Source of the DNA: Haplodiscus bocki
Taxonomy: Eukaryota
Length of the DNA stretch: 64,000 nt
Direction: 5' to 3'
Assembly (NCBI GenBank): GCA_965655095.1
Contig: OZ296657.1
Span: 34,224,001 to 34,288,000 of the forward strand
Shown: in pieces, positions 1-64,000 of the stretch
Layout of the letters: each line of letters opens with the position of its first letter
Numbering within the stretch: position 1 is the stretch's first letter
The notes under the pieces: generated by a model
Told to the model about the DNA's origin: nothing
Seen by the model: only the letters and a program-made list of their open reading frames with translations
Database searches by the model: none
Made by a program: the position numbers and the translations under genes

Positions 1-3000
1 CGATGATTGTAAGTAGCAAGGTCAGCAGTCTCGTAATCCAAACTCAGACAGAATGTCCAAAAAAAAACAATCAAATGTCGGTAGTTTTTGGCCGAAATTT
101 TTGAAGTCACTTCAATACAAAAGCGTTGCGAAAGAATAAGAGGCATGAAACGTTCCCTACTCCTTGAAAGTTTTCATAAACTGGCCAAAAATCGTGTAGT
201 AGAGAAGACAATGGAATTGAAATTTATTAAGTAGACAGAGCACAAAAGTAATTCAAAAGTAGCATTACAGTCAGATTGTATAGCTGTAACTTTCAATCTC
301 TGCCCAAAAATAGGCGGAACTTCTCCAACAGGGAACTAGGTTCGAGGTCTAATTAATTAAGATCAAGTAACACATCAATCAAGGATAAAGCTGCTGTCGG
401 TATCAGTCAACCATTTTTTTGCTGTGATGATGAAATCATACCCAAGGGATGAGATTACAGGGTGATTTTCGGAGGCTTTAAAGTTAATTTGAATTCAAGT
501 GGGAGAACATTCTTTGGTGTGTTTTTGCTTCTCACCCAGGGAGAGTTCTCTAGTACTGTTATTCAGTATTTGCGTGCTTTTTCTTTCAGACTAAAACAAC
601 AATATTGATAATTTTGGGCCAAAGAAGAATATTTTGAATATCAGTCTCGTTTCCGCTGAAAACATATTGTTTTCAAGTTTTTATTTTTCTTCTGCGCGTT
701 TTGGAGGTTCTTCGTCAAACCAATTCAAGACTTGCTTTTTGACAGACGATGTGAAGCTATCAAACTTTTTAAATGATAATTTCATAAAATTTTGCTCAGT
801 CAGAGCCAATGTCACGGTTTTTTTCGATTTCACATACTTCCGTTATTTGATTCAAAATTGTTGATTTTGTTGGTTCAATTGTGAATTGTGCTTGGGAAGC
901 TAGTCACTAAATGTGTTCCTCAGGGTTCGACTATAGGGCAAATTTCTTCGAAACCGAGACGACTAGCGGCCATACTGCAATGATTTTTGCAAAGACGTCT
1001 AATAAGCCAGGCATCGAAACTTCGTTGGTGATTTTGGACCATCGAAGTGCAGGGTGAGATCCCATCCAGTCTTGAGTCTCAACACCATTTAGACGGTTGA
1101 TCACAATTGCCGTCAGCGAAAAAGGGTCAAGGTCCGCGACCACAGTAACAGCAGTCCACTGAAGACAACGCTTGAGCAGACGGAGATCGAACATCTGGTC
1201 TTCCACGAGTTTTGAACGATACCCAATGCTCAAGTAGTTTTCCGAATTTTCTGCAAGCACGTGTGACCCATAATGTTTAAAAACGATCGCAACCTTGGGG
1301 CCAGTAGCACCAATGATCTGACCCAACATGGTAGTTCAAGGATTGTGTCGCTACTAACCCGGTTGAGTGCGGCAACAAAAATGCGACGAAATGTGCTCTT
1401 TTCCCACGTCCGCAAAAACACAGATCTCAGCTCCGCGCTCTTCAGTATCCGCACTGCACGAGTCTTGAATTCTAACCCGAAAAACTATCCCTGAAAAAGT
1501 CCGTAGGAACATCCCATTCCAAATGGTTAAGTAAAAATTAACACCAATAAGTCAACGCTTACAGATACGTAGATGTATTACACAAGGAAGTTACTGAGCA
1601 GCACTTCATCGCGAGACCAAGTAACATCATTTTCACCCTAACTGCAGTCAGGTCGAACGGTATCCCGGTTGATGAACACTTTCGTAAGGGCCACCCAATC
1701 GCGACGCTTCGATCAATGACGACAACCTTGCAAGCACTGGCATTATGGTATCCGGAGTAAGAGAATCCTCAACAATGAGGCCCTTGGCAGAAGGATACTC
1801 TCCATCCCGAATGACCAAAGGAGCTCGAAGAATGCGTGCGCTCACGTTGACGCTGTATTTCAAAATCACTGAGGTGGTTTCTCTCGAAGTCCACTACGCG
1901 CTAGCCAGGTGTCTCGAGTCCGAGCTGCTGGCGCTATGAAAAACTTTTGGCATCTTGAAAAGGCCTCAAGACTGGATGGGGGCCCTGTGTCAGTATGTAC
2001 ACGTTTTTTCGCCAGATGCGACAAGAGAAATGGACGGGTTTGCCAAAAACTTCTCTAGCCCCAATGACAAGATATCAACCCACTTCTTCAGCCCCCGCAC
2101 CATCTTTTTCTTATACGTTCGATTCGCACGCAACCGTCGACGGGGCTGGCTGGTTTTCGACTCACCGGCGCTGGTGGTAATGGCCTCCGGAACCTGAGGA
2201 CGAGACGGCGCAACACCGTGTCCCAACTGGCTCAACAGAATCTCTAATTCTGTCAACAGAAAGAACAGAATGACATAAGGAAATTTGTAGAGCTGGTGAA
2301 AAGTGTTAAGACAAAACTTACTTCCCATCAGTGGTTCAAAATTTAAGAACACTCCTCCGCACAAATTGAGCAAGACAAGGTTACAAATTGATGTCCAGTG
2401 GCATTGATCGGTGTTACGGCAAAGTCAACGGAAAAATGATCCAATAAACAGTCAACGGGATCTGGAGCTGCTGAAGAACCAAACTAGGAAAAACCTCATT
2501 CAAATTAAATATTGTCAAACGCCTGCTCGAGCACTTCACTGGTTCGGTCACAGTTTCCCTTTGAGTCTGGATGATCACCTGCTAGCGGCACAAGACGCCG
2601 CAAGACGACAGCGTGTTTGTGTTTCTTATCACTCCTCATCTCAGCATCCGTTGAGATGTCACTGACACTCAAAAAGGCTGGAACTGTAGCAGTTGGGCTT
2701 GTAGAGTAAAAAAATATACGACACTAACCTTCTCCAGTTTTGCCAATATGAACCCATTTTTGCAAAAAACTTGGTGCAATTTTCATATGAACAATGCCAA
2801 AAACATCCTCTCTAGATGTAGCGCGCCCAATCACAAGCTTTGATCCAAAACTCCCCGGAGCACCAGAAGGTATCTCCTGAGGACGAGCAGCAGGCTCTCT
2901 GAAAGATATAATTGCTGAAACACAACAAGTGCATGATGCCATCTTCATGTATAAGCGCGCGCTGTAAATTAGCTTATGGAAATTAGGGATGGCCACCACA

Positions 3001-5859
3001 TCGTCCCTACAAATTAAAAACCAAAGACAATGAAGATTGAAGACTAACACGGTGGCAATTGATGTGTATTTATGACACCTTGCTAAAGATTCTCAGACAA
3101 TTTTTCTGTCTGCTGCAAGAAGTCGGCGAACGTGAATTTTTGTGATTCACCTTCATTTTCTGTATCCATGCCGCCCATAATAAGAACAAACCTTGTCTCT
3201 TCACCCTCAACGTCTTTTTTTGTGTGGAACCAACATTGTTGACAGCTCCTGCCTCATCACTCAGTTGTTCAAGTAGTCAATTTACGCACTCGTCTCTTTT
3301 CTGGCAGCTATACTCAAATCGTTGACAACGGGAGGATTAGGGTACAAACCTCTCGCAGCAGCTTTTTCCTATAATACGAGTTCTCTTTTATCAATACTTG
3401 AGATACTCACAGCAACAGAGGAAGTGACTCCTGCTTCCTTAGAGGAACTCGTCCTCGCACAACAACGAATGGCGAGGTTTTTACATCGTGGACTTATATT
3501 TCATTCATTAACAATTCATACCATTTGTTCGAAGTCCAACTAATTTGTATGCCAGCAATGATGTCAAAACGTAATTTCCAGGACACATTGAGGAACAATA
3601 CTCAAGTGTTCTTCAATTTTAAAACTCTTCATCTTCAATGTTTTTACAAAATATCAACTGCGATTAGTATCACTAAACAATTGACATCTCGAATCCAATC
3701 CAATCTTTCACCGCGGGAACATCAAAGGATTTTTCGCTTGGTGGGTCTTTCCTCTGCTTTGAGTACTTCTCCAGGCGCTCATTCAAGTCAATTTCTCAAT
3801 TTCAATAGTTAACTTGCAACTTTCATTTCCTATAAAAAGGATCAACGACAAATCATTCAAAACAAAAAACTGAGATGAATTCCATAGAGAACAATCATTG
3901 GGTCAGCAGATCCTTCCCTGCAAAATTACCCCCGAAGTACTGAAATTAACGGAACTTTCCAGGGCAACTGCGAGAAAAGTTAGTACAACTTCAACCGTGG
4001 CCTTTCGGGAAACACATAGTATCACTATTAACTCTGACACAAACGACCGAACCATCTCTTCAAGCTATGGGATGCAAGATCCAATAATTCCCCCAGCTTG
4101 GAGAACTTCAATTTACCGCCCAATCTTTTCAACTTTCTTGCAACGATGACAATTGTACCACACACAGGGCCTCAATACGACAACAGAGACAGATCCCAAT
4201 CACCGGAGCGGTCAGATTTGTCTCCAATTTCAACAACCCCGATGAATATTAGCACAGTTGAAAAATAGAAGACGTCATCAGACGCAAGCACTGTCCACCT
4301 GCAGGTTGATCCCCGAAGAATAGTTTTATTGTCATAGACCCCAGCTACGCCACCACCCAAAAAACAGCAACGAAGTCTCAGCCTATGCACGTTTTTTGCA
4401 AAAAGAGGGGAAGTGTCGCAGCAAATTTTTGAAGAATGCCGGTTAGTGCTGCCGGAAAAAAAACGACATTCCAGGTCCTTCCACAAATAAAATTGAGACG
4501 CTGCAAACATTCACTTTTGCATGTTTAATTGATTTAATGGAATTGATTCGTCGTGTTCACGTATCGCTCATTATAATTTTCTTCATGTAAATAATACGTA
4601 GTGTCTACGTAACTTTCCTTGAAAATGTGTTCATGAAAGTAGCATGTAACGTATACGTGCAATTCCGGTGTTTTGATCCAGATTGTGACCCAACCGTTAC
4701 GGAACAAACGGATACTCACTTGCTCTATTAGTTGGACTTTCATACTATTGGAAGGTGCTTTTTTGCTATTTAAATTATGTACTTATTAAAATGAATCCAC
4801 CTGCCCACCAATCAGAGCACTAAATTATATTTGAACGGAAATTATCATTAAGTCTGGTGTGTATACAACTGCGAAAGATAGAGCGTGAAATTGAAAGTGA
4901 GTTTTTGTTCGGTACGTGTCCCGTCTCTACATATATTGAGACGTCAATAGAAGTTAGTCGAAACCGCTATGCTGCTATGCTGCGTCAATTTGGGCGAACA
5001 CAGAACGGTCCCGTGGCCACTCATTTCTTTTTTTTTCAGCAACACTGCAACGAGCAGTGCTACAGGTAACAAAGTAGCCGTTCCTGCATGCTTTGGCTGA
5101 AATAAGGAACGATCTAGTAAAACTGAGGAACGAATTAGTAACAAACCTAGTTGCGCTCCAAGAACGCAATTGAACGACGCACAGTGAAACCATTTGTATG
5201 TTTATTTTTATGACATATAATCGCGTGTTTCACTTACTTTTTTATTTTTTTTTTGAACTTTTTATTCTTTTCCTAGCATGAAAAACATTGTTGATACTGT
5301 TCTATGTACTAGTATTTATTGTGTAGGCACAGGAAAAAACACTATGATGTCCACCTCTCACGGCTCAGGCCCGCATATTTTCCGTCGTGAGATGGAAAAG
5401 ACCCATGGTGGAAGAGGTCGATGGAAAAAATTTTCCTTCCCGTCAGAGCCGGCATTTTTGCTTTGTTGTTAATAGGATTAAAGTTTTTTTCCTTCTTTTT
5501 ACTTCGACGTGGCGTGTAAACAATTATGTTTTCCGACAAAAAAAAAGTTCAAAAAGGAGAAACGAAAGTCATGGTAAGTATATATATTTTGTATTTTTGA
5601 AACTTTAACCCTATTTGGTAATGAACTGTTTTTGATTGGAAATTTTTCATTTTGAAGAAAAAGAAAACGAAAAGGAATTTAATTTCTCTGATGAGGAGCA
5701 CTTAAACAATTATGGAAAAAAACAAATATATAAATAACAGTAATTGCTTTTAGATATATTTTAAACGTAGCACCATCAAAGAGACCCACCAAAGTATGAA
5801 GTGACGACCCGACTAAAGTAACAGCGCATGATGAGATATCTCATTGAAAAATTCCAGTT

Positions 5860-8800
5860 TAAAATCGATCTTTTACTTTCACATGTTGCATGTGTTTTAT
5901 TGTTTCACGATAAATTCTTAACGAATAATCAACTTTACCCAAACTTGTTTCTACTAAGTAATTGATCAGCTTTGCACCGTTGTAACGCAAAGAAATATGA
6001 CTAACAGAGCAGAATCCATTTGGAAAAGAAAAACGGTTAAGTTGAGTTTTTCTGATTTGAACAATAGACACTTCGCACTCAAATAACAAGTTCAGACATC
6101 AGTTAGTACAACACTACGAACTGATCTAAGAAGAAAGTTTGGAAGCTCAACCGTATAATAGTCATACACATTTGAGACATTTGATTCTTCAGAAATTTCT
6201 GCAGACGGATAATAACAATTTTTAAAGCAAATTTGTCTTAGTAGCTTTTTCTGTAGAATAAAAGTAGGTTTTAAAGAGTTGTTCGAAATACACCCATAAC
6301 TTAACAGACCATATCGAATAACAGTTTTAATTGAAGTATTATAGTACTAGAGAAGCACAGGCAAATTAATATAAGGTCCTCATCGTGATAACACTGAGGA
6401 AATTTTGATTCTTTTTTAGCTACCTCAACAATATCAAAACTAAAGTTTAAAAGTTTATCGATTAAAAAGCCAAGATACTTTACACAAATACTCCGCTCAA
6501 TGCTGGAATCTGATAAATGAATCTTTTCGCCCTGATTTTTTTAAAAGGTTATGACTTCAGTTTTTGCCAATAATTAGAACACGCTTATTGACAAATAACT
6601 ATTTCAGAACAATTTCCATGAAGTTATTTAGCAAAAACAATTCATCCTGATTTTTACGATGAAAAAGATTCATGTCGTCAGCAAAAAAAGTAGTGTTAGG
6701 AAATTCATGAGAACCTGGTAGACCATTGATGTGTTTTAAAAACTGTAGAGGCCCAAGAATAGAGCCTTGCACTACTCCTACCAGCGGGTACAGGAAATCC
6801 AAAAGTAAATCTTGTACTTGAACACACTGACGTTGATCTTTTAAATATGATTCAACCATGTTAAACAAATTCCTCTGACACTATGTTTTTTCGAGTTGAT
6901 CTAATAAAGTTTCATGATTGATTGAGCCAAATGCTTTGCGCAAATCAAGCAAAATACATGTAAGGTATCAGTACTCACTTGCCTAATTTGTTCTGGAACT
7001 TCAACAAGAGCGTCGATAGTACTTCGCTAACATCGAAAACCAAACTGCTTTGAATAAAACATATTCTATTTATCGAAAATTGTATATGACTGTTCATACA
7101 TGTTTTTCTCGATTACTGTATTAAAAGCTGGTAAAATCGAAACGACCTATAGTTTCTGATATTCGTTATGTCAGTCGCCTTGTCTAAAGGATATCCTTTT
7201 GCATTCTTTAGAAACTTCGGTAACCAACCGCGTGATGAAGATAGATTTAGAAAGTCAAATAAAATGAAAAAAAAAACCGGAAGTGATGTTTTAAGCACTT
7301 CAGCTGACACACTATCAATTCTAACAGCTTGATTGTTTTTCAAATTACCTACCCTTTTAAAAACCTCATTCATATTAGTTGGGAAAGCAAACAAAAACCT
7401 ATCAATTTTTATAACATTCATTAGGCTCCTGTGTTGTTGGACCTTCAACAGTAGTTGCAAAGTTTAGAAACTTTTTGTTGAACATTTCCGCAACACCTGT
7501 CGGTGCACAACTTAAGGAGGCTTTTTTGTCATTGTTCGTTATCGGGTTTAATTTTACCCTTCTTTTATTTGTCTTTTCATAAAGCGTCCTGTAGAACCTT
7601 TTTAGTGTATTCATACAACTTTAAAAGACGTTTGAAAATGATAACATTAGTCTTCTTTAAAAAAACAACTTGTTTTTCGACTAATTTTTAGGAGCCCGTT
7701 TTATTCGAAGCAGTTGGTATTTCTATAAAACGCTTCAATGCCTTCCTTACTGATAGCATTTTTAACGTCATTGATAAACCATCGTGGTTTACGTTGTTTC
7801 TTCTTGCATTGGCTCACAGAACTGCATAGTTCAATACTACAATACTATTTTGTATGGATTCTAAAAACATTTAATATTGCTCAACAAGGTCATCATACAG
7901 ACTGGGCATTTACAGTTCATTCGAAAGTAATTCCAAATAAGCTTGTCTTGAAAAATCAATTTAAATAAAAGGAAAGACTCTAAAAGTAGTTCTAGTGTCA
8001 TCATATTCTTTAAAAGAGAATGGCAAATTCACGAAAGTAGCACAGTGGCAAGGTAAACCAGCATCAAGTATACCACTGTCAGGATAGTCAGAGAAATGAT
8101 TATGAAAGCCATGATCGATGAGAGTTGCCGATTCTATGGTATTTCGTGTTGCAGTCGTTAGTTGTTGCGTCATTCCGTTATACCGGAATAAAATTGAATC
8201 TTTACTACAAAAACTGTTTTGTTTCAGAAAACCATTATTTTCATCGCCTACAAAAAAAATTGGTGAGCCCAATAAACTGGAAATGTCATTTAGTAACAAA
8301 TCAATCTTCTTCAATTTTGAAGAATGTCGGAAGGACGGATTGATGTACATGCAAACCACAAAAAGACATTAGTTTTTCTTATTCATTGCTTCAATAATTT
8401 ATTGACAGAGTTTTGTTTTAGTGCATACAACTTCATAGTTGATGGATTTGTGTGCATAAACGACTACAAAGTCTTTTTTATTGAAGCCCGGATGAAATAT
8501 CGGGGCAAGTAGAAGGTTTAAGTGTAACATTTGAAGTTCGTTTACAGTTGATAACCATGCTTATGACAAACGAACAACAGATCGATTTTTTTTGCCGAAA
8601 GTTTCTGAGTAGAGCACTAAGTTATCAAAGTTTTTAGTAAGCGAACTAACATTGACGTGAAAATTGCCTTCATTGCCCTCTCGATTTGCTTTAGTGTCTT
8701 TGCTGATTGTTTTTTTACCTTCATTTGTATAAATGGGTAGGGTCGTTTTTTTGAAAAGTCCGCTACCGAAAATGCCCACACTCGTTACGTACAGAATCAA

Positions 8801-8900
8801 CAAATTCCTTGTCCCCTTCATGTAAATCAATTAAAAACTGACTTCTTTCATCGTCGCTTTTTTGGCCTGCAATAGTGTTGCATCGCCATTGATAGAACTA
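5860..8900 (-). mobile_element. Decayed non-LTR retrotransposon (CR1/L2-like LINE): APE endonuclease + reverse transcriptase
   Basis: Minus-strand fragments are in ORF2 order. APE: FHVNVSSLTKNFDNL (~8660) and FFVGDEN...ATRNTIESATLIDH...DAGLPCHC (7961-8359). RT: LKNNQAVRIDSVSAEVLK...NIRNYRS (7113-7460) and GVVQGSILGPLQFLKHINGL...FFADDMNL (6599-6868). Many stops and frameshifts; ends are approximate. Confidence 0.9.
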
Positions 8901-8983
8901 CATTTTGTTTCAATAAAAATTCATTTTCCCGGAATAGAATTTTTCAGTCGTCACAACTGTTGAGCTTTCCCACTTCTGAAAGT

Positions 8984-9372
8984 ATGGCAACGCTGAGAAA
9001 CAAGCGAAAAGTGGCAGCTGTTTCAGGAGAAGCCCACCAGGAACAGCAAATCGCAGCAAATGTTCCTTCCAGGGTTCACCGAAGAGTTTACACAAGTTTC
9101 GGAGTAGATTGAAGGCAGGGTGACTAAGGAAGTGTGCCAGGATTTCAGCAGAACAGAGTCACCTATTTTGGGGGCTCTGTCCAAGTTAGACGAATTGCTC
9201 TGGCACCCGCAAGTACGGACACTTTCCAGAACCGTTACGGGAAGCTCCCGGAACAATGAATTAGAAAACCGGGAACCCACTGGGGATCGTTTGAGTGATC
9301 CCTCACCCGAAGTGGAGTTCTCAAGTCGAACCAGCAATTTAGTTGACCGAGACAAGGAGGAGACCTCTCACA
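8984..9372 (+). mobile_element. Disrupted gag/ORF1-like coiled-coil fragment of an unclassified repeat
   Basis: GC-richer island starting MATLRNKRKVAAVS and continuing after disruption as EGRVTKEVCQDFSRTESPILGALSKLDELL...NRE PTGDR. No catalytic motif is visible, so the family is a guess. Confidence 0.35.
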
Positions 9373-10032
9373 GTTCCCTATTGGAATATGAATTACTTAA
9401 AATTTTAGTTTTTTTAAAAAAATTTCTGTCAACTGCCTGTGCCTTCCTATCTACGTTTCAATGCGTCACATGACATCATTATTGGGGTGAAAACATAACG
9501 CTTCAATCTATGAACGCTTTGAGTCTTCAGCGACAACGTCAAACTTCAGCAGCGATATAATTTTTTTTCTCAAAAGTTTACAATTGAAATTTTCATATAT
9601 TTTTGTTCTTCTGTTTGCTGATATTTTTCCCGAATCAGACGCCATTTGCGCTCAGAAATGATCTGGCATGCGCTTCACCGTCAATGATTTTTATGACAGC
9701 TTGTCCGATGAGAGGTCTGTGAAGCTTTCAGTGTATTGATTTCGCTCAAGATTGCTGCAGACTTTCTCAGCCTTCATTGCAGCTGTTCAAAAAATTAACA
9801 ACCTTTGTTTTCTGACACTTGCTGAACAACTCCCTCTTGAAACGTAACTAGCTTTCAATTTAGAGTCCAATGGAGAATATCATTATTTGAGAAAAAAACT
9901 GAAATCGAAAAATAACAGGATATTTTGTGCTATTTTGAATGGTTTGTTGCGGAAACTGAAATGAGACACCAAAATCAGCTCCAGAGCCAGAGAGACGCCA
10001 CGCCCAGAATGGATTCCATTGAAAGAGTCCCT

Positions 10033-10224
10033 CAGTATCCTGGTAAATTTACAGACAAGCTAGCCAGAGTATTGAAATCAAACGGTGTCTAGCCTGTCAT
10101 GACCCTCAGGAAATTAGTGACTTGCATGCCTATGGAAGACGTCCATTCCGCCAATGCACAGAAGTCGAGTGGCAATGCTGGATCTGTAGGGCAAACTACC
10201 CGTCATCTGACCACCCAGTTTCGA
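10033..10224 (+). mobile_element. Penelope-like element remnant (RT/GIY-YIG linker and partial GIY-YIG)
   Basis: Translates as QYPGKFTDKLARVLKSNGV*PVMTLRKLVTCMP and then SVGQTTRHLTTQF, resembling the GIY-YIG YVGQTxRxLxxR motif. Confidence 0.6.
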
Positions 10225-11626
10225 AGATTCTCAATGTATCATGATTTTTTCGCATACATTCTTTTTAATTTTAGTTGATTTTGATATTGATAATTTTTTC
10301 TCAGCAACTACAAAGTTGATTTTGTTGCTTAAATTCTCAATCACATTTTAGCTATCAATGACAATGATCTAGTGCAATGATTGCGTTTTGCATTCAATTT
10401 AGAAAAACTAAAATGCCAGAGAAGTCACTTTTGAAAACAGATTTGAAAATTTGAAAGTAATGTTTGTCACACTTCAATATTCAAACCCCAAAGAGGGTTT
10501 TCTTGGTGGAAAAACGCCAAGTGCAAAAAATGTAATATCGGCTAAAATAGTATCGCACTTTCCCGGTACATCGAATGTTGCGATATTTTTACATCAATGT
10601 TTGATAAGACATTACGTACATTTAACTTATTTCGTGAAAGAAAATTGAATTACCGTTTTTTCCAAAAACTAGCCCTTTCGGTTAAAAACTAGATTGAATT
10701 GCAAAGGATGCTAGCTTTGGGATAGTCCATTGCAACACTTGCCTCGCTCTGACAACTCGTGTATCCGACAGTTGTTTTAAGAGATACTGGCAGCTTCTGG
10801 AGTTGATGAAGAAACGAAATCCTACAAGGTCAACGTAAAACTCAACGTGAATTTTTGGAGCAAGTGTTATTCTATTTTCACAGAGAAATTTAACTACAGA
10901 AAAGCATTGTGGTGATTAACTTCCATTTTATGCTGCAAATTTGCCTACTTTGCCCAGTAAATAAATTGCAATTTCCAGAAATATCCTACTGGTGAAAAAG
11001 CGCATTTTAGCCGAAGCTGTTATTTTATACCTTTTCGACGGAAAATTTAATACAATTTAGTTGAGCAATTTTTATACAAGCAATTTTTACTATTCGTGCA
11101 ATTTGTATGTGTCATTTAATATAAACCTGAATGTTGAATGGATGATTTTCCTTCCATATATGAAAACGGGTAGAAAATAATGAAAGCAGCCCTTGAATTG
11201 ATACTCGAAAACCGCATCTAAATTACATTGATTGAAATAAAAGTTGTGGCTTCTAATAAAAGAAACGCGAAAGATGTCTTCAAAATTCGATGTGCAGTTT
11301 GTGAAAGGGCGCTTGGGTGAATGTTCGAGTTTTAGCGATATATAAATATTACTAACTTTGAACTGTTGTGAATTGCAATTTATTTGAGTTTTCATCGATA
11401 CGTTGTCAGAAAAGTTCAACATGTGGAATAATGAATTCACATTAATTGGCAATTTATAATTCGAAACGTAAAATCTAATCTATCAACATGAAAAGTACTT
11501 AAAGTTCACAGGGCAATGAAGTTCCATGTGAAGTATGGTTTAGAGGTTATGATTTACAAACAATTTCATATTGTTTCAATTTGCAATGTTTTTAAAAAGT
11601 ATTCTTGTGGCCTTGCATTTGTCTGA

Positions 11627-12833
11627 TCATGGATTTGTGATTTGCTTTTCACTCTCTTGGTGGACAACCCGGAACCCTTTGAGAAGCGCATTTGAAAACA
11701 GAAAATAGCAAAGTCGTACAATAAACAATGTTTTGGTTGGAAAAAAAGCAGTTTCGGTGCGGGTTTCAGTTGCTTCCAAGATTCTCGCCGCTGCAACTTT
11801 TGTGGGTAGGATGAATTGACGAAGAAGCAAATTGTTGACCAACTTTTGCACATTTTGCACGTGTTTTCCAATAGCCCCCTGGATGGATTCAGTTGTGACC
11901 AGCCCAAGATATACTTGTGTGATTGTGATTCTCGAGTTTTGTTCCAAAAGTTCCTCTCTGTAGGACAGAAAGAAGGAATGCAGAGCTGATTTAGTTGCGG
12001 CGTATGTATTGCTTTTGAACATTGGCACTATAGCTGCGATAGAATTCACTATACAGATTTTTCCAGCAGATGCTTCTAGAATATTCCGGAAGTAGGACGC
12101 TATGTAGACATAGCTCATGTAGTTCACTAGCGTCTTTTCCTCCAACTCCCCGAAGTCTTGCTCCTCCTTCCAGTGGGAATTTCCATCTAAGGAAGGTAAA
12201 AGCACGTGGTTCAGAACTAGGGTGTCAACGTGACCCAGAGTTTTCACGGTGAAATCACGCAGCTCCCGGGCTGATTCCCGTCCCCCAAGTTTCAAGGGGA
12301 ACACATAGACCTCCTCAGCCCCTGCTTGTCGGCATTCCTGCGCCACTACAGACAAGGTAGATATGTTAGTGGCTGTTAAGATTAGTCTCGCTCCTTGGGA
12401 GGCATAGCGAAGAGCTGTCTCACGGCCTATTCCTCGTGAAGCACCTGTGATTACCACGTGTGTATCCTGCAAAGAGGAAGAACATTTTAATTTCTAAAAA
12501 AAGCGAGATTTGAAAACGCTAGGGAAAATGCTCAGTTTCATATAGATTTATGTGAATGTTGAATTGTAACATTTTACTTTAAATATTAAAATTTAAATTA
12601 AACGTGTGAATCGTCCTCCTTCAGTATGGACGTTGATATTAGCTTCAACGCTTATTTAGTTTACGAAATGTTTTATTCAGTTGTATGGGTTTAGCTATGG
12701 GTTTACTTACTTTCAGGGAAAAGTTCTTCTTTGCGAAGATCTTTATAATCAGAAACACCACAGCAGTTAGCATTATAATTGGAAGCGCGGTTATAAGAAA
12801 TGTAGATGATGTAGCTATTTTCAAGTCAAGCAT
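11627..12833 (-). CDS. Short-chain dehydrogenase/reductase, 11-beta-hydroxysteroid dehydrogenase (HSD11B1/HSD11B1L)-like; two exons, ~320 aa
   Basis: Exon 1 (12833-12711) encodes a hydrophobic N-terminal anchor and ends AAA|GTAAGT. The 244-bp phase-0 intron ends tttgcag|GAT. Exon 2 is 12466-11627. The spliced junction reads NFSLK-DTHVVITGASRGIG (TGxxxGxG). Also present: LVLNH (NH typical of 11b-HSD1-like enzymes), VNY, catalytic Ser (VNSIA) and YAATK. Confidence 0.9.
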
Positions 12834-15023
12834 TTTCGATGCAATGCTTTTCAGTGCAGTGTGGAAATGGTGCTATTAGAACTGATTTATATGGAGGGAA
12901 ACAGAAGAGGTTATTTTAGGCGACTGTATTTGAAAGCTAGTTCCAATTTAATGCAACGGGAAGAGCCTCCGTTTAGTCTTCGGGACGTTCGTGAATGAAT
13001 TAAGTTCACAGTGAACTTATTTTGGCGACTCGAAGCAACCACTTGGTGAAATGAAATGCGATAAAATGATTGCTTGTTTGTGCATACCGAGTATTTATAC
13101 CAACGAACTGTGCTGAGATGTCTTGATGGTACGTTGTTACCTGCTTTTGTCCTCTGTGACTGGAAAATTGAGTTCAGATTATGAACCTCGTTATACAAGT
13201 AGAACAATCGCTGTCTTTAGTAGCTCGGTTCCACGTCTCGAAAGAGGTCTGTCTTTTAATTCAGTTCACTTTGGACTTTCGTGTTTTATCGTTTGTGGTC
13301 TTTTATTGGTCAACGAATCCAAAAGCCCGTAAGGGGCTCTTTGAACGCATACTGAACGGATTGAATTTGAGGTGAACATATCTTCCATGACAACCTTGAT
13401 CAGGATAAACTGCGTGCTGAACTTAATTGTGATAGCTTACCCTTGGCCTCTGAATGAAAACATCACGCTTTGAACTTGAAATCTAAATTGCCTCCGCTTG
13501 GCTAATTCTCTTCAAGTCTGAGATATGAAAGAAATCTGGTACTATCTCATCGCCGAAGGCCTTTATGTGCTTAGATACGTTTGAACACGCACTGAGACGT
13601 GTTTGCGGATTGCAAAATGTCATTTGAACCGTTAATTATTGTCAGTCGTACGCACGTTTCAATTTGGCTTATCTTTATTTGAAAAAAAAGTGGTCAATCA
13701 GAAATGAACTTTGACACTGTTAATGTGTAAAGGTCAACCTTTTGTTGGAGGTTGTAGAAAGTTTTTGTCTACTGATGAAAGAGTTTTATAGTGTAAATAT
13801 TCTGTCCATGAAAAACAATCATGTTTCACTGCTTTTTAGGCAGATTTCACTTTTCGCATCTTAGGGCATCTTTCGCAAATCAATTCGTGATTGGCCGACA
13901 GCGATAAAGTGAAGCTGATTAATTTGTTTTTTATTCACTTTCATTCTTTTATATTAACTTTATTTCCACTTAGAGCGAACGTTACTGTTTACTCTTCAAT
14001 TTGAAGTGCATGTAGTAATAGATTCATGTATTCTCAAAATATACATTTTCAAATTTATAAATTTAATTCGCATCTTATTTTCCGCATTTTCAAAACTATC
14101 AGCCGATTTCTTTCTAAATTCCATAATATTTACTATTCGAAGTTTTTTGCGCTGAATGGCTGTCATCCTTGATGCCTATGATTTGAAATACAGTTGAATA
14201 TATTTTCCATCCAGTGTTATTTTCCCCGAGAAATCATTTTGAGACTCCGTTTTGAAGCGCTATTGTAAAGCAATATTTTTTGGTTGGTTTTCTTGTACTT
14301 TTCAAATATTTTTGTTTTTGCTTTCAAATTTGATTTTTTCCAATGACTCGACAAACGCAACAGTATTCGTAGTCTATATCGCCTGCAAAGTTCGAAAACT
14401 TGAAAATATTTAATGCGTTTTTGGAAAATTTCATTATAGCAAAAGGCAATAATTTGATTTTTTTTTTCAAGATTTGACCTTCCCATGCCCTCGAAATTGC
14501 GAAGTAACCCTTTCTGTAAAATTTTGTCCATATGTTGCATCCCTATTTATGGCGCTGTCCAAATTATGCAACCGTAGCATGCCATTGTCACGAGTTCAGA
14601 GAAAAAAGTATGACAAGTGGATAATAAGCGCTGTCGCTCTCCATCGTTTCAAAGTGCCGAGTATGGTATCATTAAAAACTATATATAGTAAGTTTAGTCA
14701 ATGCAAAAATGGTATCACAAAAAGAATTTCGGAGAACAGTGCAAGACTTTTTCAAACATTAAGTGATAGGGCATTGCTTTAATATACGCATTTTTCCTGC
14801 GAACAGTTATTCGAAAACTCAATTTTGACTGCTGGTAACCAAAGCTAATGCCGAATGATACTAGAAAGAAAATTGATGAAATTTGGAGGATTACAAGAAG
14901 TCTATCTGTAGGTTTTTGGGACCTTCCGTATGTGATTTAATTCTTTCGGGCTGATAATCTTCAGTTGCACGTCTTCAGGTACTTTATCTAACGTACCCAG
15001 AGTGCTTGCTGCTGTTTTTCCTG

Positions 15024-15422
15024 GTATGCTATAAAGTCACGCTAACTTTTGTCAATTTTCACGCCGAAATTCATGAAATTTCACGCTGATTTCAGGCGAT
15101 TTTTCGCAAGATGTTGATTTTTTTCAGATAAAATTGATGAAAATCAGTTACCGATTTGCTGTCGCTGGAAAAAAATTCTCAAGCAGCTATAAGAAAAATC
15201 AGCATTCGCAATTTTTGCCAACATGGAACTTTCTGGGAGCTTGGTTTCACCTCCAGTCTCAAAAAGTTGCATTTTTTTGTTGAAATTCATCAAACTAGGC
15301 GTCTGATAATTGAAACGAGGGATCAAAATCAGTAAAATAAACCTTGTTTTCACTTTTTGTTGTTTACGCTAAAAGTTTTCACGTGAATGTACAAAAATTC
15401 ACCGCTTGATTTTATAGTATGC
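15024..15422. mobile_element. Putative MITE with imperfect terminal inverted repeats
   Basis: Left end GTATGCTATAAAGTCACGC matches the reverse complement of the right end, GCATACTATAAAATCAAGC. Similarity continues ~50 bp inward. The interior is non-coding and no TSD was resolved. Confidence 0.5.
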
Positions 15423-15656
15423 GTGTGTGTTACTCTCCGCCGTTTCATATGGCTGCTAAATGATCCAAGTCAGCTCTAAAATTTTGTTCATTTCTATGAA
15501 TTTTTCTCTTCTATATATTATGAACTTATCAGTCATTTAACGTGAGATTGGCTCATTTCCCTTTTGGCCTTGCTAAATTCTTAGCTTTTAATTCCTAGCA
15601 ACCAGAGGGTCGTTTTCCAAAACCAAAGGAAGTATCACCATATTTCACCTTAATAG

Positions 15657-15725
15657 AACCAATGCTGAGATTCAAACCCTCACGCTATATACTAGTAACC
15701 GTTTCGTTTAACCAACTGCAGCGAA
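15657..15725 (-). repeat. Possible tRNA-derived SINE head (degenerate)
   Basis: Minus strand reads GCTGCAGTTGGTTAACG...GAGGGTTTGAATCTCAGC, i.e. A-box and B-box-like motifs at tRNA-like spacing. No clean cloverleaf. Confidence 0.3.
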
Positions 15726-15859
15726 AGATTTGGAATTAATGCGTCTTTTATTTTGCATTTACTAAAAATTGTTATTTGGCTCTGTGGGATTGATCTTCGG
15801 GCGTCTTTGTAATAAATAGTTCGACACTTTCACTCTAAAGGTGCCGATTGAAAGCAAAT

Positions 15860-16525
15860 GCGAGACAAAACCGCTAATTTTAGAGTGGGACAAAACCACT
15901 GATTTATAATAATACAGATCGCCAGTTTTTTTCAGTTTTCGTAAAGATACCAGGTGTTCCAGATAAAAGCGCCCTGGCCTAATTACTGATAATTAGCAAT
16001 TAAATTTACCATTATACTAATGAAGTGGTTCAGCCACAAAATACCTAAAAGTAATACTCAAAGACCTTGGCACAAATAAATTGCTCAAAGAAATGGAATT
16101 TTTTGAGGTTGTGTAAAAGACAAAGTTTGAAAATTTGGACGGCCACGAACAGCTAAATATGAAAATTGATAATCCCAGAATCTGCAAAACTAAAATTATT
16201 GTCTCCTAATGAAATGCCAATGCAACTGATGTACCACTACAGAAAACAACCTATTTGAATTTTTACAGAATAATTTTTCTGATTTTTTCTTGATACCACC
16301 AAAAATTTAATGGAGTTTTAGTCTTTTCAGGAGGAGACGTTCTAGTTATTCAGAGGAATTCGATACACAGAAGATGGGGGATGGGTGATACAAATTCAGA
16401 TGGATGCCCGACAAAACCGCCGTGCTTAAGATGAGACATAACCGCCGATTCTGAAAAAGACAAAACCGCTGTTAATTAGAACGAGAAAAAATCGCCGCTT
16501 GGTAAAAATAAACATCGCCGATTCA
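15860..16525 (+). repeat. Repeat with GACAAAACC(G/A)C subrepeats, copy 1
   Basis: Clusters of GAGACAAAACCGC-like motifs at 15862-15900 and 16408-16500. 15955-16020 matches the reverse complement of 20865-20935. Confidence 0.55.
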
Positions 16526-18994
16526 ATCAGTGCAAAATCAAAGCTCAGTAGAATGAACAATTAATTCAATTACATATTGTAATGAATTCGAGTAAAAACT
16601 GAATCTTGAAAAAATTCAAAGTTCGTGCATATTGTGCTATGAATGATTTTGTTTTGAGTTGTATGGTAGGTAATAAATTCGCTGTTATATAGCATTAAAA
16701 GAGCAGAGCTCGTTGAAATTCCCACATTTATGGTCAAATGCGATTCAGAAAAGCGGCATGAACGGTCATTTGAATTGAGCCGACCCAACCGAATAGCAAC
16801 CAAACCAAAAATCGTTTTTCTTTCCGACAACTACCTACGAGCCTCTACTTAGAATCGAATGTTCGAAATCAATCATTTATTGATTAGGATAGGATAAAAA
16901 ACATCGAATTTTTCAGTTGAACTTTTGAAAACTTCAGACAAAATTACAGTTGAGGTCAGTTACAATGAACAATTGAGACAAGTGCTGCGCCTTTGAAAGG
17001 CTGGTCTGTTTCTTTGTCACGCTCTGTTCTTTGATGGGCATGGTTTTTTATGACTTCATCAAAGATTAATAATGAGGGTTTAGTGCGCAACTCTGACACT
17101 CGGCGAAGGACGCAAGCGTATGTCCGTCAACTGTAGTTTTTGAAAAAAAGTAGAAAAGTTTACCGTATTCTCAGAGCAAATGCGAAAGTTTGCAAAAAAG
17201 ATAGATGGAGCGAATGAAGGTAATTAAAAACCAACGTTGAGTCATTCCTGACAAATAGTTCATGTTATCAATTTTGTCGGTTTCCTGTTTCAACATAAGA
17301 GCCTGGACGCGTTTGTGGATCTGTTCCAGTTCTCGTCTTTCTTGCCCAGACAATTTTCGCCGGCATTTATTTTTTCGACTTTGAACTCCACGTCTTTTTT
17401 GGGAGTCTTTGAAGTGGGCGTTGACCCTGGAAATATTGGGGATGTTTTACTTTCACGGCGTTGTCGCCAATCCTGTTATTCTTTCTCATCTCCACAATTT
17501 ATTGATTTTGTTTTTTCCGGCCTTACGGCGTGGTAAACTTTCCATTCACTAACTGCGAATGTTGATGCACGCCTGCCAGTTCCAATTCGTTGAGGGACAC
17601 CTATGTGCGTCTTTTCAAATTACTCCGAAAACTTTCACATCGGCATCGCCATTAGAGTCTGGGCTTTTCAATCCCTTAATGACAACTTTGGTCGGGAGAT
17701 ATGCAAGGGGAGTGGCCATACGCACATCTTTGCAATATGCATCTTGCGCTGCCCCATACCGCGAGTTTTTGCTGTGGCCTCGTAAGTGTTGGAGTAGGGA
17801 TTGAAGGAACTGAAAATAGTTGCACGATGTTTCGAAAATGCTAGAAATTGCTTCTATGCATTGCGTATTGCTCTTTGGATGTCGATTGTAATGGAGGATA
17901 TGCTCAAATTTTTGGTTCTATGAATAGTCTGGAATAACTTTCTTGTTCAGGAGTAGCACGTAGACGAGAGGAGTGATGGAAGTTTTTGCGAGGCGAGCGA
18001 GACTTCACTATCAATTGCATATCCTTGATGAAGAAACATCGAACCATGTAGAAAATGTGTTGTCCCAATACCTTCTATCAGAATCCTTCTGAGCCCCCAA
18101 GTTTAAAGGTGTGGTGAAATTAATTAGTCGCTAGATAATGGGAGCCACTGTCTTAGTACAGAAACGCGTCTTCGCTGTAGTTAATCTTGACACTGCCAGG
18201 GTTATCAAAAATGTCGGTCAGGGTTTTGCGTTGGCATATGGAATATGTCGTTGCTTTGACGCGATTGACCTTTTTCCTGGTCGGACCAACCTCAAGAGGA
18301 AAGGACATAGAAGCTCTCTCCTAACTGCTCAGGTCCTATGAGATAAATTAGCTCGCTCCTTAACATTTTCCTTGACTTTCTGGCGTTTCAATTGTCAGGG
18401 GATTGGCCATGTCAATATTCATTTTTATTTTAATTTCATGCTGGATAAGATTCATTCCTTCCTCACAATGGGTTTCATTGGAACGCAACGATAATCTTTT
18501 TTTTGATTGTGCCGCATTTTCGGTAGATAACCTTCTTGAATGTCAAGTTCAGTAAGTTTCTGGCTAGTTGTTATTGCTTTTTTGCAAAGTGCAATCGGGT
18601 AGCAATTTGAAGTGGAAATTTCGCGTCGAACGATTGTAGTTATCTTCGAATTGACACTTGAGGGTGTTAAAGTTCTATTGGAATTCGCGTTCTCAGTTTT
18701 CATGCCTCTATCTCCTTGATAATTACTTTGATTTCATCAACGAGGTATTACTATCAAGAAGCTGTTAAGTAAATGATGTTTGTTTTCATTGATTCCCTTG
18801 AAATCTTGTTTTCTTTGCGACGTGCAATTGTTTATTGGATTTCAAATAATGGCGCAGGAAAACGCTGTGGTTTTATACCGCAAGAAACTGCTGTTTTTTG
18901 TGATTCACGAAATGGGTGGTTTTGTCTCGTTTCCAAAATTGGCTGTTTTGTCTCAAATTTGGTGGTTCTGTCCTGCTCCCATTAAGGTATACGG

Positions 18995-20763
18995 CAGAGA
19001 TGCACAAGTGTTATAAACAAGGAGAAAAAACGTGTTTAAAACCCATCGAAAAAAACACATCGTTTTTTTTGTTTTTTATTTTTTCATTTTTAAAATATTT
19101 CAATATTATATCAATACAATTTTTCGACAACATTGTTCAATTTGATAAATATTTGAAGACTTAGATCTGCTGTGTTTTCAAAATATTTCGTAATTTAAGA
19201 TTTATATGAAAAATGCCCAGACAAAAAGATGCCATCTGGGAATATTTCTCTGAAATTGTAGTGAATGGTGCCATTAGAGCAAAATGCAAAATGTGCGGTG
19301 ATGATAATGCATGATTGGTAGCCCGAATGAAACGTCATGTTGAAGACTATCGTAAACGTCATAATCAAGAGCCTACAAGTTCATCTGGATCTGCTAGCAA
19401 TCCAATTCCAGTGGAGGGTTCCACACCAGCAAAACAGCTAAAGCAAAGCACCCTTTCGGTTTTTACCACGACGCCAAAGAAACAAGATCAAATCGATTTT
19501 CAAATTGCAGGGTATATAAAACTAAAATAGAGTAATTTTGGACAGGATTTGTTGTAATGTTTTCGAAAATTTATACTATAATTTTTAAAATTGTTTAGGT
19601 GCATAATCGCGACAAACAGTCCCTTCACTTTTTCCGGCAATTAGCAGTTTAAGTGTTTAGTGGAGATGTCGAGACCTGGAACAACGGTTCCAAACAGAAA
19701 CAAAATTTCCGATGAACTTGTTGATAAGATATACGACGAAGAAACACTAAAAGTTGCCGCTGTTGTTATGGTCTTTCTGCCACAATTGTCATCGATGGAT
19801 GGTCAACACTGGATAATCAACCTGTCTTGGGGATTTCGTTTTGTTCTGGTGGCAAAAGTTTCCTAGTCAACACAATTGGAATACTGCAACGGAAGTCTTG
19901 GATTACTTTGTGAAACATTGGAGTTCTCTTGGCAATATTATCAATACAAAACTCAGCTCAACAGATCCGGTATATAGGTTTATGGAACAAGTACACTTTA
20001 AGCGAAGTGCCACGGATGCTCTACTTTTCTTGAAACCTCTAGCGACTGCTCTTGATCCAACTATTGCGGGCTATCGCTTACGTACGAGATTTGGCAGTCT
20101 GTCATTGAATGTGCCCCTGATACATTTGTTGAAAAATTGAGTAATCGCAGAAACATGGCAGCTTCTGATGTTCAATTAGCCGGGTACTTATTAGATCACT
20201 GGTTTTCTGGCCGAAAATTGCAGCCATGCGAAGTTCTTGAAGCTGAACAGTATTTACAGAGTCTGAGTGAAGATATAATGCCAGAAGTTTCAAAATATTT
20301 AGTAAAACAACCTCCATATTCGAGTTATCTCTTCGAAGGTTCATACAAAGACGTAGATACTGTGTCCTGGTGGAAGTCAGGGCTACGGTTGGGTTTGAGC
20401 GCTCAATTAGTGGATATTGCTGTATCGCTTGTGTCAGCCGTTTTGTCATCGGCAGGTCTTGAACGCCATTTTTCTAGTTTGGGCTTAACTTACGGATGTT
20501 TGCGTACACGTCTTGGAGTCGAAAAGGCAGGAAAACTTGCGTTCTTGCATCAACAATTGAACAATTAACTTTAAAATTTAACGAACTTTTTATCACTCTA
20601 TCAGTTTAACATTCCTTTTATCTACCACTTTTAAAAAAAATTGAGTTTTGTTATATTTCGTATTATTTGTTGTTTTTTCAGTTTTTCAGGAAAAAAAACA
20701 AAGAAAACGAAAAAACCTGTTTTTTGTTTAATTGGGAAAAAAACGTTTGAAACAGCATCCCTG
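18995..20763 (+). mobile_element. hAT DNA transposon, internally deleted and decayed
   Basis: Termini are CAGAGATGC... and ...GCATCCCTG. 8-bp TSD gtatacgg (18987-18994) vs gtatatgg (20764-20771), differing by one CpG transition. Contains a transposase remnant. Confidence 0.9.
19213..20568 (+). pseudogene. hAT transposase pseudogene (BED finger to C-terminal dimerization domain)
   Basis: BED finger MPRQKDAIWEYF...AKCKMC...RMKRH with an internal stop. A predicted intron at 19512-19598 restores QIAGCIIATNSPF. C-terminus WWKS...SSAGLERHFSSLGLTYGCLRTRLGVEKAGKL. Confidence 0.85.
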
Positions 20764-22830
20764 GTATATGGAAAAAAAGTTTCTTGAAAATCTTTGACGA
20801 TGGCAGTTCCGAAAATTTGTTCGCCACAATAATTCAAAAAATATGCATTGAGGTTGGTTTTTGAGTTTCTATTAGTACTTGGTAAAATAATTGCTAATTA
20901 TCGATAATTGGGCCAAGACGCTTTTGTCGGAGCAACAATTTTGATGGCAGTCTGCTCTCATTTATTAAATTAACGGTTCTTTCTCTTTTAAATTTAGATG
21001 TTTTGTCCTGCTCGCTGTAAAGAATCTAAGATGGAGTTTAGAGTCGGGCTTTAACAAAGCTTATCTTTATAGTAGATAGGATGAAAGAATTAAATATGCC
21101 TGTAGTTTCATGGAAAATTAGCTCTTGGAAAGAACAAAGGATGCGATATGGATTTGAGAGATGCAATTAACTCTGGTTTTAGCCTGAAATTGTAAAGTTT
21201 TTTTTTAGGTTGGAACCAAAATCTGCTTCCAATGACGGTCACTGGGTGACCACTTATTGCCAGATGATTATTTGGCCTTGATAATATCTGATCAGCAACT
21301 GAATTATCTTTTCAAATGTCAAATATTCACCAAGTAAATCTACTCTAATTAAAAGTCGGCTTGGAAAAACAAGAAACACGAATATGCGTTGAGACATTTA
21401 ATCAGCAAACTAACCTTTGCTGAACTTGAGTTCGTTCACATTTTCAAAATTCCTTCATAGTTGATCTAACAAATCGCGATAATAGTATGTTTTGTAACGA
21501 ATTACATGTTACGTATGATTCCATAAAGAAGCCAATAGGTTTGTTAAACTGAAACTCTTTGCATTTAGGTTACCTCAAATTTTCGTTATAATACAATTTT
21601 CAGTTCCGATCTCACTAACAATCGAAATACAACCGTATATAAGGGAATGCCCACGGATGTCTAGTTTGATTGTTCACATCACAAATAGAGTATTTCCCTT
21701 GTTAATATCAATTTAGTGACAGCTTGTTTCTTTATGCTCTAATAGGTGGCCAAGAAGATCAGTTTTTAGGCTTTGGGCCGAGCTCAATTACCTTTGAACA
21801 TTTTTCATTTTTTAGATTGACTTTTCCCACTTTTTTTCACTGCATTTACCATGTACTTGCGGCTTCGACTATCCTGGTTTTTCGAGAACGTAAGAACTGA
21901 TTTGTTCTTGGGATCAGTGAGCTCTGCAATACTTAAAACAACTCACAAAATACCATTTAGCTAATGAAGAGTTTGGCTAAGTTATCTATCTGGGCAAATT
22001 TGACGGGATGTTATCTTTTGGATTTTTAGTTGGCGCATTTTAGAAGAAAAATTGCCCGACTTCTACGTTGCCTTTTTTCCGACCTCTGAAATCGAGGAAA
22101 TTCTACAAAAATTCTACAGTTTAGTATTGGAGTTTTAGAAAAGGCAACCCAACGCCCGGAAACGTAATACAGAAATTCCAAAAAAAACCCTGGCCCAAAA
22201 TCACAAAAATCGCAATACTATTTTTTTCCAAAACCAAGAATTGATAATTTTCGTGATACCTCTCTTAGATATGCTGAGACGTACGGACAGCACAGACTTG
22301 GGAAGTTCCCGGCTTGTTAGGCATTAAGCCGATAGGCTTAAGTCGTATAGATTTTACCTTTCTCTTCCTATCTTTCGCAAACCGATTCGTGACTGAGGTA
22401 TTTACCGATCGTAGTGACGCTGATTGAACTACTCATGGCGTAGAAGTTCTGAGTGGTAGCTTAGATGATCTATTTAATGATTTTTGTGCGAAAAATCTGT
22501 ACCTGTATTTGACAATTCAAAAATGTTTGAGTTCGCGTCGAAACTCTTGGTGACTAGTGGTTTGTCCAATGCTAATTCGGATGCTCGCTTTCTAGGGTTT
22601 TTGGTGAGTGACTGGAATAGTTTATTCCCAACTTTTAATGCAGAGCTTTTTAACTTGTTTTCAAAAAATCGAATGTTTTTTTTCGTACGTTATTCGTAAA
22701 AATTTCTTCCTAATGAGTCTGATCGAATTGGTTCCCTCCAGTGTAAATTTTGATACAAAATCTTTCGAAGCCCTCGATATTCAAGAACGGCCCAAGAAGC
22801 AATGAACTGTTGAGTTTGAGTAAATATATC

Positions 22831-23104
22831 GGACCAAGTGAACAATCCCCCCAGACTAACTAGCTATCTGTAGCTGATCAGTATTGAAACCGGTGGCTTG
22901 AGCACCACTACATCGTGCATATGAAAGCCCTCGGTACTCTTGGAGATAATGACTTGGTATCAATAATAACTAGTGATACTTTTAGTTGGATACCTCTTAC
23001 GATTATTCGTTTCTCTTGCTGCGATTACTTAAAAGTAACCTAGTGAATTATCTCCCCCCAAGCAGCATTTGGTGGGGGGGGGGGAGAGATTGTTCACTTG
23101 GTCC
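22831..23104. mobile_element. MITE-like element (~275 bp)
   Basis: Perfect 17-bp inverted repeat GGACCAAGTGAACAATC / GATTGTTCACTTGGTCC, followed inward by a C-run and a G-run. TA lies 2 bp outside each end (possible TSD). Confidence 0.7.
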
Positions 23105-24752
23105 ACTATCTAAAAGTTAATTTCATTTTCCAATGAGGATGAATCCCGTCGTTTTTCAAGTTATCAATCTGTGATAACAGGCTTCTTTACAAAACCTATT
23201 TCTGGTTCCCATAAACCAACTTTATTACTTACGTTAACATCGAATTTCTGAAGTGTTTTCTCGGAGCAACTAGTTATCATTTTCTCCATGATTATTAAAA
23301 TATGGAAAGACAATAACTGTCGCTCGGTGTCTTTTCACACTTTCTTACTGAATGGAAGAATATGTATGGAAACCCGCCTATGCTTAGTTTTTATTATCTT
23401 CCAAAGCTTGCATTTATTGACGTCATCAGATAGTCTAGTGCTCTAGTGTAAACGGTTAAAAATGGCCTCTTTGTGGCAGGTACTTCTTCATTTTCGCGTT
23501 GTTTACTGTCTGAAAACTTCTTAGACATTGAGCACTAAAAAGCGTAACCTGAAAAAACATGACTGACATATCAATCTTTTGAATGAGACAGGTACTTGTT
23601 TCAATTTGAATTTCGAACAAACTCGTGATTGACAGCTGATGTAGTATATCTGAAAGTCAGTCACATCTCCAATCAAAGTTTCAAATGTCTTTTCAGATCC
23701 GTGATCTCAACTGACAAATCAGGATGTGTTGCGAAGTTCTGCTTCGCCTCTGTGTTAATGTAAACTTGCACAAATATGATGGGGTTTTAACAAATTTGTA
23801 GGATTCTGAAAATTTAAATTACTCGGAAGTGTTAATAAAAGTCAAGTGTGATAATGTGTTTCGCGTATTAAACGCTTCATCAAAACTAACTGAAATTAAA
23901 TCATTAATTGAAGTTACCTTCAACTCAGAACATTCGGAAGTTAGCGCAATTGGCGATGCAAAAGCCAATGAATCACTTTGCGAGGCCTCGGATGAGTAAA
24001 CCCTGAAGTGTACCATATTTGCCAAGAATGTCCATAAAATAGATAAATGTGCGTGAGTTAACCTAATTTTATTTTCTGTTACTTCTGGGATCGTTTCTTC
24101 ACTACACAAATTCGATGTTGACAAGTGAACATGTAAAATATGAATTTTACAGGCTAAGGGTATAGTGTTCAAGATTGTTAAATAGTCCGTTTCAAATATG
24201 TTCGAATACATTATCTATCAAAACATATGACCTTCCCGAAGACTAATTGTCCGAATTATATAGTTTTCCTACTTCTCTCAAATGTGCCAACCGCAGAAGT
24301 TTGAAACTTGAATTTATCGCAATTTGGTATTTTCCGTCGTATATTATTACGAATGGAAAATCTTCACATTTCAATTGTCCGCTTTATCTTCTTTTAAATC
24401 TTTATGTATTTTTTATTTACCACAGTATTTGAGTTGCTCTGCTGCCCAGTTCTCTCAATGAGTGGTTCTTAATCATCTTGACCGATGCCCTCGATCTCAA
24501 ACGTAGATAGACACTGCGGTCGGTGTGCCAGCATTGAGGCGGGGAAGCGTGTTGTTTTTCACCGTAATATAGAACTTGGTTTAAAAAATGAGACTCGTCA
24601 TTATTATTGAAAACTATTTTTCTTCGCAAAAATGTAAGTCATCAAGATTTTGCTTATGTTAATAGATAATGTTGGCGCCCTGGTGTCAACGGTTAGACAA
24701 ATTGGACGCATGTGTCGTATATAACTGCGAGACATGTACTTGAAACATTTTC

Positions 24753-25085
24753 GTGAAAATGAGTTCTGAGAAAGCATGCATTTCACTCGATTATCTCCAC
24801 AAACTTGATGCGAAAAATACTGTTGAGTTACGAAAATTATCGACAATGGCCAAGGCTACCTTCTATCGAAACTTGAAAAAAATTGACCCAACAGGGTACG
24901 ATCATGAGAAGGCAGGGAAGTGGCAGACCCCGGGCTTCTCAAAATGATGAAAAATCAGTTTGCCAAAAAGCTCTCATAGCCCCTTGAAATCAACTTTGCA
25001 AATAACCCGAGAGGTTCGAGCATCAAAAAGGATTATTGTGTCCAAATCTACAGTCTATGAGACATCGAGAAGAGCGGAAAACATT
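24753..25085 (+). mobile_element. Tc1/mariner transposase N-terminal remnant
   Basis: HTH-like ELRKLSTMAKATFYRNLKK, then after a frameshift RRQGSGRPR (the Tc1 GRPR motif, ~24907-24933), then a second HTH-like VSKSTVYE. Confidence 0.65.
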
Positions 25086-25619
25086 ATCTGAAATTGCTGA
25101 TGAATTCGATACTTGGACAGTTCCAGCGTTGCATCGATACATATGGGGAATTTTTTGAATGATTTTCTCCGAAAACAAAACAATTCTTTGATCTAGGTAT
25201 CCATTTTTAGTTGGTTTGCGTTGACTCTTTGAAGAGAAATTGAGGACGTTAGGTGTCTCATTTCTTTGAACCAAGCTATATATTGGGAAAGAAAAATCAT
25301 TCCTTCAGTATTCCTCCAGTGTGTTTTCGACGACGATTTGCCTATTCGGAGTGAACATGTTCACCTTTTTTGAGGAAACCAAATTGTTCCCCTGGAAAAG
25401 TAAAATGTAGTTTCGACAGCCTTGCCAAACTTTTTGCTCAAACTCCGGAAAAAACTTTTTTCCTCCAAAATGTTCTAGAAACGTGAAATGCAGTTTTGTT
25501 GGCCCTGCCAAAATACTTCGCCCTAAGTCTGAAATTTTTTCTCTCAAAAGATGAAAAAACATTTTTTTCGGGAAGTTTCCCAAAATATTCCTTATATAAA
25601 ATCTCAAGTTTTGCTTTTG

Positions 25620-26180
25620 CTGAATGTGGAAACTCATTTTCCTCCATAATTACAGGATTCAATTTTTTCATCAGGGTCTCATTCGACAGCTTCTCACTTG
25701 AGAACTCTTAACAGAAGTATCATCATTGTTTTTTTTACGTCCGAATCCTGACAGGCCAAAAGGTTAATCAAAAATGCAGATCTCGGTAGAATTTTCAAAA
25801 CTACCACCTTGACTTTTTGCATCGAGCGTTAAATCGGGAGCTCTCCGCCTGAGGTAGGCTATTCAACAGAAGAGTACTCAATTTTGTTCCTTTCATTGGA
25901 ATTCTGATAGTGGATAAACTACGAAATGCTTTTAATTTAGAGACATCTCGATATTCCACTTCCTTTTTCTCTAACTATTGGCTTGACGTCTTGCATCGAA
26001 ATCTCAATCATCAGCTTTCTACATGTGAAAGATTTAAACAAAAACAGCGGTTGTTTTAGTTTCTTGGATGTCTGATACTGACAGAATCTCGATATTCAAT
26101 TTCATTTTTCCTCAACACTAGCTGCTTTACTTCTGCAAAGTTGTCAATCGACAGCTTTTTTTTTTACTACAGCAGGCCTT
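25620..26180 (-). repeat. Degenerate ~172-bp tandem repeat family, cluster A
   Basis: Reverse-strand copies of the TCGATTGAAACC..GATG.A.GAA.T..A.CC.GTAGTT.TGGAG core, at about 25640-25695, 25950-26010 and 26100-26160. Confidence 0.55.
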
Positions 26181-27639
26181 TCCAAAAACTCATCAGTTAT
26201 CGGTGAGCGCAACGAAAGTGAAGCGAACCCTCTGCAGCCGCTGAAAACCTTGAATAATTTTCTTTCGTGTCCACTTTCAACCCAAAATTCTTTCTGGACG
26301 CTCATTTTCCCACTTTTCGGACAGATTTTTCTGATCTCTGCAGAAAGGTCACATTAAGGCACTACTCTCACATGCATTTTTTGGTCTGTGGTCCGATATT
26401 TTTTTATAGTTCTCTGTGGCAAAGAAACTTGAAAATCGAGCTAATTTTGTACACTTTGATCATAGTTGTCATGAATTATGTCGTTTATTTCGCTTAAAAA
26501 GCCCTAAATTGCCTGATTTTTAGACGTGTTTTATGAAGAGACTCTGTTTTACCACAAGCTAAATTTTCGTTGCCGATCGACCTAGCTCTTCAAATTACTT
26601 CAAATTTGAACAAGCATAAGAGTACATCTCGAATCTATGTTGTTTGATTACTGTTGAGGTTTCGAATGTTTTCTTTATGGTTTTTTGCGAACCGATCTTG
26701 AAAGTCGTACTTTTTTCAACATTCTCGGTCAATCTTCAGTTCTGCGTGCTGAAAGCAAAACCAAGAAAAACTTTGTTTGGTACGCTGTAGGCGAAAGTCA
26801 CGAATCCTTAATGCACATTTTGGTTGCTAAGAGAATTTTTTTGTTGTGAACTTTTATGCGGAAGAGTCTTGAAAATCGAGCATTGGTGTTTTGAAGATAT
26901 TTGTCTATTTTCATTCCTATATCGTGGCACCTGGGACTTCAACCCACTTGAAGTTCGAATAGCTTTAATCATAGAATCCCATCCGTGAGATAGTTTTTTT
27001 CATATCGGTGTCAATGTTTCTGGCTAGGTTTTTTCGTTGAATTTTTTTTTCAAAAAACGAGCTGTTTTGAATCCCCTGTCACTTTGAACTCCGATAGGAA
27101 GACCCTAATCAATTGTCTTGCACCGTTTGGCTACGGTTACAGAATACAAGATTTTTAGATAGTTTTTTAGCAAGAGAAACTTGGAAATCGAGCTGTTTCC
27201 AGGTTTTATCCGTGAATTTTAGTACTATGTGTTAAAACCTTAGCCTGAAAAGGCTCAGATTTTCCATTGACATAAGGGGTCTTTAGTGTTTTATCTCTGT
27301 CAAATGTCCCTGTTTTTTTTCAGTTAAACCTGGAAACTACCAGAATTCTCGGTTAGGGTAACAGGAAGGCTCCATTTGTTAACCCTTTAGTTTCGAGTCC
27401 CAAAATATTTCAATGTAATATCAACGAAACAAACATCCAGGTCGGGATGTTTTGAAAGTTTTGTGAATGTTTTATCCCCTATCCTGAAAAGCAAGGACTG
27501 GAAATGAAGCCTTTCTGGAATTGTAATATCAAATCCACTCCAATGTTTCCCACACTATGTTTTGTTGCAGTCAGAGTTTTTTGATAAAATTTCTCCAGTC
27601 AGTCCTTTTTGATCAGTATTTAATAGCTTAGATTCGTAA

Positions 27640-28110
27640 AGTCCTTGGAATAGAGTGGTTTCATTTCAAAAGTGGTTGCACGCTCTACTTGTTTTTGGGA
27701 AGCTCTTGCCACAAGCCCAGCACTGAGCCCTTATTTTGTATGTTTTTTCTGTGCTTCCTATTCGTTACCGACCGAAAATGCCAAAAGTGTTATCAATGAT
27801 TAAATCAAAGTTTTCGAAATCATTTTTCTGTACAACTACGAGTTTGATTTGTTCATCAAGGGATCAAGCAACAGCTCTCAACTCAGGAAGACTTTTCAGT
27901 AGGAAAGTGATGAATTTTGATTTTTGCATCGGAGTCCTCATAGTCCACAAATTCCCAAGAATTGATATTAGATTTGACATATCCCCATATTCGAATTCTC
28001 ATTTTTCCAGAAGTGTTAGTTTGACACGTTCTATCAACGTTTCAACTGACTTGTTTTTGTTTCTGGAGGGTCTTCGAAATAATATTCTTTCATTTTTGCA
28101 CAATCAAAGT
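27640..28110 (-). repeat. Degenerate ~172-bp tandem repeat family, cluster B
   Basis: The reverse complement contains GTTGAAACGTTGATAGAACGTGTCAAACTAACACTTCTGGAAAA and TTGATCCCTTGATGAACAAATCAAACTCGTAGTTGTACAGAAAA, ~180 bp apart, plus TTTGGCATTTTC. Confidence 0.55.
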
Positions 28111-29673
28111 TTTGATTAGCGGCCGAAGAGCGCAACTATTTTTGTTATTTTGTCGTTATTTAAACTAATACTTTTCTAAAGCTGTTTTGCGATACAAAAC
28201 TGTTTGCGCAGGTGTATTAAAACTTTATTTTGAACTAAATTTTTTAAAAATTTAAATTTTGAAGAAACATACAATACGTCCTTCATTTCTTCCGACAGGT
28301 TCTCAATCGACCACAAATAACAAAGTTTTTTGGGACAACTAGTTGTTATATGTTCGATCAATCATTTGTACACCCCTTTGATGGAGAATATCGCAGTGCA
28401 AGTGCTCCTCTTGTTTAGTATTTTCGCATTTATAATCGGCAAAGTAATAATTTTATGTTTAGTTTCTTCCTACACTCATCTCGATGAAGTAGCGTATTCT
28501 CGGGAGTCCTACTAAAACACCAATTATTTGAAAAGATTATCATTCATTTTTCCAATCGTGTTTGTCCTTGAATAATAGTCGCAACTCAAATTCGGCACGA
28601 AAACAGATGTCTAGTAGGAGCCTTCGGTTGGGGCCAGAGGACAGCCCTACTGTTTGGTGAATTTCAGCCGCCGTGAGTTCCCAGCTGAAGCTTTCATTTT
28701 AACATTTTAAAAAATTCTTGACTTCTCTCTAATCTACCTATCTACCTTTACAATGCCACTGAAATGCGGCGACATATCAGACAGATACACAAAAATCAAA
28801 TTTAAGAGTTTAACAAATCATGGTGTTCCACGTGATTATTTGCTATCAGGCATCAAGTGAAACTGATAGCTATTGATTTTACTTTTTCCTCCTTCGGACT
28901 TCGCAAGCTTCTTCGTGTCTGCTCGAATGGGCGATGCTGATCGCAAAAGTGAACCGAAAAAATGTATGCTTATCTTTTAATTTTAATCATATCTACTTTT
29001 TTCGCTTCCCCCAAGCTAGATCGAGCGTCACTGCTCTCTTAGATTTTCAAGCACTTGTAGTCGGATTTTAGATTCAAGTATTCAGATTCATTTCTCAGCT
29101 TCGTCACATTCGTTCGCATCTTGTTTTCTGCTTTTCTGAAATGGTGAACATTCATCACTTCTCATTTTTGTTGATTCCTAAAGTGTTGAGAAATGGCTAC
29201 TATTCAGAGCGTAGAAATGGAGCAGCAGACCATTGAATGCAGTTGTTAGCGCTAAATGCGTTGCACCGTTGGCGCATTTGTTTTTCTCCCTTATATTATA
29301 TTTTGCACTTAGGGCGTTGAAGTTTCAAATCGCCAGTTTATTAGGGTCGCTTCGAGTTTTTCTTGTCGTGATCACAACTTGCAACTGTTCCGAGAGTTTG
29401 TTCATACCGTATTTTGTTACATAGGTTGTTTATGGCCCTGAAATTTTAAAGCAATTTTCTCGCATCGAATTGTTCTTCCTGGCCCGTAGAATTACATACG
29501 GAAAGTTGGATTTCAAAATCGTTCCTCGATGTGCTTTTGCGGCAAATCGCCCGATAGAGGCCTTTTTCCGGTGGAAAACATTTTTTCAAAATCATATCAC
29601 AACTGTTCAAGGAAAGTTTTGAAAAATCTTCTTGAAAACAATTTTTGTGATCGAGAAGTGGGCGATGTTGATA

Positions 29674-29900
29674 AGTAGTATAGGTTGGGGGGGGGGGGGT
29701 TACCGAACACTTTCGTGCTCCCTACAGTAATATAACAATTCGACGTTCCTATTCGATATCTGTGGAACAATTGTTACGGTCAAAGTTCAGTATCGCACTC
29801 TAGTTTCTTTGTTGACTGAACAAATATGAAGTTCGTATGAGCAAACTTCTATTCTAACAGTTAGCGAACTATATATTGAGGCAAAAAGTCATGAAATTTG
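29674..29900 (+). repeat. Polinton left terminal inverted repeat
   Basis: Matches the reverse complement of 40039-40266 with roughly 16 differences counted by eye (~92% identity). Contains a G13 tract. Confidence 0.95.
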
Positions 29901-30248
29901 CGTTTTTAAGTTCATGACGGAGTGTTCACTCTACTTCACCCATTTTTAGGGTTGGTAAAATTTTAATTACCTCAAATTTACAGTAGTACAGTACAGAAAA
30001 CGGAAAACTTTCAACATTTTACAAACGAGAGGTCTCTCAAACGAAGTACGAAGTTATCCTGTTTCGGTACTGTGAGACAAAAAACCGACAATTAAGCAGA
30101 ACCACCTCTTTGGTCAACCTAAAGTTTTAGACCAGGTTGACGCTCAGTACCGACTTCAAGGTGATCTCAGCTTGTTTTGGGGTTTTCAATTCGATAGAAA
30201 GCGTACAGAGGCATTAAACTTGAGGCAGCACTTGGGAATAGCGCAGAA

Positions 30249-30762
30249 ATGAAGTTTTGTCCTCAACAATATTTTCGAAAATTGGAAGTCCGTTGCGCAG
30301 GTACCCTAACATTGCGTCCCGAAAATCCTGTGCTTTCGGAAAATGAGGACTCCGACGAGAAACAAATGCTTGACGATGATGAGGACGAACTTTTTAGTGA
30401 TGATCGCAGCCTGGACTGTGCGTCTTCGTCAACATCGGTTGTTTCCATGCACTCAAAATTTACAATGGACAGTTACGGTTGGTTTTTTTACTTCTGCATC
30501 CCGGAATCTGTTTTGGAAAAGTTTTGAGAATGTTGTTGACTGTATTGACCTTTTTTTAGCTTCAATTGATCCCGGTTTTATTCCTCGCTCCGAGGACGAC
30601 ACTGCCGACATGGACACATCAGACGTTTGTGATTTCGAGAACCTAACAGACAATTATGAGAGTAGTGGAGATGAACAGCAGCGTCAAAACACAAACATCA
30701 ATTGTCCCTTTATTGACTTTGAAGCAATTGAAGAATCCATTACTTCTTCTACGCTTCAATAA
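30249..30762 (+). pseudogene. Acidic protein of unknown function (frameshifted); the only plus-strand gene in the element
   Basis: Two overlapping D/E-rich frames (ENEDSDEKQMLDDDEDELFSDD; SEDDTADMDTSDVCDFE...CPFIDFEAIEE) join with one frameshift near 30520. AATAAA follows the stop directly. Confidence 0.5.
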
Positions 30763-30776
30763 TAAAGCACTGGAGA

Positions 30777-31461
30777 TTAACTTATACTATTTCTGTGGCT
30801 CGAAAAGGTTCGAATAGATTTTTGAATTAACAGCCACTTTATTTTATACAAAAGGTTAGTATTACAGTGTTCATTGCAAAATAAAACCAAATCTATGTCC
30901 TGTAAGTTCTTTAGTGGTTGAAAAACAGACAAAATGAAACAATCGAAGTCGCAGTAACGTACAGATTTTTGTTCAATTTTTTGAATCAAATAATGCGCGA
31001 TGTAGAGGCAATAGAGACCACAAGTGTTTGAATGTGGAGACTGGATTGGTAATCTAACGTTTTTTTTTAATTTTTTTAATTTCTGTTTTATCCGAAATTT
31101 TTATCAAGTGATCAAAGAATAATTGATAGCGTCCTACGGGCTGGCCCAACGGATCCCAAACACAGAAAGAGAAACCTCTTGTCTCTCGACGGTTGTGTTG
31201 TTGTTGTTGATCATATAAAAGAAGCCAATGTACTCCAGCAGATCCAGCACTCGACGTGTTTACAATAAATTAAGTTTGAACATGTAGAATTGAATCGTGT
31301 TCGCTCTTCTCTTGTTTGTTTTGCTGCTTCATGAAATTTTGTCGATGTGGTGGCAAGGAGAAAAGCAATCCAAATATGTCGGCTGACCATACTCCGCCAA
31401 ATTTTGCCCTCGAAGAAGCACAACACGTTTGGGCTACTTCAGCTAGGGTTATGTTATCCAT
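30777..31461 (-). pseudogene. Adenain-type cysteine protease (Polinton PRO), disrupted
   Basis: MDN...KFGGVWSAD...*FIVNTSSAGSAGVHWLLL...VWDPLG, then after a frameshift in the A-rich tract at ~31060-31080, PIQSPHSNTCGLYCLY. Catalytic H, D, Q and C are all present. Confidence 0.9.
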
Positions 31462-32823
31462 TGATCAAACTGTTTTTGGAAATGTTGCGCATGGCGTCAA
31501 TAAAGATTTGGCTGAAGCGTTCACCAACTAAAAATAATTCTACGGGATGAGTCAGGGCTTCTGTAAAACTCAACTTCAATGTAATACCTGCTCCTGTAAG
31601 CTCTGGAAATAAGGTGAGGGCTTTACCGGCCTCTCTCGACGAAGTCAAATCGAATACTAGAAGTTAGTGATTTTTTTCAAAATCACTCATTTCTATACCG
31701 TTGCCACCTTTTGTGAAACCAAGAGCACAAATTGTGTTGTAAAACAAACGAGTATTTTTGGTCGTGTCAATTGGTTTTCCGGCAATTGGAACGCCATTGC
31801 CCCGCTGAATTTCAATTTACTCAATTGAAACTTTTTGTATTGGAAAGTTGTGTTTTCAATTGTTGATCCGCGAAAAAACTTGTTTCTGACCATAGAAAGA
31901 GTTAATCTTCGCACAGGTTCGGTGCCGAAAATATTTTCCTTGACAAAACAATTTTGTCCAGCCTGAATGATGAAACTTTTGTTTAGACTTTCAATATATG
32001 GATAAACTGCTGGGCTTTTTGTCAAGGCTCTTTCAATGCTGACTTTGACAGCATCGGACAAGACAACTTTGTTGACAAACAAAGAAGCTCTTTCAATTAC
32101 TACTGCGTACGGTGTCTGGTCAACTCGTTTGATGTCTGCTGCCTCCCACGTTCCCACCCTATCGACTGCGCAATTGTTTGGTGATCGGTAAAAGCGCAAA
32201 TGGAGTGTAACACCCGGCAGCAAAAGCCGTTCACAGTCCAAAAAGTCTACGTGTGGTGCTCCATACAACTCAAGATTGAATTGTTCGCCCTTTCTGAAAT
32301 CGTTCAGCTCCTTCTCTTTTGCTTTTGCATTTGCCTTGTCATTCGCTCTATACCTGTAACCTTGACAGGGGGCCCACGTTCGTTTACTGGCAATGTCTGT
32401 GGTCAATTCGGTTTCAATAAATGCTAAGTGATGATAGTTGTTGTTGCTGCTAGAAATCAACTTCCCATTCAGGAACATCTCTACGTGTGAAAACAAGGAA
32501 TGTAACGTGTTGTTTGCGAATGTCAGCTCTACATCTGCTGGTTTGACTTCTTCTGTGGCATCAGGTTGGTATAGGCACATTTCTAGAGATAGGCAAATGC
32601 GGTTCAAATCGATACAGTTCTTGTTTTCTGTGGTTACAAAAAAATCCAACTGGGGTCCGCGGCAGCCCACATGGGGAAAAACTTCTTGATCAAAAGAGCC
32701 TTCGTAATTAATCAAAACACTTGGTCTCTCGAAAAAGTCAAGCGCACTATGTGTCACCGGATTGGCAATCTCTGTTGATCGACTGAATAAAGCTGTTGCA
32801 TTGTTGTTGTTGCTCGCTGCCAT
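31454..32823 (-). pseudogene. Double-jelly-roll major capsid protein (Polinton MCP), disrupted
   Basis: SALDFFERP...QLDFFV...IDLNRICL, NNTLHSLFSHVEMFLNGKLIS and LLLPGVTLHLRFYR. After a frameshift at ~31817: GNGVPIAG...H*LLVFDLTS...ITLKLSFTEAL...IFIDAMRNI. Confidence 0.9.
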
Positions 32824-32858
32824 CGTGCTAACTCCGGTAAATCCTTCTTATTATACCA

Positions 32859-33416
32859 TCAACTAAAGTTTATTTTGGATAATATGTCAGACCGACTTCT
32901 CTTGGCGGGACTCTTTTTCAGAATGCCTTCTTTTGGGGGAGAAGGGTGGTGTTGGTGGGGCACGACAACATGGACTGGTGAAGTTTTGACACTTGTTGAA
33001 CGTTTTCTAGCCGGGGGTGTCCGCCCAGCCGGCCGCCCGCAGCGTTTCGCGCGCCCGCCCGCTGCTCCGCCGGTACCGGCGACGACCGCTCCGGCGCCAG
33101 CCTCGGCGACGCGACGCGTCCCGGTAGCCTTGGCAATGGTTTTGGTAGCTGAATTTTTCAAAACATCTCGAAAAGCTTTGCGAGTTCTCTTCTTGCCAGA
33201 AACAATGTTCGCCAATTCGGGAACAAAGGAAGAGACCAAGTTTCTGCCAAACTCTTTGGACACGGGCAAGACATTTTTTTTCATCAAAGGCATCGCCACT
33301 CGGCCCATTCGCATGGCAAACGCACCCATTCCACCAGAGCCAAACGGTCGCGCTGGTCCGTGGATTGTTGATGGCTGATGTTGCTGTCGAATTTGAAAAT
33401 CATAATGAGCATCCAT
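32859..33416 (-). CDS. Basic putative virion core protein (185 aa)
   Basis: Intact ORF between penton and MCP. RPFGSGGMGAF...RVAMPLMKK...IVSGKK followed by a K/R-rich tail ending SDIL matches the pattern of Polinton core-like proteins found at this position. Confidence 0.7.
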   Translation of the reverse strand: MDAHYDFQIRQQHQPSTIHGPARPFGSGGMGAFAMRMGRVAMPLMKKNVLPVSKEFGRNLVSSFVPELANIVSGKKRTRKAFRDVLKNSATKTIAKATGTRRVAEAGAGAVVAGTGGAAGGRAKRCGRPAGRTPPARKRSTSVKTSPVHVVVPHQHHPSPPKEGILKKSPAKRSRSDILSKINFS

Positions 33417-33589
33417 TTTTGAGAATTAGTAGTAATAGTAGTAGTAAATTTAGTAGCAGGAGCAGTAACAAGTAACACCTTTTTGCGACTGTTTTATTGA
33501 TTAGCTCATCAAAAGAATGATGATGCTCTTGGTACTAACACGTTTTGGTTGGCGACGACAAATATGGTGTTGGAAGAGTGATTTTTAGC

Positions 33590-34531
33590 CTATTGCTCTA
33601 TGTGTTGTCGAAAGTGTAAAGTGAGGTTAGTCCGACCGCCACTGAGAAACGGAACCAATTGACCAGTTTCGTTGCGAAGCGATACTGAAATAGACTCTAT
33701 GCTAGACTTTACGATGCGGCGCCATTGAAGGTTGTTAAAGGTCCGATAATTCTGCTGTTGATGGTTCCCAGTAGTCGATCGTTCTGTCAGCGGAATGGCT
33801 CTCAGCAAGGCAGTACGGCTATCTCCCAAGATTTCATTTTGCACCAGATCGCAATACAGAAAAATTGTGTTGCAGCCACCACTGAGGTCTGTTGGAAACT
33901 TTCCCACGTTCTTTGATATAGCTTGCCTATTGTTGCCTTCTTTTGATTTGTCGTTTCCAGAGCAGTCAATGAGTGTTTTCATGCCCAAAACGTTCTGTAA
34001 GTCTTGGGATATGGTTTCCAAAAACATACACTCTTGATTGTTGCCTTCATAGTATACTTTCAGAGCTTCTGATGGGGCATCCAGCTTCCACGAGAGGTGA
34101 AACTTGTCGCCCACGGTTCTTACGAACATTTTGTTGCAAATTGAAAGCAAAATTTGATCAACGCTAAGATAGACACCGGGTTTGATATTTGTAATTGTTT
34201 CGACAAACGTCTCTTGAACAGATCGTATTGGTGGCTGGTACATTGTAACCATTCCGTAGGGCCTTTCGCTTAGTTTTCTTTTTCGATTTTCCGAGCTATC
34301 GCCACCGCCATAATTTTGTGATTTTTCCGCTGCGACGCGATACTTGAACTGGCCGTATGTTATGTTTTGACTTGCCGCGGGCCATGCAATTTCGACCAGT
34401 GCCACTTCCCAAAAACCAGATAGGTTAAGTTGTTGAGGTAAAAGAGTTGTGAACTGGGACAATGTGTTTTCGGGAAATGTGGTCATAGATGCGTTGGATA
34501 CCAAATTTATACTGAATTCCCTCAATGACAT
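33590..34531 (-). CDS. Minor capsid protein (penton, single jelly roll), 313 aa
   Basis: FSINLVSNAS...FPENTLSQFTTLLP...WEVALVEIAWP at the N-terminus. IFLYCDLV...GDSRTALLRAIP...IESISVSLRNETGQLVPF...TLHFR at the C-terminus. Intact ORF. Confidence 0.9.
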   Translation of the reverse strand: MSLREFSINLVSNASMTTFPENTLSQFTTLLPQQLNLSGFWEVALVEIAWPAASQNITYGQFKYRVAAEKSQNYGGGDSSENRKRKLSERPYGMVTMYQPPIRSVQETFVETITNIKPGVYLSVDQILLSICNKMFVRTVGDKFHLSWKLDAPSEALKVYYEGNNQECMFLETISQDLQNVLGMKTLIDCSGNDKSKEGNNRQAISKNVGKFPTDLSGGCNTIFLYCDLVQNEILGDSRTALLRAIPLTERSTTGNHQQQNYRTFNNLQWRRIVKSSIESISVSLRNETGQLVPFLSGGRTNLTLHFRQHIEQ

Positions 34532-34565
34532 TTGATTCGTGTTTTAGTGTAGAACAAATTGGAAA

Positions 34566-35787
34566 CTAATTTTCGAAGGGAGTCAATTCGGCTTCGTAAA
34601 ATTTGCCCTGAATCAACTGATTGTTGGCGTCTTTAATGCTGTATGTGGGCGGGTTCCGTGTTTGAACTGCGGCAATGGTTAAAACCTCCTCTGTAAACTG
34701 AATTCGGTAACCCCGATGAAATGTTTCAATTTTTCGTTTTATTCTCACTTGCTGGCCCATTTTGTATTTGGGCGGGCGAATTTGATTGCAACACTGAAGT
34801 GAAAGCAAATAAGGAACATCATTTTTTCCAAAGTCTTTTGGCGCTAACTTTGTGATCCGATTCACTCTGCAATTAATCACATTTAAGAATTGCTGCAAAT
34901 TTTCAATATACGTATCTGTGTTGTTTTCGTGCAGAAATTTGAAAATTATTGCCTTCAAAGATCGGATGTTTCGTTCCGCAAACGCCGATTTGGTTTCGCT
35001 ATGTGTTGAATACAGACCGATGTCATTTTCTCGGCAAAAATGAGAAAATTCGCCGGCGAACTCTAGACCTTTATCCACCCAAATCTTCTCCGGTTTCGGC
35101 AGAGTATTTGACTTGGACCGACAAAACATCGGTTTCATCATCATCATTGTCTTCGAACTGACTCTTTTTGAACGAAGCGATTCCATGATTTTCTGCAATG
35201 CATCTTCACATTCTGCAGCAGTTTTTTTTCAATGGTAACGCCCAAACAAAGCGGCTCAGTGTGTCTACCGCAACAAAAATAAAATTGATTCCATGGTTGT
35301 ATCGAGACGATTTTTGCATATCTGCCAAATCAATGGACCAAATTTCATTTAATCGAAAACTCTGAACCTTCAATCTAGGAAGGCGGTTTCTGGTTTGTTT
35401 AAATTTGGTGTAAGTCTCGCTGCGATTTAGATAATTGTCAACTTGTCGGTAACTACAATTCGACGTTTTCTTTAGAGCATTCCTACCGGCAAAAGCAGCC
35501 GGATTGTTACAAGATGTATAAAATGTATGTATTCTGCTGTAGGCTAAGGACTCCGCTGTGGGGTTGACAATTTTCCGTGTCACCGCACATTTTGAGCAGA
35601 AAAAGTCTGCGGATTTTTTGTAGTCATCGACGCGTTTAAGACCACTGCAGGTGAAGTATACCCAACCACAAATGTTGCACCATATCGAAGGTTTATGACG
35701 TGAACCTTTGCCCAACAACTTGGCGCAATTGCCACAGTGGTATTTTGGTTTGACTTTTGAGTTCCCACCACTTTTTCTGTGCCTCAT
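34566..35787 (-). pseudogene. RVE (retroviral-type) integrase with N-terminal PHD-like zinc finger; one frameshift
   Basis: DDE triad: WSIDLADM, IWVDKGLEF, SAFAERNIRSLK. Also VDTLSRFVWALPLK and a C-terminal GKFYEAEL. The frameshift is in an A8 run at 35222-35229. Residues 18-67 form CxxC...CxxC-W-x-(H>Y)xxC...CxxC. Confidence 0.93.
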
Positions 35788-35866
35788 TATTGTGTCCTCG
35801 AAACAATCAACTGTTTAAAAAAGAATGCCTTGTGGTAAATGAATTGCCAACAAGTATCTGATTCGC

Positions 35867-36531
35867 TCAGTATAGTCGCAGCCACTTCGCTGTAGAACAA
35901 CCTCCAATTTCCTCTTTGTCATTGCTGTCATACGCCGCCACTTCTGTTGCTACGCGCCTTGCATGTGTGTTTGCGAGTAAAAAGTTTGGCAGTTTCAACC
36001 GTTTCACTAGATCTAGCGTTCCTTCGTTCAAGTTTTTTGTGGTTGTTTGTAAGTCATTCAAAAAGTCAAAAACCGTCAGACCGAGATCTCGGTCATGAAG
36101 CAACAGTCGACCGGAGTTACCATCGATCGATACGACACTGCATTGATCGACCTTCTGAAGGATTTGCCTTGCCCGCTCAACTTTGCCCCCAGAAAGTCCC
36201 GAGGACAATAAATCGAGGACTATTTTGTCAGTCTTCGCTATGGTTTTGGTTCGGTCGGCTAGCGTGTCATCGGGAGTTGCGTCTTTGCGACTTTGCGCCT
36301 GTGTAAGTCTGGAATTCAAGGTTAATTGGGTGCAAAGTTTTTTGTCGTCGGTCTCGGAATTACTCTTGTCTTGCGTATCAATTTGAGAGAGAGTTCCTGA
36401 TGTCTTCTGATTTAGTGCCTTGTACCAGTGTGTCCTTTTATTCGGAACCCATTTTTTTCGTGGTTGAATGAATTCCTGGGGGAAAGGAGAGACGTGTATT
36501 CGTCCAACGTTATCAGCACAATTTCTTTCAT
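35867..36531 (-). pseudogene. Conserved Polinton protein of unknown function upstream of the integrase (disrupted)
   Basis: Starts MKEIVLITLDEYTSLL one base after the preceding stop, followed by a stop and a frameshift. Continues as RARQILQKV...SIDGNSGRLLL...VFDFLNDLQ and ends KWLRLY. Confidence 0.6.
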
Positions 36532-36532
36532 G

Positions 36533-36868
36533 CTACTGTTTGATGTCGAGTCGTTTCCTCAAATGATTGAGAACAGATGGCTCGATGAGTTTCAGAAGTT
36601 TGATACCATTCCTGGTAGCTAGAAGTTGACGCTTTCTCCTAATCCTACATTTCTTTTTACAAAGAGTTTCAATATTGGACTGATGCCTCTTCAGTTTTAT
36701 CACCGATACGTTCGCAGTCATTCTAATTCCACCATGTACAACATTAAACAGACAGTTACAGAAAAACTTAATCAGCTCAGTGGGACAGTGTAAAAGAAAA
36801 GACTGTTTCAAAATTGGTTTAATTTTACTGAAAAGCTCACGAGTATAAAAGTCGCGTTGACTCATCAT
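36533..36868 (-). CDS. Small basic Polinton protein (111 aa)
   Basis: LIKFFCNCLFNVVHGGI...KLKRHQSNIETLCKKK...RKRQLL...GIKLLKLIEPSV resembles the conserved basic protein found downstream of Polinton ATPases. Confidence 0.65.
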   Translation of the reverse strand: MMSQRDFYTRELFSKIKPILKQSFLLHCPTELIKFFCNCLFNVVHGGIRMTANVSVIKLKRHQSNIETLCKKKCRIRRKRQLLATRNGIKLLKLIEPSVLNHLRKRLDIKQ

Positions 36869-37538
36869 TCAATATCTCTTTTGTTCGAGTTGTAGAGATA
36901 TAAAAAACACTATGCTGGGAGCCACTACAGTTTGAACAGTATTTCAGTTTTTGATCTGTTTGTGGATCCAAATCTATCAATAAATGACCAAAAGGTTTTC
37001 GCGTAGCTCTTTTATAGGCTTCTAAAAGGAGTTTTCTGTCCCCCAGTTGTCTACCCAACACTCCAATTTGTTCGACATCTCGGGGACTTTTGAAACGAAT
37101 CATCTGCGTTACGTTGAGATCAATCGTTTTCGAAGTTTTGGCGGGTTGCTAAATATTATGTCTCAAAGTCATCAGATGTATATTTCGATGTCTTCCAGCA
37201 ACAACCAAGTTGAGAAACATTCCATCTTCACAAGCATCTTGATACAGGTCGTCAATAACTACTAGTGTTCTTAGCTTCTCGGCTTCGCTCCTGTCCACTG
37301 CTGCCCATTGAAGTTCTTGATCAAACTCAATTGGTAGTTTTTCCTGCATGCATCCCAACAAAAGCCATTCGTAATCAGATTGAAAATGCTTATAAAAGTA
37401 CAGAATTTTCTCGAAGCAAGGTCTGAATATGGTCTTTTGATTGAGAATTATTTGAGAAACCAGTTTAGTTTTTCCGCATCCACCAGGGCCAATGATCGAT
37501 ATGAAGCAATGTGGATCGGTATTAATTTTTTTGTTCAT
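36837..37538 (-). pseudogene. A32/FtsK-HerA-type genome packaging ATPase with one premature stop
   Basis: Walker A GPGGCGKT, Walker B LVVIDDL, and GRHRNI. A single in-frame TAG at 37149-37151 is followed in the same frame by QPAKTSKTIDLNVTQMIRFKSPRDVEQIGVLGRQL...PFGHLLIDL. Confidence 0.93.
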
Positions 37539-37828
37539 GGTTTTGGGCCAGGAATGATGTATCCAATGCAAGCCGATAGTAATGCTAGGACTCCGGAGTG
37601 ATAGTTAGTTTGAGAACTGAAAGTCAAGAAACCAATACTGAATGAAACCACGACAATAATGATTAAAGAGTGTAATGTCAAAATGAAAAACGCTCGGTTG
37701 CATGTAATTCTTTTGAGGCAGCATAAATTAGCTTCGAAGGGGGATCTTTCTTACTTTTGCTGATCAAAAATAACGTTTTCATTGTTGATCGGATCAGGGA
37801 AATCGTCGGTGCTGACGCGCGCTGTCAT
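37535..37828 (-). pseudogene. Small two-transmembrane protein (97 codons, one internal stop); absent from the ORF track
   Basis: MTARVSTDD...QQK*ERSPFEANLCCLKRITCNRAFFILTLHSLIIIVVVSFSIGFLTFSSQTNYHSGVLALLSACIGYIIPGPKP. Its start and stop overlap both neighbouring genes as ATGA. Confidence 0.75.
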
Positions 37829-38076
37829 ACTTGTTGATCAAGGCTAGACTGATAACCCGCCAAATATAATAAAACACTGAGAATTTGGTGAAGCCGTTGA
37901 AGTTCAGTCAGATCCAAATTGATTCGATTTAGGTTGTATCGATTTTTCGAAGTGGAAAGTGTTGCCTGCTCTAAACAGACCAAAGTTGTTTTGGGATTCA
38001 CTCGACCAGTGAGGTTTGTAGTATTGGAAATGGGAATGGAGATGGATGTCTCGACGTAAGAACGCACGACTGACAT
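37825..38076 (-). CDS. Hypothetical 83-aa protein, possibly PC4-like nucleic-acid-binding
   Basis: Intact ORF in the co-directional gene array; its stop overlaps the next ATG. Beta-rich start followed by RINLDLTELQRL. The fold assignment is weak. Confidence 0.5.
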   Translation of the reverse strand: MSVVRSYVETSISIPISNTTNLTGRVNPKTTLVCLEQATLSTSKNRYNLNRINLDLTELQRLHQILSVLLYLAGYQSSLDQQV

Positions 38077-38100
38077 CTGTGGAAGCTGAAGTAAAAATGA

Positions 38101-38517
38101 TTAAACCGAAAACTCTTGGTAAATCGAGTTCTTGTAGAGTTTCAGTACAATCCAATAGGTAAGGCCAGTGATATGTCCGAGAAGCATACTGTTTGCGAAA
38201 AATGGTTTCTCGGATAGTGCGTAAACGTAACCGGGACAAACATTGTAAGTACTTCTCATGAACCCAAACGCATCATGGAAAAATGCATGAAGCCGAAATA
38301 TTTTAGAGCATTTGAAAAAGTGATCCAATTTGCTTTCACCGGGGCCTATGAGACCTCCGAACTCGGCGAATTTATTGACGAACTGCAAATTTATCTCGTT
38401 GTTCATACTGTAACAGACCGCTAAAAATGCATTTTTGCATCGAGTGTTCTTGGGAAACAGATATGTTATCATTTTTAGGGTATCATCTAATTCTCGCGGA
38501 GTTACAATAGTGTGCAT
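38101..38517 (-). CDS. Parvovirus-type phospholipase A2-like protein (138 aa)
   Basis: GGLIGPGES resembles the YxGPG calcium loop, followed at typical spacing by RLHAFFHDAFG, resembling HDxxY. Intact ORF. Confidence 0.65.
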   Translation of the reverse strand: MHTIVTPRELDDTLKMITYLFPKNTRCKNAFLAVCYSMNNEINLQFVNKFAEFGGLIGPGESKLDHFFKCSKIFRLHAFFHDAFGFMRSTYNVCPGYVYALSEKPFFANSMLLGHITGLTYWIVLKLYKNSIYQEFSV

Positions 38518-38575
38518 GATGATCTAGTTTAGGTGAAAAGCAAATGTTTTGAATGAAATTTCAATTGAAAATGGT

Positions 38576-39419
38576 TTAAGGAAATTGAGTATTTTCGTCA
38601 AAAGCGAATAAGGTTGAATGATAGTTCAAATCGTCTCTATCAAATAGTGGAATACTAGAGTTTTGCGCTTCAAAACATTCAAGGCATTGGCACTGAGCAT
38701 TGGAACAACCTAAATTCACTTTCAGCATGTTATGATGTGAAGCCTCCATTGTCCCAAAACCGCGCGTTAGAATGTCGATAAAATCTACAACCGAATCTTT
38801 GAAAACTGCGTCAGAGTTTTGTAGTTCCTGTAGCTTCTTACACAGGTGAGCAACTTTTTCTCCGTCGTCTATCCCACTGAATGGTGAATAGCATTCTCGT
38901 TGGTACTCCCAAATAACTTTAAATTGACAACCCAAATCGATCGTTGCCTGAGATGTGAAAATCTTTCTCAGCCTCTCACCATAAATTCGAAGAGTGTTTG
39001 ATGATTTCGTCATTTCCACCTTCAAAGTTTTCAGGATACGTGACGTTGCACAGCATGACTTTACAATCCTTTTGTCCACTTTTATTCCCGAGGGTTATTG
39101 CTAGTGTGTTTTTAAAATACTTTTCGGCTCCAACAAAACTCTTGATGTAGAACAGCAAATGAAAATGCGTTTCCGCTATCTCTGAGCATATATCTTCACA
39201 GCCATATGCATGAGGTCTTATAGTGTATTCAAAGTTTCTCGAAGCTGAGAGCGTTTTGAAGAACTCAGTCAGCGTTCTTGGTAATTCGATTCCATTCGTT
39301 TCAGCATATGTTTTTGCTATCTTTGAAGGTGGTGGAGTTGGGTCTGCTTCAAAATCCTCTTCGCAGTAAAATGTCAGATAATAAAAGTTGTTGGGAACTT
39401 CACGGAAGATACTTGTCAT
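38576..39419 (-). pseudogene. ~280-aa protein with HUH-endonuclease-like motifs (two overlapping ORFs, probable single frameshift)
   Basis: FYYLTF (motif I-like) and ETHFHLLF (HUH + hydrophobic) lie in 38976-39419. The second frame (38576-39079) has a Cys cluster CSNAQCQCLEC. No helicase Walker A motif. Confidence 0.5.
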
Positions 39420-40038
39420 GGCGGAGGCGTTCGACTAAATGACTACTCACCGCTACCTAATTTATCAGCTAAAACTTTTACTCTGTTACGCAATCTTTCT
39501 TTTCCTGATTTTTGGAATTTTCCATAAGTGTAGTCACCTCAAGTGAACCTTCGAACATTCAAAATACCTTCTTCAAGGTTTACCGATTTCAATAATATTT
39601 GTAAAGTAAGTTTCCTATTCTTTGGAGCAGGAACTACTTCCTAGGAAAATTCCAATCGGCTTCTATGAACACTGTACTGCTGTTTTCCTTTTCAGGTCTT
39701 TGATAGTTAGCTTCTCCGTTGACGCCTCAATTTCAACATATGTCTAATACTCTCTTTATTTAACTTCTGCACATTTACTTCTTCAATTCCTTCTGTTACA
39801 AGCTACTGTGGCATAAAAGTTGGTATAGTTTTATGTTTTAACTACGAGATTTGGGATGAAATCAAATTTCATAAATGAACAGTGTTTCGATTCAAAAGGG
39901 TAGTGAAGCGCAGGTGGTTGTGAAGAGCCTCGATCCTAGGAACTGTGTGCTCTTGCTGCAGGCTTAAGCACTTGTGCCACACTGCCTGTTCAGAGGGATG
40001 TATTCTTTTGGTTTTCTTGAAAAATCGCGAATTTAGGT

Positions 40039-40266
40039 CAAACTTCATGACTTTTCGCCACACTATGTAGATGGCTAAATGTTAGAATAGAAGTTTGCTC
40101 TTACGAACTTCATATTTGTTCAGTCAACAAAGAAACTAAAGTGCGATAGTGAACTTTGACCGTGAAATTGTTCCACAGATATCGAATAGGAACATCGAAT
40201 TGCTATAATACTGTAGGGAGCACGAAAGTGTTCGGTAACCCCCCCCCCCCCCCAACCTATACTACT
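40039..40266 (-). repeat. Polinton right terminal inverted repeat
   Basis: Reverse complement of the left TIR; contains a C15 tract and ends CCTATACTACT followed by the TSD TTGATA. Confidence 0.95.
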
Positions 40267-41439
40267 TTGATATCGTGTTTAGAGATATTTTATCAAACCA
40301 ATAGTTTTCTTGGAAGAACCGGGCTCTTGTTGCGAGTTTTATACTGTCTTGTAATTTGAATTTCGAGAAATTGTGAGTGGAGTATTTGTTCAAAAGTGGC
40401 GTTTTCATAGCAATCAGTCGGAATACAGCCATCTGATATGCCCTTCTAAAACTTCGCATGGTCATTTTTGCTTGCCTTTTGGGGTCATTGTATTAGTGAC
40501 TTTGTTGCCCCTTATCCAGTACAATTGCGAAGCTTCATCTGTCCAATTGAATTTTTTCCGCAGAGCAGCAAAAACTTTTCAGTACTATCGTAGCAAACGA
40601 TTTCGATTTCTTCTCACAAAGTGAAGAATGTTTCTGCGGCGTTCTGGTGAAAGTGTTCCGTCATCGTCTGAGTTTCTTGGTACTCACACCTTTGAGGAGT
40701 TTTTGGTTGTTTTTCTTCCGGCAGAATATCTCAACATCACTATTTCGGCAAATATGCGTTAATTTGCTGCAAATTTATTCGATATGTTTCCGGTACGTTT
40801 TGTGAATGTATTGCATAATTTTGGAATGATTTCAGCTTTTTTTTCGAAAAATTTTCATTTGTGTTGGTTCGATTTATCAGAGAATGAAATCCTGTTAAGT
40901 GTACCACCTTTGCAGGGCTACGCTTTGCCTCTATATTACACTTGCGACTAGCGAGTGGTATAGAATAGAATCGTCTACCATTTTAACCCGATCCTTTCAA
41001 ACTTTTTATCGGCTTTTCAGCTGTTCACTAGTGCGCTAATGAAATATTAAATGGGAATTTCAGTTAATTTGCTTGTTCAAGTTGCCTGGCGAGCGCGCGA
41101 TTGAAAAGTAATCAAACCGTTAACCAATGAACCAATATTATATATTGAATAATTGCTGATATTTGACGGTAAATTTTCTTCTTGTTTGCTTTTCTGAAAC
41201 AATTTGCTTCATACGCATCTTTCCGTTGCTAAAAAATGTGCAATTTAGAGAATCTACAGGGAAGCAGGTACACAAAACTTCTTAGACTGGTAGAGTGAAA
41301 TTCGAAAGATGTTTACTTGCGTGTCTTTTGGATATCTGTCTTGCTTGGATTGTGGCCTTCTAGTCCTCTTTCGAAATTCCGCAATAATAGACAACCTGCG
41401 GAGATACGCATTTGCTTTTTCAGATTTCTCATACTTTAC

Positions 41440-42130
41440 ACAACAAATCTTTCGACTGGTTATTTGTATTTCGAAAACTTTTTACTTGCATCTTTTTTTC
41501 ACACTTGTTTTTTTCTGGGAGATTGGATTGTGGCCATGAAATTTACAATTTGAGTCCTGATAAGTAGGGTTGCTTTTGAATGGGTAATTTTCCTATTTTG
41601 TTTTCAGTGGAAGCGGTTTTTTTTATAAATGTGGCTTTTTTGAAAACTTCACGAAAGTCAGTTCGGTGGTTTTAGTTTCCTTTGATCGGTAATTAGTCGA
41701 TGCCCTTCCTCAACTTGTTGCATGTGTTTGAAGTGCAGCTGGCCTGTGTTGGACGCTTTTTAACGTTGGATGAAGCCCGAATTTTTGAGGTTGGATTTTC
41801 TCACCTGTTATCGGGACGTCCCACTTTTTGTTTTTCGCGCGAAATAGCTATTTGAATTCTGAATTGCATTTTGAAACTCGGAACTTTTGTGCGTCTTTTG
41901 TCAGTTGTTTTTCTTTTCATCTACTGGTTGGATTTCGGCCGTTCAAGGCCTAATTTGAATACTGATACGTAGGGCTGCTTTTGAACAGCTGTATTTTCCA
42001 TTCCTTTATTCAGTGCTACCATTTTTCCTGTACACTTTGCTGTATTGAAAACTTCGAGAATCAATTGAGCTGTTTTCTACCGTGCGGAATAATTTGATGC
42101 GCTTCCTCACTTTCTTCGCAGGTGTATGTA
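41440..42130. repeat. Old degenerate tandem duplication, period ~405 bp
   Basis: GGATT.(T/C)GGCC...GTAGGG(T/C)TGCTTTTGAA...TTGAAAACTTC...GATGC.CTTCCTCA occurs at ~41524-41712 and again at ~41930-42110. Confidence 0.5.
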
Positions 42131-45100
42131 GATACCAACAACCTCATCAAAACTAGTCCATTTTTCTTTATTGTATGTCCTTTCACCAGCTCGAAAAACG
42201 GTTGTGTCCTGAATTGACAAAAAGGGTGCCGAGGTTATATGGCAGAATATGTTTCAATTTGAAAATTGATGCTTAAATCAAAATATTATATCAATTTCTG
42301 TGAATTTAGCTGGTAATTTCATCTTGCTTGACAAATGTTGTGGCTTTAATAGTCCTGTGACTCACATGGGCCGAGTTTCAGGTGACTGGTGTAACAGCCG
42401 CTTTTCCAAAACCTGAAACTTTACGAAAACTTTCGAACCTCTAAAGCTTGTACTGCCATTGTCGTTTTTGTGTAGCTTAACATAAAGATCTTGTTCTCCA
42501 TTCTGAAGTCAAACTTGTACTACGATAATTACCCTGTTTGTAAAATTTCTACTGGTTAAATTGAAGTCTTGTTATTCTTAGTCAATCTTTTCACTTGAGC
42601 TGTTACCGGTTTGTTTTTCTGTACGGTATTTTGATGTACTCATATTTCGGTACAGAAACAAAAAATATTGCTCTAATATGGGCGGCGAGAAGGAATCCTC
42701 ACAAGGCTTTCCACCTAAAAATGACGCAGTCAGTGATGGCAAAGGGGCCTTAAAGAAAGGGCCCTGAAATTGTTGGTGGCAATAAGCGAGTACGGGGAAA
42801 AGGGGAAAGCGAGACCATTCTGCAGAACAGGGATATTGGTGGAATTTTTGAGAAAACATTTTCTCAAGAAATCTTTTATTTATGACCTAGAATGGTTCCA
42901 AGAAAAAAACATCGATGCTCAGTTTTGCAACGCAGGGACCCAAAATGACGTTTCATTGCTGTATTTCCTTCAGAATGACTAATTTTTACAACATTTTTTA
43001 CGAAGTTTCAACTATAGTGTTTTTTTGCCCAAAATTATTGCAGTTAACTAGTTATGTTTTCAATGATTAGTGTGAGAAATTGGTATTTCATCTAAAATTA
43101 TGCGGATTATCTTCAATCTCATTTCATCTCATAGTTGTGTTTAATGTTTTGCCATGTCTTCATTAACATCTGTTGCGTTGGTACAACCTATGCCGTGATA
43201 ACTGTAAACATCGTCTCTCTATAATCTTGGTTACTAATATTTATTGGATCGTTGAGTTTGTCGGTTTCGCGATATAATTATTGAAGTTTTAGCAACCCAC
43301 GGTGCTCACCAAAATTCTCAAAACTTATCTATCACCAGGTTCTCCAAAGTTGACAGGACTCTTTGATACATAAAATTATGAAATCTAGTGTAATATATTG
43401 ACCACAAAGTATCTCGCCGCTTTAGAAATAATATGCCTGATGCTGAATTTAGTTCCATCTGAATTCTCCATCGTTAGGTTTATGCTATTTCTAATCGATT
43501 ATCATAACGTTTTAGTTTGACTTGAAACGGCAACGCAGATATCGGTTATCAAAGTTGGCTCAGATAGAAGTAAATTTGCAAGTCAAATCTTGCAATGAAT
43601 TATAACTTGAAACCAATAACTAATTTGCAATTGTGACCAAACTGATTCTCCTTCGAAGGGCAATTCGAAATTCTCAAGTTTAAATATTTCATCATATTTT
43701 ATAATTTCGTGTTCTCAACGACTTGGCTGTGATGCTGAAATTGTTCGCTTAAAATTTGATTAGAACATTTCTGCGGTCTAACGGTTAATGTGTCTTGAAA
43801 GTCTTCATCTGGTTTTATAGAAAAACATCAAAGTAATTGCATTAAAGGTTAGTATCTTGTTATTGTTTGAATTTCAGGCTATTTAAATTCTGTATTTGGA
43901 TTTTCCAGGAAGTAAACGCGTTATTTGTGAAATTTGCATTACTGGGATCTGTTTTCTAGGTCAAAATGCTTAAGATTTCAAAATTTGCTCAAGTCTGCAT
44001 ACATATACGCACGTGAATTGAGCATTGTGCATCGGCTTAATTTCTCTACGGTTGAACTAAAACATCTTTGCTCTTGCCAGGCAAAATGCTGTCCATCTAG
44101 GGTTTGTTTCGTTGAATCATATTCTGTCTCGAAACTTATTCACGGTTTCGTTTCATCTTTTAAGAAACTTTCTGTAAATGGTCCTTTTCGAGCACCTATC
44201 TTATGTTTTATTCCTTGAAATCACGTTGCTTTCTCATTCGGCATTTTAAAGAAGTGTTACGCTTTTTATTCCGTTTTCTGAAATTGTGGTAAACCAGGGT
44301 TTCCTTATGTTGAATGTAAGTTTCAGATATATTCTATGTAGAATTACGATGCGATTGCACTAAAAATTCTGAATTTTTAAATTTTTTCAAATATTAGCGT
44401 GTAACAGATTACCTTAGCTACATTTTATTCTTTAAGATGTTCCGAAGTTGAATTCTTCAAACATTTCGAACTTTTTTTAAACGACGTTTTCTCTGAAGCA
44501 AAACGTGTTTTACAACGCTATTAGCGAATGAAGTTAGGTACAGTAGTGAAAATAAACGCATCAATGCTCAAATTCGAATTCAATGTCCTTCAGAAACTAT
44601 TTTATCGAGTATGCAATCGTTTTCGTTGAAACTTTACGGTCAAAATTGCAAAAGTTAGGAATAGCTATTTTTCGACAATTTCTGCTCATATTAGAATTTT
44701 TTTCCAGTTTTTGATCAACTTGCAAAATTATTTCTTGACAAATTTTACACTGAAACTCCCTTGATTGCACTGAAACCATTGATATATTTTTTGAATCAAA
44801 AAACTAATTTGAAATGGTAGAATAGCGAACTCCCAAAATAGGGATTTCTGAATTTATATGAATCAACATAGGATTTTGAAATTTGCATACTTGAAAACCT
44901 CCATTTTGTAAAAACTGTAACTTATATCGGCGGCTTCAAGGAATTGTATTGGCGAGAAAAGTTTGGTTAAAGTCAATCTGTTACACGCTTAAAATGGGTA
45001 AAAGTGGGAAAATAATGGAGATCGTTTAAAGTAGACTAATAAAGTGAGCAATCTAAATTAGCAAATAATTAGCATTTAATTTAGGTCTATTTTGTGTGTG

Positions 45101-45250
45101 TTGATGCGTTCGATTTTATCCGTACTGCAGCCTGCAAGGCGAAGTACAGGACCTTGACGCTGAAATCTCAATGGAAAACAATTTAGAAATCACATGACAG
45201 CATGTTTTTCTAGTTGATAATAAATTTAACAAATAGACTTCAAATTTTAT

Positions 45251-46950
45251 TTACAAATCCAGCTCACGGATTGTCTTACACAAAAACCAAAGTGAATCGT
45301 TGTAAAATTTCAAACATTCTGCAGGTGTTACCATAGTTAAAGCGGAAAAACCTTCCATTTCCAGACTTCTCCATTCTACTAGGGTCTTTTGCCCGCTTTC
45401 ATCGATGTTTCTCTTACATCGACCTGAGCCATTTTTCCTTTCATTGCCAATTTCCAAATTGAAAATGTTTCTTCAGTAGTGTTCAACATGGGTGAGCAGC
45501 AGAGTAGGAGGCATTTTGTAAGTTTTTATATAAATAACAAACAAACAGTTATTTATCGATAAAAAAAGTGTTTTTTTTGTAATTTATGTAATTTATTCAA
45601 GTTTACTCAAGACAGTACTGAAACTTATAGTTTGTTGAACCTTGAATAAAAATGGAAGTTTTCCAGCTTTTTCGTGCCCGAGTTGAGCTCGAAGCTTCAC
45701 GTAAGTTAAATCCAGTGTTGAGAAACTGTGCTCCAAGCTTGCCGTAGTAGGGGAAGCAGTCATGATAGTCACTGAAAATTGGATCATGTCTTAACTGAAC
45801 CCCAGTTTCTCACCGGCTCCCCACAACGCACCAGGTGCAACATTTTTATAGTCATCCTAGAATAGATATCCATGATATGGTGTGTACTTCGCAAGGTAGT
45901 TAGTAACTTCGGGAATGAGATTTTGGAATTACTCTCGGATGTATGAGAGTCTTCTAGCAACTTCGGTTAGAGTCCATCCGAGGCTCGTTGGTTAGCGTGG
46001 ACCACCCATCCATTGCAAGACTTCCGGAGCAGTTCATCAATTTGTCCCTAACTTTGGCCTGTTATTTGTACGTGAATTTCGTCCAGAATGGGTCTAGCAT
46101 ATTTCTTTCGGGTAGGCTAAAGAATATAATATTCATGCTGTATGGCCCAACTTCATCCAACAACTTTTGTTCCCCTGGTTTCAGCACATTAAACCCGTCA
46201 AAATGCTGTGGTTCATATTTTTATGTTTTTGAGTCATTTGCTGAATAACACTGTTAAATAACATGCCAGCCCTGATGAGCAGAGGTGCATTTTTTTGAGA
46301 GTATGCAGGGCTGGATTTCTGGTAAAATCGACGTTATCGCATTTGGCGTTGTCAAAAAATATGAGACTTTTCCGATCCAAAACTTTTACTGAGGCGTTGG
46401 AGTACCCAGCTGTGGAGTAATTTCCAAAATCATGGTAACGTTATGACCTATCTATCTGCTTGTAACGCAGCAGCTACACTTCCTTTTGTTTTTCCTTCTT
46501 CCCTTTTTGATCCTGACATTGAAACCAGGGCTCTTTTCCGTTTCTCTCCCCCCCGGCGGATTATCCCCCTCACCCCAATCGAAGACGTCGCTACTTCTAC
46601 CAGTGTATTCACTGAATACGTCGTTTCGTTTGTAAGGATGAATAACTGTGTTTTAAATTGATGTATTTATGCGTTCACAATTCTTTCGATAGTTTGTGGT
46701 GAAATTTTAGGTGCATCAGGTGACTTCAAGGGTAATTGAGAGTTGATTTCGTTCAAAGTTGAAATACAGTTTTCTGAGAATACTTTTTTCAGAACTTTCT
46801 GTTGCTTTTCCGATGAAATTTTACAATGGTGACAGCCACTTTGCTTGATGAAATAACCCCATTTCGTACGAAATGGCTTCAACCATTGCTCCGACGGTAG
46901 TTTCTTTGATAGGAAGTGGTTCTAATAATAAAACAAGATGGCCGGCTAAC
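45251..46950 (-). mobile_element. IS630/Tc1-family (DDE) transposase remnant, interrupted by a hAT element
   Basis: In order: STLNEINSQL...ISPQTIER, KRALVSMSGSKR...VAAAL, LIFFDNAK. Removing the hAT and one TSD restores CSPMLNTTEETFSIWK (cf. YSPxLNPIE). C-terminus VTPAECLKFY...ELDL*. Confidence 0.8.
45500..46274 (-). mobile_element. Internally deleted hAT element (775 bp)
   Basis: 8-bp TSD gtgagcag (45492-45499) vs atgagcag (46275-46282). CAG...CTG ends. Dimerization-domain remnant TASLEHSFSTLDLTYVKLRAQLGHEKAGKL is similar to the 19-20 kb hAT. Confidence 0.8.
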
Positions 46951-47089
46951 ACCGGCTCATTTTTCGCCCAATTACAAAATTTTTGATCAACTTTTGCAAA
47001 CAATTAAAAAAAGGAGACTACTATTTTGAAAATAGTTTTCAAAGGTATTCCGCACACATCATCAATTCCACCACTAATTTGTACACTTC

Positions 47090-49330
47090 TTGGTGTTATC
47101 GATTTGTCAGGGTTGCGAAGCAAATTACCAAATTCGAGGTATTATTATTTTTCTGAATATTCTGGGAAAAGCTACTAGAAGTGGCATTTTTGCCAATTCG
47201 TCTATGAGAAAACGAATGCAGGCAACATATTTTGCAATATGTTTATCGAGTAACCTTATAGACAGACAAAACTGTCCACTGAGAGCTGGATGGAAGAAGT
47301 CCAGTCGGTAGTTTTGGAGACAGATTGTTGGAATCTGAAGAAGGATTACATGCATATGCAGGTTTTGGAATTCTCAGCCAATCAAATTTCTCCTGAGAGC
47401 AATAAAATTTAAGGGTTCTTTCAAAACTATTCAAAACTGAAAAGTTGTCGATTGACGTCTTGTTGAAGAAATGCAGCCGGTAGTTGTGGAAAAAAAGTTC
47501 TAATTCAAAGAAGCATCATACATATACAAAATTTTCGGGGGCCTTTCAAATTTCCGAAGAAAGGCTGGAAATCTGGGTATTGTCGATATTACAAAAACGA
47601 AATTGTTGATTGAGACCTCGACGGAAGAAGTCGTGACAACGGCTTTGGGGGAAACCGAGTTTAAACATCAGGACGAATCAAAATATTTAATTTTTTGGCT
47701 AGTTTGGCCCCTCAAGTTTCCGTTGGATATAACTAAATACCTTGCTTGGCAATCATGTAACTTTTTATGGATGAAAATTGTCGATTGATACCCTGATGGA
47801 TGAAATGCAGTCAGTAGTTTTGAAAAACAAAAGGTATGATTCTCAAGATGAAGCGAAAACTTTTGAACTTTCTTGCGATTTCGGTGCTTGGTTTTTCCGA
47901 TGTAAGAAACGCTGCTCAGAAAATATTCATTTAAGGACGTTTGAAATTTGCAAAGTTGTTGAACAAGATCTGGATGTGGGAAATTCTGCGGGTTGTTTGG
48001 AAAAGAGTCGAATTTGATCATCAAGACATCATACGACAATTCTTTTTTGGCAATTTCTGCCTATAAATTTGCGTTGTAGGGGACCAAATGCAACATTTGA
48101 CATTCCCGTTTGTTTCGTCAAGTTTTCGAAAAAGTCGAGTGATACCTTGCTAAATGAAATACAGCCACTGGTTTTTGAGAGGCAGGTTTGTTTTCCAGGA
48201 AAATCAGCCCACTTCCACTTCTTGGCTTCATCAGTCCATAAATTTGGCGATGCGAGAAGTTTTTCCGGAAGCATGACCTTTTTCTGCAGATAGAAAATTG
48301 GTGATTGAGGTTATGATAGAAGCTACCGAGATTATTCTGAAGAAAATCGAGTCTTTCTCCAGACGATGTATACAATTATTGACAGTTTCCGCATACGAAG
48401 TTTCCGGTACGAGGAACCAAACACAATATTGGACAATCAAGTAGCGTTCTGTTAGTATAAAAACATGGACTGATGCATTCATTGAAGAAATTCAGATAGC
48501 CTGTAGTTCTGGAGAAGTTTAGGTTTGAATTTCAAGAAAATTCATTCTATGCACTTTTTGGCTCAATCCATCCAAAAAGTTTCCCATGGAAGAAACGGCA
48601 ACGAAGAGATTGTTGTTGGAGGGAGTTTTGCGAAGTCGGGATTTGTTGATTTAGACATTGTCGCTACGGGTATAGCTGGTAGTTTTGATGAAACCTTAGA
48701 TTGATTATAAAGGTTGATCATACATATAGGTGTTTTTGGCTAATTTCCGTCAAAGGAGTTTTTTGCCAAGGTCAAACCGCCCATTACCTAATGCTCAATA
48801 CCCTTTTAATTGATGCGAGTGAGACGTTGGTGGAAGAAAATCAGCATTTACTTTTGAAGAAAATTGGGTTTTAATTTCGATTTCGAGAATTACCTGTCTG
48901 ATATTTTTTAGCAGAATAAATTCTTGCTTAAGGTGCCAAATATTCGAGCCGAAGTACTCCCATAAGAACGGATTATTCACAAGTTGTATATTTTGGATTG
49001 TGGCCCTGATGCAATAATTCCAGTCGGTCGTTTTTGGAGGAAAATGACTTTGAACATCGGGAATGTTATTTACCATATGTTTTTAAGCCTGGTCTGACTC
49101 TAAGGACTATACAACATGCAAAGGGATGTGTTGCCTGAAAAATGATGATGAATGCACTTTGAAGTCCTGATAAGAAAACAAGATACAGGTACCCGAGGAA
49201 TCTTTTCAGGAAATACAGTTCAGTTTTTCATTATGGAATTCTTGTTATAAAATGAAGATATATTTTTCGGATGGTTGAAAGTTATCGAAAAGTCGTCGAA
49301 TTTTTTCCCTTGTTTTCCAAAAAAGTTGGA
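47090..49330 (+). repeat. Degenerate ~172-bp tandem repeat family, cluster C (~12 units)
   Basis: The core GATGGA.GAA.T.CAG.C.GTAGTTTTGGAGA recurs near 47290, 47462, 47622, 47795, 47972, 48150, 48311, 48481, 48664, 48827 and 49006. Confidence 0.75.
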
Positions 49331-52300
49331 ACACGTCGAGCCCATTCATTTATGTAGAAAAAACGAGTCTTTTAGGAAAACAGAAAAACCCTTGTAACTG
49401 GAAAAGAAAACCATTGTGGGAGAAAAACGACTTGTATCAAGGTTTCAGTAAACTTAAAACCAGCTTGTAAAAGTTTCGGTGCGTTGTAAGTTGGGGCTTC
49501 CTTTTTGCAGTGGCACTATGTATATGATTTATGCAAGAGGCTGATCAGTCTGCAACAGGAAGTTTACGTGACTGTCGCAGATACTGGAAAAAGAAAAAGC
49601 TGCACTACGGAATTGACTATTTTCCTTTTGGAAACTTTATGGAGGGAAAATAAAAACAGCCCAGAACAGGCCAAACTTGACGCTGCTCATGTCTGGCGCG
49701 AAAGCTTCAGTGAATCATTGAATAGTGTCACCAAAAACTGCCAAACTTTTTGTGTCACAATACCGAAAAATTAATAAGGGGGCCCTTTCTGTGTTTTTGG
49801 ATGTCTCTGGGATTTCTGAAAGTGTCTGTTGCCCATTTGTGGGTTGCGAAAATTCTGGTGAAACATAGAGTGGGATATCTTAAAAAGTTGTCTCAAACTT
49901 TTTGAGTCCAAGAAAAACTTCGTGAGAGGGGGGCTCTTTTGGTGTTTCTGCAAGTTTGGTTGATACAGGACCTTTTGCCAACTGCTATTTCAAGTCACTA
50001 AACTGTTTTCTGATGCTCAGAGGTCTAAGAATAGTCTGTGAAAAATGTGTCTTCCTTGAATAATAGAATGAAAGAAGTTTTATTGCGCCTGTTGAGAAAT
50101 CCAACTGACCTGTTCAAATGTCTCGTGAAAAAGTTTTGAAAGGGTATCATTCATTTTCGATTAGTTAGCGTTAGGTTAAAGTAGTTGTAGCGTTAGTTTA
50201 AGTTTTGTTTAACATTTCTCAATACTTCCTTGTGGTACCTTTTTTAGGATTTCTACCGTTATAATGACTATGCATGTGAGACCTTTTTTTGTATATCAAA
50301 TTTTAGTAACCATCAGAAATCAATTTAATTTACAGATTACTGTGGCGACATATTGTTTTCTCTTGAGCTTCAATTGAAATGTCACTTCAAACATTTACAT
50401 CCTCTTTTACTAAGTGCTCGATTGGGCGGCTGTTCACAAGTCTGGAAACAATTTAGCTAAATTAAAATCAGTATTGAAACCCGTGCTTTGGGCACTGCCA
50501 CATCGCCCGGTCCGCTCTCTTCGAGGACAGTATGCGTGCTCTCAATACGCTCGGGAATTGCTACTTGGTTCCTTCAACAATTTGATGTTTGAAATATTTG
50601 TCTCACTACGTTATAATAAGTTTATTTTATCCTTTCGGACTTGTGAACCGACACCGCTCGATTGTTTCATGAGTCATGACATTGTAATTCTGTAAAATCG
50701 AAATCTCACTCAAATTAGAACAACTGTGTGATTTGATAAGACCAATTATAAGTTCTTTCATCTGGGCTTTTTGCTATAAATCTATTTTTAATTATCAAGT
50801 GGTGTCATTAAAAAGCGAAATTGAACGGATTGAGTTAGTTGACTTTTAAACCCTGGTTTACCTTGTATAACAAATCTGGAACATAAATACGCGAATATGT
50901 CCGAACTTGTTTGTTTCAAAGAAGCTAGCGGGCCAAGTTCGCGAACATCGTCTTCTGGATCGCACTGTGGAGTTTACTGCAAGAAAGAGTCAACTAACCG
51001 GAGAAATTCCACTTCCGGTGTTGGCTCATCTTCTTCACGTGTTGTTCACCACATTAAATGGAGACGAGGAAGCTCTTGTTCCAGATTGAGGTTTGCACCC
51101 CATAATGACGACAAGGGCAGCGCTAAAGGTCAATGTCCTATTAGTAAAGATGCATACAAAAAGGCTTTGCTTTCTTCTGTACCGACATATTTTCAGTTAG
51201 ACATTAAAGCCAAATCATCCCTGAAGGATATACTGTGAGTACAACAACTGTAGTAGTGTTTTATAAATATTAAACATGCTAATTGAGATGAAAGAGTATT
51301 CTGAAACAAATTAAATCTTTCCTAATGACTCCAAATCCGCTCCCAAGCCAAAACCTCCTTTGGCTGATGTTACCAAGGTACATATAACATTGTATTGAAC
51401 GCGAAGGATAGTCCAAAAAGTTGTCCCATGTATGGATATGTATAAAGCTTTTTAATCAATAAATACCTGCCCTATCCTCGTTTTCTGTTCATTTCATATT
51501 CTCCGTGAAATTATTGTATGTTTTGATAGCCAAAATTAATGCTGAATATTTTGTACGGGCTACTTAGAGAAGTGTTCATTCAAGACGCTACGAGAAGTGC
51601 TCAGAAAATTTTGTATCAAATTTTTACTTGAATTTTTGTTCCAAAAGCAGTCTACCATGCCTTTCTTTTAGATTTTGTTTCTTTGTCTATGCAATGATAG
51701 TTGAAAATTGAATTTTAACCAGAGTCACCATAATGTCACTCAAGTATACTCGCAAGAACTTCTTTCGTGGTTTTGAGGTGTAACAACTCAACCAACAAAA
51801 TTTGCTGAATAATTCAAGACTTTACCAAAGATTACTCTCCCTTAGTTAGTACAGGTTAGAGACCTCGATACTTTGTTGCATGTAAAGTGTAGTAGCGGTT
51901 GAAGATTAATCCTATGAAACCTGATCTAATTGCAATCTAGTGTTACTTTCTGGTCTTGGGTTTATAGCGTACAAAATAGGCTGTACATGTATGTATAGCC
52001 GTGGAAATCAAAACCTTAAAAGGTACCAGTAGTTCAAATTATTCTCAAAATGGTGTCGTTGCTACATTCTGTCTGAAATTCGGACTCAGTGCTAATGCGG
52101 CAAAACCAATCAAGGCTCATTTAGACTTATTTAGTTTAATTGTTCAAGGCTTAAAAAGTTTGATTTTGATTTCGTTAATTTTTGCTTCAAATGTGAAAAT
52201 GAGAACAGTTTTCTAATATCGAAGCCTTAACGAAGCTAAGATATTCGATATTACTGGCGTGACTTCTTTCAGACCGTCTAAATCGACGATTGTAAATGTT

Positions 52301-52334
52301 AAACTCGACAGTAAAATTGTAAACTGATTTTAAA

Positions 52335-52844
52335 TCTGCTTTCTTATGGATGCTAAGGAATTCGATGCACTTTATATGGCTGTTAAGTCTCCCAAATTTT
52401 TGAATTTTTGACAATTACTGGTGGATAGCCAAAATTGGCAGAAATTCATGAGGTGCAAAATCGTCACCTGGTCCTTTCTGCCGGGTAATCAAATGGCAGT
52501 TAATAGAGAGTACCTGCAAGTGAATGCATGTATTGTAGTACAAGCAAGAAACATTACATGCAGTGAAAACTTTATGGAACTCGCTCAAGAGTATTAACCG
52601 AGTTCGATAAACTTGTCCACTGCATGTAACATTGTTAGTTATATAAAACGTATGTTCAGTTGCAATTACTCTAATAACCGGCATTCGCTTATTCACCCGG
52701 TAGAAATGACCAGGTTCCGATTCTGTACCTCATGCTTTACCGCCAATTTCGGATATCCACCAGTAATTGTCAAAATTTCAAAAATTTGAGTTACTTAGAA
52801 CCACAGAAGTTGCTTTCAGTTATTTAGCATCCATAGTAAGCAGA
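52335..52844. repeat. 510-bp imperfect palindrome (foldback-like)
   Basis: The arms are reverse complements along their length, e.g. CAAATTTTTGAATTTTTGACAATTACTGGTGGATAGCC vs GGATATCCACCAGTAATTGTCAAAATTTCAAAAATTTG. Centre near 52590 (GAACTCG-loop-CGAGTTC). Confidence 0.85.
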
Positions 52845-54289
52845 CGGCGAAATGAAGCAATAGGAAACTGAAAGCAGACTCAAAAACGAATATGTGTTCG
52901 AAACAGCTTATGCCCATTTTAGTGCTTGGGAAAATTTTAATTTTACATAGTACTTATAATATTACTCGGTTTTTTTGACGCTGAGTACGACATATTGCGA
53001 CTTCGTCCGACATCTTGAAAGCTTTCGGAAATATTTTCAAAACGCACCAAGTCAGCGTGGGAGTAAAGGAGAGACCACTATAGCGGTGACAGCGCGCAAG
53101 TCAACATGATTTTTTGTTCACCAGTCAGTATACTTATGAAGACGTAAACCCCGCCGGGAAATTTTGCATTCGTTATAGGGTTAAGGGGAGACTCTATAGT
53201 TATCCCAAGAAGTTTCAGAAGTTTTATCCTCCTTGGCTTGCTGTTTTTTCTTGTTTTTTTTGATCGTCATCGTGGAGTCTAGTGTGAACGGTCAAAAACA
53301 CTTTTGACAGGACCTTTTTATTATTGAGTTCTAAAGAGTGCCCATTTTTCAAAAACCGAAGCCGAAACTATTCGACATTATGCAGACACGTCTTGAACTT
53401 AGGTCAGATTTGCAACATAACCAAATGTCGCTAATTTGTAATTAGTTTCATTTTATTCAGGAGGGCATTACGAACGTTTTGTATCTCTTTCGTGGTTGGA
53501 ATTTTTAGCATGTAGAAATTGGGTGTCTCGAAGATTTTGATTTTTTTAATTTCTTGGTGCAATTTAGTCTTCAATTTTATTTCTGAGATTGTATGGATGG
53601 GGGCATTCCTTTTTTTGAGCTAATATACCTTAACATAGGAACCTGTCGTTTTAAAATCTAACTTACTGACGAGTTTTTATCGGTATGTTTCCTCGTTTGC
53701 CTTCGTGTGGATGCTGTGTAATTCACCGCAACCTCTGGTGGCTGCTAAGATATTGGAACTTCTGAAAATTCGACAATTCCCTAATAGTTTGTTTTCCGTC
53801 CCTATCTTTGATCTTCTCAATGGTAATTTTATGTGAAGTGGGATCCCTTCCTTCTTTTTAGGACTACAAAACATTTCAAATATACAAAGGACTTAAAGTG
53901 TTACTAGGTTTTTATTTTTTTTTTCGTTTTTTTATAATTTGCGATTTCACCCGTGATAGAGGTTTTCGTGCGACATCTTGAAAATTTTCATAATAAGTTC
54001 AAAACAGCAAAGCTGCATGGGATTACAGAAGGGACCGTACGGAGCAGAGGAGATCAGAGAGAGCTAGTAGAAGGATTTCAGAATTCTTCGAACTATCCGC
54101 CTTGGCCGCTGCGTTCTGACTATGGTATTATCCTAGTGTTAGTTTTTAAGATTTATCGATTGTTCATGGAGTTTGTTTTGCAGTTGGGTGAAAATTATTG
54201 GTCTTTTTCAATTCAGTCGCTTCGATATTGAAGCCCCGTCAGGGGCCTTTTGCCAAACATCAGTGATTTCCGCAGTGGGACGCAGAGAT

Positions 54290-55830
54290 GATTGATCGGA
54301 CCTACAATGGATGAATTTAAGAAAATAAATCTTTGACAGAAAAAGTTCACAACGGAGACTTTGACAAAATTTTAGCCTGTAGTTCTAGAGAATTGTGGCT
54401 TTGTAAATCGACAAAAAATATTATCAATAGGACTCTTTCGCATTTTCAGTCGATAAAGATTCCAATCTACGGAGCAAACTTAGGGATTGTTAAATCTACG
54501 AGTCATCGAAAACTACAACACTGTAAATTTAAACTTTGATTGAAGATTTTAGAGCTGGAGTTTTAGAGGAGGATGAGTTGGACTATCGGAATTTGTCTAT
54601 ACTGACAGCACTTTAGCCAATTGCGATGTAGAGATTGACTTTCATGATTTTTAGAATCGAATAGTCTTCATGAAGGAAAAAGTTCTCGATTGAAACCTTG
54701 ATGGAAAAATGAAGCAGGTAGAACTGAAGGAATTTGAGTTCTTAAATATGGAGATATCTCAAGATTAATAGCATTTTCTGGCATTTTTTGGTCGATCTAG
54801 GTCACTCTGCATGGGCAAAAGCAATTATCAGTCGATTACTCCAACACAAGTAGAAAGCTTTCATTTGAAACCGTGAAGGAATAAATTTTCTCGCTATTTA
54901 TGGCGAGACACTAATTTGAAAATGGAGATGAACCCATGATTGAAATTTGGCATTTTTCGACTGTAGGCTTTCCTCGAAAGAACCAAATCGATGGCTTCTA
55001 AATCTAATGATCCTAGAAAAGTAGAAAGTTTTTTATTGCCACGTTGATGGAAGGAGTCAAGCCTGTAGTCATGGAGATATCAGTTTGATTATAAAGATAA
55101 ATCAATATTAAAAGCACTTTTGGCATTCTCGCAATATCAGGTTTCTTATGCATGGATTAAAATCAGACATTTTAAAATCGAGTGGTCCACCTGAGAAAAA
55201 GCTTTAGATAGAAACTTTGAAGCATGGCACAAGCAGTTATAGAGGAAATCGAATTGGATTTTCGAAAAATTATATATATCAAAACAAATACCATTTTCGT
55301 GGCATTTTCGAACTACCAGAATTCCAATGCAAGGAAGAAAATCAATGACTATTTCAATCTAAAAGTATTTTTGTTACTAAAAAACAATCGGATGAAAACC
55401 TGATTGGAGAAATCAGGCCAGTAGGTACGGAAGAATAAGAGTTTGAAAATTGAGATTCGTCAAAGCTATTTTTGTTTTAGCACTTATTCGGGTGTATCAG
55501 GGTTCTGATGCAAGGAAGAAAACCAACGATTAGGCAGGTGAATCCCCACTCCATGTTTGAAGCTTTGGATACAGACCATGATGGATCAAACCAAACATGT
55601 AGTTACGCAAAAATTGATTTTGAATTACGAGATTAATCATTATTGTTAGCTCATTTTGAGTTTTTTCGATCAAGAGTCTGATTCAAGGAACAAAATCAAT
55701 GGTTTTCTCAATCCAGCAGTCCTGTACAAGTAGGAAGCGTTCGATTGAGACCTGCACAAAAAAATTAAACCCTGTGTATTTGGAGAGTAGTGAGTTTCAA
55801 CACTAGTGATTTTCGAAGCTGATCACAGAG
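54290..55830 (+). repeat. Degenerate ~172-bp tandem repeat family, cluster D (~9 units)
   Basis: GCC.GTAGTT.T.GAG-like cores near 54375, 54554, 54714, 54890, 55061, 55233, 55417, 55596 and 55771. TGGCATT recurs at the same period. Confidence 0.75.
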
Positions 55831-58800
55831 CCATATGTACCAGCAGAAAAATTTTCTAAGTCAATTTTTTTTTACCGCGGTTGAGCTGAAACTAAGAGAT
55901 TGAGGAAAGCTGGTAAAAGAAGCTGGAAGAATTTACTTCTTTGCATTTATAATTAAATTTTCCAAGAGAATTATAATTTTTTCGGGATTTTTAAAGTAAA
56001 TCAAAAGTTTTAATCTCATTTTGAAAAATATTGAAAAACACGGATTTGTTCCAGTGACGTCAGAAAACCGATACCACAGTTCAATTCAATTACAAAGCTG
56101 TCGAATGAGACCCAGGCCAGAAAATTGAACCTTGCACTTTTACAGAAAAGTTAGTTTCAACTTAGAGATTTTTCATTAATCGCCCTTGTTGGCACTCTGT
56201 GAAAGTGAAGATCCTAGAACGATATGTTGCAGCAGAAATGTTTTCGGCATTTTGTATAACTGGCCATGGATAAACAAAGATAGCGGAAACAATTGATACT
56301 GAAAATCAGTCTTATAACTAGTTTTTCCAACAGAGTTAAATTTTTCTGCAGTTTCTTTTGGAAAATCGAAAAATTGTTGCTCAATTTGTTGGAAATTTTT
56401 CAAAACCAACTTTTTTTCCAATTACGTCTGGAAGCAGATAATTTTTTGAGAAATAAAGGTCCCACTTACCGAAAAATCCTGATTTTCATCGAGCAAACCC
56501 TGTTTTTTCTAGAAATGCGATCAAGGTAACGAGAATGAAAAATGTTGGAATATTGGCTGATAGATCGATTAAAACGCGCCACTTTTAGTTTCCTAACAGC
56601 AGCCCCCTCCCCGCGGTGATGCCCCACACCTTTGTATTATACAAGCCAGCACGGTTGTGCTCTGAAACACACGAAGCTTGCGCGCTATGGGCAGTTTGAG
56701 GAATGTAGAAAAAACGCCACCTACTCAATTGAACTTTTCTTGCGAAAACTTTTTTCGAGGAAAAATTTCAAATCCTCATTTTATCGAAAAAAAAATCCTG
56801 TAAAAGATATTTGATCCTGGCTTTTCCAGTTCTGGGAAAAATGATCAACATACCAAGAAGCACAATGTTGGTTCACCATGCTCAATATTGAAATTGCTGT
56901 TGTCTACCGTTTGGTTTTGCTGATTAAGTTCTGAAGCAACAGCTGGATGTACCCAGCAATTTATCTCTATACGATCTTCTGAGACAGATTTGTTCCTTGC
57001 ACTTTGCCTATAAAGTTCGACTATTATCGATCTTAAAAACGGTTTTTTCCATTACTTGAATCCGTTTTGCGTTCACTTGATTCTTCCAAATGTACCTTTA
57101 GGTACTTCATAGCGGTAAAATTCTGTTTTCCACTCGTTCCAAAGTAGATATTTAGCGTGAAGCATGTGACCTTAACAACTTTTTGAAGTTTTTCCAAGTA
57201 AATGCAAACTGATTTTGCTCATCGAACCTTTATGAATAACCTAACTAATTGTATTTGTGAACAATCATCAAAGAAGTTCAACTGGCGTTTGATTAAGAAA
57301 AGTTGGCAGGAAACTTAACGTTTGATGGATGAAGTTATTTTTAGACGCTTCAGTAGTTAAACGGGAAAGCGGCGTTTTTCCCATTTCTTACCATTGCCTA
57401 GGCTGGCAAGCTTTCAGCTGGTTAGAGTTGATGCTCGTTTTTTTGACGTAAAGATTGGGCAGAAGATGAAGCGAAAGAGTTCGGCTTGTAATTGCTCCGT
57501 GAGCTCCCTTTTGACGTACTGGTTGAAAAATAATAACCGTGTGAACTCAGTTGGTGGGACCGTCCGGGTTCTAATCCCGTCTTGTTAAAACTTTTTGCGT
57601 TTGTTGCGCTGGGCGAAAAAATTCCGCTCTGCTCAATTTCTGAGACTCTGAAAAAATAAGGTGTTTAGGACTTTGGAAAGTTTTAATTTTACGGAAAGCT
57701 TATAGCGTTAGTCGGTTTTTGTTATCGTTTGTTGACGTTTTTCGTCGGACGTATTGCGATCTTTTCCGAAAGGAGAAAATTTGTGCAGAATATGAAAAAA
57801 AAAGTTTTTTGAAACGTAGCAGAAGGGCCTGAGAGTACAGGGTGGCCCAGTGTACTAGTGCTGATATCGCAAATCTACAACATTTTGACTTTTTTCTTGT
57901 CCCCCTGTCGATACACTAATGAAAGTATGAAGTGTTGGACCCCTGAAATTTGCCAAAGTCCTTTCCGATTTGGTAGGCTATGTTTTTCCAAATGAAAAAG
58001 ATCTGTGATCTGCTTTGAATTTTTTGGGCAAGTTGACTCCAGCTTGAAGTTTTCTTTCAGTCCATCGACATTTTTTCGCCGTTTTTTCAAAGTAGTTCTG
58101 AAATTTCATACTTTATGTACTTTATAAGCTTTGCAACTGAACCAATCCTTTTTTTAATTTAAAATAGATGTGGCTGGTTGAATTAAACTTCCGTTAAGTC
58201 CCGTATGAAGTAGAATTCGAGGAAATTGCCTACCCATTTTATGCGAGACTTCCAGTTCACAAAATTGTCTCAGTTTTGCTGTTTTCTCCGGCATTTTTCG
58301 AACTTTCGTCTTCGAGTCATCGTTTTTTAAAACAAGGGGGCGTGAACTGATACGAAACGTTAAGTTTTGAGGATTTTTATTACAAAATGGCTTTCTTGAT
58401 TCTATAAAGTCGGCCTGAAGTATCTAAATTTGCAATTTTTTCGAATGTTTCATTGTTAACCTCTAATTCATTTTTCTAACTGCTAGGCCAAAATTCTGAC
58501 GACACGGAAAGCCAACTAATACAGCAGGCAGTCATAAATTGGTTCTTCGTGAAGCAGTCGTTCTTCGATTTTGTGGAAATGTCTTTTTTGCGTTCACTTG
58601 TTTTTCAAAGTACAGGTACATTGAAAACCATTACGGGAGCGTTCCAGAACAACTTTGTAACTACTTTTGCAGACAAGGTAATAACCAATTTATGATTTCT
58701 GGAAATATTCTCAAAATTTCGAAAGTTTTCTTCCAAAATTGTACTTCTAGAGCTTCAGAGTCAGCCAAGAACTGCTCACGCTGCCTGGTTTGATAGTTTT

Positions 58801-61800
58801 GTTTTGCCCTGCAAAGCAGTGGTTTGCTACAATTGCATCATAGGGGTTAAAAACGCACGTGAAACTTGTGAACAATTTTTTCAAGCGTCTTTATGTAAAA
58901 GTCTTCTATGGAGGCAAGACAGAGCACTCGCACCCTAGTGTGCTTATATTTCCTTTAGTTTCCGAAGATGTACTAAAAACCTCATCAGTAATGCAAACCG
59001 CATATTCTTCGATTTTTTTCCGCAGCTTCTCAAAAAATGTCAGATGAATTTTCTGGGACTGATTTTTGCGGACAGTCCTGTGATGATTCTTTAAAATATT
59101 CTTGCTGTTCTTAGTTTCTTAAAGCCAGGTTTCTATGACTTCATGAAATTTCACATAGGTTCCGGCAGTGGTTTTCCGGTGTTGATGCATACTGTTATTT
59201 TCAATTTTAGGAAAACTGGAGGAATCGGTTCTGACAGTTTTGCGAAGCTCCCCTTCATGTCTCTTTCACTTGCGCTAGCAGGTGTAGTTTCACAGGCTTC
59301 TGCGGTTGTTTCCTATCCTGTCCTAACGAACAAATTTCCCAATATTTTGACACAATTGATTTGCTCGGGGCTCAAATCTGTGATCTGCTCGCATGCTCCA
59401 ACAACTGTGCTCTTCCCGCCTCAGAATTGGTCGTTTATTTCGGTGATAAATCGAATTGACTGCTGTAGCGTTTCGTACTTGTAAAACTGGCAAACTGCCT
59501 GCCTATTCCGGCCGTCACGCATTTTTTGTCCTTGTGCACAACTCGCTCAAGATGATAGTGACTTGAATTTACCTAAAGCTGAAAAGCATTTGGACTAGTG
59601 TTAATGACATTGATTTTCTGCCCCCTGTTACTACGAGCATCTGGATTCGATTTTTTGGTTTTTCCCCACCAAATCAACTTTTTGGCGCTGAATTTAATTC
59701 AACAAAGTTAAGACCAACGTGTAAAACTCGAAAATCTTTACCTCAATTTTTTTTTTGTTTTCAGCCGACCCTAACTTCCCAATTTATGCTTTTTCTCGCT
59801 ACTTTCGCTCTTTCACCCTACGTATCATTTTTTTGACTACGCGTCTAACATAAATGAATAGGAAAAGTTAAGTCTCGCATAATATTCCCAAATTTTGAAA
59901 GTTACTCTTTGAATGTAAAGCTGTTTAATCAGTGGTAGCCTTAGTAGCGTAGCATCAGTTCGCAAATCAGTTGTTCCTTTTGCTTACTAGTGTGAACACG
60001 AGTATTCCGTTAGCACTTGGTGAAAAACTGAATCTATCTACAACAGATCGCGTGAAATAAATTTTGGAGTTCAAATTCATTTTTTAAGAAAACGTCACTT
60101 TGAAAAAAATCAATGATGGCCCACTTTCGACTTGGAGAACTAGTCGAAATTGTTTCTCTCTGTGACCATCAATCCAGATTTGTTCAATGAGCGCCAAAAC
60201 CAACGCTAATTATCTGTGAAAAACAGCTCGTGGAACAGATTTGGTTCTTCGATCCAAAATTTTGCTTCGCCAAAGCTTTGGAAAGGTCAATATGCAGAGA
60301 CAAGATAGTCGAACGAATAATTCCGTGTCATTCCCGAGGTTGAAATCGCCGTAGAACGTAACCGTTGTTGATATTGATGGATTTTCAATACAATTGTGCT
60401 CATTAAAACCAAACTGATTTTGTTCTCCAAAACTGTTTCAGAAGTTGATTATTTGTTCTTTGAAAATAAAGTCGGATTTTGATTTGATTTTCATTTTATC
60501 CAGAATAAAAAGGTAGAAGAAAGTTTGCCGGATAAAGATTTCGGTCGTCTATCCCCGATGGTCGATTTTCAAACAGTTTTTCTAAATAACAGCCGATGCG
60601 CGTTTGATTTTGCAAAATGTCTTGTAACTGGAAATGAAAAACGTTTTTCTCGGAGAGTATTGATCGGATTGAACCATCTTTTCATGCTCATTGGAAACGA
60701 GAAGTGTAACGGCAAGAATTAGACGATCGTGCCGCAGTCTGAGGATTTTTTCGATCTGATCGGATCACCGTGTTTAGAAAAAAACGCGTACGTGTCATTT
60801 TTTGCACTCTGCCATCATTAATTTTTTTTCCAGAAAATTTTTTACGGAGTATGGAAAAAACTTCGATAGTAGGGTCGTCTCTTCCAATAAAATTTCAATG
60901 TTGTTCTTTTGTCGAAAGTAGCAGATTCGAACTGTTTGCGAATTCAAAGTTTTTCTGACAATTCTCGAAGGAATTTATTTCCGGTTGAAATTGTGTTGTC
61001 TGGCTGGCCAGAAAAAAAAATCCGGCTACATTTTGAGGCCCCAAATCCGATACACCCCTATTGGAAACCTCGCTAGATCAATTTTCAGTGATACTTTTTT
61101 CTGTTTTGTACGTATCCGAGAATTAACTTAATTGAAGTTCAAAATTCTCGTTCACGTCTTCGAAAGTTTTTATCTGGAAGACTAACAAATTTGTGACCCT
61201 TTCAGGTGTTGGAAAATACATGTTTCATTTTTCAATGACCTTTACGATAACATGGAAAATACAATTCTTTTCCGACAGATTTTGGGTACCAATATTTTGG
61301 GTATCAATATACAGCTCTTATATTGTCTGTTTTGGTAAAATAACGATCGAGTATGATTTTTCTGAAAGTGCAAGCATGAATTGGTGAGTCAGACAATGTG
61401 AATGCACATGGTTTGCTGACTACTATCAATCAGAATTGGAAGTACATTTTTGAAGCTAGTTAGATTGTCGATGTTTAACTGTTGCATCAGAATATATTTG
61501 GGTGGTGGTTTTCATTTGTGAGGTACATTCGGGTGAGCTCTGATGCAACAATGTTTCCCAACTGATGTTATTTGCTGACAAGATGATTTGATGCTTGAAT
61601 AAATTTTGTATTAATAGCAGCTGTTTATTCAAACTATAATATTGCCATTGGGCTATTCCTATTATTACATCTGTTGAATTGTTCAGCGAACAAACGAACC
61701 GAAATTTATTCTGAAGTCATGGAGAATTGGCACAATGAAATCTTTCACAATGTGATGTAAAACTTGGATACCTCCGTGTTTATTTTTCCACTTGCAACAA

Positions 61801-63599
61801 TTTGTGATTCATTTTGGAGTTGAAAAACTATGGCTTCATTAAGGTTAGAGTTAGATTTCAAAATTTCAATTTTTTGCAACCATGGTAGTAGCAACTTGAA
61901 TATAGGTACACACATGGGTCTGGAATCAGGCCATAAAGTATTAAACTTCATTAAAAGAAACGATTGTATTGGGAGTTAATCTTTACTGCCAGTTGTTTTT
62001 TTGTATCGAAAACAATTTGAATTTGTCTGGTTTGTAGCACTGTTGACTTTGGTGGGTGTGAATTGCACTCTATTTTGTTGAGTTGTTGGCACAAAAAGCG
62101 GGTGAATGGTAGGAGTTGATACTATTTAACTCTTGGGTTTTTTGCGGTGACCGTTAGTACCACGTGTCTTGCATCGAAACAGACCTCGTGCGAATTTGAT
62201 GTCTCAAGACCCGTTGTAACACTACCTTGGATCATTATCGATAAAATTGGCCGGTCGCCGCATGTTTGGGTATGTACTTTTTCTGGATCAACATACATTC
62301 TTATAGAATATAGGGGTTTTTGTGAAAGAATCGTGGCTGTAATGATTTGCTCAAGGTCTAAGCACTCTATATTTGTCTCCAGATAGATCGAACTTTGTGA
62401 TTAAGAGGTCAAATCAGCTATCATTTGTGAGCGAGTAGGAGCAAACACACTAGCTTATGGTTTCTTATCTAATTACATCTGCAGAATTCCATCAAGATTT
62501 TAAACTTCTGTCATTTTGGATGGCCTTGGATTCAGTTCCTGTCTCATAGTTGGCGTTTAAACCCATGCTTTTTCAACTACTGCGTACGGCGCGAAGTTAA
62601 ACTAATTGTGAATTGATAACTCAGATTAAAGCATGGCTTCTAGAATTGCATTTCCTTTTTATTGGTCCACGACGCTCATGAATTATTGCAAAGTTTGCAG
62701 CCTTGTAGAAAATTTGGCACGCTTCCTTTCCATGTTTGCATATGCTGCAAAGGAAAGCAAGAGAAGAATGTTGCAAATAAGGAAGCTAACAAAATTGGGA
62801 TTTAAAAGCAACAGAGCCCCGTGAAAAGCCACAAGGCGGCTGCAGATGGACAAGTAGATGGCAGATAGAGCAGTTGATAGTTATACTGCTGCTGAGATAT
62901 AATACCTCTTTGAAAAGAGCTGTGAAAGGAAAGAGGGAATTTTAATCCATTGTCACGTTCACTTCCAAATCCAATGTTGCTGCAACAGCGCTAGAAGCAA
63001 CGATGCCCGACTTCCATGGACTGCAACCGGTGATTAAGGAGGTCTCTATTTTGATGCGTGTCCACGTCACACATAGAAGTCTTCATTTATTTAAAGAAAT
63101 TCAGTTCTCAAAATGTTTTACATGAATTATGACCAGCAGGATGTTTTCGCTGAAGCAAAGTAGTTTTGTACTTTTTCCGTTGAATGAATGCCCTATCTTT
63201 GTCTTTAATTTTTTTAAAAAAAAATGTGCATAAAAGGCCTATGACTACATTTTTGAATTGTAAATGGGTATTAGTCATTGAATCGTTTCATTTTGGTTCG
63301 TCGGGCTTTTTAAAAAATTTTATCGGCAATCACCAGTTTGTATCATCGATCCCACATTGGTTGTATACTAAAAATGCATTTATTAAAATCGAAGCCAAAG
63401 GTATTCGATAGAAGCGACATGCCTTGACCATTTTTCCGCACATTTGAAACTCCTAATTGTAAACCTGTAAAATTGTAAATTCCTTGCAGCTGTGTTATCG
63501 TGGTAGTGCAGCACAGTTGAACTCCTTCCCACTGGTAAATTGGTAATATAACCTGGTAACGTTGGTTGAATAGAATACATGCTTGAATATAAGATTTCA

Positions 63600-63830
63600 C
63601 TGGATTATCCGCCGTAAACGTCTTAATTGTGAAGCTGAGAAATTTAGGACTGCCGCTATTTGAATATCCGCGATAAATCTTAGTTGTAAATTTGGAAAAT
63701 CCAGCAGTCGATTCTCCGCCATAAATGTCAAAAATGTAACGTAAACTCAATAAATTCAGCGCTCTCGATTACCCACCATAAATGTCAGAATTGTCAAGTT
63801 TCAACTCTGAAAAATTCGGTACGTCACGAC
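63600..63830. repeat. Degenerate 50-60-bp minisatellite
   Basis: TCCGCC(A/G)TAAA(T/C)GTC-like motif near 63608, 63667, 63715 and 63773. Confidence 0.5.
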
Positions 63831-64000
63831 ACTAAATCACAATGCTCAGATTGATTCACAATCCTGGAATACGTGGAGGGTATCACAATCTGAGCTTAAA
63901 TCAAATATCAAATCAATACTCTTTTAATGCTCTCGCTTCGATGTTCGAGCCCCACCAGGGGCCTATTTTTGGGAATAGCAAACTATTTCCCGTTTTGCTT

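Follow-up and report, generated by a model that had tools for sequence, protein, structure and literature searches.

The stretch of DNA analysed here, referred to as the window, is 64 kb long and holds a polymerase-less insertion of 10,593 bp (29674..40266), which starts with AGTAGT, ends with ACTACT and is flanked on both sides by the target-site duplication (TSD) TTGATA. An earlier note on this DNA had described a bounded 10.6-kb element with such ends and a perfect 6-bp TSD, leaving unassigned gaps of ~350 bp on the left and ~620 bp on the right, all of which has been borne out. The end features are those of Polintons, with (AGT)2//(ACT)2 at the ends of the terminal inverted repeat (TIR) (PMC8097293) and a 6-bp TSD. 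The inverted ends (29674-29900 and 40039-40266) consist of three blocks with a complementarity of 91-100%, and the junction between the left flank and the left end recurs in contigs of a second sample (records 9 and 17) with 0 differences.

Table 1. Features of the polymerase-less insertion, in coordinates of the window
Feature	Position	Strand	Remarks
Left TSD, TTGATA	29668..29673	.	
Left terminus (AGTAGT, G-run)	29674..29900	+	copy of the helper right end, brought by palindromic element P
P-tip segment, 624 bp, non-coding	29674..30297	+	91-96% identity with either end in 8 P copies
Acidic low-complexity frames, doubtful gene	30249..30762	+	length unstable across the family
P/helper junction, no exact microhomology	30297..30298	.	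common to 6 copies
Segment from helper subfamily X (clade of other polymerase-less copies)	30298..33060	.	62 diagnostic sites: 59 X, 2 Y, 1 other
Adenain-like cysteine protease, broken near 31060	30777..31438	-	Peptidase_C5 in family copy, E 1.1e-4 (over cut-off)
Double jelly-roll major capsid protein (MCP; fold predicted), frameshifted near 31810	31454..32823	-	376/455 aa open
Basic protein, 185 aa, full length	32859..33416	-	
Segment from pPolB-bearing helper subfamily Y	33113..40266	.	167 diagnostic sites: 165 Y, 0 X, 2 other
Full-length 313-aa putative minor capsid protein (penton)	33590..34531	-	located one gene from MCP
PHD-like finger + rve integrase, split by frameshift in T-run near 35220	34566..35787	-	
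220-aa family ORF, broken near 36380	35867..36531	-	
111-aa ORF, full length	36533..36868	-	
A32/FtsK-type packaging ATPase, in-frame stop near 37150	36837..37538	-	weak Pox_A32 match (E 5e-4), below cut-off
Three small family ORFs, one of 97 aa with a stop near 37750 and two of full length (83 and 138 aa)	37535..38517	-	
282-aa family ORF, frameshifted near 39020	38576..39419	-	
Right terminus of helper family (ends ACTACT)	40039..40266	-	
Right TSD, TTGATA	40267..40272	.	

Twelve of the genes are conserved in the family to which the insertion belongs. Judged by their lengths in family copies, five are full length in this copy and seven are broken (those for the protease, the MCP, the integrase and the ATPase, and the 220-, 97- and 282-aa ORFs), with the reservation that certain frame breaks sit in homopolymer runs and could be assembly errors. 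Three breaks at first taken as common to nearly all copies (31330, 36450 and 36830) turned out to be private to the reference copy and do not enter this count. The virion module and integrase that the earlier note had called complete are thus present in gene content, but not intact. The 13th of its assignable genes, the acidic frame, has no stable length in the family and takes its 30249 start from P-derived DNA upstream of the junction.

The MCP of a family copy has a predicted fold (pLDDT 84.9) that matches the MCPs of iridovirus, PBCV-1, Sputnik and mavirus (best E 1.3e-15, TM 0.57). A profile of this protein had no match among PDB sequences, the fold search alone giving matches, and by this predicted structure the MCP of the family is a double jelly-roll capsid protein. 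The rve integrase domain of a family copy (PF00665, E 5.7e-7) scores 30.2 bits, slightly below the cut-off of 32.6. The 313-aa protein has no Pfam match, and the Atlas gives unnamed eukaryotic clusters only; its position with respect to the MCP gene, a gene order as in PMC4028283, makes it a putative penton. Composition and position suggest a core or DNA-condensing role for the basic protein. The 282-aa ORF has no protein family match, nor a usable match in the Atlas.

The same genome encodes relatives of this element, here called helpers. In 32 of the 41 family loci examined, pPolB lies directly to the left of position 30298. Helper copies with both ends measure 15.1-16.9 kb, and the 16.2-kb helper is a canonical member of the Polintons/Mavericks. 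The helpers carry the genes of the element at 93-97% identity, and its right 10 kb aligns to them at 93-96.5%. What the junction replaces is the left 6.2 kb of the helper, comprising pPolB and ORFs of 146 and 110 aa; it is located ~65 bp beyond the pPolB stop. The 1,314-residue pPolB frame of the family, used as tblastn query, matched nothing in the element (E<=1) and nothing in the whole window (E<=0.1). Three family-B motifs are also absent from all six frames, and the absence of polymerase noticed earlier is confirmed.

The earlier note had also considered that the insertion might be one segment of a bipartite element, or belong to a lineage that initiates replication differently; Tlr- or PLV-like elements would be candidates for the latter. 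It is indeed bounded, integrase-bearing and polymerase-free, like Tlr elements (PMC4028283). However, when all 35 of 35 candidates for the left module of the helper were scored, they resolved into 34 loci, of which 32 carry at least 78% of the right module and two are one-ended fragments, so that the pPolB-only partner that had been proposed for searching was not found as a bounded segment in any of the 34. Pfam identified no helicase, primase, Rep or other alternative initiator in the 19 frames of the element, which aligns over its entire length to helper or P and holds no gene beyond the helper's set; P, for its part, lacks any trace of pPolB. Unless a linear pPolB-only DNA was left unassembled, this reading is refuted within this assembly and retains virtually no probability: the element does not represent a new replication lineage, nor is it part of a bipartite virus.

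The origin of the left end is different. Past base ~113, the left 624 bp are missing in 32 of 32 helper copies, and they group with the P copy at C2:91.53 Mb (support 0.97). P is a 14-kb gene-less palindrome with a T-shaped central hairpin and the helper's right end at both termini; as assembled, its arms are 99.4-99.8% identical. Its longest frame has 113 codons (table 1, one arm), no telling frame appears under tables 4, 5, 9 and 6, and its three Rfam matches are all far under the gathering score. Among 14 fixed indels between P subgroups, ten are of 1-2 bp, with one more at the edge, and three are of 9 bp. The first ~110 bp of the left terminus are the family TIR, the length of which is ~110 bp; the 228-bp ends of the insertion, which had been described as TIRs, differ from it. 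Element positions ~114-226 are 95-99% like four P ends, compared to 90% like its own right end. By these alignments, the two ends of the insertion derive from different elements. The deletion derivative contemplated in the earlier note is accordingly right as to the source, pPolB-bearing relatives, but incomplete as an account of the event, foreign P DNA having replaced, on this sequence evidence, the left end of the helper.

The 30297/30298 junction is not exclusive to this copy. It is spanned by six of 40 scored matches, that is, by at least six copies on five contigs with different flanks; scoring in the junction searches covered 40 of 48 and 40 of 71 candidates, which makes all copy numbers lower bounds. 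Copies of this polymerase-less form are designated D. Three of the six TSDs are perfect (TTGATA, AATATG and ACTATG), one has one mismatch, one copy is cut by a contig end and one lacks a matching TSD, which counts against the explanation preferred below. Among the second-sample contigs listed, beyond which there were 2,491 further pieces, none bridges 30297/30298. Because the six copies have the same junction and different flanks, the polymerase-less form spread after the loss. The multiple insertions with different TSDs and one layout envisaged in the earlier note do exist; of the two circumstances it had named against itself, polymerase-bearing relatives are found at the predicted place, but the junction recurs in other copies. 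A single dead deletion event or a collapsed assembly, to which seven broken genes out of twelve and neutral decay might point, is therefore refuted by the shared junction, together with the absence from every helper of most of the left 624 bp, and is extremely improbable.

A second hybrid is present in at least two copies of 11.8-11.9 kb, in which P bases 1-1763 are joined to pPolB residues 1272-1311. It retains the final ~40 pPolB codons as a fossil of polymerase loss. The two hybrids have P tips that cluster with separate P copies, at supports of 0.97 and 0.99, and that are distinguished by 16 fixed differences; for this reason, two independent P/helper joins are likely on phylogenetic grounds. 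The same grouping opposes a derivation of the 10.6-kb form from the 11.9-kb form by loss of 1.3 kb. In both hybrids, the breakpoints fall within ~200 bp at the pPolB 3' end and the whole right module is retained. An origin in the chromosome, where P would have inserted in or beside a helper, an internal deletion would have fused both and the composite would have been mobilised in trans, is consistent with the abundance of P (142 first-look hairpin candidates in the genome) and with junctions lacking exact microhomology, as after end-joining. Nevertheless, it is very improbable, as an insertion and a deletion of more than 12 kb would be needed twice, at nearly the same helper position and with two P subfamilies, and a P-in-helper composite occurs in none of the 41 loci.

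The right part of this copy is itself composite, since it passes from helper subfamily X to subfamily Y between 33060 and 33113. Both parts are equally old, diverging by 1.49% (X) and 1.29% (Y) from their own subfamily and by 3.6% from the other, and the crossover-bearing copy retains an intact TSD. Another D copy holds an 8-site Y tract. The element thus has a three-part ancestry: P tip, helper subfamily X and helper subfamily Y. In the tree, which omits four partial loci of the 41 (C1:76.2, C5:67.2, C9:60.4 and C2:74.1) and the contig-cut C3639 copy, a single star clade (support 1.0) unites the copy B with four D copies and two that bear pPolB, and six of the eight copies of clade X are polymerase-less.

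Fixed differences between X and Y amount to 54 nonsynonymous (N) and 74 synonymous (S) changes (omega 0.20). Private changes are 344:114 in the four D copies (ratio 0.83) and 70:19 in this copy (ratio 1.02), and the contrast between private and fixed changes is significant (Fisher p 1e-11). Decay after insertion is neutral. Only three substitutions were fixed in the D lineage, too few for a measure of selection on its genes during the spread.

These data bear on whether the element is a true satellite virus, in need of its own capsid, ATPase, protease and integrase, with a right module under selection, and borrowing only pPolB. The two probably independent joins at the pPolB 3' end with every downstream gene kept, the preponderance of polymerase-less copies in clade X and the absence of any inactivating break common to all D copies agree with it. 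In contrast, the star tree and the three D-specific substitutions do not point to a long history of independence, private pN/pS is 0.83-1.02, the same genes are available from the helpers at high identity, and the pattern of joins could also come from a hotspot for breaks at the point of convergence between pPolB and the genes on the opposite strand, or from a minimum packaging size. A satellite virus of this kind is unlikely.

According to these data, with a probability of roughly four in five, the insertion is a non-autonomous Polinton hybrid, composed of the right 10 kb of the 16.2-kb pPolB family and a 624-bp P tip, which was likely multiplied by helper pPolB in trans. The helper dependence considered in the earlier note fits the six copies with one junction at different sites, and copy number and the X/Y crossover suggest mobilisation in trans by helper proteins. 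In the proposed pathway, P, helper X and helper Y would be copied in the same cells, and a polymerase or repair step would join a P end to a helper just past pPolB. The resulting molecule, with a protein-priming origin at either end, would be copied by helper pPolB and inserted with a 6-bp TSD by an rve integrase, either encoded by itself or by the helper. This copy would have acquired its Y-type right 7.2 kb later, by a homologous crossover that preceded its integration. Most likely, the genes for the capsid, ATPase, protease and integrase are passengers, retained because little time has passed, and the element would act like a defective-interfering genome of its helper. Neutral passenger status leaves unexplained the common pPolB-3' breakpoint and the full right module.

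The non-coding core of P is also combined with termini of another, distant Polinton family, which suggests helper switching. A wider proposal, for which we consider the odds about even, is a three-tier parasite system around the Polintons of this genome. Its first tier would be the autonomous helpers. The second would be a long-lived gene-less satellite, a ~7-kb duplex closed by the T-shaped hairpin, which is reminiscent of a parvoviral terminus. It would integrate in the form of a 14-kb palindrome and would have crossed between two distant helper families, adopting as its origin the polymerase-distal end of each. The third would be the satellite-helper hybrids with a virion module as defective-interfering genomes. 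If this is true, the clean crossovers are a fossil record of extrachromosomal Polinton co-replication in an animal germ line.

No particles of animal Polintons have been seen so far, according to PMC8097293. The present element offers a worked case for polB-less movement, in which the cis signal needed would be the terminus and two right-end copies would suffice, helper and dependants would trade sequences while still unintegrated, and a non-coding hairpin satellite seems to pass to a new helper by terminus swap. It also points to natural molecules that would be expected in tissue: the 7-kb hairpin duplex, the 14-kb palindrome and the 10.6-kb hybrid. Any claim that a polymerase-less Polinton in an assembly is a new lineage should be preceded by a comparison with the genome in which it lies.

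Non-autonomous Polintons with termini common to an autonomous family, thought to move in trans, were reportedly described by Kapitonov and Jurka in 2006, and the present element likewise has termini in common with an autonomous family of the same genome. The accessible parts of PMC10748475, PMC12166617 and 10.1101/2024.01.15.575659 contain nothing on non-autonomous Polintons. Subscription papers and Repbase aside, none of the papers listed in the literature searches describes a palindromic Polinton satellite in its title or abstract start. With Polintons/Mavericks (Eupolintoviridae, adintoviruses; PMC8502044, PMC4028283, PMC8097293, PMC6431247) the element shares AGT-type ends, the 6-bp TSD, the rve integrase, the DJR capsid, a putative penton one gene from the MCP, the ATPase and the adenain-like protease. 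Unlike them, it lacks the defining pPolB, falls short at 10.6 kb of the autonomous range of 15-25 kb (PMC6431247) and has ends that derive from two separate elements. Tlr elements and Polinton-like viruses (PMC4028283, PMC5499653) also combine a capsid module with the absence of pPolB, but Tlr is an old lineage with an SF1 helicase in place of pPolB (PMC4028283), whereas in this element no gene takes the place of pPolB, and its identity to pPolB-bearing copies is 93-97%. Defective-interfering or snap-back genomes, such as AAV snapback (PMC8235507), are equally helper-dependent and retain origins, and P resembles a snap-back genome; in contrast to these, the elements described here are integrated with TSDs, and the P core is a separate non-coding sequence associated with two helper families, and not a piece of a helper. 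The closest likeness is to the polB-less polintons of insects (Igolkina et al., 10.1101/2025.02.07.637071), which are TIR-bounded, keep virion genes, multiplied once polB had been lost and lie next to polB-bearing copies of high similarity, their movement being left open there. Given these, the earlier view that a helper-dependent system would be undescribed was too strong: mobile polB-less polintons were known already. What is new is the P core in company with the ends of another, distant family of Polintons. While loss in insects accompanies LINE or Gypsy cargo, in this element the polymerase end has been exchanged for the terminus of a same-family palindromic satellite, and crossovers with two helper subfamilies have been mapped.

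The Polinton-type insertion at 29674-40266 is a real feature, and we read it, with a probability of about 0.8, as a helper-dependent hybrid whose three-way ancestry can be mapped. It begins with AGTAGT, ends with ACTACT and has an intact target-site duplication (TSD), TTGATA on either side; its ends are the only long-range inverted repeat of such size in the window. These bounds had been proposed in the earlier note and hold, as does the missing polymerase: a sequence search of element and window found no pPolB in either. The minus strand is tiled by 12 genes of stable length in the family; the thirteenth gene previously counted, an acidic frame, is doubtful. Seven of the 12 (protease, major capsid, integrase, ATPase and three unassigned ORFs) are broken in the window copy, and identities were checked on a natural family copy. 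In this copy, the protease is a Peptidase_C5, the integrase matches rve slightly below the cut-off, and the ATPase gives a weak match to Pox_A32. A structure predicted for the capsid from 52 sequences, with pLDDT 84.9, finds its counterparts among double jelly-roll capsids (best E 1.3e-15), and the putative penton is assigned from gene position only. Virion genes of the adintovirus type, as carried here, are animal-restricted according to PMC8502044, which suggests that the host is an animal. The host assembly comprises 1.5 Gb in 6,626 contigs.

Features in the window and at related loci of the same assembly
Location	Feature	Remarks
11627-12493 (-)	Intron-free 288-codon frame	Presumably short-chain dehydrogenase-like, by Gly-rich motif
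15962-20928	Pair of 41-bp inverted repeats separated by 4.9 kb	Next frame lies just inside one arm
20056-20568 (+)	Frame	Taken to resemble the C-terminal region of a hAT-type transposase
22826-23109, 44382-45003, 52384-52797	MITE-like small inverted-repeat elements	
29674-40266	Element	10,593 bp
29674-30297	Foreign left end of element	
55135-55705	Four degenerate repeats	Spacing 173-181 bp
L023:267-4208 (-)	pPolB frame of helper A	N-terminal C2H2 zinc fingers and Endonuclease VII domain
C10:84.86-84.87 Mb	Polymerase-less copy (D)	Flanking hexamers mismatch; ectopic recombinant or flank deletion possible
C3:58.69-58.71 Mb	Example of palindrome P	
C11:58.53-58.59 Mb	Partly deleted P copy as a head-to-tail array of seven ~7-kb units	Every unit starts with an identical TSD hexamer; the insertion was later amplified locally in tandem
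C2:47.75-47.76 Mb	Gap-free P copy	Inverted symmetry (96%) extends beyond both ends of the copy for 1.4 kb or more; either hairpin-triggered inverted duplication or assembly artefact
C4:57.70-57.71 Mb	Gap-free P2 palindrome	Short duplication of left end

A search over the left junction (30297/30298; 40 scored among 150 candidates) found at least six copies extending across it and over 30 whose match begins only at 30298, several of the latter with a PF03175 match about 0.8 kb away. Comparison of 41 loci separated 32 with pPolB, five with the 10.6-kb layout of the element (D), two of a second hybrid of 11.8-11.9 kb (B) and two without the left part; a sixth D copy is truncated by a contig end. 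The pPolB-bearing family, helper A, measures 15.1-16.9 kb where both ends are present (mainly 16.0-16.2 kb); its TIRs span about 110 bp, and its pPolB frame runs to 1,314 codons. Its left 6.2 kb, missing from D, consists of pPolB and two small ORFs. The possibly new replication system raised in the earlier note falls. The pPolB-only partner also suggested there was looked for with the left module (35/35 candidates scored, 34 loci): most of the right module is present in 32, two are one-ended fragments, and none of the 34 is a pPolB-only segment. Genome-wide, at least 98 PF03175 matches (91 scored among 10,957 candidates) point to many more Polinton families.

The polymerase-less form spread after pPolB was lost. 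The D junction is spanned by at least six hits (6/40 scored, 48 candidates), on C9, C10 (two), C12, C307 and C3639, with identical junction sequence and differing target sites (perfect TSDs at three, a single mismatch at one, no match at another and one unreadable), which is the pattern of repeated insertion with one pPolB-less layout that had been suggested as a check. The two B copies have perfect TSDs, different from each other, and retain pPolB residues 1272-1311, which directly record the loss of the polymerase. Beyond the D copy on C307, its right end plus flank recurs three times in tandem as 1.84-kb units, real or assembly-derived.

The foreign left end matches both ends of 13-17-kb gene-less palindromes (P) at 91-96% identity. 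All eight P copies fetched are flanked at both ends by a perfect 6-bp direct repeat; seven form almost complete palindromes, whose arms measure 5.9-7.2 kb, and in the eighth the left arm is short. A central assembly gap is present in six, and one full palindrome is gap-free. No frame longer than 113 codons was found in the one arm tested, nor any trace of pPolB in P, which contains degenerate internal repeats and whose first 226 bp are the helper A right end (93%). For its centre, the predicted fold is a T-shaped, GC-rich hairpin (-69 kcal/mol for 117 nt, with a z-score that mostly reflects the palindrome) showing two ears in five copies; a first look gave 142 candidates for this hairpin. In D, P base 624 is joined to helper sequence about 65 bp beyond the pPolB stop, and in B, P base 1763 is joined to the pPolB end, neither junction having exact microhomology. 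Both breaks lie at most about 200 bp apart, and all downstream genes are retained. A tree built from the first 624 bp places D beside one P copy (0.97) and B beside a different one (0.99), and 16 differences are fixed between the two; as the tips fall on different P copies, two separate P/helper joins would be the simpler reading.

A tree of the shared 10 kb (37/41 loci) places B, the other four D copies and two pPolB-bearing copies in a star clade, subfamily X (support 1.0), and the window copy in subfamily Y, whose other members all bear pPolB. Across 229 diagnostic sites, the window copy carries X states as far as 33060 (59 X, 2 Y, 1 other) and Y states from 33113 on (165 Y, 2 other), and is thus a triple mosaic of P tip, helper X and helper Y. 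The distance to the respective subfamily is 1.49% for the X part and 1.29% for the Y part; given this similar age and the intact TSD, the crossover most likely preceded integration, with a 7-kb conversion shortly after insertion as a possible alternative source of the Y part. One other D copy holds an 8-site Y tract.

Fixed X/Y differences comprise 54 non-synonymous and 74 synonymous changes (omega 0.20). Private changes stand at 344:114 (0.83) in four D copies, 189:68 (0.77) in B, 537:192 (0.77) in Y helpers and 70:19 (1.02) in the window copy (fixed versus D-private, p 1e-11). The D lineage is marked by just three substitutions. No inactivating break common to all D copies was found, those shared among several being in homopolymer runs or present in helpers too, which, together with the private-change ratios, indicates that the founder spread with working genes and that individual copies decayed later.

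Two older palindromes (P2) share the inner 4.5 kb and hairpin of P (~80%) and have different termini. A search with the P2 terminus (40 scored among 595 candidates), with seven loci fetched, revealed at least four Polintons of 14.6-15.0 kb from a second autonomous family (helper A2) and at least three further palindromes. Helpers A2 and A are 66-69% identical in capsid and 45-52% in pPolB. The P2 terminus is the pPolB-distal end of A2 in 4/4, and P relates likewise to A. Non-coding cores of P and P2 are 70-82% alike, the long coding blocks of A and A2 align at 64-69%, and their termini gave no alignment; transfer of the core between helpers thus appears more likely than co-divergence. We give this apparent helper switch by a palindromic satellite even odds. 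A fold-back read artefact was rejected for the C4 palindrome, whose arms derive from two P2 subtypes within a single TSD and are only 70-80% alike, which such an artefact cannot produce. Against real palindromes speaks the gap-free C2 copy, where the symmetry continues into the flanks, and the very high arm identity of gapped palindromes may be an assembly effect.

According to PMC8097293 and to what is established for adenovirus-type replication, protein-primed initiation takes place at the short terminal repeats, and the rve integrase leaves TSDs of 6 bp. Two family ends would then suffice for a molecule to be copied by helper pPolB and subsequently integrated. P could exist as a 7-kb duplex closed by its hairpin, replication through which would yield the 14-kb palindrome with two origins; the displaced strand would snap back, making a second priming step unnecessary. 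During simultaneous copying of P and helper, joining close to the end of pPolB would create B or D, which, being shorter than the helper, would ride on it.

Literature searches, covering mostly the listed entries of papers and lying outside Repbase and the key reviews, turned up no account of a satellite-helper hybrid, the T-hairpin or a switch of helper. In butterflies, mobile polintons lacking polB are described alongside relatives that carry it (10.1101/2025.02.07.637071), and non-autonomous copies are reported absent from the anole (PMC3014272). The element does not belong to the autonomous Polintons, as pPolB is absent, nor to the Tlr/PLV lineages, as judged from PMC4028283, since it has no replacement gene. 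Functionally, it resembles a non-autonomous Polinton or a defective-interfering genome.
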